DNA of 62,425 bases, the filler included, from Collodictyon triciliatum (Eukaryota): NCBI GenBank assembly GCA_043381765.1. It is 4 parts of 4 records of this genome, joined end to end, with 100 filler letters (N's around TTAATTAATTAA, not from the genome) between each part and the next. Parts side by side here need not be neighbours in the genome. Positions count along the whole stretch, not along the records: positions 24,683 to 44,447 come from JBHJMP010001281.1; 3 more parts are not named here. One strand, written 5' to 3'. The notes under the pieces are model-generated. The model saw only the letters and a program-made list of their open reading frames with translations. It was not told where the DNA came from and did not search any database. Positions within the stretch are counted from its first letter, which is position 1; each line of letters begins with the position of its first letter. The position numbers and the translations under genes were made by a program. This document shows positions 1 through 62,425 of the stretch, piece by piece.

Positions 1-188
1 TCACTCACTCACTCACTCACTCACTCACTCACTCACTCACTCACTCACTCACTCACTCACTCACTCACTCACTCACTCACTCACTCACTCACTCACTCAC
101 TCACTCACTCACTCACTCACTGACTCACTCACTCACTCACTCACTCACTCACTCACTCACTCACTCACTCACTCACTCACTCACTCAC
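1..188. repeat. (TCAC)n tetranucleotide microsatellite in a Nap1 intron
   Basis: Near-perfect tcac tandem array read directly; ends shortly before the AG acceptor at 204-205. Confidence 0.97.
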
Positions 189-205
189 AACCGATGATTG
201 ACTAG

Positions 206-3200
206 GTGTTGTACATCCACGAAGAGTTTGAAAATCTGTTCGGTTGGTATACGATTACGAATATGAAGCAAAGCAAATCAAAAAAGTTTGTCAGGTATGT
301 GGCTCTTTATACTATTTATAGCTTTAACTTTTCTGAAACCCTCATTTTGTTATTTAATCTTATGGGTCAACTCACCCTGGCACAATACCTTCAGCGAAGC
401 AGCTGTCGCAGCCGTCCAATCAAGTGGGCCAACCCACATACAAAGAAGAGTGTATCTTAAGCAAGAAATCAACCAATTATACCACATCTTATCGGATAGG
501 CCTGGTCTCTTGGGTCCAAAGATTCAGGTTTTATATGTTAAATAATACAAAAAATACTTTATATCTATTCCTTGACGATTAGAACACTAATGAATACGAC
601 TCTAGTTACTTGTGTTATAGTGCCATTTTTTTCTATTTCCTTTTAATTCCATTCAAATAATATAACAGTTTGTTAAAAGGAATTTTACTACTTTAGGTTG
701 TATATGCGGCGCTGTCTCTTGCAAAAGATGAAATTATGTGGTACTTCCGCCACATCAGCAATCCCGCACCAAAATCGAAGGTACATAATGTCTCAAAGTA
801 ATAAAATTAAATGGGTTTTCTATGGAAAGTAAACCCTTTCCCAATATCCTAATACTTCAAAGGTGTGATGATTAACAAATGCTATTTGGTTCAGGGTAAA
901 TATGCAGCAGACCAGTATACAGAATACTTGATTGCTGAGCTGATTTATCTTACGAATGAAATATCTGGTTTGATTGTCAAACACAAGAAACGTACGTCAT
1001 GCAATTGCCTACCAATGATTGCAAATTCATTTTCTGTCTTAATAAGTCCCTTGGAGCTGAATGAGCATCATTCAATGTTCGTAAATATTTTTTTCCTATC
1101 TTTTTAAATATATATAAATATATCTAGTGATCCAGCAATACTATGTGGAGTACCTCTCTGGTCCCGACTATGCTAGGGTAAAAGAAGACTTTGATCTCCA
1201 ACAGAAGGTTATTTCTGTCGATGTCACAGTTACTCGATTGTTCAAGGCTATTGTTGATGACTTAGCCAAACCTACCTTGGCTGACTTGAGAGATGGAAAA
1301 CTTGTCGACCTGGAGGTATTTTTTCTCTAGAAACAAATAACAAATCCTAGACTTTTTAATTTGAATGTCAAATCTCTAACTGTTTTCTCCCTCTTCATTA
1401 GCCATTGCGCCTCAACTGGCTTCGTTGCATTGGTATCCTTTCGTCCTTCCAATCCACTGTACGCATCCAAAAGATCAAGGATTTAGTCACAAAAGTTCAA
1501 TTTGCCGTGTCTCACTCCAGGTATTTTCTGAATAACGGACACTTCGTTCCACTCAGCCCCCCAAGTGCGCTATTGTGGTTCCCTATGCTACAACCTCTAA
1601 TATTTTCTATTCTATGTGTGCCATAGAACTGTGGATAGAGTCGAACAGTCCTTGAAGGACTTTGCCTCACTGCATGAGTTGTACTACTATAAAGAGCACG
1701 TCTGTCTTTTCTATTATGTTATTGTACTTTACTCCATTTTATTATATTTTTACTTCATTATACTCTTGTGAGTTTTATTTTATTTCATTATTACACTATC
1801 AGTTTAACAGCCAAATCCTGTAACTGCATTCATATCCTAAAACCATTATCATAGAAAATTTCTCCCAGATTAAGCATGCCCTTCTTTTCCTATTCTCACC
1901 TCTAATGACTTCTGTAGTATATGAAGCTGTTCCAGCAATACATCACATCTCATCCACATATCATCCATTCACTTTTCAAAGTGGTCAACTCTTTCCCACA
2001 AAATGCCTCCAGAGCTCTCCCAGACCAGGTTCTTGTTCTTGTTCTTTTTATTTTCCTTTTAAATTTTAAGATCATACTCAGTATTTCGCCTGTACAGTGA
2101 CAAATAATGATTTAAAACATTCTTTGTTTCGCATTTTTCTTTATTTTAAGCGCGAGGTGATTGGAAAAGAGATTGTCGCTTCTGCTGCCAATCAATTGGA
2201 AAAGATATCAGACCAGATCTACCGCGGATTTTATGCCATATATACACATTTCTTCAAGTTAAATATGAAGGTATATTCTCTGCAAGGCCTCTTAATGTTA
2301 TGTTTGATTCGCTTATATTCCTATGAAGTTTCAGGTTCTTTTGGAGGTAGCATCGATTACTATAAAAAAATGGACTCAAACAAATGTATTTATCTGCGAT
2401 GGTCATTTTTTTAAACAACAATCAGGTGACATTCTCTTATGCTTCTACCGCACAATCAAGCCGAATGCTTCGCCAAACTGCTGTGGAAATGGCTGGGGCA
2501 GAAAGTCACCTTAGCCCTAAAAACCGAAAGGATAACATAGAGTATAAGACTTGAATACATTTCATTAAATCCTTGTCTATACCTTGAAATGCCAATATTC
2601 TATTTCGTGCAAAGTGTGAATTTTCAAAACTACATCAAATTAATAGACTGCACAGCTGGGAATCAAATGCGTCGCGCCTGTGCAAGTCCTTCTCTGACAT
2701 GGAGAATCTCATTATTCACAACGAAACAATGTGCCCTCGCCTGGTATTAATATTATTGGATTGAAAATGAAATGAAATAAAGTTAGAGTCAAACAATACC
2801 TTATGTTACATACTTTTATCTGTTGCACTCCAAAATATCATGCATTATCTATTTGTTAAAGAAAACAAAGACCTTGCTTCTTAATTTACTTGACTTTATT
2901 ATTATTAGTTCCTTCGCTCCCTCCTGAAAGTTAAACTCACCGAGTTTGTCCAAACAATCTCATCTCCGGATTCCAATCAAGTCAATCGTCCATCATTCAT
3001 CCTTGTGCATCTTCGCCAGATGATTGCTGCCCTTAAAATTATTGAGCGTTTCGGTTTGTTATTATCTTCCATATCAGTGTAAGAATGGCACAAACCAACA
3101 AAAGCCTCCTATTTTCTTTCTTACCGGTTGACATCGGATTCTTCTCCTAGTCAACATCGACATCAACCAAATTATTCGTGAAGTTCTGCTCCATCAATTC

Positions 3201-5905
3201 GTGGACAAGTGAGAGTCACAAGAGTTTCCTTTCTGCTTTACTTTATGATGTTTTTTCTTCTCCTAGTTTTCAACTTGCTGTATTTTCTTCAATATAAGTA
3301 AATTAATCCTCATAGGAGCATAGTCGGAAATGTTGGACTTCTTGAGTGCCTGAAGGCTGACTACAAACAGGAGCAAATCGTAATTCATCGATTGGCCATT
3401 TGGTAAGACTGATGCCCTTTCTTATTCTTATGCCTATCTATTTACTAATTTAAAAAATGCAAGGCTCTTGGCTTATCATAAGAAACACATGCAAACACCC
3501 ATGCCTACAAGATCGGCTAATTTTCTGGTTTTTTTTTTTAAAAAAAAGGTATCATCGAATTGTCTTTGAACTGCCTGTTCAGGTTATTCAAAACCCCCAA
3601 TCGACACCTATCCTCGCATCATCCACTCGAAAGACACTTCTATCGGACGCTGCCGTGGCAAGTTTTCTTCTCTGATTCTGTTTTCTACATTTTTTTTTGA
3701 TTATTTCCTCTCCTTGTCGCCCCTTTTCTTTTTTTGTAATTTTTTTTTTTAAAAAAATGAAGTTTTCATAGAGCTCCTACATCAAAAGTAGAAATCTTTT
3801 GTGTTAATTTGGCTTTTTCTAACCATGTATATTTATATACTAGCCCATCCAGGCCGATGAGTTTTGTGACCCCCAGGAACTCATTGCTCTGTGCACGATT
3901 GTTGGTATGGTGTTTGTCACATAAAAATAAGCTCTTTGGATTTTCAACATATATGCCAGTCTTTGATGGGTTGGTACAATTCAGCAAAATACCTGATTTT
4001 ACTCTATCTTCACATAGGACCTTATGGTGTCCGATTTATGGACAGTTTAATTCTCCGCTCCATCCAAAAATTAATCTCCAAAGTTAAAGTGAGTTGTCAT
4101 CTCTTGACGAATAGTATTCTCTACAATTTAAGACATTGCAAGGCACGAATCATTCACCTGCACTATCATTATGACTGAAATCATCCTTTATAAAGGATTT
4201 CATAGCTCTGAACAGAGATGCTATCGACAGCTTCGTGAATGCTGGCTCAAAAGAAAGTGCTATTGCCGAAGCGTTGAAGAAATTCCGAAGTATTCTATTC
4301 TGTTAATACCTGAAAAAAAGTATACAATTCCTTTCGTGTTATTGGTGTCTTCGTCACATCAGATTGTTTCTAAACCCCTCAAACTCTGACAAATTACATC
4401 ATTTTAGACTTGGAAACATTCTTCCCTGTTGTAAGCCAGATAGGATTCGGTCTTTTCTTCAGGGGCCTGCTTAAGGATGCTCTTAAAAATAGTAATTAAT
4501 TCCCATGTATTCCAGTTGATACAACGAATTCGATCTATGATTATCATTTTCTCAATATTCGCCCATAGCGACTTCCTCGTACATCCCGAACATACAAAAT
4601 CTGATTCGCGATATCTCCACTGCCACTATTCCAAACTATCCCATGCGGCCCGAGCTGCTGGTATAATTTACAAAATTTTGTTCCGCTACATATTGCCCAT
4701 TCCCTTAATCCATTATTGTCACTGCTCTGTTGGCTTCTTGGATAGCCTTTTCTTTTTTATATTTTATTTTAAAAAAAATCATGACATAAACATCAATTAC
4801 TCTTATCATTCTTTGTAGATGGCGGATACTTATGCCACTGACACAGGCTTATCTCAATTTGACATCGGCCTTCGAGCTGTTATTGGTACGGAAACAAGCA
4901 ATATATCCCTACACAAATTTCATCATGCAAATCATCCACTTTTCTTATCAAATGTATGATTGCCAGTTTCTTTAATTGATGAAATACTTTAGATACACAC
5001 TTGCGTAATCAAGATGACCGTGGAATCTGGGAGAAATTACCCGCAGCTCTGGGCACCATCTTTGCCAGCAATATCTGGGTTGGAGGTCGCTACCTGGAAA
5101 GTCATGAAGGTGCTTACTGGCTCTATCACTCTATCACTCTATCACTCTATCACTCTATCACTCTATCACTCTATCACTCTATCACTCTATCACTCTATCA
5201 CTCTATCATTCGATCACAAACCTAACCAATCCATATTTGCAGCCCATAGCAAGAATGTGCATTGCGTGGCCCTGGCTACTTATCAGCTCCTTGTCGGTTT
5301 CTCTTCTGCCCTTCACTACACTAACCCAGACTGTCGTGGCCAAATCAACAAGGCCCTTCATGACTACACGTCCATAGCTTCCATGTAATGTTACAGCCCC
5401 GAGTGAAATCACAGCTAGGCCTATTTGCCATATAAAAAAATACTCATTCGTACCCCACCTTTTAAAAAACAATCAAGAATTCATGCCTAAATTCGTTTCT
5501 TTCTTACTTCATTTTACTTATGAAAATCACTTCCAGCCATCTCCTTCGTCACCGCCCTGATGCGTACCCACAGCCTCGCATCAACGAGCTATGGGCGATG
5601 TACATCTTCCTTTTCAAGGTACACCCACAACAATATGAAGGAAAGAGACCCCTGAGCCATCTAACAATCATTTTCAGAAAGCCTGGACACGTTCTGAGAG
5701 GCAACAAAATGCTAAACCTTATACATTTTCACCCTTCTTCCAGTTTACATCGCGCTCGTCGGGGGTTTCATTGGACTATCTCAACTCGAAGGTCCCGTAC
5801 GCTATGGTTCGCTCTGCCTATCTGCACTTGACAACACAGCGTCAGGCTCCGCAAAAGGCGTCGGCTTCTGTCGAGACCATTCCGGAGGATGCTGCTGAAT
5901 CATAA
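206..5905 (+). CDS. NCKAP1: Nck-associated protein 1 (Nap1/Hem), SCAR/WAVE complex subunit; multi-exon, 5' end outside the window
   Basis: Spliced exons give RRVYLKQEINQLYHILSDRPGLLGPKIQVVYAALSLAKDEIMWYFRH, IQQYYVEYLSGPD, LRLNWLRC, ELIALCTIVGPYGVRF and a C-terminal SLDYLNSKVPYAMVRSAY. These match Nap1 blocks (LSDQPGLLGPK, MQRYYVQYLSGFD, MRLDWFR, LGPYGMKF, FPYVLLRNAY). Stop TAA at 5903-5905. Confidence 0.93.
5121..5208. repeat. (CTCTATCA)n 8-bp tandem repeat in a Nap1 intron
   Basis: About 11 direct copies following the GT donor after ...ESHE. Confidence 0.95.
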
Positions 5906-6381
5906 GTCGACAATGTCGGGACTCCAAGTAAGGGTGTGTGTGTGTGTCTGCGCGGATGCTATGCATAATCACGCGCGATAGCCGCCATGATTTACTCTAT
6001 ATACGTTTAAAACATCAAACAGCAACTATGAATGAGACTGGAAGCCTTCGCATTCGATAAGCAGTGTTTTCATATACTTCACTAACCATAGAGTAATCTC
6101 GGACCGATGCCGATGCTAAAGCCGTCCTCTCGCCTCATTTTGCCATTTTACTTGGCCCGATTAAAAGAAAAAAATGGAGGGTTCATGATATGGTGCGGTG
6201 ATATCACCTCTCATTTTGTTGCTCCCACCGAAAATTTTCTCTTTCCCTTTCTCTTTTCTTTCTTTTTTCTCCTTTCCGCTCTCTTTATCAGTTCGTTGTC
6301 ATGTGCTTGTCTCACACATTTTTGTTTCCATTTTCTTTATTTCCTTTCTTTCCTTACTCTCATTTCTTTCAAGAAAGAAAG

Positions 6382-6382
<1 letters not shown>

Positions 6383-6449
<67 letters not shown>
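6383..6449. repeat. poly(A) tract, intergenic
   Basis: Long A run; explains the poly-K and poly-F ORFs in the track. Confidence 0.95.
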
Positions 6450-6450
<1 letters not shown>

Positions 6451-7029
6451 AGCACAGGCACAAAAGTTGCGCCATCCAAATGCAGGCCGCAAATTTAACA
6501 TCCAGTGATAATCTCGTTCGCAAAAAAATAAAGCAGAGCAAGAAACACACATACGCGTGCAAAGAAATTCATGAGGACAATATTTAAGACGCCGTGGAAA
6601 TCCTGTGTCTTTCTTTTTTTTATTTGGGTTGTCTCAAACGAAATGCGATTATACCTTGGTAAATAAAGCACGGTCATCACCGAGTATGTGCTTTTACATA
6701 GGGTACAACACGCCTTTACTGGAGCCTCCTGAGCAACTCGTTCTAACACTAACGAATTCTTTGCCACTCCGAGTGCAGGCGAAGAGAATGCCGCTCTAGA
6801 ACTCAACAGTAACATAATTAGTTAACGACACACACACACATACATATACATACACGAAAGAATTTGTTTTGAGAAAAATATTAGTGTCGATTATAGTTCA
6901 TATAAGTGAACAAGATACATATGTTCTCTTAACTTTCCTGTGTGAATAAATTATTTTTATTTTTATTGTTTTTTGTTGTGCTAATGTAAAGACAAAAGCT
7001 TGGTTTCGTATATGAATCTGATGGCTAAA

Positions 7030-7631
7030 TCAAGTCTCGAAGCGCGCTGGGTTTGCTTGGATTATACCGATAATCACTCCAAATAATCCGATTGCACTCC
7101 CGAAAATCTCCACAATCAGGATTCTCACAAACAAGTCTGGATTTTGTGCATCTGCCAAACTGCAAGCACTCCCTGTGATTCCAACACAAAGGCTGATGAC
7201 AGACAGAAGAGGTTGCACAGAAGAATGGAAACAATTAGGGATATTACATGCAAAATCTACATAAGGGTATAAGATGTCTAAATTATAACTCAAGAATAAT
7301 GCCAAATGAAAGAGACTTCTATCAATCGTCTTACCCGCAAAAAAAATTGGCTAATCCGACGGTAACTCCAGCCGCGAAGATAGAAAACCCAGAGAAGTAG
7401 TCTTTAGATGTGTATGGCTCGCTCACGGCCTCCAACTTTCCTGCAAGAATGATTGCCACGATAATCCCGTAAATGGCCACAGCCTCACAGAATATGACGC
7501 TGTGTTTTTGTTTGGGTATTCTTGCCGTCAGTACAAACAGATTCTTCGTCACTTTATGGGTGATTGATTGCGGGGATAGTGAATGAGCGATATCAGCTTT
7601 TTCACAGACAAAAAAAAAAAAAAAAAAAAAA

Positions 7632-7674
<43 letters not shown>

Positions 7675-7892
7675 ATATCTGAACATGTATGTGCTTCCTT
7701 TCAATTAGGTAAAAACATTTGCATGTCTGATTCCTCCTTGCATTTCTATGTAATATTTTTTTTATCGATACATATTTTTCATTTTTGAAAAGAAAAAAAT
7801 TACCAACCTGATGAGATTCTTTGACTGGATTCGAGGTGTGCGGATGCCTCCTCCTAGAATGCTTGGGCCACATAGAAATATACCCCTATGTA

Positions 7893-7948
<56 letters not shown>

Positions 7949-7964
7949 AGTGGTGATGATGGTG

Positions 7965-8034
<70 letters not shown>

Positions 8035-8271
8035 GAGGAAAGGGGAAAAACAGAAGAAAGCGCACATCGAAAGACTATTATCGAACAGAAGGAATAAAAA
8101 AAAAAAAAGGGAAGATCAGGACTGAAAGATCGCCAAGGGTAATATCTTCTGTTGTTTTCGCAAGTGTACGTACCAAGCGGCCCCAATGACTGAAAGGCCC
8201 ATGCAGATCCCTGTCCCAAGGGCTGCCCAGGTTGTCGGAGAACTTTCGTTCAGGAAAGAATCAAAGCCCAT
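7030..8271 (-). CDS. ATP6V0B: V-type H+-ATPase 21-kDa proteolipid subunit c'' (VMA16); 4 exons
   Basis: Exons: [33 protein letters not shown] / [25 protein letters not shown] / [18 protein letters not shown]...[12 protein letters not shown] / [43 protein letters not shown]. These are hallmark c'' motifs, including the [10 protein letters not shown] glutamate. Confidence 0.96.
7891..8033. repeat. compound (GAT)n/(AAT)n microsatellite in V-ATPase intron 1
   Basis: Read directly; source of the poly-D/N/S/L ORFs. Confidence 0.95.
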
Positions 8272-8638
8272 ATGTATGACGATCGTCAACGCCTTTATTT
8301 ACTCTCTTTTAATGAAAAAAAAAGCCGCTCGCCCACTGACTTGAGACTGCCTCTTAGTTGCTGTGAATAAATAAATCAATAAATCAATAAATCAATAAAT
8401 AAATAATTCAGTAAACAAATAAAAAAAATCTTTAAGGAAAGACTGATAAAAAAGTGTCTTTGCTGCATAAAAATCTCGGATCGCGTTGCAATGCATTGAA
8501 TCGCGCGCTAACTGGGAAAATTAAAAAAAAGTATGTGCGCCAATTTGTTTTACGGAGTATTCGAATTTGTTTATTCGCTACCAGAAGGAGATGGACGAAA
8601 CCTAACGCATTGGCATATGATACAATGAAGGGAAAGAG

Positions 8639-10734
8639 TCAATTAGATAGAGTTAAGAATATGCATGGGCAAGAAGAAAAGCAGCTGAACAGGCAATACG
8701 ACAAGCATTCGGCTATGCTGAAGCCAGGAGGCTCATACAACCAGCAGTAAATCGGTTTTGTATGAAGGGAAATTATGGGCGATGATTTTGATTGGGGCAC
8801 GAACCAGATTTTGCGATATGTTAAGGGCTTCAAGATTGGTAAGGAGAAGAAATGTTTCCGGCAGCTGGGAAATCTTCGTGTCGTACACACAATTAAAAAA
8901 AAAAACATAAATAAAATTGGTGATTGGATGCACTGATGAATTCATCAATATGATGACTTTGTATACGCGCCGCCCTGATTCAACAAACGTATCATTACCT
9001 TATTGTTCTGGAGAGCTAAGCGAGTAAGACCTTGTAATTTTGACATGCCCTCAGGAAGGGAAGATATCTACATTCAGGTATGACTGTCACAATATAATTT
9101 GCCTTATCGCACCAAGCGTTGTAATAGCCCACTCCCTATTGAATTGTATGGCATTTTGTATTCTTATAAATGAAACTATATAAAAAAATACATAATTGAA
9201 TGACAAGTCCAAGGCATCGATGGCTGGGAGCTGCAGGATAGAGTCGGAGATTTGATATAGCTATCAAAATAAGGATATTAACTGTTTTATAAATAGGAGG
9301 AATATGGATGTTGATAAGCGTTAGTGCAAGAGGGAAATATTGTAGGTAACTGCATTAAATGAGACAAAGCTATTGTGAAAAGTGGCGTAAATTTAAAACC
9401 TCGTTGTGCGAGAAACACAATTTTATTATGTTTGTCAGTATTGTAATGGAATCAGGTATTTCTGAAATCTAGTTGACCGCAGGTTTTCAAAGTAAAAAAC
9501 AATATCGTATATTCATCCAGATAACATGAAATTCATCAGCCCACTCCACTCACAAATAGTGAATCACTTATCATGTTAATAATCATAAAATCTATCTAAT
9601 GTCCAATTGAAAGAAAGAAGAAAATAATGATCAGTAAATACTCACCTTGTTGGAGGATATATCAATTTGTCGAAAATCTTTCATCAACCAAGAGTTAAGG
9701 TATGGTGTTATGTCTCGAATGTCTTTGTTTGTTTCAAAACAATCATATAAATCCAGCTCACGGAGTCGCCTATGGTCAATATTTCCTATTCCCCAACAAG
9801 ACAGATTGGATATCCCTTTATGAGCCCGGGTGACATTGACCAAGCCTTTACGTTCGATGTATAATACCTTTAAATTGGTCAGGTTTGTAATAGCCTCTGG
9901 GAGCATATCCATCTACACAAAGGGGCTTGGTTGTTATTTTCTCTGATAAAAAAAAGGACATATATTTTGACCAGAATGATTTCAAATATGAAAGAAAAAC
10001 TTTTTTTTTTTTGGTTTTCGTTTTTCGTTTTTCGTTTTTCGTTTTTCGTTTTTGGTTTTTGGTTTTTCGTTTTTCGTTTTTGGTTTTTGGTTTTTGGTTT
10101 TTCGTTTTTGGTTTTTCGTTTTTGGTTTTTCGTTTTTGGTTTTTCGTTTTTGGTTTTTCGTTTTTGGTTTTTGGTTTTTGGTTTTAATTCTATGATTGAG
10201 CATATTACAGGTCATCCAACTCATCAACCAACTCACAGGACATGACTGCAGACTAAGAAAGTAGAGGCTTTGCAAGGCAGACACCCAAGGAGGCAAAATC
10301 GATATGGGATTCAAGTACAGATTCAGTGTGTCCAACCGCGTCAGCTGAGACATGGAGTTGGGCAGCGTATCCAGCTTGTTTTCGTCCAAATACAGCTTTT
10401 CCAGGCAACTCAGCAAGCCAAGCCATTCAGGGAGGGTACTCAGCAAGTTTGAGTTGAGACGAAGAACTCGCAAGTTTGTCAACAGGGAAATCCCTTCGTG
10501 CATTACAAGCAAAGATTGGTGCTGGAGAACGAGTTTTGAGCAATGAAGCAGATCCCCGGCAGGACTGAACGACATTTTCACGAGCTCCTTCAATGAGGCG
10601 AGTTTGTCGCTTTCGCTTTGCGGCCCGGTTTCCTCGGTCTTTGACTCTGCGGCGGACTGTGGCGGAGTGCTTCTTTCCTCTCTCTCCAAGGGACTTTTGG
10701 AGTATGCTTTGCCAGACGACGTCGTGTTCCCCAT
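8639..10734 (-). CDS. Leucine-rich-repeat protein with an N-terminal myristoylation motif; last exon uncertain
   Basis: ATG at 10734 (MGNTTS...), then LxxLxLxxNxLxxLP repeats (LTNLRVLRLNSNLLSTLPEWLGLLSCLEKLYLDENKLDTLPNSM). Further exons at about 9647-9912, 9400-9468, 9192-9260, 8999-9067 and 8805-8873 each encode LRRs. Confidence 0.88.
9999..10185. repeat. (TTTTTCG/TTTTTGG)-type degenerate repeat in an LRR gene intron
   Basis: Read directly. Confidence 0.9.
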
Positions 10735-11039
10735 TTCTTTATTCTTTTTCCTCGATGGCGTGCGCGTGTTTGTTATTGTGCTACAGATATGACAGGTTCT
10801 TGTCTGGTGAGTGAATTGTCTCTGCTCAAGTTCTCGTTTTTTTGGGGGGTTTTTTAGTTTTTTGTTTGTTTTTTGGGGGGATTTGGGTTGTTTTTTGAGT
10901 TTTTTGTTTGTTTTTATTTGCGAAATTGTCAGCTTTTTTCTTCCTTTTGTTTTTCCTCCAAACGAAAAATGAAAGTTGAAAAGAGGGCAAAAAGATTCCA
11001 GAGAGAAGCAGCCACCCGGATGACAGACGACGCAGTTTC

Positions 11040-14000
11040 TTACGGATTCAGTTTCTTCCATGTCACAATCTATGGTAGGATTAGTTAGCGGTTGCTTGTC
11101 TATCATTCTGCTGGTAGGAGAGAATGTTTGGATGCAGCGAGAACCATACTGACTGGATTGATTGTCTGCCTATTTATTTATTTTTTATGATAAAGTATAT
11201 ATGTTTATGAATGGTGCGAATCTTTTGTTGTATACCTGTTTCAGGACATGCGCAAGAACATGCTTTGCTGAACTGCCTCCTGAAACCTTTGGGTTGATGC
11301 CCACAATCTCTCCACACTCACGGATATAATATTCCAAATCCTCGTCGTTGCCTATCGATAACCAGAACACCATGAGACAAACACTCGAAACACGTGGTAT
11401 TGAGTATCCCCATTGCGATTGGATACGAAGAAAAGGAGTCATGAGTCCAATAAAGAAAAATGAATGAATGAATGAATGAATGAATGAAAATCGCTATGCA
11501 TCATTAAATGCAGTAGAGTGAACCCATGGTTTACATTTGTTTGTCAACTGGGCTAGTCGAACTTGTTCAGAGGCAAAGTGCTCGTCGAGGTCGAAGAGAT
11601 CAAGTGCGGGCGGTGGTAATTCCCGCAGAGTTGGGGGAAACACTGCCGGCAAAAGCGGGGGGAGTGGCGTTTCAAACTAGTTTGTGGGAAAAGGGATGCC
11701 ATATGCTTCAATTAAAAAAATGCTTGGTTTCTATGACAGAGTAATTGCTGCTTGTATATCGGTGATTTTGAACGTTTATTATGATATTGGATTCTGAAAC
11801 TAACCCCATTCCGGGGTAAAAGAAATATAAATTAAGATAAAATGGGCTTCGTCATTATGAATTACTTGAGGAGGGATGAGAGCCAGTGTCTCGTGCTTCA
11901 CTCCCAATTCCTGTAATAGTAGAAATTATCTTTTAGTATCGGCTTTATTTTTTTTTTAAAAAAAAAAAAAACTTTGGCAATTCCACTCCAAAAATTTATG
12001 ATGTGCGTATATGCAACAGTTTTTATAAGTAAAAGGGGCAATAATATCGATAATACACCTCTATTAGAGGTTCTGATATTTAAAAGGCTCCGGATAGGAA
12101 GCTTAATATTGTTTTTGTTTCTAAAAAAAAAAAATTATTTCATTCGGAATGTCACTTACCGTATAAATCTTTAGTACTTCTGGGATTAGGCTAGTGTCGA
12201 ATTTGAATGGCGTGTCATCAAAAAGGGACATAAAATCTTTCGGAATTTCTTCACTTTCCTGGACACATATTTGTTCATTCAAATTGGTTAGAAAAAAAAA
12301 AGCAATAAACACATATATACATGGTTTCTTGGCGTTAGTATTTTCATTAATGTATAGAACCCCTTCTGTTATTTTGTTTAGGCTCTTAAAAAAAAACTAA
12401 CGGTTATGAGACACTATGTAAATGTGGTATTTGCAATAGTGATTTATTCACCTGAAGACAGCTACGGACTCTGGAAGAGAGTGCCTCAGTATCTGGAACA
12501 AATGTGTAGTCCGATATTTCTGGTGCATCGGCTAAGGGTATTCGATTGTAAGATGTAAGGTATTTGTATGGAGATAGTGGCAACATGTTGATATGAAGTA
12601 AATACGTCTGTAGTATTTCACTACTCATTCTACTTGGGTGAGCAGGACATGCCTTCGAATTATCAATGAGAAAAATGTTTTGTAAAAAGGGAAAAATTAA
12701 TCACCGTCTATGGAATCAAGGTTAAAGTCTTCGGCAGCAAGAAGCCACTTAAATATAATTTCTTGGAGAATAGAATTTTCTTCCTTTTCGAACCATTCAT
12801 CATCGAACATTCTAACTGAACCCAAAACAGCTAGCCTTCCTTTCTTGTTCTAAGGTTTAATGATACGTCAATGTTATTGATGTATCACGAAGGGTTAACA
12901 GCATTATTGTATGTACTTTTGAATGTTTCAAATTGAAAAAAATATAGACATGAAGTAGACATGTAGAGAAGCGAGCTGGAGCAAACCTTTGATACATAAA
13001 CACCACCGACTGGCCTATTAAGAGGATATGCAATATGCCCTGAGGAGAGTATTGGAATGGCAGGCTTCTGTACATTCAGAGTTGCCCCATATGGATAAAC
13101 GAACGTGAGTCCAGTTCTGTTGGTGTTTTGTGCAATTGTGCAAACAAATTAGTTTTCCATTTGAAGTTTTGTGATAAACATGTTCATTAGAGATGTATAT
13201 TTACTATGTCATGAACATGTAATTAATCTCATATCAGATTGAGTTAAAAAGGAGGGAAAAAATACGCAACGTTCGACGATTCTTTCCTTGCGTTGTGTCT
13301 ATCCTGTTTGCCGGCTGCTCTGTTGATGTTGCGGTTGAGAATTCCGTTTGTAATACAGACTTCCTGCGTTGCAGCATATTAATAGTGAAATGAAAGCTAA
13401 AAAGAAGAAGAGACGCATATAAATGTATGCAATAGCATATAGCGCTGTAAGTATACAGAACTACATAAACAAAGTCACAGCATCAGCTTCAGAGTTTCGT
13501 GGGGAATTCAAGACCTTGGGGTGGAAGTATTTGTAGAATACTGTCCGAACGACGCAGTCTGTATTTACTGATATTCCAAATTCTTCAAGCAAATAATTGA
13601 TATTGGTTCCATATTGGCCTTCTCCTCCCTCTCCCAGCATAACCAGAACACTTCCACCTTCATCCATGTATTTTTTGATTTGCTCAAACTAAATATATTT
13701 ATGTCAGAAATAACCAAAAATGATTAATTTCTCTTCTCAAAAAAAAAAAAAACACCAATTATAATGAGTGTTACGTTTTCTTTTCTAGAGGAAAAGATAT
13801 GTGATTCAGACAAAGATAGAAATAAATGTGCGAATACTCAAGAAAAAATACCTCAGCTGTGGTAAAACGCTCACGGGGGCCTCCGAGGATGAAAAGGCGC
13901 GCCTGCTTCAGAACGTCAACTGATATTTCCTCCTTGTTTCTAACATAGGTGATGAACCGGAAGTAGGAGACGGTTAAAAGAAGAATAAATATCTTGCTAG

Positions 14001-14238
14001 CAGACATCAGAAATATTATGCTTATGGTGTTTAGCCACAAGAAAGTAAATCAACAATAATGAGTATGTCTACTGAATAAGACCCACGGTATGATCTTGAA
14101 TTGGTTCCGAAGCTTTTTTGCAAGAAGACGATAACCTTGTGACGGTGTAACAATCTCCTTCTTGAGTGTATCAAACATGATTGTCTTGTCGGGGGTTGCT
14201 TTTTCTTCGGCGCCCGCCTTTCCGTACCCGTAGCTCAT
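11040..14238 (-). CDS. IFT52: Intraflagellar transport protein 52 (IFT-B complex); multi-exon
   Basis: Spliced peptides ILGGPRERFTTAE, GGSVLVMLGEGGEGQYGTNINYLLEEFGISVNTDCVVRTVFYKYFHPK, FVYPYGATLNVQKPA, FETPLPPLLPAVFPPTLRELPPPALDLFDLDEHFASEQVRLAQLTNKC, DLEYYIRECGEIVG and last exon IVTWKKLNP* are diagnostic IFT52 motifs. Confidence 0.96.
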
Positions 14239-14879
14239 CTACACAAAGAGCCATGTGCGTAAATGCGTAAGCCATATAATTGGACAAGTCTTTTTTCACA
14301 ATTACAGATGATAACTTTCAGGGGTCATATTTTGTGGCGTTGTTTGTATTTGTTTTCAAATATTTGATTCGACGTGTTGTGTTGTTTGTATACTAAAATA
14401 TTTCTTTTTCTCATATAGACTGCAGAAATAAAATAAAAAGTATTGCCTTCGTATGTCCAACAAAGTAGAAGGAAATAAAAGAATGAGCTGGAAATCAGAT
14501 GTGGGTACTCACTTTGCAACTATAGCGGCTTTCTCTCCTTCTATCTTTTTTTTCTTTTCTTGTTTGTTGAAAAAGAGAGGTACTACTAAACGAGCTTTTA
14601 GTCCTCCTGCATGATGATGAAATAATGAGTCGTGCTTTAGCTGCATTTTGGCATTAGTTGTGGGTGCTTGTCTGTAAGTGTTAGCATTGTCCTTTTCTTT
14701 CCTACGCAAAGGATTTTTGTTTCGCTAACAAAATTAAAACTCTGGAGATGGGGATGGCTGCGATCATCAACAATCAGAGATGGGGCTGATTGCTTTTGAG
14801 GCTGATTGAAATATTCAACAGCACTTTGGAATTATATTGCGTGGAGTCTGTTTCTTAAAGGTTTTTCACTTGAGAGTCG

Positions 14880-15296
14880 TTTTCCTTTTTTTTCTTTTTT
14901 TCTCTTTTTTTCTCTTTTTTCTTTTTTTCTCTTTTTTCTTTTTTTCTCTTTTTTCTTTTTTTCTCTTTTTTCTTTTTTTCTCTTTTTTCTCTTCTTTCTC
15001 TTCTTTCTCTTCTTTCTCTTCTTTCTCTTCTCTCTTCTCTCTTCTTTCTCTTTTTCTTTTTTTCTTCCTTTTCTTTTTTTCTTTTTTTCTTTTTATTCCT
15101 TTTCTTTCTTTTTTCTTTTTATTCCTTTTCTTTCTTTTTCTTTCTTTTTCTTTCTTTTTCTTTTTTCTTTTCTTTCTTTTTATTCTTTTTATTCTTTTTA
15201 TTCTTTTTATTCTTTTTATTCTTTTTATTCTTTTTATTCTTTTTATTCTTTTTATTCTTTTTATTCTTTTTTTTCTTTTTTTCTTTCTTCTTTTAT
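14880..15296. repeat. pyrimidine-rich low-complexity tract including a (TTTTATTCT)n array
   Basis: Read directly; intergenic. Confidence 0.9.
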
Positions 15297-15846
15297 TAAG
15301 CATTCTGATCATATTAGTTAGATGTTATGGAATCATTATTTGTTTCATTTGGATTCAAACAGCAAGCGCATAACGGATTCCAAATATGTATGAATGTACC
15401 ATCAAATGGTAGGTTTTGATATCTAATTGTGGATTTCAATTATATATTGATATATATCCATTAAGTGGGCTTATTAAGTCTACTAAACATGAAAAATATT
15501 TGTGTGTGATGATAATCAATACATACAATGGCTAGACACACACCAAATGACGCCGCATGTGAAAGCGCGAAAAAATGGAAGAGAAAGCAAGGTAAAAGCA
15601 CGGTTCGACGCATATTCATTTATTCATTCACAAGCTAGTGAAGCCTGCTAGTTGCTTAGTTCAATGAGTTTATTTATAAAACACCAGTTGACTTACAGGC
15701 TTGTAAGGAAAGGACTGGAAGCATTATGTCTCTATTCGGGGCGGGAGTCTTCAATGGTTAATTCCCCTTCTTCATACGATCGCCTTTTGTTTTCCTTCCT
15801 TTCTTTTGATTTTCTAAACTACCTGTTTCCTACGTGATCAATTTTC

Positions 15847-16043
15847 TTGTTTTGTTTTGTTTTGTTTTGTTTTGTTTTGTTTTGTTTTGTTTTGTTTTGT
15901 TTTGTTTTGTTTTGTTTTGTTTTGTTTTGTTTTGTTTTGTTTTGTTTTGTTTTGTTTTGTTTTGTTTTGTTTTGTTTTGTTTTGTTTTGTTTTGTTTTGT
16001 TTTGTTTTGTTTTGTTTTGTTTTGTTTTGCTTTGCTTTGCTTT
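15847..16043. repeat. (TTTTG)n pentanucleotide microsatellite
   Basis: Read directly. Confidence 0.97.
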
Positions 16044-16171
16044 GTACTATTATACCTTAAAACAGTGCCAGTAAATACTGTTATAACAAATGAGAAATGC
16101 AATCTGATTTCCTCTCCCAACATTCTTGTTCGGCGTCCTTCCCAGATGACTCACAACGAGCTGGAACCGAA

Positions 16172-23754
<7,583 letters not shown>

Positions 23755-24146
23755 GGATTGCGTTTCTCTTGCTCAAAGAGTACCTCGTCTGCCGACTGAT
23801 AAACTTGATAACATTTGCATCGGTTTTATTTACTTTTTTTTTCTTTCATTTCAACAGTTTATTGAGAGAAAACAAAGCCGAGAAAACCGCCAGATTGTAT
23901 GATTAGAGTATTTGTGTTTCGGGAGAAGGAAAAAAAGGAGATAGAAAGGAGAGAAAGTGTTCTCACACGCAGACTATCCCACCCGAGGTGATTCAGCTCC
24001 AGCGCGATTTCTGGTTGTATTCGAGATTGGCAGAAGAGCAGATGAAGTTGTCGGGTCGATGAAAGTACGCACATGGCAGCTACTTCTCAAATCGAATCCG
24101 ACGAGTCCTTTCAACCGTCTATCTCAGACAAGGTTTACATCCTATT

Positions 24147-24582
24147 TCATTCCACAGGAAGAGTCTTTTGAGGAGACAACGGGTTACTTTCCTTGCGTTT
24201 CTTGCTGGGCGACTCTGACAAAAAGCGATACATCGTTGTTTGTTTGGTATTCACGGAAGTGGCGCTTGACCGTCCCCTGGTTTCGGAACCATGCGTAGCT
24301 GGCAGTGGACTTTGTTTAACCGGAGTATGAATACGTGTTTGTGGTTTTAGAAACATACGCTCCTGCTTGCTCGGACTGTCTTTAGTGCGTGTAGTTCCAA
24401 GCTTGGATTCGACTTGTGCTGTTTGCTTTTGCTCCTTGCTTCTCGGTGCGACGGGCTGGGGCAGAATAAACAGACTATCTTTAGTGGGCGCTGGTTCTTG
24501 TGTTGCCTTCGCTTTGGAGTATCCTTTCGGATAAGTAACGAAGACTGCCTTGATGCCTCCTATGTTAACCATATTCACGTCA
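24147..24582 (-). CDS. 3' fragment of an unknown protein with a disordered tail and a PIP-box-like motif; truncated by contig end
   Basis: Open frame of more than 140 codons running from the gap; QTTMYRFL followed by a basic KKRK cluster near the stop. Confidence 0.55.
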
Positions 24583-24682
24583 NNNNNNNNNNNNNNNNNN
24601 NNNNNNNNNNNNNNNNNNNNNNNNNNTTAATTAATTAANNNNNNNNNNNNNNNNNNNNNNNNNNNNNNNNNNNNNNNNNNNN
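24583..24682. other. artificial contig spacer (44 N + TTAATTAATTAA + 44 N)
   Basis: A 12-mer with stops in all six frames, centred in exactly 100 bp; the same structure occurs three times. Confidence 0.95.
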
Positions 24683-24790
24683 ACATACATACATACATAC
24701 ATACATACATACATACATACATACATACATACATACATACATACATACATACATACATACATACATACATACATACATACATACATACAT
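24683..24790. repeat. (ACAT)n microsatellite at a contig start
   Basis: Read directly. Confidence 0.95.
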
Positions 24791-24868
24791 AGCCTTGATA
24801 AAGCGTAAGAATAGTACTCTTTCAGTTTTATTTGAACCTTTTTCTGACGCTACGATTCATTTCAATAG

Positions 24869-25429
24869 ACTGTATTTTTATATATCACCAAGGAGCCAAC
24901 GCATGCAATAGTGTCTCTTAATCGTCATTTTCCTGAAAATTCGTCATTATCCCAAGCTGAACAACTATTGAGGAGCCAACTCATACATCACATGCACTCC
25001 AGTCATCCGAACCAGACACCAAAATTTCCTGATGAAGCCCAGAAGCCACCTTCCATCGATCTTGACGTAAATCTCGATGGTGATAATGCAAAGGATGATA
25101 CCCCTGTTTCGTCTCAAACCTGCCTGTTGGTGGAATCCCCTGCAAGGGGAGTGAACCCATCACAATCCCCGCTAGTTACGCCGTTAACTCCGCACCAGCA
25201 CTCCTCTCGCCGCCCTTACCGAGCACCTCCATCACCACTTCATGCGGTATATTCTAGGGGGCCAGTAAATTCTCCCGTACATACCTCTAAATGCGAGCGT
25301 GATTCGATATATGCTTTGCGTCGCCTCGCTGCGTGGATGCATGACCTTCCAACAGTCCTTGAAGTCATTCAACACCATGAGTCTGACGAACCAACATATC
25401 AAAACGGAGCAGGTGTCGCTGATGATTGA
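24869..25429 (+). CDS. Terminal exon of a hypothetical protein (Pro/Ser-rich, ending IYALRRLAAWMHDLPTVLEVI...)
   Basis: Open frame of about 185 codons after a CAATAG acceptor, GC higher than flanking introns, followed by AT-rich 3' sequence; no family recognised. Confidence 0.6.
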   Translation, partial: TVFLYITKEPTHAIVSLNRHFPENSSLSQAEQLLRSQLIHHMHSSHPNQTPKFPDEAQKPPSIDLDVNLDGDNAKDDTPVSSQTCLLVESPARGVNPSQSPLVTPLTPHQHSSRRPYRAPPSPLHAVYSRGPVNSPVHTSKCERDSIYALRRLAAWMHDLPTVLEVIQHHESDEPTYQNGAGVADD

Positions 25430-26542
25430 ATTGGAGTTATATGTAAATAAATGAATAAATAAATTAAAAAAACCAACCAACCAACCAAAAGCACACTCAC
25501 ATAACAGCAGAGTGCACATATATTAACAGATATACAAGCAAATTGATGGGCTAAAAAAAAAAAAGGAATGAAAATCTAAATTTTATAATTCAGTATAGAG
25601 TCTACAAGGTGAAATTTTGGATGGCCACTTCTGCATGAATAATAGTGAAACCGTGGTAAGCCAGAAAGAGTCATGATTGTTTCATATAAGGAGAACTTTA
25701 TGCTATTTATTCGCTTGTATTACTCCAAAGATAGGGATGGTCTTTGCGTGACTTATCACAATTGATAACATAAGTTTATCCCTTGTGACTGTGTACATTT
25801 TAGTGTGGTATAATCTTTTAAGAGGATTGTGAACTTTCATCTCTTTCTTCAAACAAAGAACGTCTTTCTCTCTTTAAGTGGGAGTTTGAACAATCTAGTT
25901 GTATGGCTATCTTTTTTTCTCCCGAAACAATATGTTAAACCCAAGCTGAAGGCGGATTACGCGATATTTTTCTATGTGTCATCCAAATCCTAATACACTT
26001 TTCCTTCTTAAGCTGCGCTTGTGGCAATAAGCATATGTGTTTGTCTCTGGATTATCGGGATAGAAAAAAAAAAAGGAGAGTCGTGTCCTTTGCTGTTCAT
26101 TTCTGGTTGGGTATATAACGTAGGAAGAAACCCATTGAGTTAATGCCCTGTTCGAAGGTAGCTTCTGAAACACATCGTGAGAATATGAACAAATAAAGAA
26201 TTTTCTTCAAAACAGACTTTCAGGGAGGAGGAAGTGTGCAGGCAAAAAAATGTGTTCCTTTTTATGTATACTTATAGATAAGTGTGTCGGTTTATATTTT
26301 TTTCTTTTATCTTTTGATTTTTGTACTCAAGTTCTCCCTGAGATTTTTTTCTTTCATGAAGTTCTATTCCTACCAATTAACTAGACTCAGCTTGGTCTAT
26401 GAGTCTGAATACATATTTGTATTGGGGTATGCCCTTGTTTCTTCTGGTAGGATACTTCCTACAATTCTCTGCAGACAAAGAGGGAGGGAGAAAAAGAGAG
26501 AGAGAAACAGTAGAAAAGAAGAAAAAAAGAAGGACGACAAGT

Positions 26543-29500
26543 ATGTCCGAACCCAGAGCAGATACACTGTTCGAGAAAGCTATCGACCTTTTTCACGAAT
26601 GTCGTTTTCGGCGGGTATGGTTGTATGAAGTTCAACCTTGTCTTTAAAATTAGCTCTTTTTTTTCCTTTGGGTGATAATTTTTAGGTATTTAAACGATTT
26701 ATTATATGTGATTATAATTTGCTTTTACATCAAGACATAATTTGTCATTGTAAAAAGGAAATCTTCTGGTTAAAAATGAATCTAAACATGCCCTTCACAT
26801 TTTTTCTCCTCGTGCATATATATGTAAATAGTCCCTCTACTATGCAAGAAAGGCTCTTGATTTATACAGGAGTACAGGTCATTCGTTTGGTGTTATTAAA
26901 GCACTGGACTTAGTGGCCAGTGCACATTACAGTTTATGCGAATACAAGGAGTTCATTTCAAACAATGAAGAGATTCTAAGGTATAGGGCTTATAACTTTG
27001 AATGGAATGCATGCCTGATAAATTAGGTTTTTTCCTTTGTTGAACTGTATCAGAGTTTCCCTTTACAATTAAAAAAGTCTTAAAATGAATTAATCCTAAT
27101 TTATATAAAAGGTTAGCTCTCTTAGAGCAGGACCTTCAGATGGAAATGCGTTCAAAGTCATCACTTTCTGACGGTTTTTTTATTCAGGTATACTTACCCG
27201 AAAAAACTTTGATTATTTTCTCATGTTTATTAACATAATTAAAAAATAAAATAAAAAAGGGCCATAAAGACGTATCATGTCGGTATGTCCATGAGGCATT
27301 GTCTTTATCTGTACAATTGGGAGAAAAAGTCACCGAACTCAATCTTTTGGCTCAAGTTGCTTACTCCGAATGGAAAACACGGACTTCCATTCAATTTTAT
27401 GAACAATCTCTCGATATATCAAAGAAGGTAAATGTTGTTAAGCTTTCCTCTTTATCAAAGTTGATTTAATTTCAATCTATATGCTACCAAAATCATCTGA
27501 TTCATAATCCTGACATTAGTAAGTTCCTTAAAAATTTCGATGATTGAAATATTAGGAATCAGATTTTTTCTCAGTGGCATGGACTTTAACGAATATATCA
27601 AATGTGTATATGAGGGAAGGATCCTACTCTAAAGTACCCATAAGTCATCTCCTTTTTTCTTTTTAGTATTAACAGAAAACAACCTCTTAATTTATTGCTT
27701 TGTTTATGTATTTACTTTCTTAAAAAAATCCAGCGTACTATACAATTCATCACATCGATATATACATATCTGTTTTGCATTCATGAACAACCAACAATTA
27801 AAAATGTCAGAACAATCAACACCATATCCATTCTATTTGTAGGCTGTTGATTGCATGCACCAAGCTCTGCAAGTAGCAAAATCTCATACTTTCACCAAAG
27901 ATTGTCAGTCTAAACTCGAATCTAGGATTTTTAATTGTCTTGGAATAGCAGAATACAACCTAGGGAACTACAGTATCTCTTTCATCAATATTTTAAGTTC
28001 TTCTTTTCTTATTTAATTATATTCGATTCAAAGTTCATGTTCATCTTTTCTAATAATTCATTTATTATGGAGAGAAAAATGAGAGATTTCTTCAATCCTC
28101 ACATATTTCAATAAAAATTTGTTCTAAATGTGGTATTACCATGTATATATTATAGAGATAAGAAGGCCTTACTAAATTACATAACCAACGAAATAATTTT
28201 CCACTCAACTTCCCCAGATTCATCTCAATCCTATCTGCAACAAGGCATTCGGTGTGCACGAAAGTCTAACGACCGCTACTTTGAAGCTGCCATGATGGCA
28301 AATGTAGGTTTGGTGGAGGAAAGAATAGGTGAATCAGAATCGGCTTTGAGGCGCCACAGGTTACTTTTAAATACATTCCTTTAAAAACTAAAATTTAATC
28401 AACATATGCATCCTGCGAGAATTGATTTAGACCTAATAAAATTATCCCTCAGCCGTACACTTCGGGTATTTCGGCATATGGGCGCCAGGCATGAAGAGGC
28501 TTGTTGTCATGTTTATCTTGCAGATGACTACTTACATATGGGGAATGTGATTGAATCCATTAAAAACTACGTGTGTGCCTTTAGAATTGCTCATGAAACA
28601 TGTGACCAAGAGGTAACTTAACTGCACAAAATTCTACGCCTTTTTTTGAAAGAGGGCAGAGCCATTTACTTTTCTATGTTATAAATTATGAATATCTGTA
28701 AATAAATAAAATATTGTTCATAATTATATTCTTGGAAAAAAAAGGTTAAGTCAAGTATATATGGTGGGATGTGTGAGCTGACCTGTTCTGTCGGAGATTA
28801 CCAGGCTGCGATGAAATTCGCCTCGAAAAGATACGAAATGGCAACATTGATCGGAGACCCGTGTCAAGAACAGGTACGATTGGATCTTTCTTTCTATCTC
28901 ACTTTTTCTGCCTTGATTCAAAAAGAAAACCGATCGAGCGAATAGTCTCAATGAATGCCCAAAGTGCTATATAGTCATGTTAAAGGCTTAGAATCATGCG
29001 ATACCTGATTTTAATACAGATGGCATGTCAAAATATGGGATATGTACATTCACTTCTCGGGAATATACGAGAAGCCAACAAATTTTTTGCCCAAAGTTGT
29101 GAGATGGCTATACTCCATAATGATAAAGCATCGTATTGTAAAACATTATACCAATGGGGAAAGGTATTTAATTACTTGTATCTGTTAAATTTTACTTAAT
29201 CTTCTATTATTTTATTTTTATTCTGTCATTATTTCGTTTATAGTATTTACGTGGGTTTTCATATAATTGTTTGTATTTGGTTTATTTTATTTTTTTGATC
29301 ATATCGATATGACATCTGAAAAATTGGCAAAATGGCTCTCAGATATAATATATATCAATTAAAATAATATATACCAGAATCAGTATTTGTAAATAAAAAC
29401 TTATCAAAATGTTGATGTTGCTTTTAGATGGGGCCTTCGAGCGACCACGACGATGGGAATGAAGCATCCAAGGTATTGGACAGACTATCACAATCACATG

Positions 29501-31382
29501 AGCTTTCCAATCTCATTGGTTATGCTCAAGGTATCAAAGAATCTATGTCTGCATTATCCAGAGGTATATTCACACTTTTAATCGAATAAAGGAAAAAATC
29601 CAGAGGTTTGTATATATCAATTATATGTATTCTAGGCTACTTCTCCATTTTAACTTTTCTATTGTTTCCCAAAATAGAACCACCGACAAAAATTGCAAGT
29701 GATTTTCTAAAGCTGCTGAACAGCAATAAATTTTGTGATATTTTTTTTATTCACAAGACAGGTATTGACTCTATTATATGCATTAAAAATCTATAAATAA
29801 ATCTATATATTTTCCATTACAATACATTATATGATGTATTGATCTTGAACATTATTATGAATAAAGGCGGACACCATAAAATCGGAGCTCATCGCAGTAT
29901 ACTTGGATGTAGAAGTCCTTACATGCTCCACATAATCAAAGATACAAAGCCCGGGGATATCGTATCTTGGGAATTGTGTGATTTAAAACTGTTAAACATC
30001 ATACTTCAATACATTTACACTGGTCGGGTTATTGATTATGAGCAAGAAAGAAAAGATGAATTACAATTCATTGCCGATAAAATGGGGCTTCTACACTTAA
30101 AATGGATTCTGGAGTCATCGTTTTCTCTCGATATGAATATTAGTGACTTACCAAATTTTATTAGTGATAGCTTATCGAATGATTGTACAAAATTATTCAG
30201 ATTTATATTAAAGTCTTTGGATGAGGACTTCATGGATGATGGGCTTGATTTGGATGGCTCTATGGAAAATTTCGAGTCAATAACTTTGTATTCTGCTTTC
30301 TATGATCTTGTTATACACGTCGAAGGAAAAGTTATACCTTGCCATAGAGGAATTCTATCTGCCAGGAGTTGGTTCTTTCAACGATTACTTGGTATTGGGA
30401 TGTCGGAATCTCTGTCTTTAGGGGGTGAGTTACTCTTTCGTATGATGAGAGTGCATTTAAATTAATTTTTTTATTCTTCCTTTCAATTTTGTGCAGAGTG
30501 CATTTAAATTATATCATACCTAGAAGCATATGTATCACCGGTGGATATATTTTAATAAATCATTTTCAATACTTTACAGAAGAAAGATATGAGGTTCATC
30601 TTTCAGATGTTAGCTACAAATCTACCCTAGCAATGGTGAAGTTTTTATACACTGGGACGTTGGATGCTGATGGTAGTAATATTATGGAGGTCTTGGTCAT
30701 CTCAGATAGGTACCAATTACCGCGTATGAAAAGGGCTGCAGAAGTAGTCATATCAACACACTTGGACACCGAAAATGCGATTCATGTTTTGGCATCGGCA
30801 GATGCATATAATGCCGGGTTCATTTGAATAATAAATCAATAATATATTATGACATATTTGCAACACTTTATCATTAAAATATAGATAATATTATAAGAAT
30901 AGCTATCTGACTTGCAATAATGAGTAATTTGAAAAACATACTAAAGAATTTTAATAAACCATATTACAGTTGGCTGATCCGAAAGGCTGTGAAATACATT
31001 TTAAATAATTATGTATCATTAAGAAAACATAGTGGATGGGACTCACTAAATGAGAATCTGAGGTTATTCTGAACAGATTTCTAGATGTACATTTGCTTCA
31101 ATTTAATGGCATCTAAGTCTTTTAAGAAGCTTTTAATTATTTTTCTATTAGTTTTTTTGGTTTATTTGTTTTAAAGTCAAAGTCGTAAAATTCATGGCAA
31201 TATATAATTACAATAGAGATCATATTGACGAATGCTACCAACATTCACTCCACCGTACGACTGCTATCTCTCCGCATATAATACCTGAATCTTCAGAGAC
31301 CAGGAGTTCGTTGTTGCAGACAAGGAGGCCATCGCTCCGTTCTCTTCTGAGCACTGGAAAAAGGATACTTGGTTTCAGCTAA
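26543..31382 (+). CDS. TPR-repeat plus tandem BTB/POZ domain protein; multi-exon
   Basis: TPR-like exons: ESRIFNCLGIAEYNLGNY, EAAMMANVGLVEERIG, ACQNMGYVHSLLGNIREANKFF. BTB1: DFLKLLNSNKFCDIFF..IGAHRSILGCRSPY..ILQYIYTG. BTB2: YDLVIHVEGKVIPCHRGILSARSWFFQRLL..MVKFLYTG..DRYQLPRMK..ENAIHVLASADAYNA. Confidence 0.88.
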
Positions 31383-32109
31383 ATCAGAGCATATGCATGA
31401 TATAAATAAGCTACGTCTTTGAGGACATTGATTATTCAAATCGAGTTCCTCTCTTTAGCATAACATCTCAAATAAACATCCAAAAAGATTAATATTAGTA
31501 TTTTTTTTAAAAAAACGATAAAATTAAGTGTAAAATAAGAGAAACCGAAAATCATAACAAAGAAAGGATATAGTAAAAACCAGATAATTGGAAGAAAATA
31601 ACACAGAGGAATAAAAACTGAAGTCAAAGAGAGGTCGTACGAATTTCAAGGGATCAAGTATTGCTGAGGTATCATAATATATCCATTAAGATAAAGAAAG
31701 GTGAAAACAATAAACAATTAATGTAATTAAAGTGAAAAATAGGTTTAAAAGGAAAAATTTATAATCCCCGAAACATGATGCTTGCTAAACCATAGAAAAA
31801 AGAGCGAAAAGGAGAAAACTAATGCATGAAGATGCATGTACAAAATGATTCATATGAAAAAACAACCTATATCGTGCATATATTAATGTCTTATTACTCA
31901 AAACTATAATTTTGGGTATGGTCTTTTTCCTCGTGTTGTATTATATGATTGCGCTATCTTTGAGCAACATGAATTATATCTCATTGATAATGCATGGTTT
32001 CATGATTTATTGCTTTCCTGAAATAAAGAAGCTGAAAATGAAAACAACTAAAGGACTAGAAAGAATATGAGAAAGGTAAAAAAAAAAGAACATAAAGAAA
32101 ATCTCTTTG

Positions 32110-32984
32110 TCATTGCAGGATATCTGGTGTAGGCCAAACAAATGGCTCTTTGTTGGTATCACCTGCGTGGGATGCAACCATTTTCCCCTGCGGCAACAAA
32201 GATGGAACATCCAAAACTGTTCGATATTGAAAAGACCTCGTACTTTCATGAATCTTTGCTTCCATATGTGGCTCGTGATTATTTGCCTTCGAAGCTAAAT
32301 CTCTAATCTTGGCTGATTTTTGAAGGCGTTTTTGAAAAAGGGAAGAAAAAGAAAAGAAAGGTACAGTTAGAAAACGACTTGCAATAAATACCCACGATAA
32401 ATACATACATGCATCATACAGAAAGAATTATATACATTGCACTATGAAGTGAATAAATTATATAATTATTATGAGAAATATCGAGTGGATACATATTAAA
32501 ATGGGATGGGATGTAAGTATAGTGAGTAATTTACTTGCTATTTCTTGAGGGGTCAAGGATTGATGAGCTAATCCATGCCGTCTGTCAATACGTGATTGTT
32601 TCGCACGCGATTCAAATCCATCAACTTGCTCATAATCGTGACTCTTCATATCTCCATTTGTAGTTCCCTAAACCAAATCCATGAGCGACAGATTCCAAAA
32701 ACACGCTTTGCTGCACTATGTGTCGATGAAATAAATTACTGACGCATCGTAGGATCGCATCGTCTTTTTGCCGCTTCGGAGAACTCGCGGACATATCCTC
32801 AAAGTCATTTCGATTCGCGCTACCCATTTGTTCGGTGGTTATGTCATCCGAAAGCAAGCATGACTGAATCAATCGCTTTCCTTCGGTATGTCAAGATAAT
32901 AAAATTTAATCAATAAATCGGGAAATAATAATAATAATAATAATCAATAAATATGGAAATAATAATAATAATAACAACAACAAC

Positions 32985-33079
<95 letters not shown>

Positions 33080-33661
33080 CATATAATAAATATGTGAAGC
33101 ACTTGCATTTACGTGTTGAGATATGAATGTTTTTGTTTTTTTTTTTCAGAAAGAGAAAGAGAGAATTTTGTTATGTGCGATACATACCATCATGTTTCTG
33201 GACGATTGGCTGAAATTTGGGAGTAGCAAAAGAATAAACATGCCCTGTCTCTGATGCAATCAATAGGAGAACCTTTTCATAGGACAGTGCTTTAATGCCC
33301 AGTAGGAATTGCAATTATTTTGGATAAATTTACTCCAAAAATAATTTTGATGATTACTTGAGTTCCCGTTAGTGCACTTAGTTCGAAAGCCTATATTCAT
33401 ATCATATTACAATGTTAACCTTTTAACTTTCTTCTTCACCATTTTGAACTGGCATTATGTTTTCAAATTTGTGTTTTGACTTGAATGTGTTTCAACCTTT
33501 TTCATAATTCCTGCTTTTCTTTTGCAGAACGTAATCAGCCGTCTTCCTCGGTCTTCGATGAAGTTAATTTTTGTCTTACGCTTGTCGAAAGAGTTTCTTT
33601 CCAAGTCTTCCTCTTCAAATCCTGTTGTACCGTGCTCATCATCTGGATTCAATCTGTCCAT
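32110..33661 (-). CDS. SRF: SRF-type (type I) MADS-box transcription factor; multi-exon
   Basis: Spliced MADS box KRKTKINFIEDRGRRLITFCKRKAGIMKK/AFELSALTGTQ/VLLLIASETGHVYSFATPKFQPIV..EGKRLIQSCL closely follows SRF/Mcm1. The 3' exons are less certain. Confidence 0.92.
32925..33075. repeat. (AAT)n microsatellite in a MADS gene intron
   Basis: Read directly. Confidence 0.9.
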
Positions 33662-34039
33662 GCTTTTTCCAACTAATTGGGGCTCTCTTGCCCAACATAG
33701 AAAAATTTCTCACCATAAAGTGCGGAACAGTATCATACAACATATCGCCCAATATAGAGTGACATTTTGTCGACTTTAAAAACACACTTTGGTTACTATC
33801 ATTCTTTGTGAACTTGGTGAGATGAATCTGATTATTGTGTAAATGAAGAAAAGAGCTTTAATCGTGTTTACTATCAAGGTAATTTATAAAGCAAGCTGAT
33901 TATCTTTCTGAATTCCTTTTTATTGTATTGTTCTTCGTCCGTAAACCGTGCTACTCGTTATGGAAGTGTCGTTGCCTTGCCACCTAAATGGCACTTGCGC
34001 AATCGTGAATTCCATTTCTCACTCAGCGCTTCCAGTGCC

Positions 34040-34170
<131 letters not shown>

Positions 34171-34684
34171 TTCTTTTCATACTTTCTTGACTATTATATT
34201 TATGAAGTTTGGGTGGGCACTGTAAATACCAGTCAAAAATCAGTAAAATAAATAAGAAAAGTTGTGCGGTGCGGGTGCTGTTGAACTTGATAATGCTATC
34301 CCAGTGCATATCGATTTTTGTCGAGCTAGAGAAGCCAAGCGCGAGCGCATCTACCAGGATGGAATCAAATAGGATTCGTGCTAAAAAAAATAATAATAAA
34401 TAAATTGAAGCACCCGCGAAAAGCGACAGTAGGTGAGGTTATCGGTGCTACTTGAGTAGACATATAGCTTGCCTAGGCGATACAAAGGCAATATGTTTTA
34501 AACTCGATGCGTATGCATCACATACCCAAATAAAATGAGGGCAAGGATTGAGGAAGAAAAAAAGGCAGTTGAATCGTTCTTTTTCTTTCTCTGTTAAACC
34601 AACAGTCTGTGGTATAATTATAAAGAAGCTAAAATCACGAGTGATATTGGAGACAATTTTTACTTTATTTTTTCCCATAGCGAA

Positions 34685-39123
<4,439 letters not shown>

Positions 39124-39499
39124 AGCGCTCTTGACTGCCTCTATAGGAGCGCGTGGTGTTGGATCCATCTATTATATCTTCTTTTTTTTCTTCAATGAGG
39201 ATGAAGCCTGCAAGTATTCCAAAGAGCGTTAGACTGTAGTGCGTTTTGTTTACGCCACACGATCGTTTCATCAATACTGCCACATAATCCACAGGGTTTC
39301 TTGGTCGAGTATCCAGGAAGAGTTTACCAGAAGTATTGTTTATTGCGCGTTTTTTATTGTTTGTTTTTAGTTCTACTTGACCTGGCTTTTGGACATTGGC
39401 GGACTTTCTATGCTTACCGCTAAACTGTACCAACCACCCTTTTTATAATGGACGCAAGACACTATTTTGCCTCATTTATAGTTTTAAATTGCATTTTTG

Positions 39500-39660
39500 T
39501 ATATATTCCATAAAAACATGGGGGTTACCAATATTTCGATTGATAAACTTGGTGCGCTAATATCCAAGGTCTCACCACTTTTTTCACAAAGGCCGTGTAG
39601 TGATGAAGGCTGCCTGGAAAGACCCGACAGCCTGTTCTTTTAGAGGAATGCGTATGCACT
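39500..39660 (-). ncRNA. Putative Fanzor omegaRNA scaffold (relic)
   Basis: Five consecutive hairpins just 3' of the Fanzor stop: 39608-39632, 39572-39606, 39548-39568, 39527-39544 and 39508-39521. The position matches TnpB/Fanzor guide-scaffold loci; expression is unknown. Confidence 0.45.
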
Positions 39661-40191
39661 ATTGAAGGATTAAAAGAACTTCGTTGAGTATATCATTAGC
39701 GGTGTTAAAGTCCCTTGTCAAGAATACAGTTTGTTTGCTTTCTGAGCGATTAGATTATTTACATATGAGACATCTATACACTTTTTTGAGTTTCATTTCA
39801 GTTTCATATATTCCAGTTCTTTTTCGCAGTTGTAGCACATCTTGAAGGTTCTAAATTCATCTACACTAACTGTTTCAAAACGTTTGGATAGTATCATTCG
39901 TAATCCTCTTCCAATTGTTGCCATAACATGTTTCATCGGACATTTTCTGCTCCAGTCTCCATACGCCAGTACAACATCTTTGCCAAATGTCTTTTTAATT
40001 CTTTCCATAAACATTTGCTCATTTCTTTTTGTATTAACATACTGTCTCCATATCATCTTTCGAAAAGTTACGTGTTCATAAAATCTGGATAATTCTATCT
40101 GGTATTTTTACTTCATAGATACTTATTTTCGAAGTTTATCATAATCGACCGAGCACGAATTTTGTTTACTCGGTTCTGTCCCTAAATCGAT
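39659..40191 (-). pseudogene. Fanzor1-like RNA-guided endonuclease pseudogene (RuvC-II, zinc finger and RuvC-III region)
   Basis: Reconstructed: TEPSKQNSCSVDYDKLRK*VSMK*KYQIELSRFYEHVTFRKMIWRQYVNTKRNEQMFMERIKKTFGKDVVLAYGDWSRKCPMKHVMATIGRGLRMILSKRFETVSVDEFRTFKMCYNCEKELEY / KKVYRCLICK / SNRSESKQTVFLTRDFNTANDIL. In-frame TAA at 40123-40125 and 40108-40110, two frameshifts near 39790 and 39757; RuvC-I is absent. Confidence 0.85.
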
Positions 40192-40925
40192 TTAAGATAC
40201 TCTTGGTGCCTCAAACTGCTAATTCTCTTCAAAAGTCCTGGCGCCAAAAGAAACAGCACTTTGTAAACCTGTTGCCATGGATATCTTGCTACTCGCGAGT
40301 CGATGGCTAGAGCTCGTTTTGTTTTCTTTTTCTTTCCCTTTATTATTCGTTTCAAAGAGCTCGCTCCGTCTTATTATTAGTTTGTTGTACTCACGGGTCG
40401 GTGGCAGCTGGCGTCTTGGTCGTTAGTGTGTCTCGGTGCATAAACTGTGCTGCAAAGGATGTGATCAAGCGACCTTTTCGCTCTCTGCATTGGCTGCGTC
40501 AGCCTTCCCAGTTTGCGTCCGGTCAGTAGCCGTTCCACGGGGTCAGGGCTGTGGCGCCGGTCTCGTCCTTCTCGGGATCCCTCTTTCCGATCGCTTGTGT
40601 GTGTTTTTCTTTTTTTTCCGCTTCAGAAAGTAGTGGGGTTGGGAGAAAGTAGGAAAGAACCCCTATGCAATGATATTATTTATCAGAGAATATGTCATTT
40701 CTTCTCAGTGTTTATTATTTCTCAGCAAAGGACACTTTTTTTATTCAGCGCGATTATTTTTTATTGTTCTCGACTCTGTCTCTCTCTGTCAGTGCGATCA
40801 CCACATTTATTCACATTGTGTGGCATTGCAATAGATCAACCTTTGGAAATTTATTCCACATGAAGATATTTTTTTGGAAGTGTAACACCAGCAAAAGAAA
40901 AAAAAGAAGCGAAACTAAAACATCA

Positions 40926-40995
<70 letters not shown>

Positions 40996-41107
40996 GCGGA
41001 CTCAATGAGCACGACCAAATATAACCCATACGAAGCCTTCAACAAGGAGACTAGAACAAGCCCACCAACCAGACAAGCCTTCTCGAGAAGACTAGCTTTC
41101 TAAGACA

Positions 41108-43591
<2,484 letters not shown>

Positions 43592-43925
43592 ACCGAGTTT
43601 CCTGTGTTCTTCGCCTCCTCCATGTATTCTACTGTCCATAATGTGTCTCTTAACCCCTGGCTGTCTACCCTCTTCTCCCATCGTGGCTCTCTTTGTCCTA
43701 ACCGCTGACTCGATGCGACTCTACCGCCCTCTTCTCGCTGCTGCTCTCATGACCACCCAAATCCAAATAAACGCTCTCACAAACAGAGACGTGTGGACTG
43801 CCCCAGCAAGTTGGATTATAAATCAACGGCAGAAAGGTGTGGCAGAGATCGACTCTCGAGTAATGTGAAGGACTTGAATAGGAGGCTGCCCATAAAGGCT
43901 GAAGAGCAGAGTAGCAATAATATAA

Positions 43926-44255
43926 ATGAGCAGGAACGCAGACGAGCGCATCGGTTAGTAGTGATTTGTGTCTGATGGGCTGCTTCCTCTCTCTCTCAGA
44001 GCAACCCGTCATTTGCTCTGGGTGTTAGTATTTTGTGTGTCTTTGTGTATTTATATTTATAATATGCCTCTTTAAGTGTTGTTTTTTTTAATTTTTGTTA
44101 TTTGCTCATGTGTGCGCATTCGGTTCGAGGCCTCTGATTTCATTTGAATGGCCGCACTCAGGGGTTGTTGAAGTCAACGTGGGCCTTTACCGATGGTTTC
44201 AGTCGATTGAAGAAGTTTGCCTTGTTGTGACACTTCCTGTAGGAGTTCGTGCCAA
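43926..44255 (+). CDS. NUDCD2: NudC-domain-containing protein 2-like (CS/p23 domain), first two exons; truncated by contig end
   Basis: Exons 43926-43953 and 44162-44255 splice to MSRNADERIGVVEVNVGLYRWFQSIEEVCLVVTLPVGVRAK, resembling the NUDCD2 N-terminus (FEERSGVV..WYQTLEEVFIEVQVPPGTRA). Confidence 0.75.
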
Positions 44256-44447
44256 GTATGTGGATTTCTTCTTTTGCTGAAAGTTTATGACATGCTGTCC
44301 TGTCTGATCTCATTATCCTGTTTTGCTCTAGGTCTCTCTTTTTTGTAATTATTATTATTGTTATTATTATTATTGTTATTATTATTATTGTTATTATTAT
44401 TATTGTTATTATTATTATTGTTATTATTATTATTGTTATTATTATTA

Positions 44448-44547
44448 NNNNNNNNNNNNNNNNNNNNNNNNNNNNNNNNNNNNNNNNNNNNTTAATTAAT
44501 TAANNNNNNNNNNNNNNNNNNNNNNNNNNNNNNNNNNNNNNNNNNNN
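44448..44547. other. artificial contig spacer
   Basis: TTAATTAATTAA at 44492-44503 within 100 bp of N. Confidence 0.95.
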
Positions 44548-44801
44548 TATTGTATTGTATTGTATTGTATTGNNNNNNNNNNNNNNNNNNNNNNNNNNNN
44601 NNNNNNNNNNNNNNNNNNNNNNNNNNNNNNNNNNNNNNNNNNNNNNNCATTAATTGAGACTCTATATAAAACTTTATTTTTAAAAAAAAAGAGAGAGACT
44701 GATTCAAAAGAAAAATGTCGCTTTGAGATAGAAGCAATCTTTTGATAATAAATTATTATTGTTTGTAAAAAAAAATAATCTGATGTGTATATACACAATA
44801 G

Positions 44802-45018
44802 CAAAGCTATCCCGATTTTCGTAGGGATAATTGTCGTGCCCGTTGCAGTGCTGCTGGGACAATTTTTTCCTGGCGGAATCGACAACTACTTTGTGTTTCG
44901 CCATGTGAAGCTGCTGCAGGCATCCCAAGTCTTTATTATGCTTTTATTTGGAGGGATACCATATGTCTCGGTGCTCTTTATGGCTGCTGCGCTAATGCAG
45001 CGGATGTCTGGGAATTAG
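44802..45018 (+). CDS. Terminal exon of a membrane protein (2-3 hydrophobic segments)
   Basis: After a TAG acceptor: KAIPIFVGIIVVPVAVLLGQFFPGGIDNYFVF..VFIMLLFGGIPYVSVLFMAAALMQRMSGN*; family not identified. Confidence 0.55.
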
Positions 45019-45636
45019 AACCATGCACTTTCTCTCTGAACTAAAAGCAAATGTGAGTTCCTTGCTCTTGTTAGTGGTGCCTGGGCAGGTGTGGCGTTTG
45101 TGATATGACCTTTGCTTATTTATTTGTTTGTTTATTTGTTTGTTTATTTTTTGTTTACTTTATGTTTATTTTTGTTTGCTTTATGTTTAAAGGACTAGGC
45201 ACCCAGTAAAATGACTGGATGTGGAAACGGGTTTGATTCATTTATTTGCTTGATAGAGGATGGATAACAAGGAGTCAGTTTATGTATGTGAATTCTCTGA
45301 GGGAGAAGTAAATGGTGAGGCCTATGAACTTTTTTATGTGACCCTGGTTCATCTCGACAAGGGCTCGAGTCATTTGGTGGCCATATTGACGAAATAATTT
45401 ATATGTAATGCTTGGAGATGTAGACACCGACTGCTGCGAAGATGTTCATGTTCGGATGATGATTAATATGGTATCTTTCTTAGTGGTGATTCTTCCCGAG
45501 GATTACCTAATATTCGAGAATCGAAAAGAAAGAGAAAACAAAACATGAGTGGGACCTGGATGGATTGCACACGAATCCCATTACGATTGTTTTCGCTGTC
45601 TTTCTTCCCCCAATTATTTTCTCTTCTTTTTGCTTT

Positions 45637-45735
45637 TGTTTGTTTGTTTGTTTGTTTGTTTGTTTGTTTGTTTGTTTGTTTGTTTGTTTGTTTGTTTGTT
45701 TGTTTGTTTGTTTGTTTGTTTGTTTGTTTGTTTGT
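45637..45735. repeat. (TTTG)n microsatellite
   Basis: Read directly. Confidence 0.95.
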
Positions 45736-45763
45736 TTTTACCGAACCATGCAAATGGTTCCCT

Positions 45764-47227
45764 TCAGGCAAGGGTGGGCCGAACACCAACCGGACGTGGC
45801 GAATCTACAGATGAGGCTGACTTGAATCTAGAGACAGAAACAGCCCCAAAGAACCGGGAATTAGGAAGATGAATCCAGCGACACCAGCGAGAGGATTGGA
45901 GCGGAGCGGGCGGTAGAATGCGGGCGACGGAGATTAGTGTGCGGCACAGCAGACAGACACATGACAGGTGAGGGAGAGGGGATTCAGGGACGCACCGGCG
46001 GGGCGGGCGGGCGGAGAGAGGGGGTGGGCCGGAGGGCCTTTGTGGCGCGGGGCGGCGGCGTGTGTGCGTCCACGGCCCATGCCTGCAGACGGGTGCGCGT
46101 GCCGCGGGTGAGTATTGGCGAGACAGAGGGGGCGACTGGACGCACCAGCCACACAGCACGGCGCGGTGTGACATGGCATGACGTGGCAACAGAACAGAAG
46201 AGAAGAGAAGAGAAGAGGGACGCACGGCGGCGACGCAGCACAATGGCGTGGGAGTAGGCGTAGAAGGGGCGCGTGAGGGCCGTGGCGAGCGGGGCGTCGC
46301 TGTTGCTGTCGCTGTGCGGGGTGCGGTGCAGGGCGAGGCGCAGGCAGAAGAGTCGCTCGCGGTGCTTTGCAGATGCCTCGCACAGCGTCAGCCCCGCCAC
46401 CACGCACGCCCCGCCCACCACCGCCCACGCCCCGGGACCCCCCAGGATCCGCCCGCCCCCGGGCACCGCCTCCGCCGCGCCCTCCGCACCCGCGTACAGC
46501 AGCTCCGCCCGCACCCACAGCCCCCCGCCGGCGGCTGCTCCTGTGGCTGCTCCTGTGGCTGCCGGGCCCGACACAGACACCTGCACGCTGAACGACCTGC
46601 AGGCGGCCGGGGTTAGGATCAAGAGCGCAACCGGATGCTGGAGCGGAGCGGGGCGGGGTCCTACCGGATCTCCTGCGGCGTCCGCGTCCGCACCTCGCAC
46701 GGCGGCTGCACGTCGATGGTGAGCCGGAACGGCGTCGACGAATCCGGGTCTGTTGAATCCGGGTCTGTTGAATCCGAGTCTGTTGAATCCGAGTCTGTTG
46801 AATCCGAGTCTGTTGAATCCGAGTCTGAGGAGTCCGAGTCCGAGGAGTCCGGCAGCAGGGCGAGGGGCTCCGGCGGGGCGTCGCGCAGCAGGGCGCAGAG
46901 GGCCGGGTGCGGGCGCAGCAGGGCGGCGAGCGGGGGCGTGGGCAGGGCGGGCCAGGCGGCGGCGCGGCGGGCCACACAGCGGGCGACGGCGGCGGCGTTG
47001 AGGGCTGCAAAGCGCCGCACAGACGGCCCCGCCCCGCACCGGGCCACCACGCCGCCCGCCAGCCGCTCCGCCTTGCCCAGCTCTGCCGCCACGCGCCCCT
47101 CAAACAGCTGCCCCCCGCCCCACCGCCCCGCCTCCGCCACACGCCGCAGCCCCGCGTAGTCCACGTAGAACCCCGCCCACCCCGCCTGCGCCTGCGCCTC
47201 CCGCCCCAGCTGCCGTCCGAACCCCAT
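45764..47227 (-). CDS. SPX-domain protein fused to a putative Velvet/Rel/CBP60-like DNA-binding domain; 4 exons
   Basis: Exon 1 (47227-46665): MGFGRQL..WAGFYVDYAGLRR..FEGRVAAELGKAERL..VRRFAALNAAAVARCVARR (SPX pattern), a (DSDST)n linker, then FRLTIDVQPPCEVRTRTPQEIR. Exon 2 (46596-46226): SFSVQVSV..LWVRAELLYA..ILGG..LTLCEASAKHRERLFCLRL..TRPFYAYSHAIVLRRR. Exon 3 at 46082-45996; last exon uncertain. Confidence 0.72.
46737..46850. repeat. 15-bp coding tandem repeat (GAATCCGAGTCTGTT)n encoding an acidic (DSDST)n linker
   Basis: About 5 near-perfect units plus degenerate copies, read directly. Confidence 0.9.
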
Positions 47228-47489
47228 CCGCTCCCGCCCTTCCTGCCTGGATCGGCTCTGTCTGTCGTCCCTTTCTCCCTCTCTTTCTCCCGCTCTTTCT
47301 CCCTCCTGGCCTCTGCCGTCTGTGCCTGCCTTCCGTGGCTTCGTGGCGTCCGGTGGAATGCTTTTCCCTTGGTTGGTTGCTGTGTCTCGCCATGCCTTGC
47401 ATGATATCCGCCCGCTTCCGCTTCCGATTCCGCTTCCGGACATCGTATTCCGCATGTGGCTAGTGCACTCAACCAGCCAATGTAATGCG

Positions 47490-48118
47490 CTACCACAATT
47501 GGTATTGCCGCTTCTGGTGATTATCGGCTTTGCATCTTGTTTTTCCCTTTCGTGGAATTTTTGTGGAGCGATTAATTTACCTTTTGCTCTGTGTCAAAGT
47601 CAGCCAGGTGGTTGTGGATGTGTTTGATTTTATTCTCGATCGCACAGCTGGTCATGTCGGCGTTAGTGCAGTTTTCTTTGGGATTTGTCTGCAACTGGCT
47701 CGTCTGTGCCGAAGGAGTTGCCCAACCTAGCGAGTGTTTTCGTTAGCCAGCTAGCGTATTGGAATCCCTTGCATCGACATGTATTCGTATGTGTTGGACG
47801 TGAAGGGGGAGAGTGGCTAGGACAGCCTCAGGGCTTGCAATTGGTTGTGTCGGGATAGGAATCAGAAGTAGTTGTAAGTCATCAGGTATTTGTTTTCAGA
47901 CAGGGATAACTGTGATATATCTCATCCTTTCATATCCCGACACGGGAATAGCACTAGAGTTGCGTGGCTTGTGTCGTTCACTAACCTCTCTTCAAGACGG
48001 GCCAGGCGCTGGTGATTTCCTGTGCTGAATCCTGCTGTCCGTGTGTGTCGAGACGTCTCCCGAGTGAATTGTTGTGCCTGTTGTCGTTGCCAGTGCTGCG
48101 CATAACCGTGGACTGCAT
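47490..48118 (-). CDS. Possible small 3-exon hypothetical protein (about 100 aa)
   Basis: Phase-compatible GT-AG model MQSTVMRS...WPVLKR/GWATPSAQ...HNHLADFDTEQK/KRQYQLW*; no homology recognised. Confidence 0.3.
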
Positions 48119-48620
48119 TGTGCTTGACCTCTTGTTGCAGCTTATAAACCGATGGCCACAGACCACATGGTGACAAACCACAACCGGTGACGCACATCCC
48201 ACTGAGCGCATTTCAAATATTCAAAATTCACAAATATAAAATTGCGAATTCACATATCATATATGCACATATGTATATAATTAACTCTTAATATAGTTTA
48301 TTACAATGACCGTAAATGTAATATTTATGAATTCCGCATTTATGAAAACATGGTTGGATTTTGGGAATTCTTTCTTGTTTCATGACATCCTACTTTGACT
48401 GCTGACTTCCTCCTCATTGATCGAAGCTGCGTTTCGTGCTTGTGGGTGCTGTTGCGTCTTCTTCTGCAGAGGCCTGTCCCTCTTGCAACGCACGGATACA
48501 CCCTCCAACCCTACTTTTGCGTGGTTGTGAGAGTCATATAATCCGAAAGCAGCCCGATCCTCCTCCTGATTCCCTAACATAAATGCAAATATGATAGGAT
48601 AAAAGAAGAAGAAAAAGTCC

Positions 48621-51600
48621 ATGACAGAGCAGCGCAATAAGTACTTACTCTCAAGCGAGGAGCTTCAGGCTTTGTTCGACACGTTCGTACAATCATCCCC
48701 ATGAGTGTTAAGCTTACCTATATATCTTCATCTCAAATAGAATTCCTCGCTAAATGAATTTCCCTTCCATCTTCTTCCTCCTTTCTTATGGTAGAGTGCG
48801 CCCCTCCACTTCTGTTACTTTCATTCCCAAACTGACTATTTTTGAAAGATTTTTTTTTTTTTAATAAAAAGATAACCTGAGCAATAATCATTTCAATTAG
48901 GTCAGACGACGACATTTCTCCAAAGGTTCAGACTGAGCCTTCTACAGCAGCATACGTGAGCTTACCTTTTCAGTATTTTCATTCATTCATTTATTTTTAA
49001 TTTGTATTATATTTATTTTTTTATCTTTTACTGCTTCGCCTTTTTTTTCCCCGGTTCCCACCCGTTCCTGTTCCTGTTCCTGTTCCTGTTCCTGTTCCTG
49101 TTTTTGTTTTTGTTTTCCACACAAATATTTATTAATTGTGAATACATGCTGCCAAGAACAAAGCAATAAAGCCGAAACTAAACTACTGCGTCTTTCATTG
49201 AGTTGCTCCACTCAGCTTCTTGAATATTCATGCAATGTTACTGCTATTAGAAGGAGGTTGATGGCAGAAGACTCGCCCGTGATCTGACTGTTGGTGAAGA
49301 CAGCACAGAGTTCCGTGCTCAGCTGAACGCGATCCACAGAGTTTCTTCTGAAATCAGCAGCCCCTCCTCTGAAAATGCCGCTGTTCCGATCTACAAGACT
49401 CTCTCCTATATAGAAGATGCAGGTGAGTTGTCATCCTTGATCCACAAAGTATTTTTTTTTATGAAAATATTCCTTATCTACACGAATTTTCCTTTTTCTG
49501 TTCTTCCCCTTTTTTGCTTTCTTTATTGGGCAGAGACCAACGAAAAACAAAGACAAAAACAAAAGATAAAAGATAAAAGACAAAAGACAAAAGACAAAAA
49601 CAAAGACAAAACAAAATCACAACTAATATTCACGTGGGCTTAAGTGATATGGTGGTCCATACATTAGTGCCCTTGATTAAAATACAAATCAATTCATCAC
49701 AGCAAATCATATTTAGTTCCATTTGCTAGATTAACCCTCCCTTTAATTTTTTTAATCACATGTTTATTTATGATTTACATATTTGATCACTAGTTTCTTT
49801 TATGTTACACCAATACATTTTCTGAGTCACTTTATCAGAGAGGAAGCGCAAAGATACCCTTACGGAAGAAAGTAACGCAGCAAATCCGATCTCAATCGAC
49901 CAAAATCAAGACCATATCAGCCAGGAGCAATCTGCAGACCATGCTAATGATGATTATTCTCGGTGAGTAAACATACTAGTTATTGTGGATTCTTTTATAA
50001 TGAAGAGATAACTTTCGTGGCTTTGGAGCTCTGGGCCAAGTCGGAGTTTCTTTTTATTATGAACCGTGCTTCATGATAATCATGACTATTATTAAGTGGC
50101 TTAGATTCATATTTTCTGAATATAAATAAACTCTCCATTCATTCCACCCACATGTTGAACAATATCACTTCAATAAGTTATCTGATATCACAGTTCTATA
50201 TAAACTCTCAACATAAACATATACGTATACTAATTCATCCATATGATTGTACATGCACACTACACAGGAAAATCTCGAGAAATGACCCCAATAAACAAAG
50301 GAAGAAAAGTGTCTTTGGTAGTAATATTCTGTCCGGATCGAAACAAACTGAAACAGAACCTGGTCGTCGAAGGATTATTTCTAGTAGGCGATTGATAGCT
50401 ATTAAAGCCATGCACAAAGTCATAAAATATGGGAATCTTCCTTCTTTTTTCCATGTCTTTTCAAGTTATTGTTAAATAATACACAAAGTTATTTATTAAT
50501 CACCGTGGGGTTTGTATGACCTTTAGACATTGGAGACAATGAGTTGTTGGGGAGATTAAAAAGCATGCCAAGTTCTATCAAGATGCCAGAGGTTTTAATT
50601 TGCACACCTTGCAGTTTTTCCCTCTTTTTTTTTTAATTTTATTCAATTTAACCGAAACAGCGCCATTTTTATTTATAATAAACTCCTTACATTTTTGTAT
50701 CTCAAATGATCCAGTTTGATAAAATGAAGGAAACGATAAAGGTAATCTTGAACAATTTACTTCATAAATACCATATACCTATATCTATTTTATTTTCAAT
50801 ACCGAAAAGAATTTTTTTCTTACTTTTCTTACCACGTTTGCTTGTCCATTAAAGGGATTCAGAATGAATCGACATGATGGGTCAGATGCTGAAACCGACG
50901 AGGTCTTATTCTGTTATTATTTTTATATTATTTTTTTGTCATTTCTAATATCAAATCCATTCAAAGAAAGAAACATACAATCATACAAACAAACAAACAA
51001 ACAAACAAACAAACAAACAAACAAACAAACAAACAAACAAACAAACAAACAAACAAACAAACAAACAAACTGAAAGCTAGAATAAAAAAAAAGTATTATG
51101 TAAATAATTCGATGTCAGAGTGTATTATAAATTACAAAGCATATCTTGATTTTGAAAAATTACATGATTTATTTTAACTGATACTTCCTTTATATTTGTA
51201 TTGGAAAGCCAATACTATCCTCTACCTATCTTTTATAAACTTAAAGAATGTATGAAAATGCCTTTAATGAAACCATTATGTATTTTTTTAAAAGGATGAC
51301 CATGAGGAGTCTCAAAACAGCACCGGAAGTCGATTCCATATGCTCCATATTCCTAATATCATACATGGATCGGTAGAAATTAATTAGTTGAACCCAACAT
51401 ATTTTCATCAAGCAATTTCAAACGTTCGCAATTGTAATTCTTATGGTACAGAAATCAAGGGATGGAAATAGTGGGACACAAACAGACAGATTAAGGCCGA
51501 GCATGAATCTTAGAAAATGTAATTTTAAAAGACTTCAGGGATAACATATGTACATACCATTCGTGCTTCAGTTGGTTCATAAATATGTAATACTGATATT

Positions 51601-53775
51601 CTCTACCCTTGATTTACTTTTAATTAATATATTACAGTTACCCAATTCAGCACAATGAGATCTTCAAATAAACAACCATTACGTATAAATCAATTTGAAT
51701 TCCTTTTTATTCTTTTGTTTATTTGTCTTCGAAACACATCGCAACAAATGTCTTTTTGGATGTAGAATCGTATTATATGTTGAAATAAAATAAATCTAAC
51801 AAAGCTCAAATGATGTATAATTCTAGAAAAAGACGAGGTTGATTTTGTTATGATTAATACCGGGTAAGGAATCGTTTTCTCTAATACATGTCATATGTAA
51901 AGTATTTATCGCATGATTCCCCCTGCATATCTTTTAATTTTCTCGCAGACAGTGAGAAAAAAAAACCGATAGGTTTTTGTGTTCTTGTAGAGATGACTCA
52001 GAAGAGGAATATTTCCATCATTACCATGTAGGGATGGAGATGTGGAAGTGCAAGAAACTGTGCCGTTCTTTTCATCTGACAGCATAACACAGACCATCAC
52101 TGAATCGCAACGAAGAGTGGCCTTAATCACTGAAGAGATGAAAAAACTAAAGGTGTACAATTTTTCCCTATTACACATTCGCTGCAATTCATAGCCTTCC
52201 AATTTATATCTAAGCGACGTGTCTCGCCGCTATTTTACATTATTATTTTTTAAAAAAAGTTTGAGTTAAAAGATGGCGATAGCCAAATGTCAACCTAAAA
52301 TCCAACTTTAACAAACATGAAGGACTTGCAAGTTACTGTGAAGACCCAAGGGCAGTCTATAGACCAATTGTATGTCCTGCTGGAAAAGTCCGTGGTTCAC
52401 ATAGAGTTGATTAACCAAAATCAAAAGAAATCGTCGAAAGAACTTTTGGATCAGTTCGAGGTTTGCGGGTTTTTTTTGTATATTTTTACCTCTCGTTTAT
52501 TTGTGCCTTTCAGTTTGTGAGTGGGGAAGCTTTTATCATTATCATCACCATCACCATCACTATTACTATTATTACCACTATCACTATTATTTCTAATTAA
52601 AAATAAAAGGATGAGCGATTTTTTTTTCACTTTGACAAACATGCATATTTGATGCTTAGCGTGTTTCCTTTTTCTACCCATATTCACCTTGATACTAAAA
52701 ATGTAGCCAATAGCCAAAAACATGTCTAAATCGACATCAGAGCTTAACGAAACAAATACAATCTACATGAGTCGAGTCAACCAAAGGTTCCAAAAGATTC
52801 AGACTCAGTTGAACAATGTAATAAATTTTTAGCTATTAATTTGAAAGAAAAGAAAAGAAGAAAAAAGGAATAGCAATAGTTCCCTCCTGTATTCACCGAA
52901 ATGTTCAGTCTCATCCTATTTTCGAATCCTATTGAAGATGTATATAGTATTCGATATTCCTCACACTTTTCTCTTTGTGATATTTTTTCTGGTCAGTGAA
53001 CCTTGCCTTTTTGTCTGCTGATAAACTAACAATATTAGCTACACGACCACCTGCAATCCGTCAATCTCCAAGGGAACCCTGTGATAAATACCCTAATATT
53101 GGTCTTGTCTCCTTTAGCAGCATGTTTGGATTGATTATAACCCTTTCCGGGTATCAATATCTAAACACAGTTAAAAGTTTTCATTTTTGTACTAAAAGAA
53201 AGATGTAAGCCAAGAAAGAATGGCGAAGCATAAGCCTTTAATTATAAAAATTTAAAATTATTTACAAAATACAGTGATCATATTCCTGACAACGTACATC
53301 GTGCTGTTTGCTACATTTATCAAGCAAAAGACTTCTACATTTGCTTCATTTTCGTCAGGGGATGGAACGGACTCAGATGTACTCTCATCCACAAAAGCCC
53401 CCAGCGACGAAGAAGGTGAGTTAATCGCTTGCTTTATAGTTACTTTCAGAGACCAAATCCTGAAAACAAAGGTGGCCGGATGGCATTCGGAATGCAAGGA
53501 TGAAGAGACCTCTACAACATTAATATGCTGCCGTGTATGTGGTAATTTTTTTAATTTTTTTTTTAGCGGATGTATTTGAAGACGCAATCGACAGTAGAGT
53601 TGATGAAGCAGCAGTGCAGAGTTCAAGTAGAGTACGTCTCTCACAATTCACGTCCCGCACAACGTCAGCAGCATCTCGGAGAGAGAATGCAATGGCAGGG
53701 GAGTCTGGATTTGCTATGTACAAGTCAACCAAAGCGGATTCAACGGATGAAACAAGCGATGATGCAGATGATTGA
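48621..53775 (+). CDS. Hypothetical multi-exon protein with a coiled-coil region, a hydrophobic (TM) segment and an acidic tail
   Basis: Chain of phase-compatible GT-AG exons: MTEQRNKYLLSSEELQALFD..., RRVALITEEMKKLK/DLQVTVKTQGQSIDQLYVLLEK, MFGLIITLSG/VIIFLTTYIVLFATFI, ending TDETSDDADD*. Confidence 0.7.
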
Positions 53776-55075
53776 ATGATGTGCAAGCTATGACACAACT
53801 TATTCAAAGGCGGCGTTTGTCCTAAGGTATTTAATTGTTGCAAAGTCCGGCGCATGAAGACATTTACCGTGTTATTTGTTCATAGGATACTGGAACAACC
53901 AGTCATAGGTTCTGTTTTCAATAGATAATGCCCTTCTCTTGGGTCAAGGACCAATTGCTATTGTGTATCATTTTTTTTTTTTATTGATGAGGTTGGAATG
54001 AAGCTGAAAATAAAGAAAAATGCTTGATTTAGACAAAAGAGAAATAAAGAAGAAAAGATGGCTCGCTCTTCTCAAGGTATTCGCATACGCATCCAGTGCT
54101 CTCTGCGCAAGAGAACATGTTCTATGACTTCTTATCTAATAAAGCCCAAAACGAAATGAAGCCAAGCTTATTCATACAAACAGTTTTTATCATCTAGAAC
54201 TTATGAGATTACATAGCATCCAAGGTAAAATCATACCTTGCAAGGATGTCGGTCTATTTGCCCCTGNNNNNNNNNNNNNNNNNNNNNNNNNNNNNNNNNN
54301 NNNNNNNNNNNNNNNNNNNNNNNNNNNNNNNNNNNNNNNNNNNNNNNNNNNNNNNNNNNNNNNNNNNNNNNNNNNNNNNNNNNNNNNNNNNNNNNNNNNN
54401 NNNNNNNNNNNNNNNNNNNNNNNNNNNNNNNNNNNNNNNNNNNNNNNNNNNNNNNNNNNNNNNNNNNNNNNNNNNNNNNNNNNNNNNNNNNNNNNNNNNN
54501 NNNNNNNNNNNNNNNNNNNNNNNNNNNNNNNNNNNNNNNNNNNNNNNNNNNNNNNNNNNNNNNNNNNNNNNNNNNNNNNNNNNNNNNNNNNNNNNNNNNN
54601 NNNNNNNNNNNNNNNNNNNNNNNNNNNNNNNNNNNNNNNNNNNNNNNNNNNNNNNNNNNNNNNNNNNNNNNNNNNNNNNNNNNNNNNNNNNNNNNNNNNN
54701 NNNNNNNNNNNNNNNNNNNNNNNNNNNNNNNNNNNNNNNNNNNNNNNNNNNNNNNNNNNNNNNNNNNNNNNNNNNNNNNNNNNNNNNNNNNNNNNNNNNN
54801 NNNNNNNNNNNNNNNNNNNNNNNNNNNNNNNNNNNNNNNNNNNNNNNNNNNNNNNNNNNNNNNNNNNNNNNNNNNNNNNNNNNNNNNNNNNNNNNNNNNN
54901 NNNNAAAAAAAAGCAAGAGTAAATGACCCACAAGAAAAAGCGAACGGAAATAACAAAAGTAAAAAAGAAAAAAGAAAAAAGAAAAAAGAAAAAAAGAAAA
55001 AAAAGAAAAAAGTAAAAAAAAGTAAAGAAAAAAAAGAAAAAAAAGGAAGAACAAGTTAAAAGAAGCCAACCAAAC

Positions 55076-55165
55076 CGGTTCTCTTGACTTTGCTATGCGT
55101 AAGAAGGATCGGTACAGGGACAGGACTTGCTTCTGCATCCCAGAAAGGCGCTTGGAGGAGCTCAT
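55076..55165 (-). CDS. SDHAF1: Succinate dehydrogenase assembly factor 1 (Sdh6, LYR-motif protein), exon 1; remainder probably in the N gap
   Basis: MSSSKRLSGMQKQVLSLYRSFLRIAKSREP followed by a GT donor; RLSGxQKQVLSLYR is characteristic of SDHAF1/Sdh6. Confidence 0.8.
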
Positions 55166-56581
55166 CTGTAGGCGTTATGAATAATTAATTGGCGTCCTCA
55201 TTCCTTTTTCCTGAGGCAGAAGGGCGGGCGGAGCAGTAAAATGGTGCTGTGTGTGTTTGCTTCTGCCTGGAAATGCAGCAAAGGGAAAATTTATACCGCA
55301 CACCGAAGTTGTGTATGCGTATTTAGTCCTGGACACATCTCTATAAACATCTGAACCTTCTGCTGCTTTAAGCTATGCTGTCGCACTAGCATGCCAAACG
55401 CGATGAAAGAAGAGCACTTATTACAATCCGGATTCTACCATAATCAAGTTGGATGGGCTTGGGTCGAACTAGTCCGCACAATAATTTGTCTCAATGGCAT
55501 ATACGCGCTGAATTCACCAGTTGGACATGTCCATATCGCATATCCAGGGTCATATTGCGTACTCGCCTCACGGCACACGACAAGAATATGCTGTCATGAT
55601 ATTAAATAGCTTGCTCATATATTTATACACGAAATATAAACACACTGCAAAATAATTGGGTTGCGAAAGATGTAAAATGTGGTCTGTTTATACATGGCAT
55701 GGGGTGTGCTTTTGTCACTTTGGTTTAAATACTTATACAAAACACGTAAAACTTTAGCACTCTTGGTAATGTTTAATAATAAATATCAAGGGATTACAAA
55801 TTTGTGGGAAAGGTTTCATAGTTGTGTATGTAACAAACCTGATTTATTCCTTTGCATAGACATGTACGTTCCTTTTGTGCACAACAGGCTTCAGGCGAAT
55901 AAAATGCGATTTTGTTCATGAATTTCATGCAAGACATTTTTATACATGATTGTAGCGGGCACACACGTTAGCAACTAAAGGATTATAGTTTGACAATATG
56001 TTATTTAATATCAAGGCGTTCTTTCACGAATTAAATATTTATTATATATTTATATCAGGTTAGGGTTATTGATGCCTACTTTTTCGAAATCTTAAAACAA
56101 AATTAATCATGCTAAGGTCTTGGAAGCAAATTAGGGTGCACTTTTTTTTTTAAAAAAAAAGTAATGATTATTGCTATATCCCTTTCAGTCATGAGAGATT
56201 GCTGGATACATGATATGGATTAGTTATTTTTTTTTTTATTGTTCCTTTTAATTTGTGCAAGATGGTAGAGTTGTTGGTATCGATTCGTTGGTTATCGTTT
56301 GCACGGACACTACTTGGTGGCCGGGTGGTGGAGAAGTAGTCAGTAATCAGGAGTTGCATCCTGCGGTTTGGCTTGTAGGCTGGGTCTTGTGCTTGCATGA
56401 GGGAGACAAGGTGAGGTTGAATATCCTTCTCAGCCTCTTTCCACATGTCTCATCTCACAGGGTCTGAGTAGTAGAGAATGTGCAGGTGGCGAAGAAAGCT
56501 ATTGAGGAAAGAGATTTGTATGATGTCATCCAGTCTATTATCAGGAATGGGTGGCTGGTTGTTGAGTCTTGCTTTGCGTGA

Positions 56582-56681
56582 NNNNNNNNNNNNNNNNNNN
56601 NNNNNNNNNNNNNNNNNNNNNNNNNTTAATTAATTAANNNNNNNNNNNNNNNNNNNNNNNNNNNNNNNNNNNNNNNNNNNN
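56582..56681. other. artificial contig spacer
   Basis: TTAATTAATTAA at 56626-56637 within 100 bp of N. Confidence 0.95.
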
Positions 56682-56800
56682 AGAATGCGAATGATGAGTT
56701 TTGATTGATGATGGTGATGATAATGTGAGTTGATAAAATAGAAAGAAAAGAATAAGTTTTGCAATATCGAGTTCGTGGTTAGAATGGGGATGTTGTTTAC

Positions 56801-58432
56801 CTCCCAATCAAGAGACTTGTCGGTTTGTTTGTCTGGATGGTAGTTTACTATTGCATCTCGAAGGACGATTTTCATGTTGGAAGAATTTAGTACCTCTGGA
56901 AGGGTAGTTGGAGTTTTCCCTCTTGGTGGGTGTGTTTTGTAAATGAATCTAATAAAGGCAGTATCATCTCGTTGTTGGTTGATGACATCAAGAACAGTCT
57001 TTAGACGGGCTTTTGTTGTTAATTTTTCTTCGGACTTTTCTTGTTCCTCGCGCGCAATAATTTTTTGGCGATGTTCCTCAATATTTTTTTGTGCATCAGA
57101 GTACCAAACATCTCCGTGAAAGTTGCGGGGTTTGAGAGTCTCAGCCAATTGAATGGCGTGCAAGCTAAATCGATGACCTCGTTCAAAATCCTTAAGAATC
57201 TGGTCAAGAAAACAGACTGAATCAAATATATGTATATACATTTACTACAAGAAATTATAAAAAAAAAAAAATCTAGGCATGCTCGTGTTTCATATCAAAG
57301 GCAATTATCATGTCAGTATTTTCATTAAGGAAAAAACCTTGCTGTAAATATACCCAATACGGGCATTGCAGATTGCCTCAAGTTCAATGTCATAATCACG
57401 TGTCTTTGTGATTGCTCCCCGAAAAAAGTCGATTGACTGAAGAATTATCATTACAGTTTTGTTATGTGATAAGATAAAGAAAAAAGAAAAAAAGGTCCAG
57501 AACTAAGCTTGTCATTCCAACCATAATTTTCCAAAGAAAAAGAAGAAAAAGGGCGAGTTGGCAATATTTTCATTCCTAAATTATATTTCATCTTTCAAAG
57601 CACTCACATTCCAAACCAGCTCCATATTCAACTCATCAGACTGGCACAGTGCTCTCTGCAGCAAGTCCTCGGCAGTAAAATGATCTCCATAGGAAGAAAC
57701 TCGATGCTGCATCTGCTCCACATCACTGCACACTTCATGCAACTCATCAGAAACTAGAATATCTCCACGCGGTGCAAAAGACATGGCCTTGTTAATAGCG
57801 TACTGGGCACTAGATAATATTCTCTGTAGATCGTTTACTTTCTCCACAGGAAAATTGGTTCCTTGTGCTCTATCTGCTTTGGAGACAGCCTGAAGAAAAT
57901 ACATGCGTGCGATTTTAGCATGGACAAGTGCAGCTGTTCGAAACTTTGCTGATCGCCCAGTCGGTATTCCCAGGCCACTGATGATTTTTTCGTAGATAGG
58001 CAGTTTCTCTGCGTTTGGAAGGCTTTTGATGACTTCCCATTCAAAAATAATCTCACGGAGATGCTCGTCGGTGGCCTTGGTGAATCCATCACGCCAGGCA
58101 TCGTCCTTTGCATCAAAAGAGCGCTCAATCGCCAGTAAAAACAATCGTAAGGAGCTCTGGATGTATTCAAAAGGACTGGCCACAGACGGGCTCATGTCCG
58201 GCTCCTCCATCATCAGACGAATCCAGCGAAGGCGGGCGATAACCAGGTTCTTGTTTGCAGAGCAGAACTCATCAGGCGTCTTTGCGAGGGAAATCGCCCT
58301 TTCATAGAGGGTCACTGCTTTTTGATAGCGCGGACTGCGAACAGACGCAGCAACCCAAATGTCGTTTGCCCGCTCCAGCATCCGGTTTCCTTCCTCGCGG
58401 ACCGTGGTTGATGAAGTGCTTGCGGAGGCCAT
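56801..58432 (-). CDS. TPR/helical-repeat protein with a C-terminal J-domain-like HPD motif; 3' end cut by contig end
   Basis: VREEGNRMLERA..YQKAVTLYERAISLA..SANKNL (TPR-like); ELEAICNARIGYIYSK; FIRFIYKTHPP..KIVLRDAIVNYHPDKQTDKSLDWE followed by a GT donor. Confidence 0.75.
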
Positions 58433-59229
58433 TGCGCTGATGAGCTTTCGTCCTTTTCTATGCGATTTGGTGATCGGTTACGATACGGGTGATGGCGAGT
58501 GCATCGACATGTGAATGACAAGAGCAGGCGATACGACCATGTTCCGGGTGTTTGAAGTGCAATAAGACACACGTCACTCGCTTCCAATCAATAACCACTG
58601 ACGAAAACGGCAACATTGGATCTAAGAGATAAGAATGATGATATATTAAGCATATTTTTGTAATTATAAATGATTTATAAGCAATTACTAGAAAATAAAT
58701 GCATTTTAGTATGTATTCCACATATGTATATGGTTTTATGGAAGCCATTTTTTTTATGGAATCTCGAAGCAGCAGAGATTGACTTCCGCGAGCGAAGAAA
58801 ACACGGGGCGAGTGACATCGAGAATAAGGGGGTTGCCAGGATATTCTTTCCGGCAGTGCATCGATCAATCCTGTGGATAATCGGCGCGCAGATACGCAGC
58901 CATACGAAAAGCAAAGCAAAACCTCAAAGGCGGAAAACAAAAAGCTAGCACCGATCGCTCTTCCCTTCTTTTCTTTGCATCGTTATGTATAAATCGTAGT
59001 ATTTCCCCCCTTTTTTTTTTTCCCCCGTTTGTTTGTATATATTGTGGTATTTAATATGGCTTCCTCTTAAAAAAAAGAAGTTTGGTTTCAACCTTTGTCA
59101 CTCGTACTTTCTTTTATTTTAACTTTCATATTGAGGTTCACTGTCTCAGTTTCAGCCACGTTATTCATGTTTGATCTAGGAATTTTATTCAGTAATTCCT
59201 TTTTTTTTTTTATTTCCGAAGAAACCAAC

Positions 59230-62200
59230 ATGGGAGCGTCGTGTGGTACGTCAAGAAAGCGGCTTGTTCCTGTGGAAGACGACCCTGACTCTATGGCTTT
59301 TCGGGTGAGATGCTCGCGAGAATCCAACAAGGTTTGCTCTTATTTGAACAGTTGCATTTTTTTTCTCTTGACAAAACAAAACACAACAAAACAAAAGAAA
59401 ACAAAAGAAAACAAAAGAAAACAAAAGAAAACAAAAGAAAACAAAAGAAAACATTAGAAAATACAACAAAACACAACAAAACACAACAAAACACAACAAA
59501 ACACAACAAAACACAACAAAACACAACAAAACACAACAAAACACAACAAAACACAACAAAACACAACAAAACACAAGAAATCAAAAGAAATCAAAAGAAA
59601 TCAAAAGAAAACAAAAGAAAACAAAAGAAAACACAAAAAACACAAAAAACACAAAAAACACAAGAAAACACAAGAAAACACAAGAAAACACAAGAAAACG
59701 CAAGAAAACAAAGGAAAACAAAGGAAAACATCAGAAAACACAACATAACACAACAAAACACAACAAAACAAAAGAAAACAAAACAAAAGAAAACAAAACA
59801 AAACACAAGAAATCAAAAGAAATCAAAAGAAAACAAAAGAAATCAAAAGAAAACAAAAGAAAACAAAAGAAAACAAAAGAAAACAAAAGAAAACAAAAGA
59901 AAATAAAAGAAAACAAAGGAAAACAAAGGAAAACAAAGGAAAACAAAAGAAAACAAAAGAAAACAAAAGAAAACAAAAGAAAACAAAAGAAAACAAAAGA
60001 AAACAAAAGAAAACACAAGAAAACATTAGAAAACATTAGAAAACATTAGAAAACATTAGAAAACATTAGAAAACATTAGAAAACATTAGAAAATACAAGA
60101 AAACAAAAGAAAACACAAGAAAACACAAGAAAACACAAGAAAACACAAGAAATCAAAAGAAAACACAAAAAACACAAAAAACACAAAAAAACACAAAAAA
60201 ACACAAAAAAACACAAAAAAACACAAAAAAACACAAAAAAACACCAAAAAAGGAAAACAATTGGACTCTTAAAAGTTTGAATATGTCTCCTATCCATTCA
60301 CACTTGCAACAGTTTCTTAATTGAATCATGAAAAGTCTGCTACAAATGATTTCTTATCCTTTTTTTTATTTTTAGCTAGATGCACATGGAGAATCATTGA
60401 CAGAATATCCGAAAGAGTTTATGGATGCCAGTCATTTGCGAATACTAAACCTTGGAGCAAACAAACTTTCTACACTTCCTTCTATTGTATCAGTACTTGT
60501 AAATCTGGAGGATTTTCAAGTAAAAAGAAAAACAGCATCTATGTTTAGCACCCTTTTCTTTTGTAAACATGTATAAAGTTCTCGTATCTTCAAATCCTTA
60601 TGAAATCGGTGGTGAACAATCTGTATACTTGTGACTCCCTTAATTCAAATTCTTCTTCCATTAAATATATGCCTCGTGTGTTACATAAATATCTCTAGTA
60701 TTGATTTATGCAAATACTTCCATCAGTTGTTTGACAACGATTTGGAGCAGCTTCCATCCCAGATATCATCCTTGACGTCGATAAGAATCCTGAATATCAG
60801 CAACAATTCTCTCAGCTATATACCTAGAGAAATCGGCTGTTTAACATTACTCGCAGAACTGCTGCTGTGGGGAAATAACTTGGACTCACTACCTGATGAA
60901 ATAGGAAACGTCTGTAACATAACCTTACTTGATGGTTCGTACAATAGACTTAGCAGCCTACCTGCCACGCTTGGCCAGCTTTTAAAACTGAAGGCAATTG
61001 CGTTATATCGATTTGATATGATATGTTTTGTATTTTGACTCATGTTCCAAACATTTATGTTTCTTTGCTCAGAAGGTTCATCATTTTAAGGAAACTGTCT
61101 TAATTTAGCTTTCGTAGTAGATTTATGTGAAAGTTATATTCTAAGAAATCTATGCACAAATGTAGGATGTCAAGTTTTCTGGGAATCGCCTGACCTCTTT
61201 ACCAGCCTCTGTAGAAACTCTGACTTCCTTACTTTCAGCAGATTTTTCTCACAATCACCTGCATTCTATCTGTGCAGGTATATCTGCTTGGTCTAATGCT
61301 ATGAAACTAAATTTCAGAAGGAACAGAATCAGTTTTCTTCCTGATGAATTTGAGGGTTTATCTCACCTGGCTGAGTTGAATATCCAAAACAATCAAATAT
61401 CAAGCCTACCTGTGTCTATCTGCAAATTGCCCATCATAAAGCGTCTCATATTCACAGATAATAAGGTACTATCTCAATTTCGTGCTAAATTAGAGGCACT
61501 TTTTTTTTTTTTTTTTACTCTTCGAATAGCCACCGAACCACATGGAAACTTTAATATTTTAAACTGACCCTTTGTATGGACACCTTTTCTATATATTCCC
61601 TCATCCCCACCTAGGAACACATCGAATCACTATATTCATTCATTTAGTTGACAGCTCTTCCCGATGAAATGTCGAACATGAAAACGCTGAATATGCTTCT
61701 TGTTGACGAAAACCCCCTTGAGCATCTTCCAGACGGACTTTTTAACATAACTAGCTTGGCCTCTATTCAAGTATCAAGCCATAGGCTCAAGGTGTTGCCT
61801 TCTTCACTTCCATCATCGAAGAATATTTATATTCTCTCAGTTGTCGATGGAACTTTAGGTAGCATATTCTTTTAGATGCATATAAATGGTCACGTGAACC
61901 CGAGCATAATTCAAATTTACCAATGTCCTCTTCAAAAAACAACAACATGGGATAATGTATTTTGTGCTTTTAGAAAGCATGCCAGACACATTCTCATCAC
62001 CAATGAACAGACTGTGTAAAATCGACTTGTCAAAAAACCAGCTTACAAGTATATCTTCTCCCTTGGATGGATTGTTTAACATACAGGTGTGCAAGGACCT
62101 AGTCATGAAAAACAAAACTCTTGTATGCTGATATGTCTATAAAAAAAAAAAACGTGTCACCTACAATCATCTTATCAACCAAATTATCGTAGGACCTCAA

Positions 62201-62425
62201 ATTGTACCAAAACAGGTTGTCTAGCATACCCGATTCAATATCGGCATTAACTAACCTGCAGTACTTGAACATATACGAAAATCAAATCAGTGCTCTTCCC
62301 TTGTCACTTGGCGGGTAACAAATCTAACCTTCAATGTTTTCTCCCCCCCCCCCCCCCCCCTCCCCCCCCCCCCCCCCCCCACTCATGCCGCCCCATACAT
62401 CAATAAAAGTAAAACTACAAAAATA
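59230..62425 (+). CDS. Leucine-rich-repeat protein with an N-terminal MGASCG acylation motif; continues beyond the window
   Basis: Exon 1 MGASCGTSRKRLV..., then many LRR exons (LRILNLGANKLSTLP, IRILNISNNSLSYIPREIGCL, LAELNIQNNQISSLP, LQYLNIYENQISALP). Confidence 0.9.
59362..60250. repeat. About 900-bp complex 10-mer satellite (AAAAC-based variants) in intron 1 of the LRR gene
   Basis: Blocks of ACAAAAGAAA, ACACAACAAA, ACACAAGAAA, ACATTAGAAA, ACACAAAAAA and TCAAAAGAAA units. Confidence 0.93.

Follow-up and report, generated by a model that had tools for sequence, protein, structure and literature searches.

Tandem stem-loops beside a dead Fanzor1 gene fragment in Collodictyon triciliatum: a probable decayed omegaRNA scaffold

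In the Fanzor1 systems that have been solved and assayed, the nuclease binds a transcript that runs from the 3' end of the gene across the right end of the transposon, with the stem-loops of this omegaRNA contacting the RuvC/TNB and WED surfaces of the protein and the 15-21 nt past the right end acting as the guide that directs cleavage of matching DNA. The TnpB omegaRNA of IS200/IS605 elements (ISDra2) is laid out in a similar way, its scaffold overlapping the 3' end of the nuclease ORF and ending at the right end of the element, from which a flank-derived guide follows. As described by Saito et al. 2023 (PMC10432273) and Xu et al. 2024 (PMC11423790), Fanzor1 omegaRNAs are 75-150 nt in length and have a conserved first stem-loop, a variable guide-proximal part and an overlap with the end of the ORF, which for the GtFz1 omegaRNA is given as 17 amino acids (PMC10432273).

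The stem-loops considered here lie in the Collodictyon triciliatum window (the whole stretch of DNA that was analysed, 62,425 bases), within the part of it that comes from JBHJMP010001281.1 (positions 24,683-44,447), and the window, with about 35% G+C, long microsatellites, assembly gaps and a match to a C/D-box snoRNA, resembles eukaryotic nuclear DNA. The original prediction was of five tandem stem-loops directly 3' of a Fanzor ORF that together formed a candidate omegaRNA scaffold, and all five stems (SL1 to SL5) are found on the minus strand exactly where they had been placed. Our preferred reading, to which we give a probability of about 0.65, is that 39526-39635 on the minus strand is a decayed omegaRNA/fRNA scaffold remnant, left in a eukaryotic nuclear genome by a Fanzor1 transposon copy that is dead and truncated at its 5' end. 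The likeness to the omegaRNAs of GtFz1, SpuFz1 and PpFz1, as these are described in the papers cited above, lies in the segment's position on the ORF strand and at the ORF 3' end, in its several stem-loops within 75-150 nt, in a probable overlap with the last codons, in a course that would reach the right end of the transposon, and in a first stem-loop that would be the conserved part next to a variable guide-proximal part. Unlike in those systems, the nuclease gene in the window is a dead C-terminal fragment and only half of the scaffold is recognisable, and the likeness is one of layout. The ISDra2 TnpB differs further, since its element is bacterial and has another type of transposase and its RNA folds in another way, and no Rfam family matches at the window site, the best E-value around it being 0.9.

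Table 1. Features at the Fanzor1 remnant and its stem-loops, in window positions. R1, SLa and the relatives' module are described in the text.
Feature	Position	Strand	Description
SL1	39608..39632	minus	10-11 pairs in a helix interrupted once, by a G-A mismatch or bulge (G39625/A39615); R1 aligns it to SLa of the relatives
SL2	39572..39606	minus	Inner hairpin of 4 bp within an outer helix of 8 bp; 3' internal loop rich in A (AAAAA); holds TGA 39586-39584
SL3	39548..39568	minus	5-bp hairpin with 11-nt loop; chance-level stability; no counterpart helix in the relatives' module
SL4	39526..39545	minus	7-bp hairpin UAUCAAU/AUUGGUA; its 3' end is the point where related contigs stop matching
Flank past probable right end	39506..39525	minus	Holds SL5 (39508-39521); would be the guide if the module were transcribed, judging by the omegaRNA layout described in PMC10432273
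Alternative 3' half	39464..39525	minus	Only in the full-length R1 alignment; long-range pairing UUUUUAUGG / CUAUAAA-GA, end ...GGCAAAAU; no related contig spans it
Fanzor1 remnant, piece 1	39796..40107	minus	104 codons; RuvC-II region with Glu of 'VDEFRTFK', first CxxC ('CYNC'); ends at TGA 39795-39793, then frameshift
Fanzor1 remnant, piece 2	39662..39754	minus	Other frame; 'SNRSESKQTVFLTRDFNTANDILNEVLLILQ', RuvC-III RDxN motif; bounded by TAA 39757-39755 and TAG 39661-39659
Weaker Fanzor-like similarity	40108..40305	minus	Several stops; tblastn match of residues 37-209 of P0001, a fragmentary relative, spans 40305-39775, 46% identical

What had been called the Fanzor ORF is recognisable as a remnant, broken by a frameshift and by stops, of the last third of a Fanzor1 protein at its C-terminal end. 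Piece 1 (Table 1) matches positions 444-541 of the 613-position family profile with an E-value of 7.5e-42, and piece 2, whose frame reads '...RCLICK', stop, 'SNRSESKQTVFLTRDFNTANDILNEVLLILQ', stop, matches positions 558-583 (E 0.0015); in addition, residues 552-588 of the relative P0003 match 39799-39689 with 59% identity (tblastn). The Fanzor1 motifs occur in order and align to the family, namely the RuvC-II Glu, the CxxC zinc-ribbon and the RuvC-III Asp ('VDEFRTFKMCYNC', 'RCLIC', 'RDFNTAND'). The reading frame is incomplete, with only profile positions 444-583 of 613 found in any window frame and no WED/REC or RuvC-I region among them, and it is broken by a frameshift near 39790 and by stops at 39795, 39757 and 39661. 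When the family profile was compared with all six frames of the window, nothing Fanzor-like was found further upstream of 40305 and no N-terminal piece was seen, and blastn, tblastn and the family profile found neither a second Fanzor nor other copies in the window. On the same strand, about 30 nt separate the last protein motif that can be recognised from the start of SL1. In most related contigs the stop codon at 39661-39659 is replaced by the sense codon AAG (39661 A>T), so that the original frame probably extended further, to the TGA at 39586-39584 inside SL2, with SL1 and half of SL2 overlapping the last codons. The placing of the stem-loops directly 3' of a Fanzor ORF is therefore borne out for the strand and for the 3' end, and has to be amended in that the ORF is a decayed fragment and that the first stem-loops probably lay partly within it.

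A phmmer search of 1.8 billion representative proteins returned 1370 matches to the remnant, the best of them 60% identical, while the best full-length match, P0003 (634 aa), is 54% identical, with the piece aligning to its residues 451-550. A profile built from 12 full-length relatives matches the solved Fanzor1 proteins PpFz1 of Parasitella (9cf0, E 3e-78), SpuFz1 of Spizellomyces (8gkh, 3e-73) and GtFz1 of Guillardia (9cer, 3e-57), and the family is assigned to Fanzor1 on this ground. Pfam gave a sub-threshold match of the relatives to PF07282 (TNB domain) and no match for the window piece, and a word-based protein search likewise gave no match. The library proteins nearest to the remnant are short pieces encoded on contigs of less than 1 kb, and those that were inspected have odd inserts or altered motifs.

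Comparison beyond the window was made with 158 relative loci from metagenome and viral contigs, many of them on giant-virus bins. The nearest full-length relatives lie in Tc1/mariner-type elements on giant-virus and freshwater-metagenome contigs, and a large Fanzor1 clade (L001-L004, L082-L086 and most of L005-L158) is found on giant-virus, freshwater or marine metagenome contigs (e.g. L002:1137-4452). A second scan, made with the closest protein fragments, returned ten loci of the same elements and no closer viral loci. In the closest group the element is about 3.3 kb long, is bounded by perfect terminal inverted repeats of 32-33 nt that lie about 3.2 kb from each other, and carries on the opposite strand a 346-aa ORF with DDE_3 and HTH domains, a transposase of the Tc1/mariner-IS630 type that is found in 24 of the 158 loci.

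At the 3' end of the Fanzor1 ORF, 137 of the 158 loci share a conserved block (nhmmer, above 40 bits) that spans from the last codons to the right inverted repeat, beyond which the sequences diverge. This module is about 154 nt long and ends in the right 32-33-nt terminal inverted repeat. The protein tail encoded in it, 'GEKVGQSVDFTVGKAT', is conserved as DNA even in loci where the ORF stops earlier (L085, L062 and L146), which points to a constraint on the RNA. The L001 module folds at -71.3 kcal/mol (z -7.55, 0 of 200 shuffles), and RNAalifold applied to MAFFT alignments predicts, besides a hairpin and a stem-loop within the ORF tail, two long-range helices between the terminal repeat and sequence upstream, with compensatory changes at 11 of 31 pairs in one alignment and at 5 of 11 pairs in another (70 sequences). 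In an alignment of 35 model hits, which was fitted to the model and is hence biased towards structure, 89.7% of the cells are paired as compared with 40-59% with slid partners, double changes occur in 35 of 42 pairs, and none of 500 shuffles equals this. The block in the relatives has the marks of a structured RNA, as would be expected of an omegaRNA scaffold of the kind described in PMC10432273, PMC10530073 and PMC11423790.

The Tc1/mariner-borne Fanzor1 elements L001-L004, L082, L084 and L085 are the closest full-length protein relatives of the window copy, 45-56% identical over the 104 codons of piece 1, and in the model alignment SL1 and SL2 match their first two stem-loops, SLa and SLb, in the same place relative to the ORF tail and with the A-rich 3' internal loop included. 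The relatives' module differs in its length and in its long-range helices P1 and P3, which pair the terminal inverted repeat and go with the z-score given above for L001, whereas the window has two simple hairpins there. The window also lacks the relatives' inverted repeat, their 'GGTGTAAA' end and their DDE_3 transposase: no transposase was found in it by tblastn, nor an inverted copy of the end, nor an inverted-repeat pair.

The segment 39526-39635 on the minus strand folds as exactly SL1-SL4, four tandem hairpins, at -32.1 kcal/mol (z -2.37, 2 of 200 shuffles as good). For the interval 39500-39660, in which the five stems had been proposed, the minus strand reaches -43.5 kcal/mol, a value matched by 1 of 200 shuffles (z -2.56), as against z +0.81 for the plus strand, where 160 of 200 shuffles are as good, and the fold of this interval exceeds chance and is specific to the minus strand. 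The G-U pairs that had been taken to favour an RNA structure on this strand are present (e.g. U39627-G39613, U39603-G39575 and U39543-G39528), and the difference between the two strands agrees with that argument. The excess stability is confined entirely to SL1 and SL2, which together (39570-39635) give z -3.01 with 1 of 200 shuffles as good, while SL3 and SL4 alone give z -0.59 (52 of 200) and 39464-39571, inside which SL3, SL4 and SL5 lie, gives z +0.11 (105 of 200). SL5 is absent from the minimum free energy fold of 39500-39660, in which its bases close a multiloop. In the extended region 39460-39640 the z-score is -1.61 (13 of 200), so that the module as a whole lies at z -1.6 to -2.4 in the window, as compared with the -7.55 of the intact relative L001.

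The covariance model R1 was built from the seven closest modules (group A), with a structure set by hand from the alignment and RNAalifold, and with an effective sequence number of 1.15 and a shortened calibration it is nearly a single-sequence model whose E-values are rough. Run unfiltered over all 62,425 bases and both strands, it placed its top match, over the full model, at 39464-39635 on the minus strand with 23.2 bits (a rough E of 7.9e-5), the runner-up in the window reaching 9.6 bits (E 0.48); with default filters it gave no match in the window. Authentic modules from remoter members of the family reach 23-35 bits with the same model, and on 562 kb of locus DNA, with default filters, it made 35 matches in 100 loci, none of them away from the ORF 3' end. 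In the R1 alignment SL1 falls at the first stem-loop of the relatives, with 10 of 11 pairs standard, and SL2 at the second, SL2 matching SLb in its outer helix, inner hairpin and AGAAAGUU loop, and the 5' strand of SL3 falls in a single-stranded linker. The 5' half (SL1 and SL2) scores 13.6 bits with R1 by itself and the 3' half 3.9 bits, and the alternative 3' half of Table 1 is a weak match that probably arose by chance. A sequence-only profile of the R1 alignment finds nothing, and the R1 score therefore comes from structure. Other searches gave little at the site: with nhmmer, neither the family profile nor that of the closest group found anything at 39460-39660, blastn of 39400-39720 against the 158 loci found only short chance matches, R2 (a 3'-half model from 70 family sequences) had no match up to E 10 in the whole window and 4.9 bits locally at the site, and R3 (an SLb-only model from more distant groups) had no match at the site. 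R1 places SLa about 5-6 codons downstream of the position expected from the protein alignment, and the match between SL1 and SLa may be one of analogy rather than homology. As judged from this one model, homology to the relatives' module would hold for SL1 and SL2.

Some smaller likenesses were also noted in this stretch. The motif GTCTTTC (39623-39617, minus strand) is identical to the family-wide conserved CGTCTTTCAC, and a potential pairing of GGUCU (39624-39620) with AGACC (39570-39566) resembles the outer helix that the second stem-loop has in distant groups. This pairing excludes SL1, and R3, a model of that stem-loop, has no match at the site. The likenesses seen by eye ('GAAAAAAGT..GAGACC', 'TCAATCG', the end 'GCAATTTAAAA..GGCAAAA', and 'GTCTTTC' taken with the GGUCU/AGACC helix) are unsupported by nhmmer, R2 and R3 and count only as unexplained likenesses. 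Scans with 16-mers hit 16 loci in viral contigs and at least 120 in genome contigs with no extended similarity, and these hits are taken as chance matches.

Related copies were sought in four public sequencing runs, which gave 27, 8, 179 and 203 contigs at least 80% alike to the stretch and cover small shares of it (0.04-0.08); no run recorded as RNA contains the stretch. The repeat is multi-copy in the runs of two coded organisms. Contigs cover the stretch from 39510 to past 40500, and depth is zero over 39408-39509. In all four runs the contigs with the difference at 39560 break off 33-35 letters after it, at about 39525-39527, and a loose end in X1 has ...GGTA in common with the window before departing from it. 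The repeat probably has its right end immediately after SL4, at about 39526 and ending ...GGTA, though the stop at this point may instead be the clipping of diverged contigs. With a right end there, SL5 and the 3' half proposed by R1 would both be flank, and SL5 is best seen as probable flanking DNA past the end of the repeat. The R1 alignment proposes a different end, at 39464, as against the end at about 39526 in these short contigs, and no second end or target-site duplication is definable.

The picture of substitutions among these copies is that of the best-supported 40 of 308 differences and 12 of 29 indels. Five of those 40 substitutions fall in 39527-39635: three are in loops (39560, 39592 and 39593), U39603 is C in most related contigs, which turns U39603-G39575 into a C-G pair, and 39615 reads U on the minus strand in most contigs, which turns the G39625/A39615 mismatch into a G-U pair. 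The indels at 39591 and 39621, among the best 12 of 29, are both in loops of the stem-loops. Among the best 40 of 308 differences there is no two-sided compensatory change, and the changes that keep pairs are one-sided. Three single contigs (in X3 and X4) skip 202-243 nt of the ORF, namely the zinc-ribbon and RuvC-III part, joining 39631-39641 to 39836-39875 at low depth, and these may be internally deleted derivatives that keep the module. Summed contig depth at 40377-40500 is 560-770 in X3 and X4, versus 250-400 over the Fanzor remnant, which indicates that what lies upstream of the remnant is itself a repeat of higher abundance; in several contigs the two are collinear.

By homology with the described systems, the intact ancestor of this element would have produced the same kind of transcript, bound by its nuclease and extended by a flank-derived guide. 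In the window copy the nuclease gene is dead, its N-terminal two thirds being absent or unrecognisable, and only SL1 and SL2, the 5' stem-loops that would once have overlapped the last codons, appear to retain a fold that is clearly non-random and corresponds to the relatives' module. SL3 and SL4 would occupy the expected guide-proximal place without being distinguishable from chance hairpins, SL4 ending at what would be the repeat boundary. We infer the former omegaRNA identity of the segment from its observed position, strand, fold statistics and model match and from the covariation observed in its relatives. Of the original prediction, the derivation of the segment from a Fanzor guide-RNA module is retained, the best R1 match in the window being at the site, and its extension to all five stems is not: the stems that exceed chance and that R1 matches are SL1 and SL2, while SL3 and SL4 are at chance level and SL5 lies past the probable boundary at about 39526.

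The simplest competing account is that the hairpins arose by chance in decayed coding and 3' flanking sequence and that the R1 match reflects luck with two adjacent hairpins. Such an account, which we regard as unlikely, would fit the chance-level behaviour of SL3-SL5, the failure of R2, R3 and the sequence profiles at the site, and the nearly single-sequence nature and rough E-values of R1, and the site had originally been chosen for its hairpins. It would have to explain, however, why a blind search of the whole window with R1 put its top match, 13.6 bits above the next, on the right strand and at the 3' end of the one Fanzor remnant that the 62 kb contain, why SL1 and SL2 stand at z -3.0 on the minus strand only, and why the listed contig differences (best 40 of 308) spare or improve pairs. 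A structural account of another kind takes the hairpins for DNA-level features, subterminal in the carrier transposon at its right end, such as transposase binding sites or a hairpin-forming end, rather than for RNA structure. The ending of SL4 at the presumed repeat boundary would agree with this, as would the overlap of the viral relatives' module with the 32-33-nt terminal inverted repeat of a DDE_3 (Tc1/mariner-type) element, but the fold is strand-specific and uses G-U pairs, which DNA palindromes would not need, the window has neither a left inverted repeat nor a transposase, and the relatives' helices covary, including ones well inside the repeat, and we consider it very improbable.

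A bolder account keeps the RNA and gives it a present function, such that the ORF is dead while 39526-39635 is transcribed and loaded in trans by an intact Fanzor1 elsewhere, with a guide that runs from 39525 downward. Precedents are described in the cited sources, where ORF-less omegaRNA loci work with a Fanzor in trans in S. punctatus (PMC10432273) and extra fRNA copies occur in C. reinhardtii (PMC10530073), and in being a multi-copy guide-RNA module next to no working nuclease gene the window copy is like them. Those copies, as described there, are highly conserved, have both inverted repeats and are expressed or active, whereas the window copy is decayed and 5'-truncated. The presence of the repeat in many copies in two organisms' runs would suit such a function, as would the single contigs that skip part of the ORF and resume at the start of the module and the sparing of stems by the listed differences (best 40 of 308). 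The window holds no intact Fanzor, though, the nearest proteins in the library are short pieces, the guide-proximal half lacks both stability and conservation with relatives, the window copy has the G-A mismatch in SL1 where most contigs would pair, and the fold is far weaker than that of the intact relative; we judge a live guide RNA at this site to be improbable. For these reasons the claim that a still-folding omegaRNA, with the scaffold at 39526-39635, could be loaded in trans is unsupported. A wider version of this account is of a multi-copy family of ORF-dead or internally deleted Fanzor1 fragments whose 5' omegaRNA stem-loops are kept by selection as 'ghost' guide RNAs for a rare intact Fanzor1, in a lineage shared with the Tc1/mariner-borne Fanzor1 of freshwater giant viruses. 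We hold this to be improbable as well; if true, such a lineage would point to virus-host exchange of an RNA-guided nuclease system. As ORF-less omegaRNA loci are already described in PMC10432273 and PMC10530073, even this boldest reading belongs to a known kind. On the preferred reading, that of a decayed scaffold remnant, the segment shows no sign of still working and is the expected kind of relic.

If that preferred reading is true, the locus is one more decayed Fanzor1 copy whose guide-RNA region outlived its nuclease gene, which helps to annotate the repeat family and to date its decay and leaves what is known of Fanzor unchanged. A by-product of the comparison is a well-supported, covarying consensus structure for the guide-RNA module of a large Tc1/mariner-borne Fanzor1 clade on giant-virus contigs, which could aid the mining of compact RNA-guided nucleases. 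The link at protein level between this viral clade and a repeat in a eukaryotic genome is also a lead on virus-host exchange.

Other features of the window were noted in passing. The sole Rfam match in the whole window is to snoR38, a C/D-box snoRNA, at 47855-47935 on the minus strand, with 47.9 bits as compared with a gathering score of 45; the block around it (46001-48000, 65% G+C) is the one part of the window that is rich in G+C. Around the remnant there are long (ATT)n/(AAT)n microsatellites in both orientations (40926-40993, 41813-41928 and 44341-44446) and a tetranucleotide repeat at 38573-38700 that is interrupted by an N gap. Finally, a stop-free frame of 311 codons, rich in Ser, Pro and Asp, extends over 41949-42884 on the plus strand, 2 kb from the remnant.

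What the first reader, a model, noticed from the sequence alone, without database searches (positions are those of the whole stretch)
39659..40191. Fanzor1-type eukaryotic RNA-guided nuclease relic between host genes
Seen: an intron-less, decayed minus-strand frame. It contains FRKMIWRQY..MERIKKTFGKDVVLAYGDWS..GRGLRMILSKRF..VDEFRT(F)KMCYNC and, after frameshifts, RCLICK and TRDFNTANDIL. Established: GDWS, a relocated RuvC-II glutamate in a DExxTS-like motif just before a CxxC zinc finger, and RuvC-III RDxN are features of Fanzor1/TnpB-derived OMEGA nucleases in eukaryotic transposons and giant viruses. Inference: this protist lineage hosts or hosted a Fanzor family. This copy is dead (two TAA stops, two frameshifts, no RuvC-I), but intact siblings could be a new programmable nuclease.
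Basis: partly seen in the sequence, partly recalled or inferred. Interest (0 to 1): 0.9.

Follow-up and report, generated by a model that had tools for sequence, protein, structure and literature searches.

The report
Dead Fanzor1 nuclease gene fragment
A broken copy of a transposon-borne Fanzor1 RNA-guided nuclease gene, missing its front part, lies between host genes; such relics are common in eukaryotic genomes and this one cannot work.

Summary
The quoted peptides are all present on the minus strand. The 104-aa frame matches solved Fanzor1 proteins (Parasitella E 7.7e-12, Spizellomyces 5.8e-6, Guillardia 5e-4). It matches a profile of 60 full-length relatives at E 1.9e-48.

The relic is larger than reported. 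It spans 39584-40326 and equals residues 391-642 of the closest intact relative, the 648-aa metagenomic protein P0157 (54-55% identity, E 1e-68). It keeps these features:
- Gly at the canonical RuvC-II site (GDWS)
- the relocated catalytic Glu (SpuFz1 E541 equivalent)
- two CxxC pairs
- the RuvC-III Asp (D606 equivalent)

The first 390 residues, including RuvC-I, are absent from the whole window. The frame carries seven premature stops and one -1 frameshift (not two).

It belongs to a multi-copy family. Four broken fragments at 74-82% identity exist, and hundreds of diverged contigs from three sequencing runs lie on it. The closest relatives for which DNA was available lie in giant-virus contigs. 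There they sit inside 3.3-kb Tc1/mariner-like elements with a DDE_3 transposase and 32-nt inverted repeats. The window has no transposase or inverted repeats.

Verdict: the identification is correct, the biology is ordinary, and no intact sibling was shown in this genome.

The parts
39584..40326 (-). Fanzor1 pseudogene fragment, the C-terminal ~39% of the gene. It corresponds to residues 391-642 of the 648-aa relative P0157. It is read in two frames joined by a -1 frameshift.
   Evidence: tblastn of P0157: residues 391-580 map to 40326..39781 (54% identity) and residues 572-642 map to 39808..39596 (55%), E 1e-68. tblastn of P0003 gave E 1e-40. The family HMM matched positions 425-566 and 558-603. 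The terminal TGA at 39584-39586 was read.
39949..39963 (-). YGDWS. A Gly sits where canonical TnpB has the RuvC-II Glu.
   Evidence: It aligns with MGDWS of SpuFz1 and LGNWS of PpFz1. G and W are invariant in 20 full-length relatives. The literature feature is in PMC10530073 and PMC3627910 (G500).
39844..39861 (-). DEFRTF. It holds the relocated catalytic Glu (codon 39856-39858). The second residue of the [TS][TS] motif is Phe in this copy.
   Evidence: It aligns with LDEYKTS of SpuFz1, and the Glu corresponds to E541. E, T and S are invariant in 20 relatives. Most sibling contigs have Ser at the Phe codon.
39826..39837 (-). First CxxC of the zinc finger (CYNC).
   Evidence: The cysteines correspond to invariant C537 and C540 of P0003.
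39761..39772 (-). Second CxxC (CLIC). It is followed by a premature TAA and a Ser where relatives have a further Cys.
   Evidence: It aligns with RCLVCNGC of P0003 and RCLICKEC of P0157. Most sibling contigs carry Cys at codon 39752-39754.
39704..39718 (-). TRDFN, the RuvC-III motif. The Asp codon is 39710-39712.
   Evidence: It aligns with TRDLN of P0003, whose Asp aligns with chain position 1000 of 8gkh_P, which is SpuFz1 D606. This Asp is invariant in 20 relatives.
39781..39787 (-). Site of the single -1 frameshift, in or beside a run of six A.
   Evidence: The two HSPs change frame here. The sibling fragment P0156 reads MKLKGNSKKVY in one frame. Some sibling contigs carry an extra base at 39779-39781 (table 4).
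40219..40221 (-). Premature stop TAG.
40192..40194 (-). Premature stop TAA, private to this copy.
   Evidence: Most sibling contigs carry a sense codon here (table 3). P0157 and P0001 have Leu at this position.
40123..40125 (-). Premature stop TAA.
40108..40110 (-). Premature stop TAA.
39793..39795 (-). Premature stop TGA, private to this copy.
   Evidence: All contigs laid here in X1 and X2 carry a sense codon (table 3). P0156 and P0157 have Gly at this position.
39755..39757 (-). Premature stop TAA inside the zinc-finger region.
39659..39661 (-). Premature stop TAG. Homology to P0157 continues for 21 more codons behind it.
39510..39583 (-). 3' flank still shared with sibling copies. It may be a remnant of the element's right end or of an omega-RNA region (inferred).
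   Evidence: Contigs of X1, X2 and X4 cover 39510-39651 and stop there (tables 2, 7, 8). In the relative L001 the right inverted repeat ends 47 nt behind the stop codon.
40340..40600 (.). Separate multi-copy repeat ('unit B') that abuts the truncation point. Not shown to be part of the Fanzor element.
   Evidence: Many contigs lie on it, but several continue with different sequence below 40327-40340 (table 7; X2 record 14). It has no Fanzor homology, no Rfam match, no folding signal (z +0.34), and no Pfam hit on its ORFs.

Best explanation
This is a non-functional, 5'-truncated pseudogene of a Fanzor1 gene. Fanzor1 is the eukaryotic and giant-virus descendant of the transposon nuclease TnpB.

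An intact gene of this subfamily encodes a protein of about 634-648 aa. Guided by an omega-RNA transcribed from its own 3' end, that protein cuts DNA with a RuvC site built from three residues: a RuvC-I Asp, a relocated Glu just before the zinc finger, and a RuvC-III Asp. In the closest relatives whose DNA could be examined, the gene rides in a 3.3-kb Tc1/mariner-like element. That element also carries a DDE_3 transposase, 32-nt inverted repeats and TA at both ends.

A copy of such an element inserted in the intergenic DNA upstream of a CUX1/CASP-like host gene. It then lost its 5' part: the transposase, the left end, and Fanzor residues 1-390 including RuvC-I. It has since decayed by seven stops, one frameshift and substitutions at conserved residues.

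Shown: homology, the retained and lost motifs, the defects, the multi-copy family, and the architecture of the relatives.
Inferred: the insertion and truncation history, and that the 3' flank is the old right end.
For: **Homology**
- The relic matches solved Fanzor1 proteins: E 7.7e-12, 5.8e-6 and 5e-4.
- It matches a 60-protein family HMM at i-E 1.9e-48 and 1.3e-6.
- tblastn of P0157 gives E 1e-68 over residues 391-642 of 648.
- Full-length relatives match the three Fanzor1 structures along their length. P0003 against SpuFz1 gives E 9e-37 over residues 14-607. The 20-protein profile gives 6e-92, 1e-84 and 2e-73. P0157 gives 2e-28 to 4e-23.

**Catalytic residues**
- Mapped through onto D383, E541 and D606 of SpuFz1 (PMC10432273, passages).

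**Missing 5' part**
- No window sequence matches HMM positions 1-424.
- No window sequence matches P0157 residues 1-390 (best other hit E 0.17).
- None of 74 full-length proteins hits elsewhere in the window below E 0.08.

**Defects**
- Listed.
- Two of the stops and four substitutions at conserved residues are private to this copy. Most contigs of sibling copies carry family-type codons there.

**Multi-copy family**
- 4 of 4 near-length hits are short broken ORFs at 74-82% identity.
- 223, 211, 88 and 1 contigs from X1, X2, X4 and X5 lie on 39510-40645, mostly at 80-95% likeness, while the flanks are almost bare.

**Relatives**
- 541 of 599 pattern matches in IMG/VR encode relatives.
- L001 has an intact 634-aa ORF, a divergent DDE_3 transposase (E 1.3e-13) and perfect 32-nt inverted repeats.
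- A transposase homologue is present in 35 of 80 viral loci and 1 of 16 metagenome loci.
Against: - No inverted repeat (0 pairs), no TA-flanked end and no transposase remnant (best E 2.7) could be found in the window. The transposon context of this copy is therefore inferred from relatives at only about 50% protein identity.
- The closest intact relative (P0157) was available only as protein. Its own element type is unknown.
- Pfam and NCBIfam give no hit on the fragments.
- The host organism was not identified.
- About a third of sibling contig depth, not the majority, shows an extra base at the frameshift site (table 4). Part of the family may therefore share this defect. That would mean dead copies were themselves multiplied, which the simple 'insert, then decay' history does not cover.
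Confidence: 0.92

Rival explanations
1. The fragment is a leftover of an integrated giant-virus genome piece, not of a transposon that lived in the host genome.
For: Among relatives whose DNA could be inspected, the closest lie in giant-virus metagenome bins. In L001 a ribonucleotide reductase small-chain gene sits next to the element (E 2.6e-100). Bao and Jurka describe virus-integrated Fanzor elements in host contigs (PMC3627910, passages).
Against: - The repeat shared with siblings is only about 0.8-1.1 kb and is present as many diverged copies. That is the pattern of a dispersed repeat, not of one viral insert.
- The neighbouring ORFs are host-like: a CUX1_N exon with an intron, plus BTB and LRR genes.
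- P0157-type peptides were not found in IMG/VR: 36 pattern matches, of which 0 were relatives.
- The window was not screened systematically for giant-virus marker genes.
Confidence: 0.06
2. The truncated copy is retained because its 3' end still supplies an omega-RNA. An intact Fanzor1 elsewhere would use that RNA in trans, as in the 'ghost' loci of Spizellomyces.
For: - The 3' end of the gene and about 70 nt behind the stop are kept and shared with siblings.
- The stretch 39480-39760 folds somewhat better than shuffles (z -1.88; 9 of 200 shuffles fold as well).
- Saito et al. report 134 loci with the ends but without the ORF and suggest trans use (PMC10432273, passages).
- 5'-truncated copies with intact 3' ends are known for CRe elements (PMC3627910).
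Against: - The folding signal is weak.
- No alignment of sibling DNA was available to test covariation.
- No Rfam match was found.
- No intact Fanzor1 was shown in this genome.
- The coding part accumulates stops and private substitutions, as neutral DNA would.
Confidence: 0.05
3. The frame is a live exon or a recoded gene, through stop-codon reassignment or programmed frameshifting.
For: Five of the seven premature stops are TAA or TAG. Some protists read those codons as sense.
Against: - All three stop codons occur: TAA four times, TAG twice and TGA once.
- They align with different residues in relatives: Tyr, Met, Gly, Glu/Gly, Leu and Ile.
- There is also a frameshift.
- The RuvC-I half is absent.
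- Invariant residues are substituted.
- Host exons nearby are open under the standard code.
Confidence: 0.01

Closest known systems
Spizellomyces punctatus Fanzor1 (SpuFz1, PDB 8GKH; Saito et al. 2023, PMC10432273)
   Same: - The C-terminal RuvC and zinc-finger core aligns. GDWS matches GDWS, DEFRT(F) matches DEYKTS with the Glu at E541, and RD matches the Asp at D606.
- The intact relatives are of similar size, 634-648 aa. P0003 aligns over its residues 14-607.
- The S. punctatus genome also holds partial copies and ORF-less 'ghost' elements.
   Different: - The window copy lacks everything upstream of residue ~391, including the RuvC-I Asp (D383 equivalent), and is full of stops.
- Sequence identity is low, with E only 5.8e-6 for the fragment.
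- SpuFz1 elements have 30-nt inverted repeats and no transposase inside. The relatives seen here carry a DDE_3 transposase.
Parasitella parasitica Fanzor1 (PpFz1, PDB 9CF0; PMC11423790, seen in the search listing only)
   Same: It is the best solved match of the fragment (E 7.7e-12, query residues 13-102) and of the family profile (6e-92).
   Different: It is a longer protein with extra insertions. The chain is 1259 residues including the MBP fusion, and the match comes in two to three separate stretches. It is an intact, active enzyme, whereas this is a dead fragment.
Fanzor1 genes inside Tc1/mariner elements of large DNA viruses and eukaryotes (e.g. PGv-1, PUl-1; Bao and Jurka 2013, PMC3627910)
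   Same: The relatives L001 and L006 have the same layout: a mariner-type (DDE_3) transposase plus Fanzor1 between inverted repeats, with TA next to both ends, in giant-virus contigs. The motif given in the paper is D-x-[TS][TS]-x-x-C4 zinc finger-x-RD. The relic shows this motif from [TS] onward.
   Different: In the window none of the transposon hallmarks survive. Only the C-terminal part of the Fanzor ORF and a short 3' flank remain.
5'-truncated Fanzor1 copies with intact 3' ends (CRe-1/2/3 of Chlamydomonas; PMC3627910)
   Same: A 5'-truncated copy whose 3' end is kept, belonging to a multi-copy family (paper passages).
   Different: The CRe elements are Helitron2-type. Their 3' bias is explained by rolling-circle copying, which is not expected for a Tc1/mariner-type element.
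P0157 / P0261 (648-aa uncharacterised metagenomic proteins)
   Same: - They are the closest intact relatives: 67% identity over the 104-aa frame and 54-55% over 252 residues including stops.
- They share with the relic and P0001 a linker of roughly 30 residues after the RuvC-I region. P0003 and L001 lack this linker.
- All three catalytic motifs and the cysteines can be read in the sequence.
   Different: They are intact.

Membership tests
Fanzor1 | Significant sequence homology to experimentally characterised Fanzor1 proteins, stronger than to Fanzor2, TnpB or Cas12 | tested here: met
   - Fragment: only the three Fanzor1 entries score below E 0.001 among 177,635 PDB sequences. The other 6 of 9 listed hits have E >= 0.93.
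- Family profile A2: Fanzor1 at 6e-92 to 2e-73. The next hits are TranC at about 4e-4 and Cas12m at 7e-3. No Fanzor2 or TnpB entry appears at E <= 0.01.
Fanzor1 | RuvC-I aspartate (DPG/DPN motif; SpuFz1 D383) | tested here: not met
   It is absent from this copy. No match to HMM positions 1-424 or to P0157 residues 1-390. A possible vestige '...TKTPAATDP' at about 40399-40434 is not significant (59 of 500 shuffles score as well). The copy is therefore a relic of the family, not a working member.
Fanzor1 | Canonical RuvC-II Glu replaced by Gly or Pro, with a relocated catalytic Glu downstream (SpuFz1 E541) | tested here: met
   AYGDWS has Gly at the canonical position. The Glu of VDEFRTF lies 34 residues downstream and aligns with E541. 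The feature is described in PMC10530073. G, W and E are invariant in 20 relatives.
Fanzor1 | [TS]-[TS] pair two residues before the zinc finger | tested here: not met
   This copy reads T-F. Relatives and most sibling contigs read T-S. The substitution is private to this copy.
Fanzor1 | C4 zinc finger (CxxC ... CxxC) | tested here: met
   CYNC and CLIC are present. A further Cys that is conserved in the close relatives P0003 and P0157 is Ser here, and a stop codon lies directly behind CLIC-K.
Fanzor1 | RuvC-III 'RD' aspartate (SpuFz1 D606) | tested here: met
   TRDFN aligns with TRDLN of P0003 and NRDM of SpuFz1.
Fanzor1 | Complete open reading frame with the N-terminal REC/WED part | tested here: not met
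   Seven premature stops, one frameshift, and the first ~390 residues missing.
Fanzor1 | Omega-RNA encoded at the 3' end of the gene and the right end of the element | not testable with these tools
   Only weak hints were found: the 3' flank is shared with siblings and the fold gives z -1.88. No sibling DNA alignment and no small-RNA data were available.
Fanzor1 | Residence in a transposon (inverted repeats, target-site duplication, often a transposase) | tested here: not met
   - Window: 0 inverted repeats of 12 nt or more in 39400-40760, no transposase match, and no match to the L001 repeat.
- Relatives: met in L001 and L006, and in 36 of 96 loci for the transposase.
Fanzor2 / TnpB | Closer similarity to Fanzor2 or IS200/IS605/IS607 TnpB than to Fanzor1 | tested here: not met
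   No Fanzor2 or TnpB chain was listed for the fragment at E <= 10, for P0003 at E <= 0.01, for P0157 at E <= 0.001, or for the profile at E <= 0.01. Pfam Cas12f1-like_TNB (PF07282) is hit weakly by relatives. Of the 8 scanned, 1 was above the curated cut-off and 4 were weaker hits.

The most novel reading that the evidence does not exclude
The relic marks a high-copy, possibly still active Fanzor1 subfamily in an unidentified freshwater eukaryote. The subfamily is set apart by a linker of roughly 30 residues behind RuvC-I. Its intact 648-aa members (P0157, P0261) would be compact new RNA-guided nucleases. Many of the truncated copies, which keep the 3' end, may survive as omega-RNA donors used in trans. 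The nearness of this subfamily to giant-virus-borne Tc1/mariner-Fanzor1 elements would then point to giant viruses as the vehicle between hosts.
Probability: 0.15. Interest if true: 0.45.

Novelty: new member of a known kind. Interest (0 to 1): 0.2.

Why it matters
The relic itself does little: it is one more dead copy of a family already catalogued in thousands of eukaryotic and viral genomes (3,655 unique Fanzors in PMC10530073, passages).

Its value is as a pointer:
- It shows that this host lineage carried a multi-copy Fanzor1 family.
- It leads to an intact, uncharacterised 648-aa relative (P0157) that could be tested as a nuclease.
- It links that subfamily to Tc1/mariner-type elements that are abundant in giant-virus bins. 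This fits the older idea that large viruses spread Fanzor genes (PMC3627910).

For annotation, the stretch should be masked as a transposon pseudogene and not called as a gene.

Tried and rejected
1. **Domain libraries.** Pfam and NCBIfam on the three fragments gave no hits. The family is too divergent for those models, so this does not count against the reading.

2. **Whole genome and earlier findings.** Neither was available. No search for intact siblings in the same assembly was possible.

3. **First 'longer' word-index search.** It found nothing (16 candidates, none scored). This was a false blank, because the exhaustive search and the alignment-seeded search found many relatives.

4. **My idea of an 11-nt tandem duplication at 39800-39822 causing the frameshift.** Rejected. 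The sibling P0156 reads MKLKGNSKKVY straight through. The shift is therefore a single missing base at the A-run, and the TGA is a point change.

5. **Extending the relic upstream to RuvC-I.**
   - 40195-40398 against the P0001 N-terminus was not significant alone (291 of 2000 shuffles).
   - P0157 then supported extension only to 40326.
   - Frames of 40327-40700 against P0157 residues 1-395 were not significant (best 59 of 500 shuffles).

6. **Transposon ends and partner.** No inverted repeats, no transposase, no L001-type repeat.

7. **Unit B (40340-40600).** No Rfam hit near threshold, no fold signal, no Pfam hit on its ORFs, and a 24-mer from it was absent from IMG/VR. Its nature stays unknown.

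8. **Flank similarity to related loci.** Only short AT-rich matches.

9. **Metagenome scan with relic peptides.** 16 loci, all at 44% identity or less, with no close sibling DNA.

10. **IMG/VR scan with P0157.** 36 pattern matches, none a relative.

11. **Tree of 219 rows over 100 columns.**
    - Input rows were those with at least 85 aligned residues: 94 of 96 loci and 141 of the 156 proteins then held. Identical rows were merged.
    - The relic's nearest row is P0001, then the viral locus L003 and P0152.
    - No well-supported clade holds the relic, so the tree is too short to place it.
    - Named Fanzor1a-d references were not available.

12. **Sequencing runs.** No RNA holder is listed, so nothing can be said about expression. 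All holders had small shares of the words.

13. **Protein Atlas on a neighbouring 298-aa ORF, tried to get a hint of the host.** All scores were below 0.9, so it was uninformative.

14. **Self-comparison.** There is no second copy of the repeat in the window.

15. **Supplementary tables.** The supplementary tables of PMC10432273 and PMC10530073 list Fanzor loci and hosts but could not be opened. They may already contain this subfamily or host.
Full report
**What is there**

A 104-aa frame (39793-40107) reads KYQIELSRFYEHVTFRKMIWRQYVNTKRNEQMFMERIKKTFGKDVVLAYGDWSRKCPMKHVMATIGRGLRMILSKRFETVSVDEFRTFKMCYNCEKELEYMKLK. It is followed in another frame by ...KKVYRCLICK, a stop, and SNRSESKQTVFLTRDFNTANDILNEVLLILQ.

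This is not a chance resemblance:
- phmmer of the 104 aa against all PDB sequences lists Parasitella parasitica Fanzor1 (E 7.7e-12), Spizellomyces punctatus Fanzor1 (5.8e-6) and Guillardia theta Fanzor1 (5e-4). Nothing else scores below E 0.9.
- An exhaustive HMMER search of 1.84 billion representative proteins gave 1370 hits at E<=1e-3 and 288 at E<=1e-10. Many were proteins of 620-700 aa matched at about residues 450-560.
- Pfam and NCBIfam do not recognise the fragments.

**Extent**

- With the relative P0003 (634 aa), tblastn aligns residues 419-550 to 40191..39796 and residues 552-588 to 39799..39689, without gaps, at E 1e-40.
- A profile of 60 full-length relatives (580-760 aa, chosen from the 154 proteins then held) hits the six-frame window only here. 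Model positions 425-566 score i-E 1.9e-48 and positions 558-603 score 1.3e-6. Nothing anywhere in the window matches positions 1-424.
- A later search seeded with the close fragments found P0157, an intact 648-aa protein with 67% identity to the 104-aa frame.
- P0157 aligns over residues 391-580 to 40326..39781 (54%) and over residues 572-642 to 39808..39596 (55%), at E 1e-68.

The relic is therefore 39584-40326, wider than the reported interval on both sides. It represents the last ~39% of the gene, nearly up to its natural stop. P0157, P0001 and the relic share a linker of roughly 30 residues that P0003 and L001 lack. They therefore form a subfamily.

Upstream of 40326 no frame matches P0157 residues 1-395 better than shuffles do. 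A tempting '...TKTPAATDP' string opposite the DPG motif is reached by 59 of 500 shuffles.

**Motifs**

From the printed alignments I derived an offset of 394 between PDB chain 8gkh_P and SpuFz1 numbering. D-P-N at chain positions 777-779 equals D383-P384-N385. Saito et al. state that Mg2+ is held by E541, D383, N385 and D606 (PMC10432273, passages).

- The Glu of the relic's VDEFRTF aligns with chain position 935, which is E541.
- The Asp of TRDFN aligns, through P0003, with chain position 1000, which is D606.
- AYGDWS aligns with MGDWS. Jiang et al. describe that Fanzors have Gly or Pro in place of the canonical RuvC-II Glu and use another Glu downstream (PMC10530073, passages).
- Bao and Jurka give the family motif D-x(125,275)-[TS][TS]-x-x-C4 zinc finger-x(5,50)-RD, and note a highly conserved Gly and Glu in Fanzor1 (PMC3627910, passages).
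- In 20 full-length relatives the DPG Asp, the G and W of GDW, the relocated Glu, T-S, three Cys and the RD Asp are invariant.

The relic keeps all of these except two. The RuvC-I Asp is absent, and the Ser of T-S is Phe.

**Defects**

- In the upstream frame: TAG 40219-40221, TAA 40192-40194, TAA 40123-40125, TAA 40108-40110 and TGA 39793-39795.
- Then a -1 frameshift at the A-run 39782-39787.
- In the downstream frame: TAA 39755-39757 and TAG 39659-39661. The final TGA is at 39584-39586.

My own first idea, that an 11-nt duplication caused the shift, was wrong, because the sibling fragment P0156 reads MKLKGNSKKVY in one frame. The stops are of all three kinds and stand opposite different residues in relatives. 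Codon reassignment therefore does not rescue the frame.

**Family in the host lineage**

Near-length search found 4 proteins, all from one source class. Each sits on a contig of 513-539 nt and each is a short ORF of 59-84 aa, at 74-82% identity. Two of them visibly switch frame.

One search for sequencing runs gave five holders with small word shares. I laid four of them on 38800-40900 at 80% likeness or more:

| Run | Contigs laid | 99+% | 95-99% | 90-95% | under 90% |
|---|---|---|---|---|---|
| X1 | 223 | 21 | 30 | 75 | 97 |
| X2 | 211 | not quoted | not quoted | not quoted | not quoted |
| X4 | 88 | not quoted | not quoted | not quoted | not quoted |
| X5 | 1 | not quoted | not quoted | not quoted | not quoted |

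- These contigs cover 39510-40645, while the flanks are bare or nearly so.
- The stretch is therefore a dispersed repeat in those data sets.
- At two stop codons (40192-40194, 39793-39795) and at four conserved residues, most sibling contigs carry the family-type codon. Those defects arose in this copy.
- Only part of the sibling depth shows an extra base at the frameshift site (table 4). P0001 reads the same shifted 'KKCI'. The shift is therefore either recurrent slippage or shared by many copies.
- One close contig (X2 record 13, 13 differences in 226 nt) leaves the window sequence at 40285. This fits with the window copy being truncated there or shortly above.

**The neighbour 40340-40600 ('unit B')**

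- It is also multi-copy, but several of its copies continue differently below 40327-40340 (table 7; X2 record 14).
- It has no Fanzor, Pfam or Rfam similarity and no folding signal.
- I treat it as an unrelated repeat abutting the break.
- No second copy of either unit is in the window.

**Relatives and how the intact system is built**

541 of them encode relatives, and the best 80 are mostly giant-virus bins at 40-56% identity.
- In L001 (a 254-kb contig) an intact 634-aa ORF (3663-5567) lies head to head with a 346-aa ORF. The 346-aa ORF carries DDE_3 (E 1.3e-13) and an HTH domain.
- Both ORFs are enclosed by perfect 32-nt inverted repeats at 2299-2330 and 5583-5614.
- TA occupies the second and third positions of each repeat arm, so a 28-nt repeat flanked by a TA duplication is an equally good reading. 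A ribonucleotide reductase small-chain gene lies next door.
- L006 has the same layout.
- A homologue of that transposase occurs in 35 of 80 viral loci and 1 of 16 metagenome loci. This is a lower bound, because many loci are cut by contig ends.
- This is the Tc1/mariner-Fanzor1 arrangement already described for large DNA viruses and eukaryotes (PMC3627910; PMC10530073 for Fanzor1c).
- The window holds no transposase remnant, no inverted repeat and no L001-type end.
- P0157-type peptides were not found in IMG/VR. The metagenome scan with relic peptides gave only distant loci.

**Context**

- Downstream on the same strand lies a CUX1/CASP-like gene. The exon 38762-38938 hits PF25398 at E 1.6e-5, which is 25.3 bits against a cut-off of 27.
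- One X2 contig with 0-3 differences joins 38927 to 39065, skipping 137 nt in frame. This looks like an intron.
- The repeat's 3' edge (~39510) is about 340 nt upstream of that gene's ATG at 39168.
- BTB and LRR genes lie elsewhere in the window.
- The host was not identified.

**Mechanism and verdict**

An intact member would act as an omega-RNA-guided RuvC nuclease that helps its transposon persist. This is established for TnpB and for several Fanzors (PMC10432273, PMC10530073). The copy in the window cannot do so. It lacks one of three catalytic residues and the whole RNA- and DNA-binding front half, and it cannot be translated.

- The most likely history is insertion of a Tc1/mariner-type Fanzor1 element, loss of its 5' part, and neutral decay. 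This history is inferred.
- A giant-virus insert as the source, and survival as an omega-RNA donor, are minor rivals.
- The finding is a correct call of a known kind of relic. Partial Fanzor genes, ORF-less 'ghost' elements and 5'-truncated copies are in print.
- The useful by-product is the intact 648-aa relative P0157.
- I could not see the supplementary tables of the Fanzor surveys, which may already list this subfamily.

Noticed in passing
window 45700-47650: A GC-rich island (65% GC in 46001-48000, against 31-45% elsewhere) with long open frames in several phases. These are typical of GC-rich non-coding DNA. It also holds a 15-nt tandem repeat at 46740-46840. Five ORFs there gave no Pfam hit.
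   Followed up: partly
window 47855-47935 (-): Rfam match to the C/D-box snoRNA family snoR38 (RF00213), just above its gathering score (47.9 against 45 bits, E 6.9e-5). It lies at the edge of the GC-rich island.
   Followed up: no
window 40340-40600: A separate multi-copy repeat ('unit B') with many contigs in runs X1 and X2. It has no coding, Rfam or folding signal. A 24-mer from it is absent from IMG/VR.
   Followed up: partly
window 38762-39168 (-): CUX1/CASP-like gene start. The first exon begins with ATG at 39168 and the second exon hits PF25398. A 137-nt stretch (38928-39064) is skipped in frame by one contig of run X2, with ends that are not plainly GT..AG as reported.
   Followed up: partly
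window 40926-40993 and 41812-41920: Long (AAT)n and (ATT)n microsatellites in inverted orientation, with up to 89-nt arms 846 nt apart. (TACA)n lies at 38618-38715. The window is rich in such simple repeats.
   Followed up: no
window 19830-20030, 24583-24682, 38609-38617, 44448-44647, 54267-54904, 56582-56681: Runs of N totalling 1187 bases. Several come as 44-nt blocks separated by 12 bases. They are gaps or withheld stretches.
   Followed up: no
window 29797-30827 (+); 9982-11169 (-); 60616-61567 (+): Host-type genes: two BTB/POZ-domain exons and leucine-rich-repeat exons.
   Followed up: no
window 59289-60049 (+): A long lysine-rich tandem array reading KTKENKRKQKK... in two frames. It gives spurious weak hits in protein searches.
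   Followed up: no
L001 2299-5614; L006 2292-5614: Complete 3.3-kb Tc1/mariner-like elements in giant-virus contigs. They have perfect or near-perfect 32-33-nt inverted repeats, a DDE_3 transposase and an intact 634-aa Fanzor1 transcribed divergently. The right repeat starts 16 nt behind the Fanzor stop codon.
   Followed up: partly
P0002 (378 aa): One source names this Fanzor1 fragment '6-pyruvoyl-tetrahydropterin synthase'. This looks like a mis-annotation.
   Followed up: no

Follow-up and report, generated by a model that had tools for sequence, protein, structure and literature searches.

In eukaryotes the receptors for inositol pyrophosphates are SPX domains. The known ones regulate transporters or enzymes or, as in the case of SPX1-4 and PHR, act in trans to inhibit transcription factors. 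Among DNA-binding modules, the CSL (LAG1-DNAbind), CBP60, Velvet and RHD-like families share a beta-sandwich DNA-binding fold. The sections of a paper on SPX receptors drawn on here (PMC7810988) describe control of a transcription factor by a PP-InsP-bound SPX domain (plant SPX1-PHR), together with a phosphate-binding cluster of Tyr, Lys and Lys and a lysine surface cluster formed by three lysines of helix 4. Furthermore, a survey of SPX proteins (bioRxiv 10.1101/2021.08.24.457498), in the portion used here, lists EIN3-SPX proteins for Selaginella that carry a DNA-binding domain and an SPX domain. EIN3-SPX and SPX-RING-BET architectures of Selaginella and algae derive in that survey from domain scans and are uncharacterised.

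We analysed a locus of Collodictyon triciliatum (assembly GCA_043381765.1) that lies in a window of 62,425 nucleotides, the whole stretch of DNA under analysis, composed of four joined parts. An earlier note on this DNA had proposed that positions 45764 to 47227 encode an SPX domain fused to a Velvet/Rel/CBP60-like DNA-binding domain, making a candidate one-component phosphate-sensing transcription factor. An architecture that combines SPX-like and DNA-binding-like parts is plausible, with neither resemblance statistically significant.

Gene structure and genomic setting

The locus has 65-87% GC in surrounding DNA of about 35% GC, and the whole transcription unit is GC-shifted. Its GC3 is about 0.9, compared with 0.31-0.51 in all 10 neighbouring ORF segments, and the introns and leader are likewise GC-rich whereas host introns are AT-rich. 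Within the GC-rich stretch the ratio of observed to expected CpG is about 1, and it contains several tandem repeats of short period (12-21 nt). No transposon-like terminal repeats were found around the GC-rich island and no tRNA genes in the whole window.

All features of the gene are read on the minus strand. A putative 5' leader (47228..47400), purine-rich on the coding strand and about 60-65% GC, precedes coding exon 1 (46665..47227), which starts with the ATG at 47227 and spans 563 nt or 188 codons, the last of them split by the donor. Intron 1 (46597..46664; 68 nt, about 70% GC) has GT..AG ends and a branch-like CTAAC some 20 nt before the acceptor. Coding exon 2 (46226..46596) encodes the beta-rich domain, with RRRR at its end, and is followed by putative intron 2 (46083..46225; 143 nt, GTGCGT..CAG, branch-like TACTCAC), whose donor word GTGCGTCC is seen again at 46145 and 45995. 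The remaining 3' part (45764..46082) would comprise a short, Pro/Arg/Ala-rich putative exon 3 and the 3' UTR, and it may include one more intron. Candidate stops are found at 45936-45934, 45807-45805 and 45766-45764, and the choice among them varies with the splice model.

Most of the gene model in the earlier note was confirmed. The strings it had quoted as MGFGRQL, YVDYAGLRR, AELGKA, RRFAALNAAAV, an acidic Ser/Asp/Thr run and FRLTIDVQPP are in the minus-strand frame from the ATG at 47227, and LWVRAELLYA, ILGG, LTLCEASAKHRERLFCLRL, TRPFYAYS and RRRR are in the minus-strand frame of 46596-46226. Both of its introns (46664-46597 and 46225-46083) have GT..AG ends, and the frame is kept from exon 1 to exon 2. 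Its gene end at 45764 does not follow from this model. With only the two proposed introns the frame stops at 45936-45934, giving 360 aa, and the stop at 45766-45764 requires a third intron.

Because all three minus-strand frames of the GC-rich stretch are open over 310-528 codons, with 10 stop triplets in 1587 nt, open frames are by themselves no proof of coding. The values of GC1/GC2/GC3 are 0.86/0.63/0.94 for codons 1-125, 0.75/0.61/0.87 for the whole of exon 1, and 0.76/0.63/0.87 for exon 2; the spread in codons 1-125 and that in exon 2 were each matched by 0 of 5000 shuffles. Neither intron shows codon periodicity, and neither do the leader at the 5' end, the putative exon 3 or the downstream part (shuffle fractions of 0.29-0.93). 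These fractions were 0.29 for intron 1, 0.93 for putative intron 2 and 0.88 for the leader, where GC by codon position is 0.61/0.60/0.65. Overall, the locus is probably a real minus-strand gene with at least two coding exons, the ATG at 47227 and a protein product of roughly 350 aa. Among the 9 sequencing runs listed by a run search, the shares of matching words were 0.00-0.11, below one half throughout, and none of these runs is recorded as RNA.

The SPX-like head, the linker and the beta-rich domain

Residues 1 to about 95 (46943..47227) make up the SPX-like helical region, which presents the start motif, YVDYAGLRR, F..AELGK and F..LN in the order in which they occur in SPX domains. The start signature M.FG[KR].L ... 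W..Y..Y..L[KR][KR], a consensus taken from the earlier note and from general knowledge of the family, fits residues 1-29. The start motif and the W..Y..Y..L[KR][KR] part, taken separately, each appeared in 0 of 200,000 composition-preserving shuffles and each occur once in the six frames of the whole window, at this N-terminus; the patterns, it should be noted, were drafted with the sequence already known, and that for F..LN was loosened to fit. In a phmmer search of the PDB, residues 1-34 aligned in register with the SPX domain 5ijj_A over its residues 1-32, at E 0.57 (13 identities and 8 conservative positions), and the same structure was recovered at E 1.5 with all of exon 1 as query. The three nearest ESM Atlas clusters of the head are SPX (scores of 0.82, 0.82 and 0.81), its ten best family-bearing matches all belong to the SPX family or its clan, and 5ijj_A is the first, sub-threshold row of the Foldseek search. 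The AF2 model of the head has helices at residues 3-20, 24-37, 39-64 and 68-90, with a pLDDT of 66.

Among the PDB matches to exon 1, I-kappa-B-beta ranked first at E 0.0003 and was rejected, since the match is one of Pro/Leu-rich and acidic low-complexity sequence and does not reflect homology.

Whether queried with exon 1 in full (188 aa) or with only the leading 100 aa or 125 aa of it, Pfam returned no family at E <= 10, and SPX itself (PF03105, gathering score 27.8 bits) gave no match at E <= 10 with any of five query versions, an outcome that the earlier note had itself listed against its SPX domain. What stands of that assignment is the start signature in register with 5ijj_A and the SPX identity of the nearest Atlas clusters; a PF03105 match is lacking and the ligand positions are only partly kept. 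In the alignment with 5ijj_A, Tyr24 is retained and a lysine is replaced by Arg28. By manual alignment, Arg83 and Arg87/88 of helix 4 are basic and Ala86 and Ala90 are not, and about four of six ligand-contacting SPX positions are still Tyr or basic. The lysines found at SPX positions are mostly Arg or Ala in the head, whose first 125 residues include 30 Ala, 16 Gly and 15 Arg. We therefore count, again by manual alignment, about two of the four basic SPX positions of helix 4 as left. The head is plausibly a short, degenerate SPX-like helical region of about 95-116 aa and of putative SPX ancestry.

The head is joined to the C-terminal domain by an acidic Ser/Asp/Thr linker, residues 126-165 (46733..46852), which derives mostly from a 15-nt tandem repeat (TRF: 46740-46840, period 15, 6.7 copies, 95% matches). 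Beyond the linker, residues 166-188 at the tail of exon 1 (FRLTIDVQPP..., 46665..46732) form the predicted first strand or strands of the C-terminal domain. The C-terminal half modelled alone yielded no confident fold, the AF2 model of exon 2 having strands at residues 26-36, 63-74 and 81-91 with a pLDDT of 43. When the exon-1 tail and exon 2 were co-folded with ESMFold2, ipSAE was 0.63 (median of three runs) compared with 0.00-0.01 for three controls. Of 78 solved complexes 51 attain the 0.63 mark, as against 2 of 108 mismatched pairs, in a calibration that covers neither peptides nor predicted chains. Contact agreement between runs was at least 78%, partner pLDDT was at least 61, and the exon-2 chain had a pLDDT of 73-74 with its true tail versus 59-61 with unrelated partners. 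Tail residues 166-183 belong to the modelled interface, where those from 168 to 173 are paired with residues 5-8 of exon 2, the expected error of this pairing being about 1 A. These models suggest one beta-rich domain of about 150 aa that extends across intron 1. An arginine-rich tail follows it as the last part of the proposed protein.

In the ESM Atlas, exon 2 scored 0.90 to DG1062_N clusters (175-185 of 256 features shared, the family being carried by 54-60% of cluster members), 0.84 to LAG1-DNAbind and 0.78 to Calmodulin_bind (CBP60), scores that are uncalibrated for protein parts and to which the Ala/Gly-rich composition common to haptophyte proteins may contribute. A Pfam library without a DG1062_N model gave no match at E <= 10 to exon 2 or its read-through, Velvet, RHD, LAG1 and CBP60 included, and the PDB sequence search gave 0 matches for the read-through and a single irrelevant one, at E 4.1, for exon 2. 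Note that the first strand was missing from all these sequence queries, owing to the exon split. The Velvet/Rel/CBP60-like domain of the earlier note is retained as a predicted beta-rich domain with DG1062_N, LAG1-DNAbind and CBP60 among its Atlas neighbours, and it is without a Pfam or PDB match. A literature search for the function of the DG1062_N family found none, the papers listed being concerned with instruments.

Orphan status and competing explanations

The sole relative found is P0004, a 178-aa 'hypothetical protein' that is an allele of the gene. It has 10 linker residues fewer, in frame, which correspond to two repeat units, so the copy number of the linker repeat varies. The P0004 model also begins at MGFGRQL, the start chosen by the annotation pipeline being the start proposed here, and it ends where the exon-1 frame ends if left unspliced, at a TAG overlapping the intron-1 donor. 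In the protein collection P0004 comes from a 938-nt contig, and the window's own copy is absent.

Protein searches spanned 5.8 billion clusters and 1.84 billion representatives. With exon 1, the word-indexed search gave 10 matches at E <= 1 and no homologue beyond P0004; among the other nine, P0005-P0008 were examined and all fall on the SDSTD repeat, P0009-P0013 (E 0.019-0.95) being left out. A full HMMER search gave 6 matches at E <= 0.001, 5 of them on the repeat region. Every database match other than P0004 whose position was examined lies on the linker repeat. Homologues of exon 2 numbered 0 among 8000 candidates of lengths 204-650 at E <= 1 and 0 among 1364 candidates of lengths 67-216 at E <= 10. 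Pattern matches in metagenome contigs (593 and 599) and in viral contigs (154 and 19) included 0 that were confirmed, and plasmid DNA gave 0 matches. By these sequence searches the gene is an orphan, its own allele aside.

Three other accounts of the locus have to be weighed. That a GC-rich non-coding island, a CpG-island-like promoter or a repeat, carries long frames by chance would agree with the openness of the three minus-strand frames and the scarcity of stop triplets given above, with the internal tandem repeats and with a CpG ratio of about 1. However, GC3 exceeds GC1 and GC1 exceeds GC2 in phase over 125 and 123 codons (0 of 5000 shuffles), this periodicity ends at the very borders of the proposed introns and UTRs, the predicted co-fold bridges the splice junction with control scores of 0.00-0.01, and the annotation pipeline chose the same start. 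We consider the absence of a gene very improbable. The same composition bears on the origin of the gene. A GC3 of 0.87-0.94, compared with that of the 10 neighbouring segments, and GC-rich introns and leader among AT-rich host introns could mark a 1.6-kb unit transferred from a GC-rich eukaryote, or an old SPX-family gene under erosion by GC-biased gene conversion, in both cases with expression and function lost. The replacement of Lys by Arg or Ala at SPX positions points the same way, as does a protein collection that has the 938-nt-contig allele alone. Decay, however, would blur periodicity, which is strong here with the frame intact in both exons, and the two copies or alleles differ solely by the in-frame repeat change. 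Against a foreign source, none of the searches turned up a donor lineage; where a gene came from and what it does now are moreover separate matters, since neither transfer nor a GC shift need abolish function. A copy of foreign origin or in decay that has lost its function is, on balance, unlikely.

The remaining alternative accepts a real orphan gene, encoding a fast-evolving or new Ala/Gly/Arg-rich protein, and treats its likeness to SPX and DNA-binding domains as mere mimicry, the function being another or none. The allele as the only homologue in collections of this size, the lack of any Pfam match, family signals that are all sub-threshold and the extreme composition of residues 1-125 all speak for it. 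Four SPX motifs nonetheless appear in the correct order, exactly from Met1, with a start motif that no shuffle reproduced; SPX came first or near first by three different methods; and the Atlas list of exon 2 independently includes CBP60 and the RHD-like LAG1, which the earlier note had already named. Mimicry is accordingly doubtful, yet it keeps a substantial share of our belief. We favour, tentatively and with a little less belief than doubt, a real orphan gene whose product combines a degenerate SPX-like head, an acidic (SDSTD)n linker, a beta domain of DG1062_N / CSL RHR-N / CBP60 type and an Arg-rich tail.

DNA binding, ligand binding and a link to phosphate are functions that we infer for this favoured product. 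The protein would act as a nuclear regulator, with a polyanionic ligand, either InsP6 or an inositol pyrophosphate, perhaps sensed by the basic face of its SPX-like head (Tyr24, Arg28/29 and Arg71/72/83/87/88). Ligand binding would alter the engagement of DNA or of a partner by the beta domain and basic tail, and the flexible acidic linker could serve as an intramolecular competitor. In its most complete form, the proposal describes a one-component transcription factor gated by phosphate or inositol pyrophosphate, with a minimal Arg-based SPX, a phospho-acidic linker, a beta-sandwich DNA-binding domain and a GC3 of about 0.9 acquired by transfer or biased gene conversion; so specific a proposal is a long shot.

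The case rests on a single orphan locus without a statistically significant family match. If true, a sensor and a DNA-binding module in one chain would link phosphate status to transcription by as short a path as is possible and supply a compact part for synthetic phosphate-controlled switches. It would also show the lower limit of size and lysine content in a working SPX domain and provide a first functional context for the uncharacterised DG1062_N family. Furthermore, the GC shift takes in the exons, introns and leader of one gene with unusual clarity (GC3 0.9 versus 0.3-0.5), which makes the locus useful for telling gene transfer between eukaryotes from a local origin by GC-biased gene conversion.

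Comparison with known systems

The head shares with SPX (PF03105) its N-terminal position, its predicted all-helical nature and the start motif M.FG+.L ... W..Y..Y..L++ in register, after which F..EL.K and then F..LN follow in SPX order. The reference for this comparison is 5IJJ, the SPX domain of Chaetomium thermophilum Gde1, with the plant stand-alone receptors SPX1-4 as further reference. The Tyr and the first basic residue of the SPX phosphate-binding cluster are retained as Tyr24 and Arg28. In contrast, the Pfam SPX model has 340 positions and the head about 95-116 aa, below every significance threshold.

The beta domain is closest in the Atlas to DG1062_N (PF28397) clusters of haptophytes and oomycetes, which have similar lengths (108-181 aa); the likeness is one of Atlas features alone, with no sequence-level match to exon 2. 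With CSL LAG1-DNAbind (PF09271), CBP60 (PF07887) and Velvet it shares the predicted order of beta-strands and the motif pattern pointed out in the earlier note, whereas typical RHD or p53 domains are longer than the domain of about 150 aa described here.

As far as the portion of the survey used here goes (bioRxiv 10.1101/2021.08.24.457498), EIN3-SPX and SPX-RING-BET resemble the proposed protein in having SPX and a transcription-regulator domain in one chain. In EIN3-SPX, however, Pfam clearly recognises the SPX domain, which is located C-terminal to EIN3, while the SPX-like part is here N-terminal and sub-threshold, and the EIN3 partner differs from the beta-rich one. The suggestion in the earlier note that the architecture is uncharacterised is thereby softened with regard to precedent. 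Among the matches listed, titles and the beginnings of abstracts revealed no further fusion of SPX with a DNA-binding domain, velvet, CudA and CBP60 types included; supplementary tables of SPX surveys, such as Table S1 of the algae-to-legumes paper, may list more architectures. In the plant SPX1-PHR system the receptor and the MYB-CC factor that it inhibits are two components acting in trans; the MYB-CC domain is absent here, and sensor and effector would putatively be parts of one chain.

Gene structure and coding evidence

The candidate gene lies on the minus strand, with an ATG at 47227, a first exon at 46665..47227 and a second at 46226..46596. The earlier note had read it as an SPX domain joined to a Velvet/Rel/CBP60-like DNA-binding domain in one chain, and all of the strings quoted in its favor were found on the minus strand. 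Both introns have GT..AG ends and branch-like sequences, CTAAC in intron 1 (46664-46597, 68 nt) and TACTCAC in intron 2 (46225-46083, 143 nt), and the junction of exons 1 and 2 keeps the proposed frame. The 3' end may differ from that proposed. The stop had been placed at 45764; with the two introns alone translation would stop at 45936-45934 (360 aa), and an extra GTGCGTCC donor at 45995 combined with an acceptor near 45828 or 45805 would give 347 or 353 aa. On the coding strand, a 230-nt stretch contains three copies of GTGCGTCC (46225, 46145 and 45995), the copy at 46225 being the intron-2 donor; those at 46145 and 45995 may be alternative or further donors.

Since only 10 stop triplets occur in 1587 nt of the minus strand, the openness of all three of its frames (310-528 codons) is no evidence of coding here. 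Codon periodicity was more informative. GC1/GC2/GC3 values were 0.86/0.63/0.94 for codons 1-125 and 0.76/0.63/0.87 for exon 2, and in each case the spread was matched by 0 of 5000 shuffles. Periodicity was absent from intron 1, intron 2 and the 5' leader (shuffle fractions of 0.29, 0.93 and 0.88) and from the sequence beyond intron 2, both the putative exon 3 (0.71) and what follows it (0.54); the repeat-encoded acidic stretch of exon 1 was borderline (0.09). Short tandem repeats inside the exons, with periods of 12, 15 and 21 nt, could inflate this signal; they cover less than the 125 and 123 codons that show it. We consider it very probable that the gene is real and that exons 1 and 2 are spliced as proposed.

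Judged by sequence comparison, the gene is an orphan. The sole true relative of exon 1 in a word-indexed search was P0004, a 178-aa 'hypothetical protein' (JGI/NCBI), the single member of its cluster, which represents exon 1 a second time, as another copy or an allele. It is encoded on a 938-nt contig, matches the exon-1 product except for having two 5-residue linker units (15-nt repeats) fewer, is annotated as single-exon, and ends at a TAG overlapping the intron-1 donor. The window's own 188-aa exon-1 product is absent from the protein collection. In the four other word-indexed matches inspected (P0005-P0008) similarity was confined to the SDSTD repeat, and an exhaustive HMMER search with exon 1 returned 6 matches at E <= 0.001, namely P0004 and five with their best stretch inside query residues 86-176. 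No relatives of exon 2 were found in either length class searched, and scans of metagenome and viral contigs confirmed nothing.

The GC island and its surroundings

The window is eukaryotic DNA of ~35% GC, rich in microsatellites and assembly gaps. Positions 46001-48000 reach 0.65 GC and all other 2-kb bins 0.26-0.45. In 100-nt bins the island extends from ~45,800 to 47,400, with a peak of 0.87 GC and a CpG observed/expected ratio of ~1; in 300-nt windows the only continuous run at GC of at least 0.52 spans 45,701 to 47,301, with seven scattered windows elsewhere. This island covers a single gene, with exons, introns and leader all at 60-87% GC, and because introns and leader are GC-rich like the exons, the whole transcription unit is shifted. 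Its GC3 is 0.87-0.94, compared with 0.31-0.51 in 10 of 10 neighboring ORF segments, and the introns of neighboring genes are AT-rich with ends GTGAGT..TTACAG. Two explanations would each account for the shift, transfer between eukaryotes and local GC-biased gene conversion. No transposon-like terminal repeats were found flanking the island, which also had no match to plasmid DNA. A perfect (TTTG)x26 microsatellite (45635-45737) lies directly past the 3' end of the gene, at the left edge of the island.

Neighboring ORFs encode LRR and BTB proteins, and one weakly matches the V-ATPase c subunit. LRR-protein exons (10300-11169, minus; 60616-61567, plus) lie beside minisatellite-like long open frames rich in Lys, Thr, Asn and Gln (9848-10245 and 59289-60049; KTKNQKRK... 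and NTTKHNKTQQ... units). A two-BTB-domain gene on the plus strand (29797-30827; Pfam BTB E 1.8e-15 and 2e-9) has an AT-rich intron near 30430-30580. The V-ATPase/ATP-synthase c subunit-like exon (7331-7600, minus; PF00137 E 0.0018, under cut-off) is adjoined by long homopolymer-codon runs at 7754-8249. Some 450-600 nt upstream of the leader of the GC-rich gene, on the same strand, lies a C/D-box snoRNA, Rfam snoR38 (47855-47935, minus; 47.9 bits, gathering score 45), closed by a terminal stem (47847-47861 with 47929-47943) and with a fold z-score of -5.0 (0 of 200 shuffles fold equally well).

SPX-like head, linker and beta domain

Three queries to Pfam, namely exon 1 in full and its opening 100 and 125 residues, matched no family at E <= 10. 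The earlier note had itself named such an absence of an SPX match as grounds for refutation, and the protein is therefore not classed as an SPX family member. Among PDB sequences, residues 1-34 align to residues 1-32 of 5ijj_A, the solved SPX domain of Chaetomium thermophilum Gde1, from Met1 in both (13 identities, 8 conservative positions, E 0.57; E 1.5 with all of exon 1 as query). The SPX start motif and W..Y..Y..L[KR][KR] alone each occurred in 0 of 200,000 composition-preserving shuffles and a single time across all six reading frames of the window, at the N-terminus of the gene; F..EL.K and F..LN in SPX order occurred in 219 and 5 of 200,000, all these patterns being post hoc and F..LN loosened to fit. 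The top three ESM Atlas clusters carry SPX at scores of 0.82, 0.82 and 0.81, values that below 0.9 are leads only (SPX on 15%, 93% and 87% of members), and the best ten family-bearing matches of exon 1 all belong to that family or clan. The single-sequence AF2 model of the head is all-helical (pLDDT 66; 3-20, 24-37, 39-64, 68-90, 100-104 and 108-116), and Foldseek placed 5ijj_A first (E 1.4, TM 0.25).

An accidental resemblance to SPX is unlikely. The amino-acid make-up of the first 125 residues (Ala 30, Gly 16, Arg 15, Lys 1) follows the GC-rich composition and would by itself weaken any match to lysine-rich SPX profiles. Derivation of the head from SPX is the reading we hold to be reasonably likely. 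The head is followed by an acidic Ser/Asp/Thr run (residues 126-165) built on a 15-nt repeat of 6.7 copies, the copy number differing between this gene and the P0004 allele.

The C-terminal half found no match in Pfam or among PDB sequences, every query being without the first strand, which exon 1 encodes; the blank exon-2 hmmscan is silent on DG1062_N because the Pfam models scanned did not include PF28397. Two findings, from the ESM Atlas and from co-folding, favor a genuine domain here. In the Atlas, exon 2 scored 0.90 to haptophyte and oomycete clusters (180, 185 and 175 features in common), two of which carry PF28397 DG1062_N on 54% and 60% of members. Further matches were LAG1-DNAbind (0.84) and Calmodulin_bind of the CBP60 family (0.78), and 8 of the 10 best family-bearing matches have a common family or clan. 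When the exon-1 tail (residues 153-188) was co-folded with exon 2 in ESMFold2, the median score of three runs was 0.63 versus 0.01 for the best of 3 controls. In a calibration that excludes peptides and predicted chains, 51 of 78 solved complexes scored 0.63 or higher, as did 2 of 108 mismatched pairs. Contacts agreed between runs by at least 78%, with partner pLDDT never below 61; residues 168-173 of the tail are predicted to pair with residues 5-8 of exon 2, and exon-2 pLDDT was 73-74 with the true tail versus 59-61 with unrelated partners. We take the predicted co-fold to support the proposed splicing and a single beta domain that extends across intron 1; on DNA binding it provides no evidence. 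For the beta domain itself, we lean slightly towards the DG1062_N / p53-like class.

Of the original proposal, the strings, introns and frame held, and the interpretation finds partial support and is unproven. Most likely this is a GC-shifted, real orphan gene in whose product an acidic run links a minimal SPX-like head to a DG1062_N / RHD-like beta domain and an Arg-rich tail. Its product may act as sensor plus effector, a mechanism that we infer throughout; that it is a complete one-component phosphate-sensing factor seems improbable.

Comparison with known SPX proteins

Ligand contacts described for AtSPX1 include a phosphate-binding cluster (Y25, K29, K139) and a lysine surface cluster (K136, K140, K143) (PMC7810988). 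The Tyr of the phosphate-binding cluster is kept here as Tyr24, and its first Lys is replaced by Arg28; at the helix-4 positions, aligned manually, Arg83 and Arg87/88 are basic and two positions are Ala.

Architectures described elsewhere include stand-alone SPX, SPX-EXS, SPX-MFS, SPX-RING, SPX-VTC, SPX-CitMHS and SPX-Na_sulph_symp, with EIN3-SPX, Kelch-SPX and others in Selaginella (bioRxiv 10.1101/2021.08.24.457498), and SPX, SPX-EXS, SPX-VTC and SPX-other in dinoflagellates (PMC12388464). SPX joined to a DG1062_N / RHD-like beta-sandwich domain was not found in the literature searched; supplementary tables may list more. Given EIN3-SPX in Selaginella, as listed in the bioRxiv source, an SPX protein that also carries a transcription-factor domain would not be wholly unprecedented.
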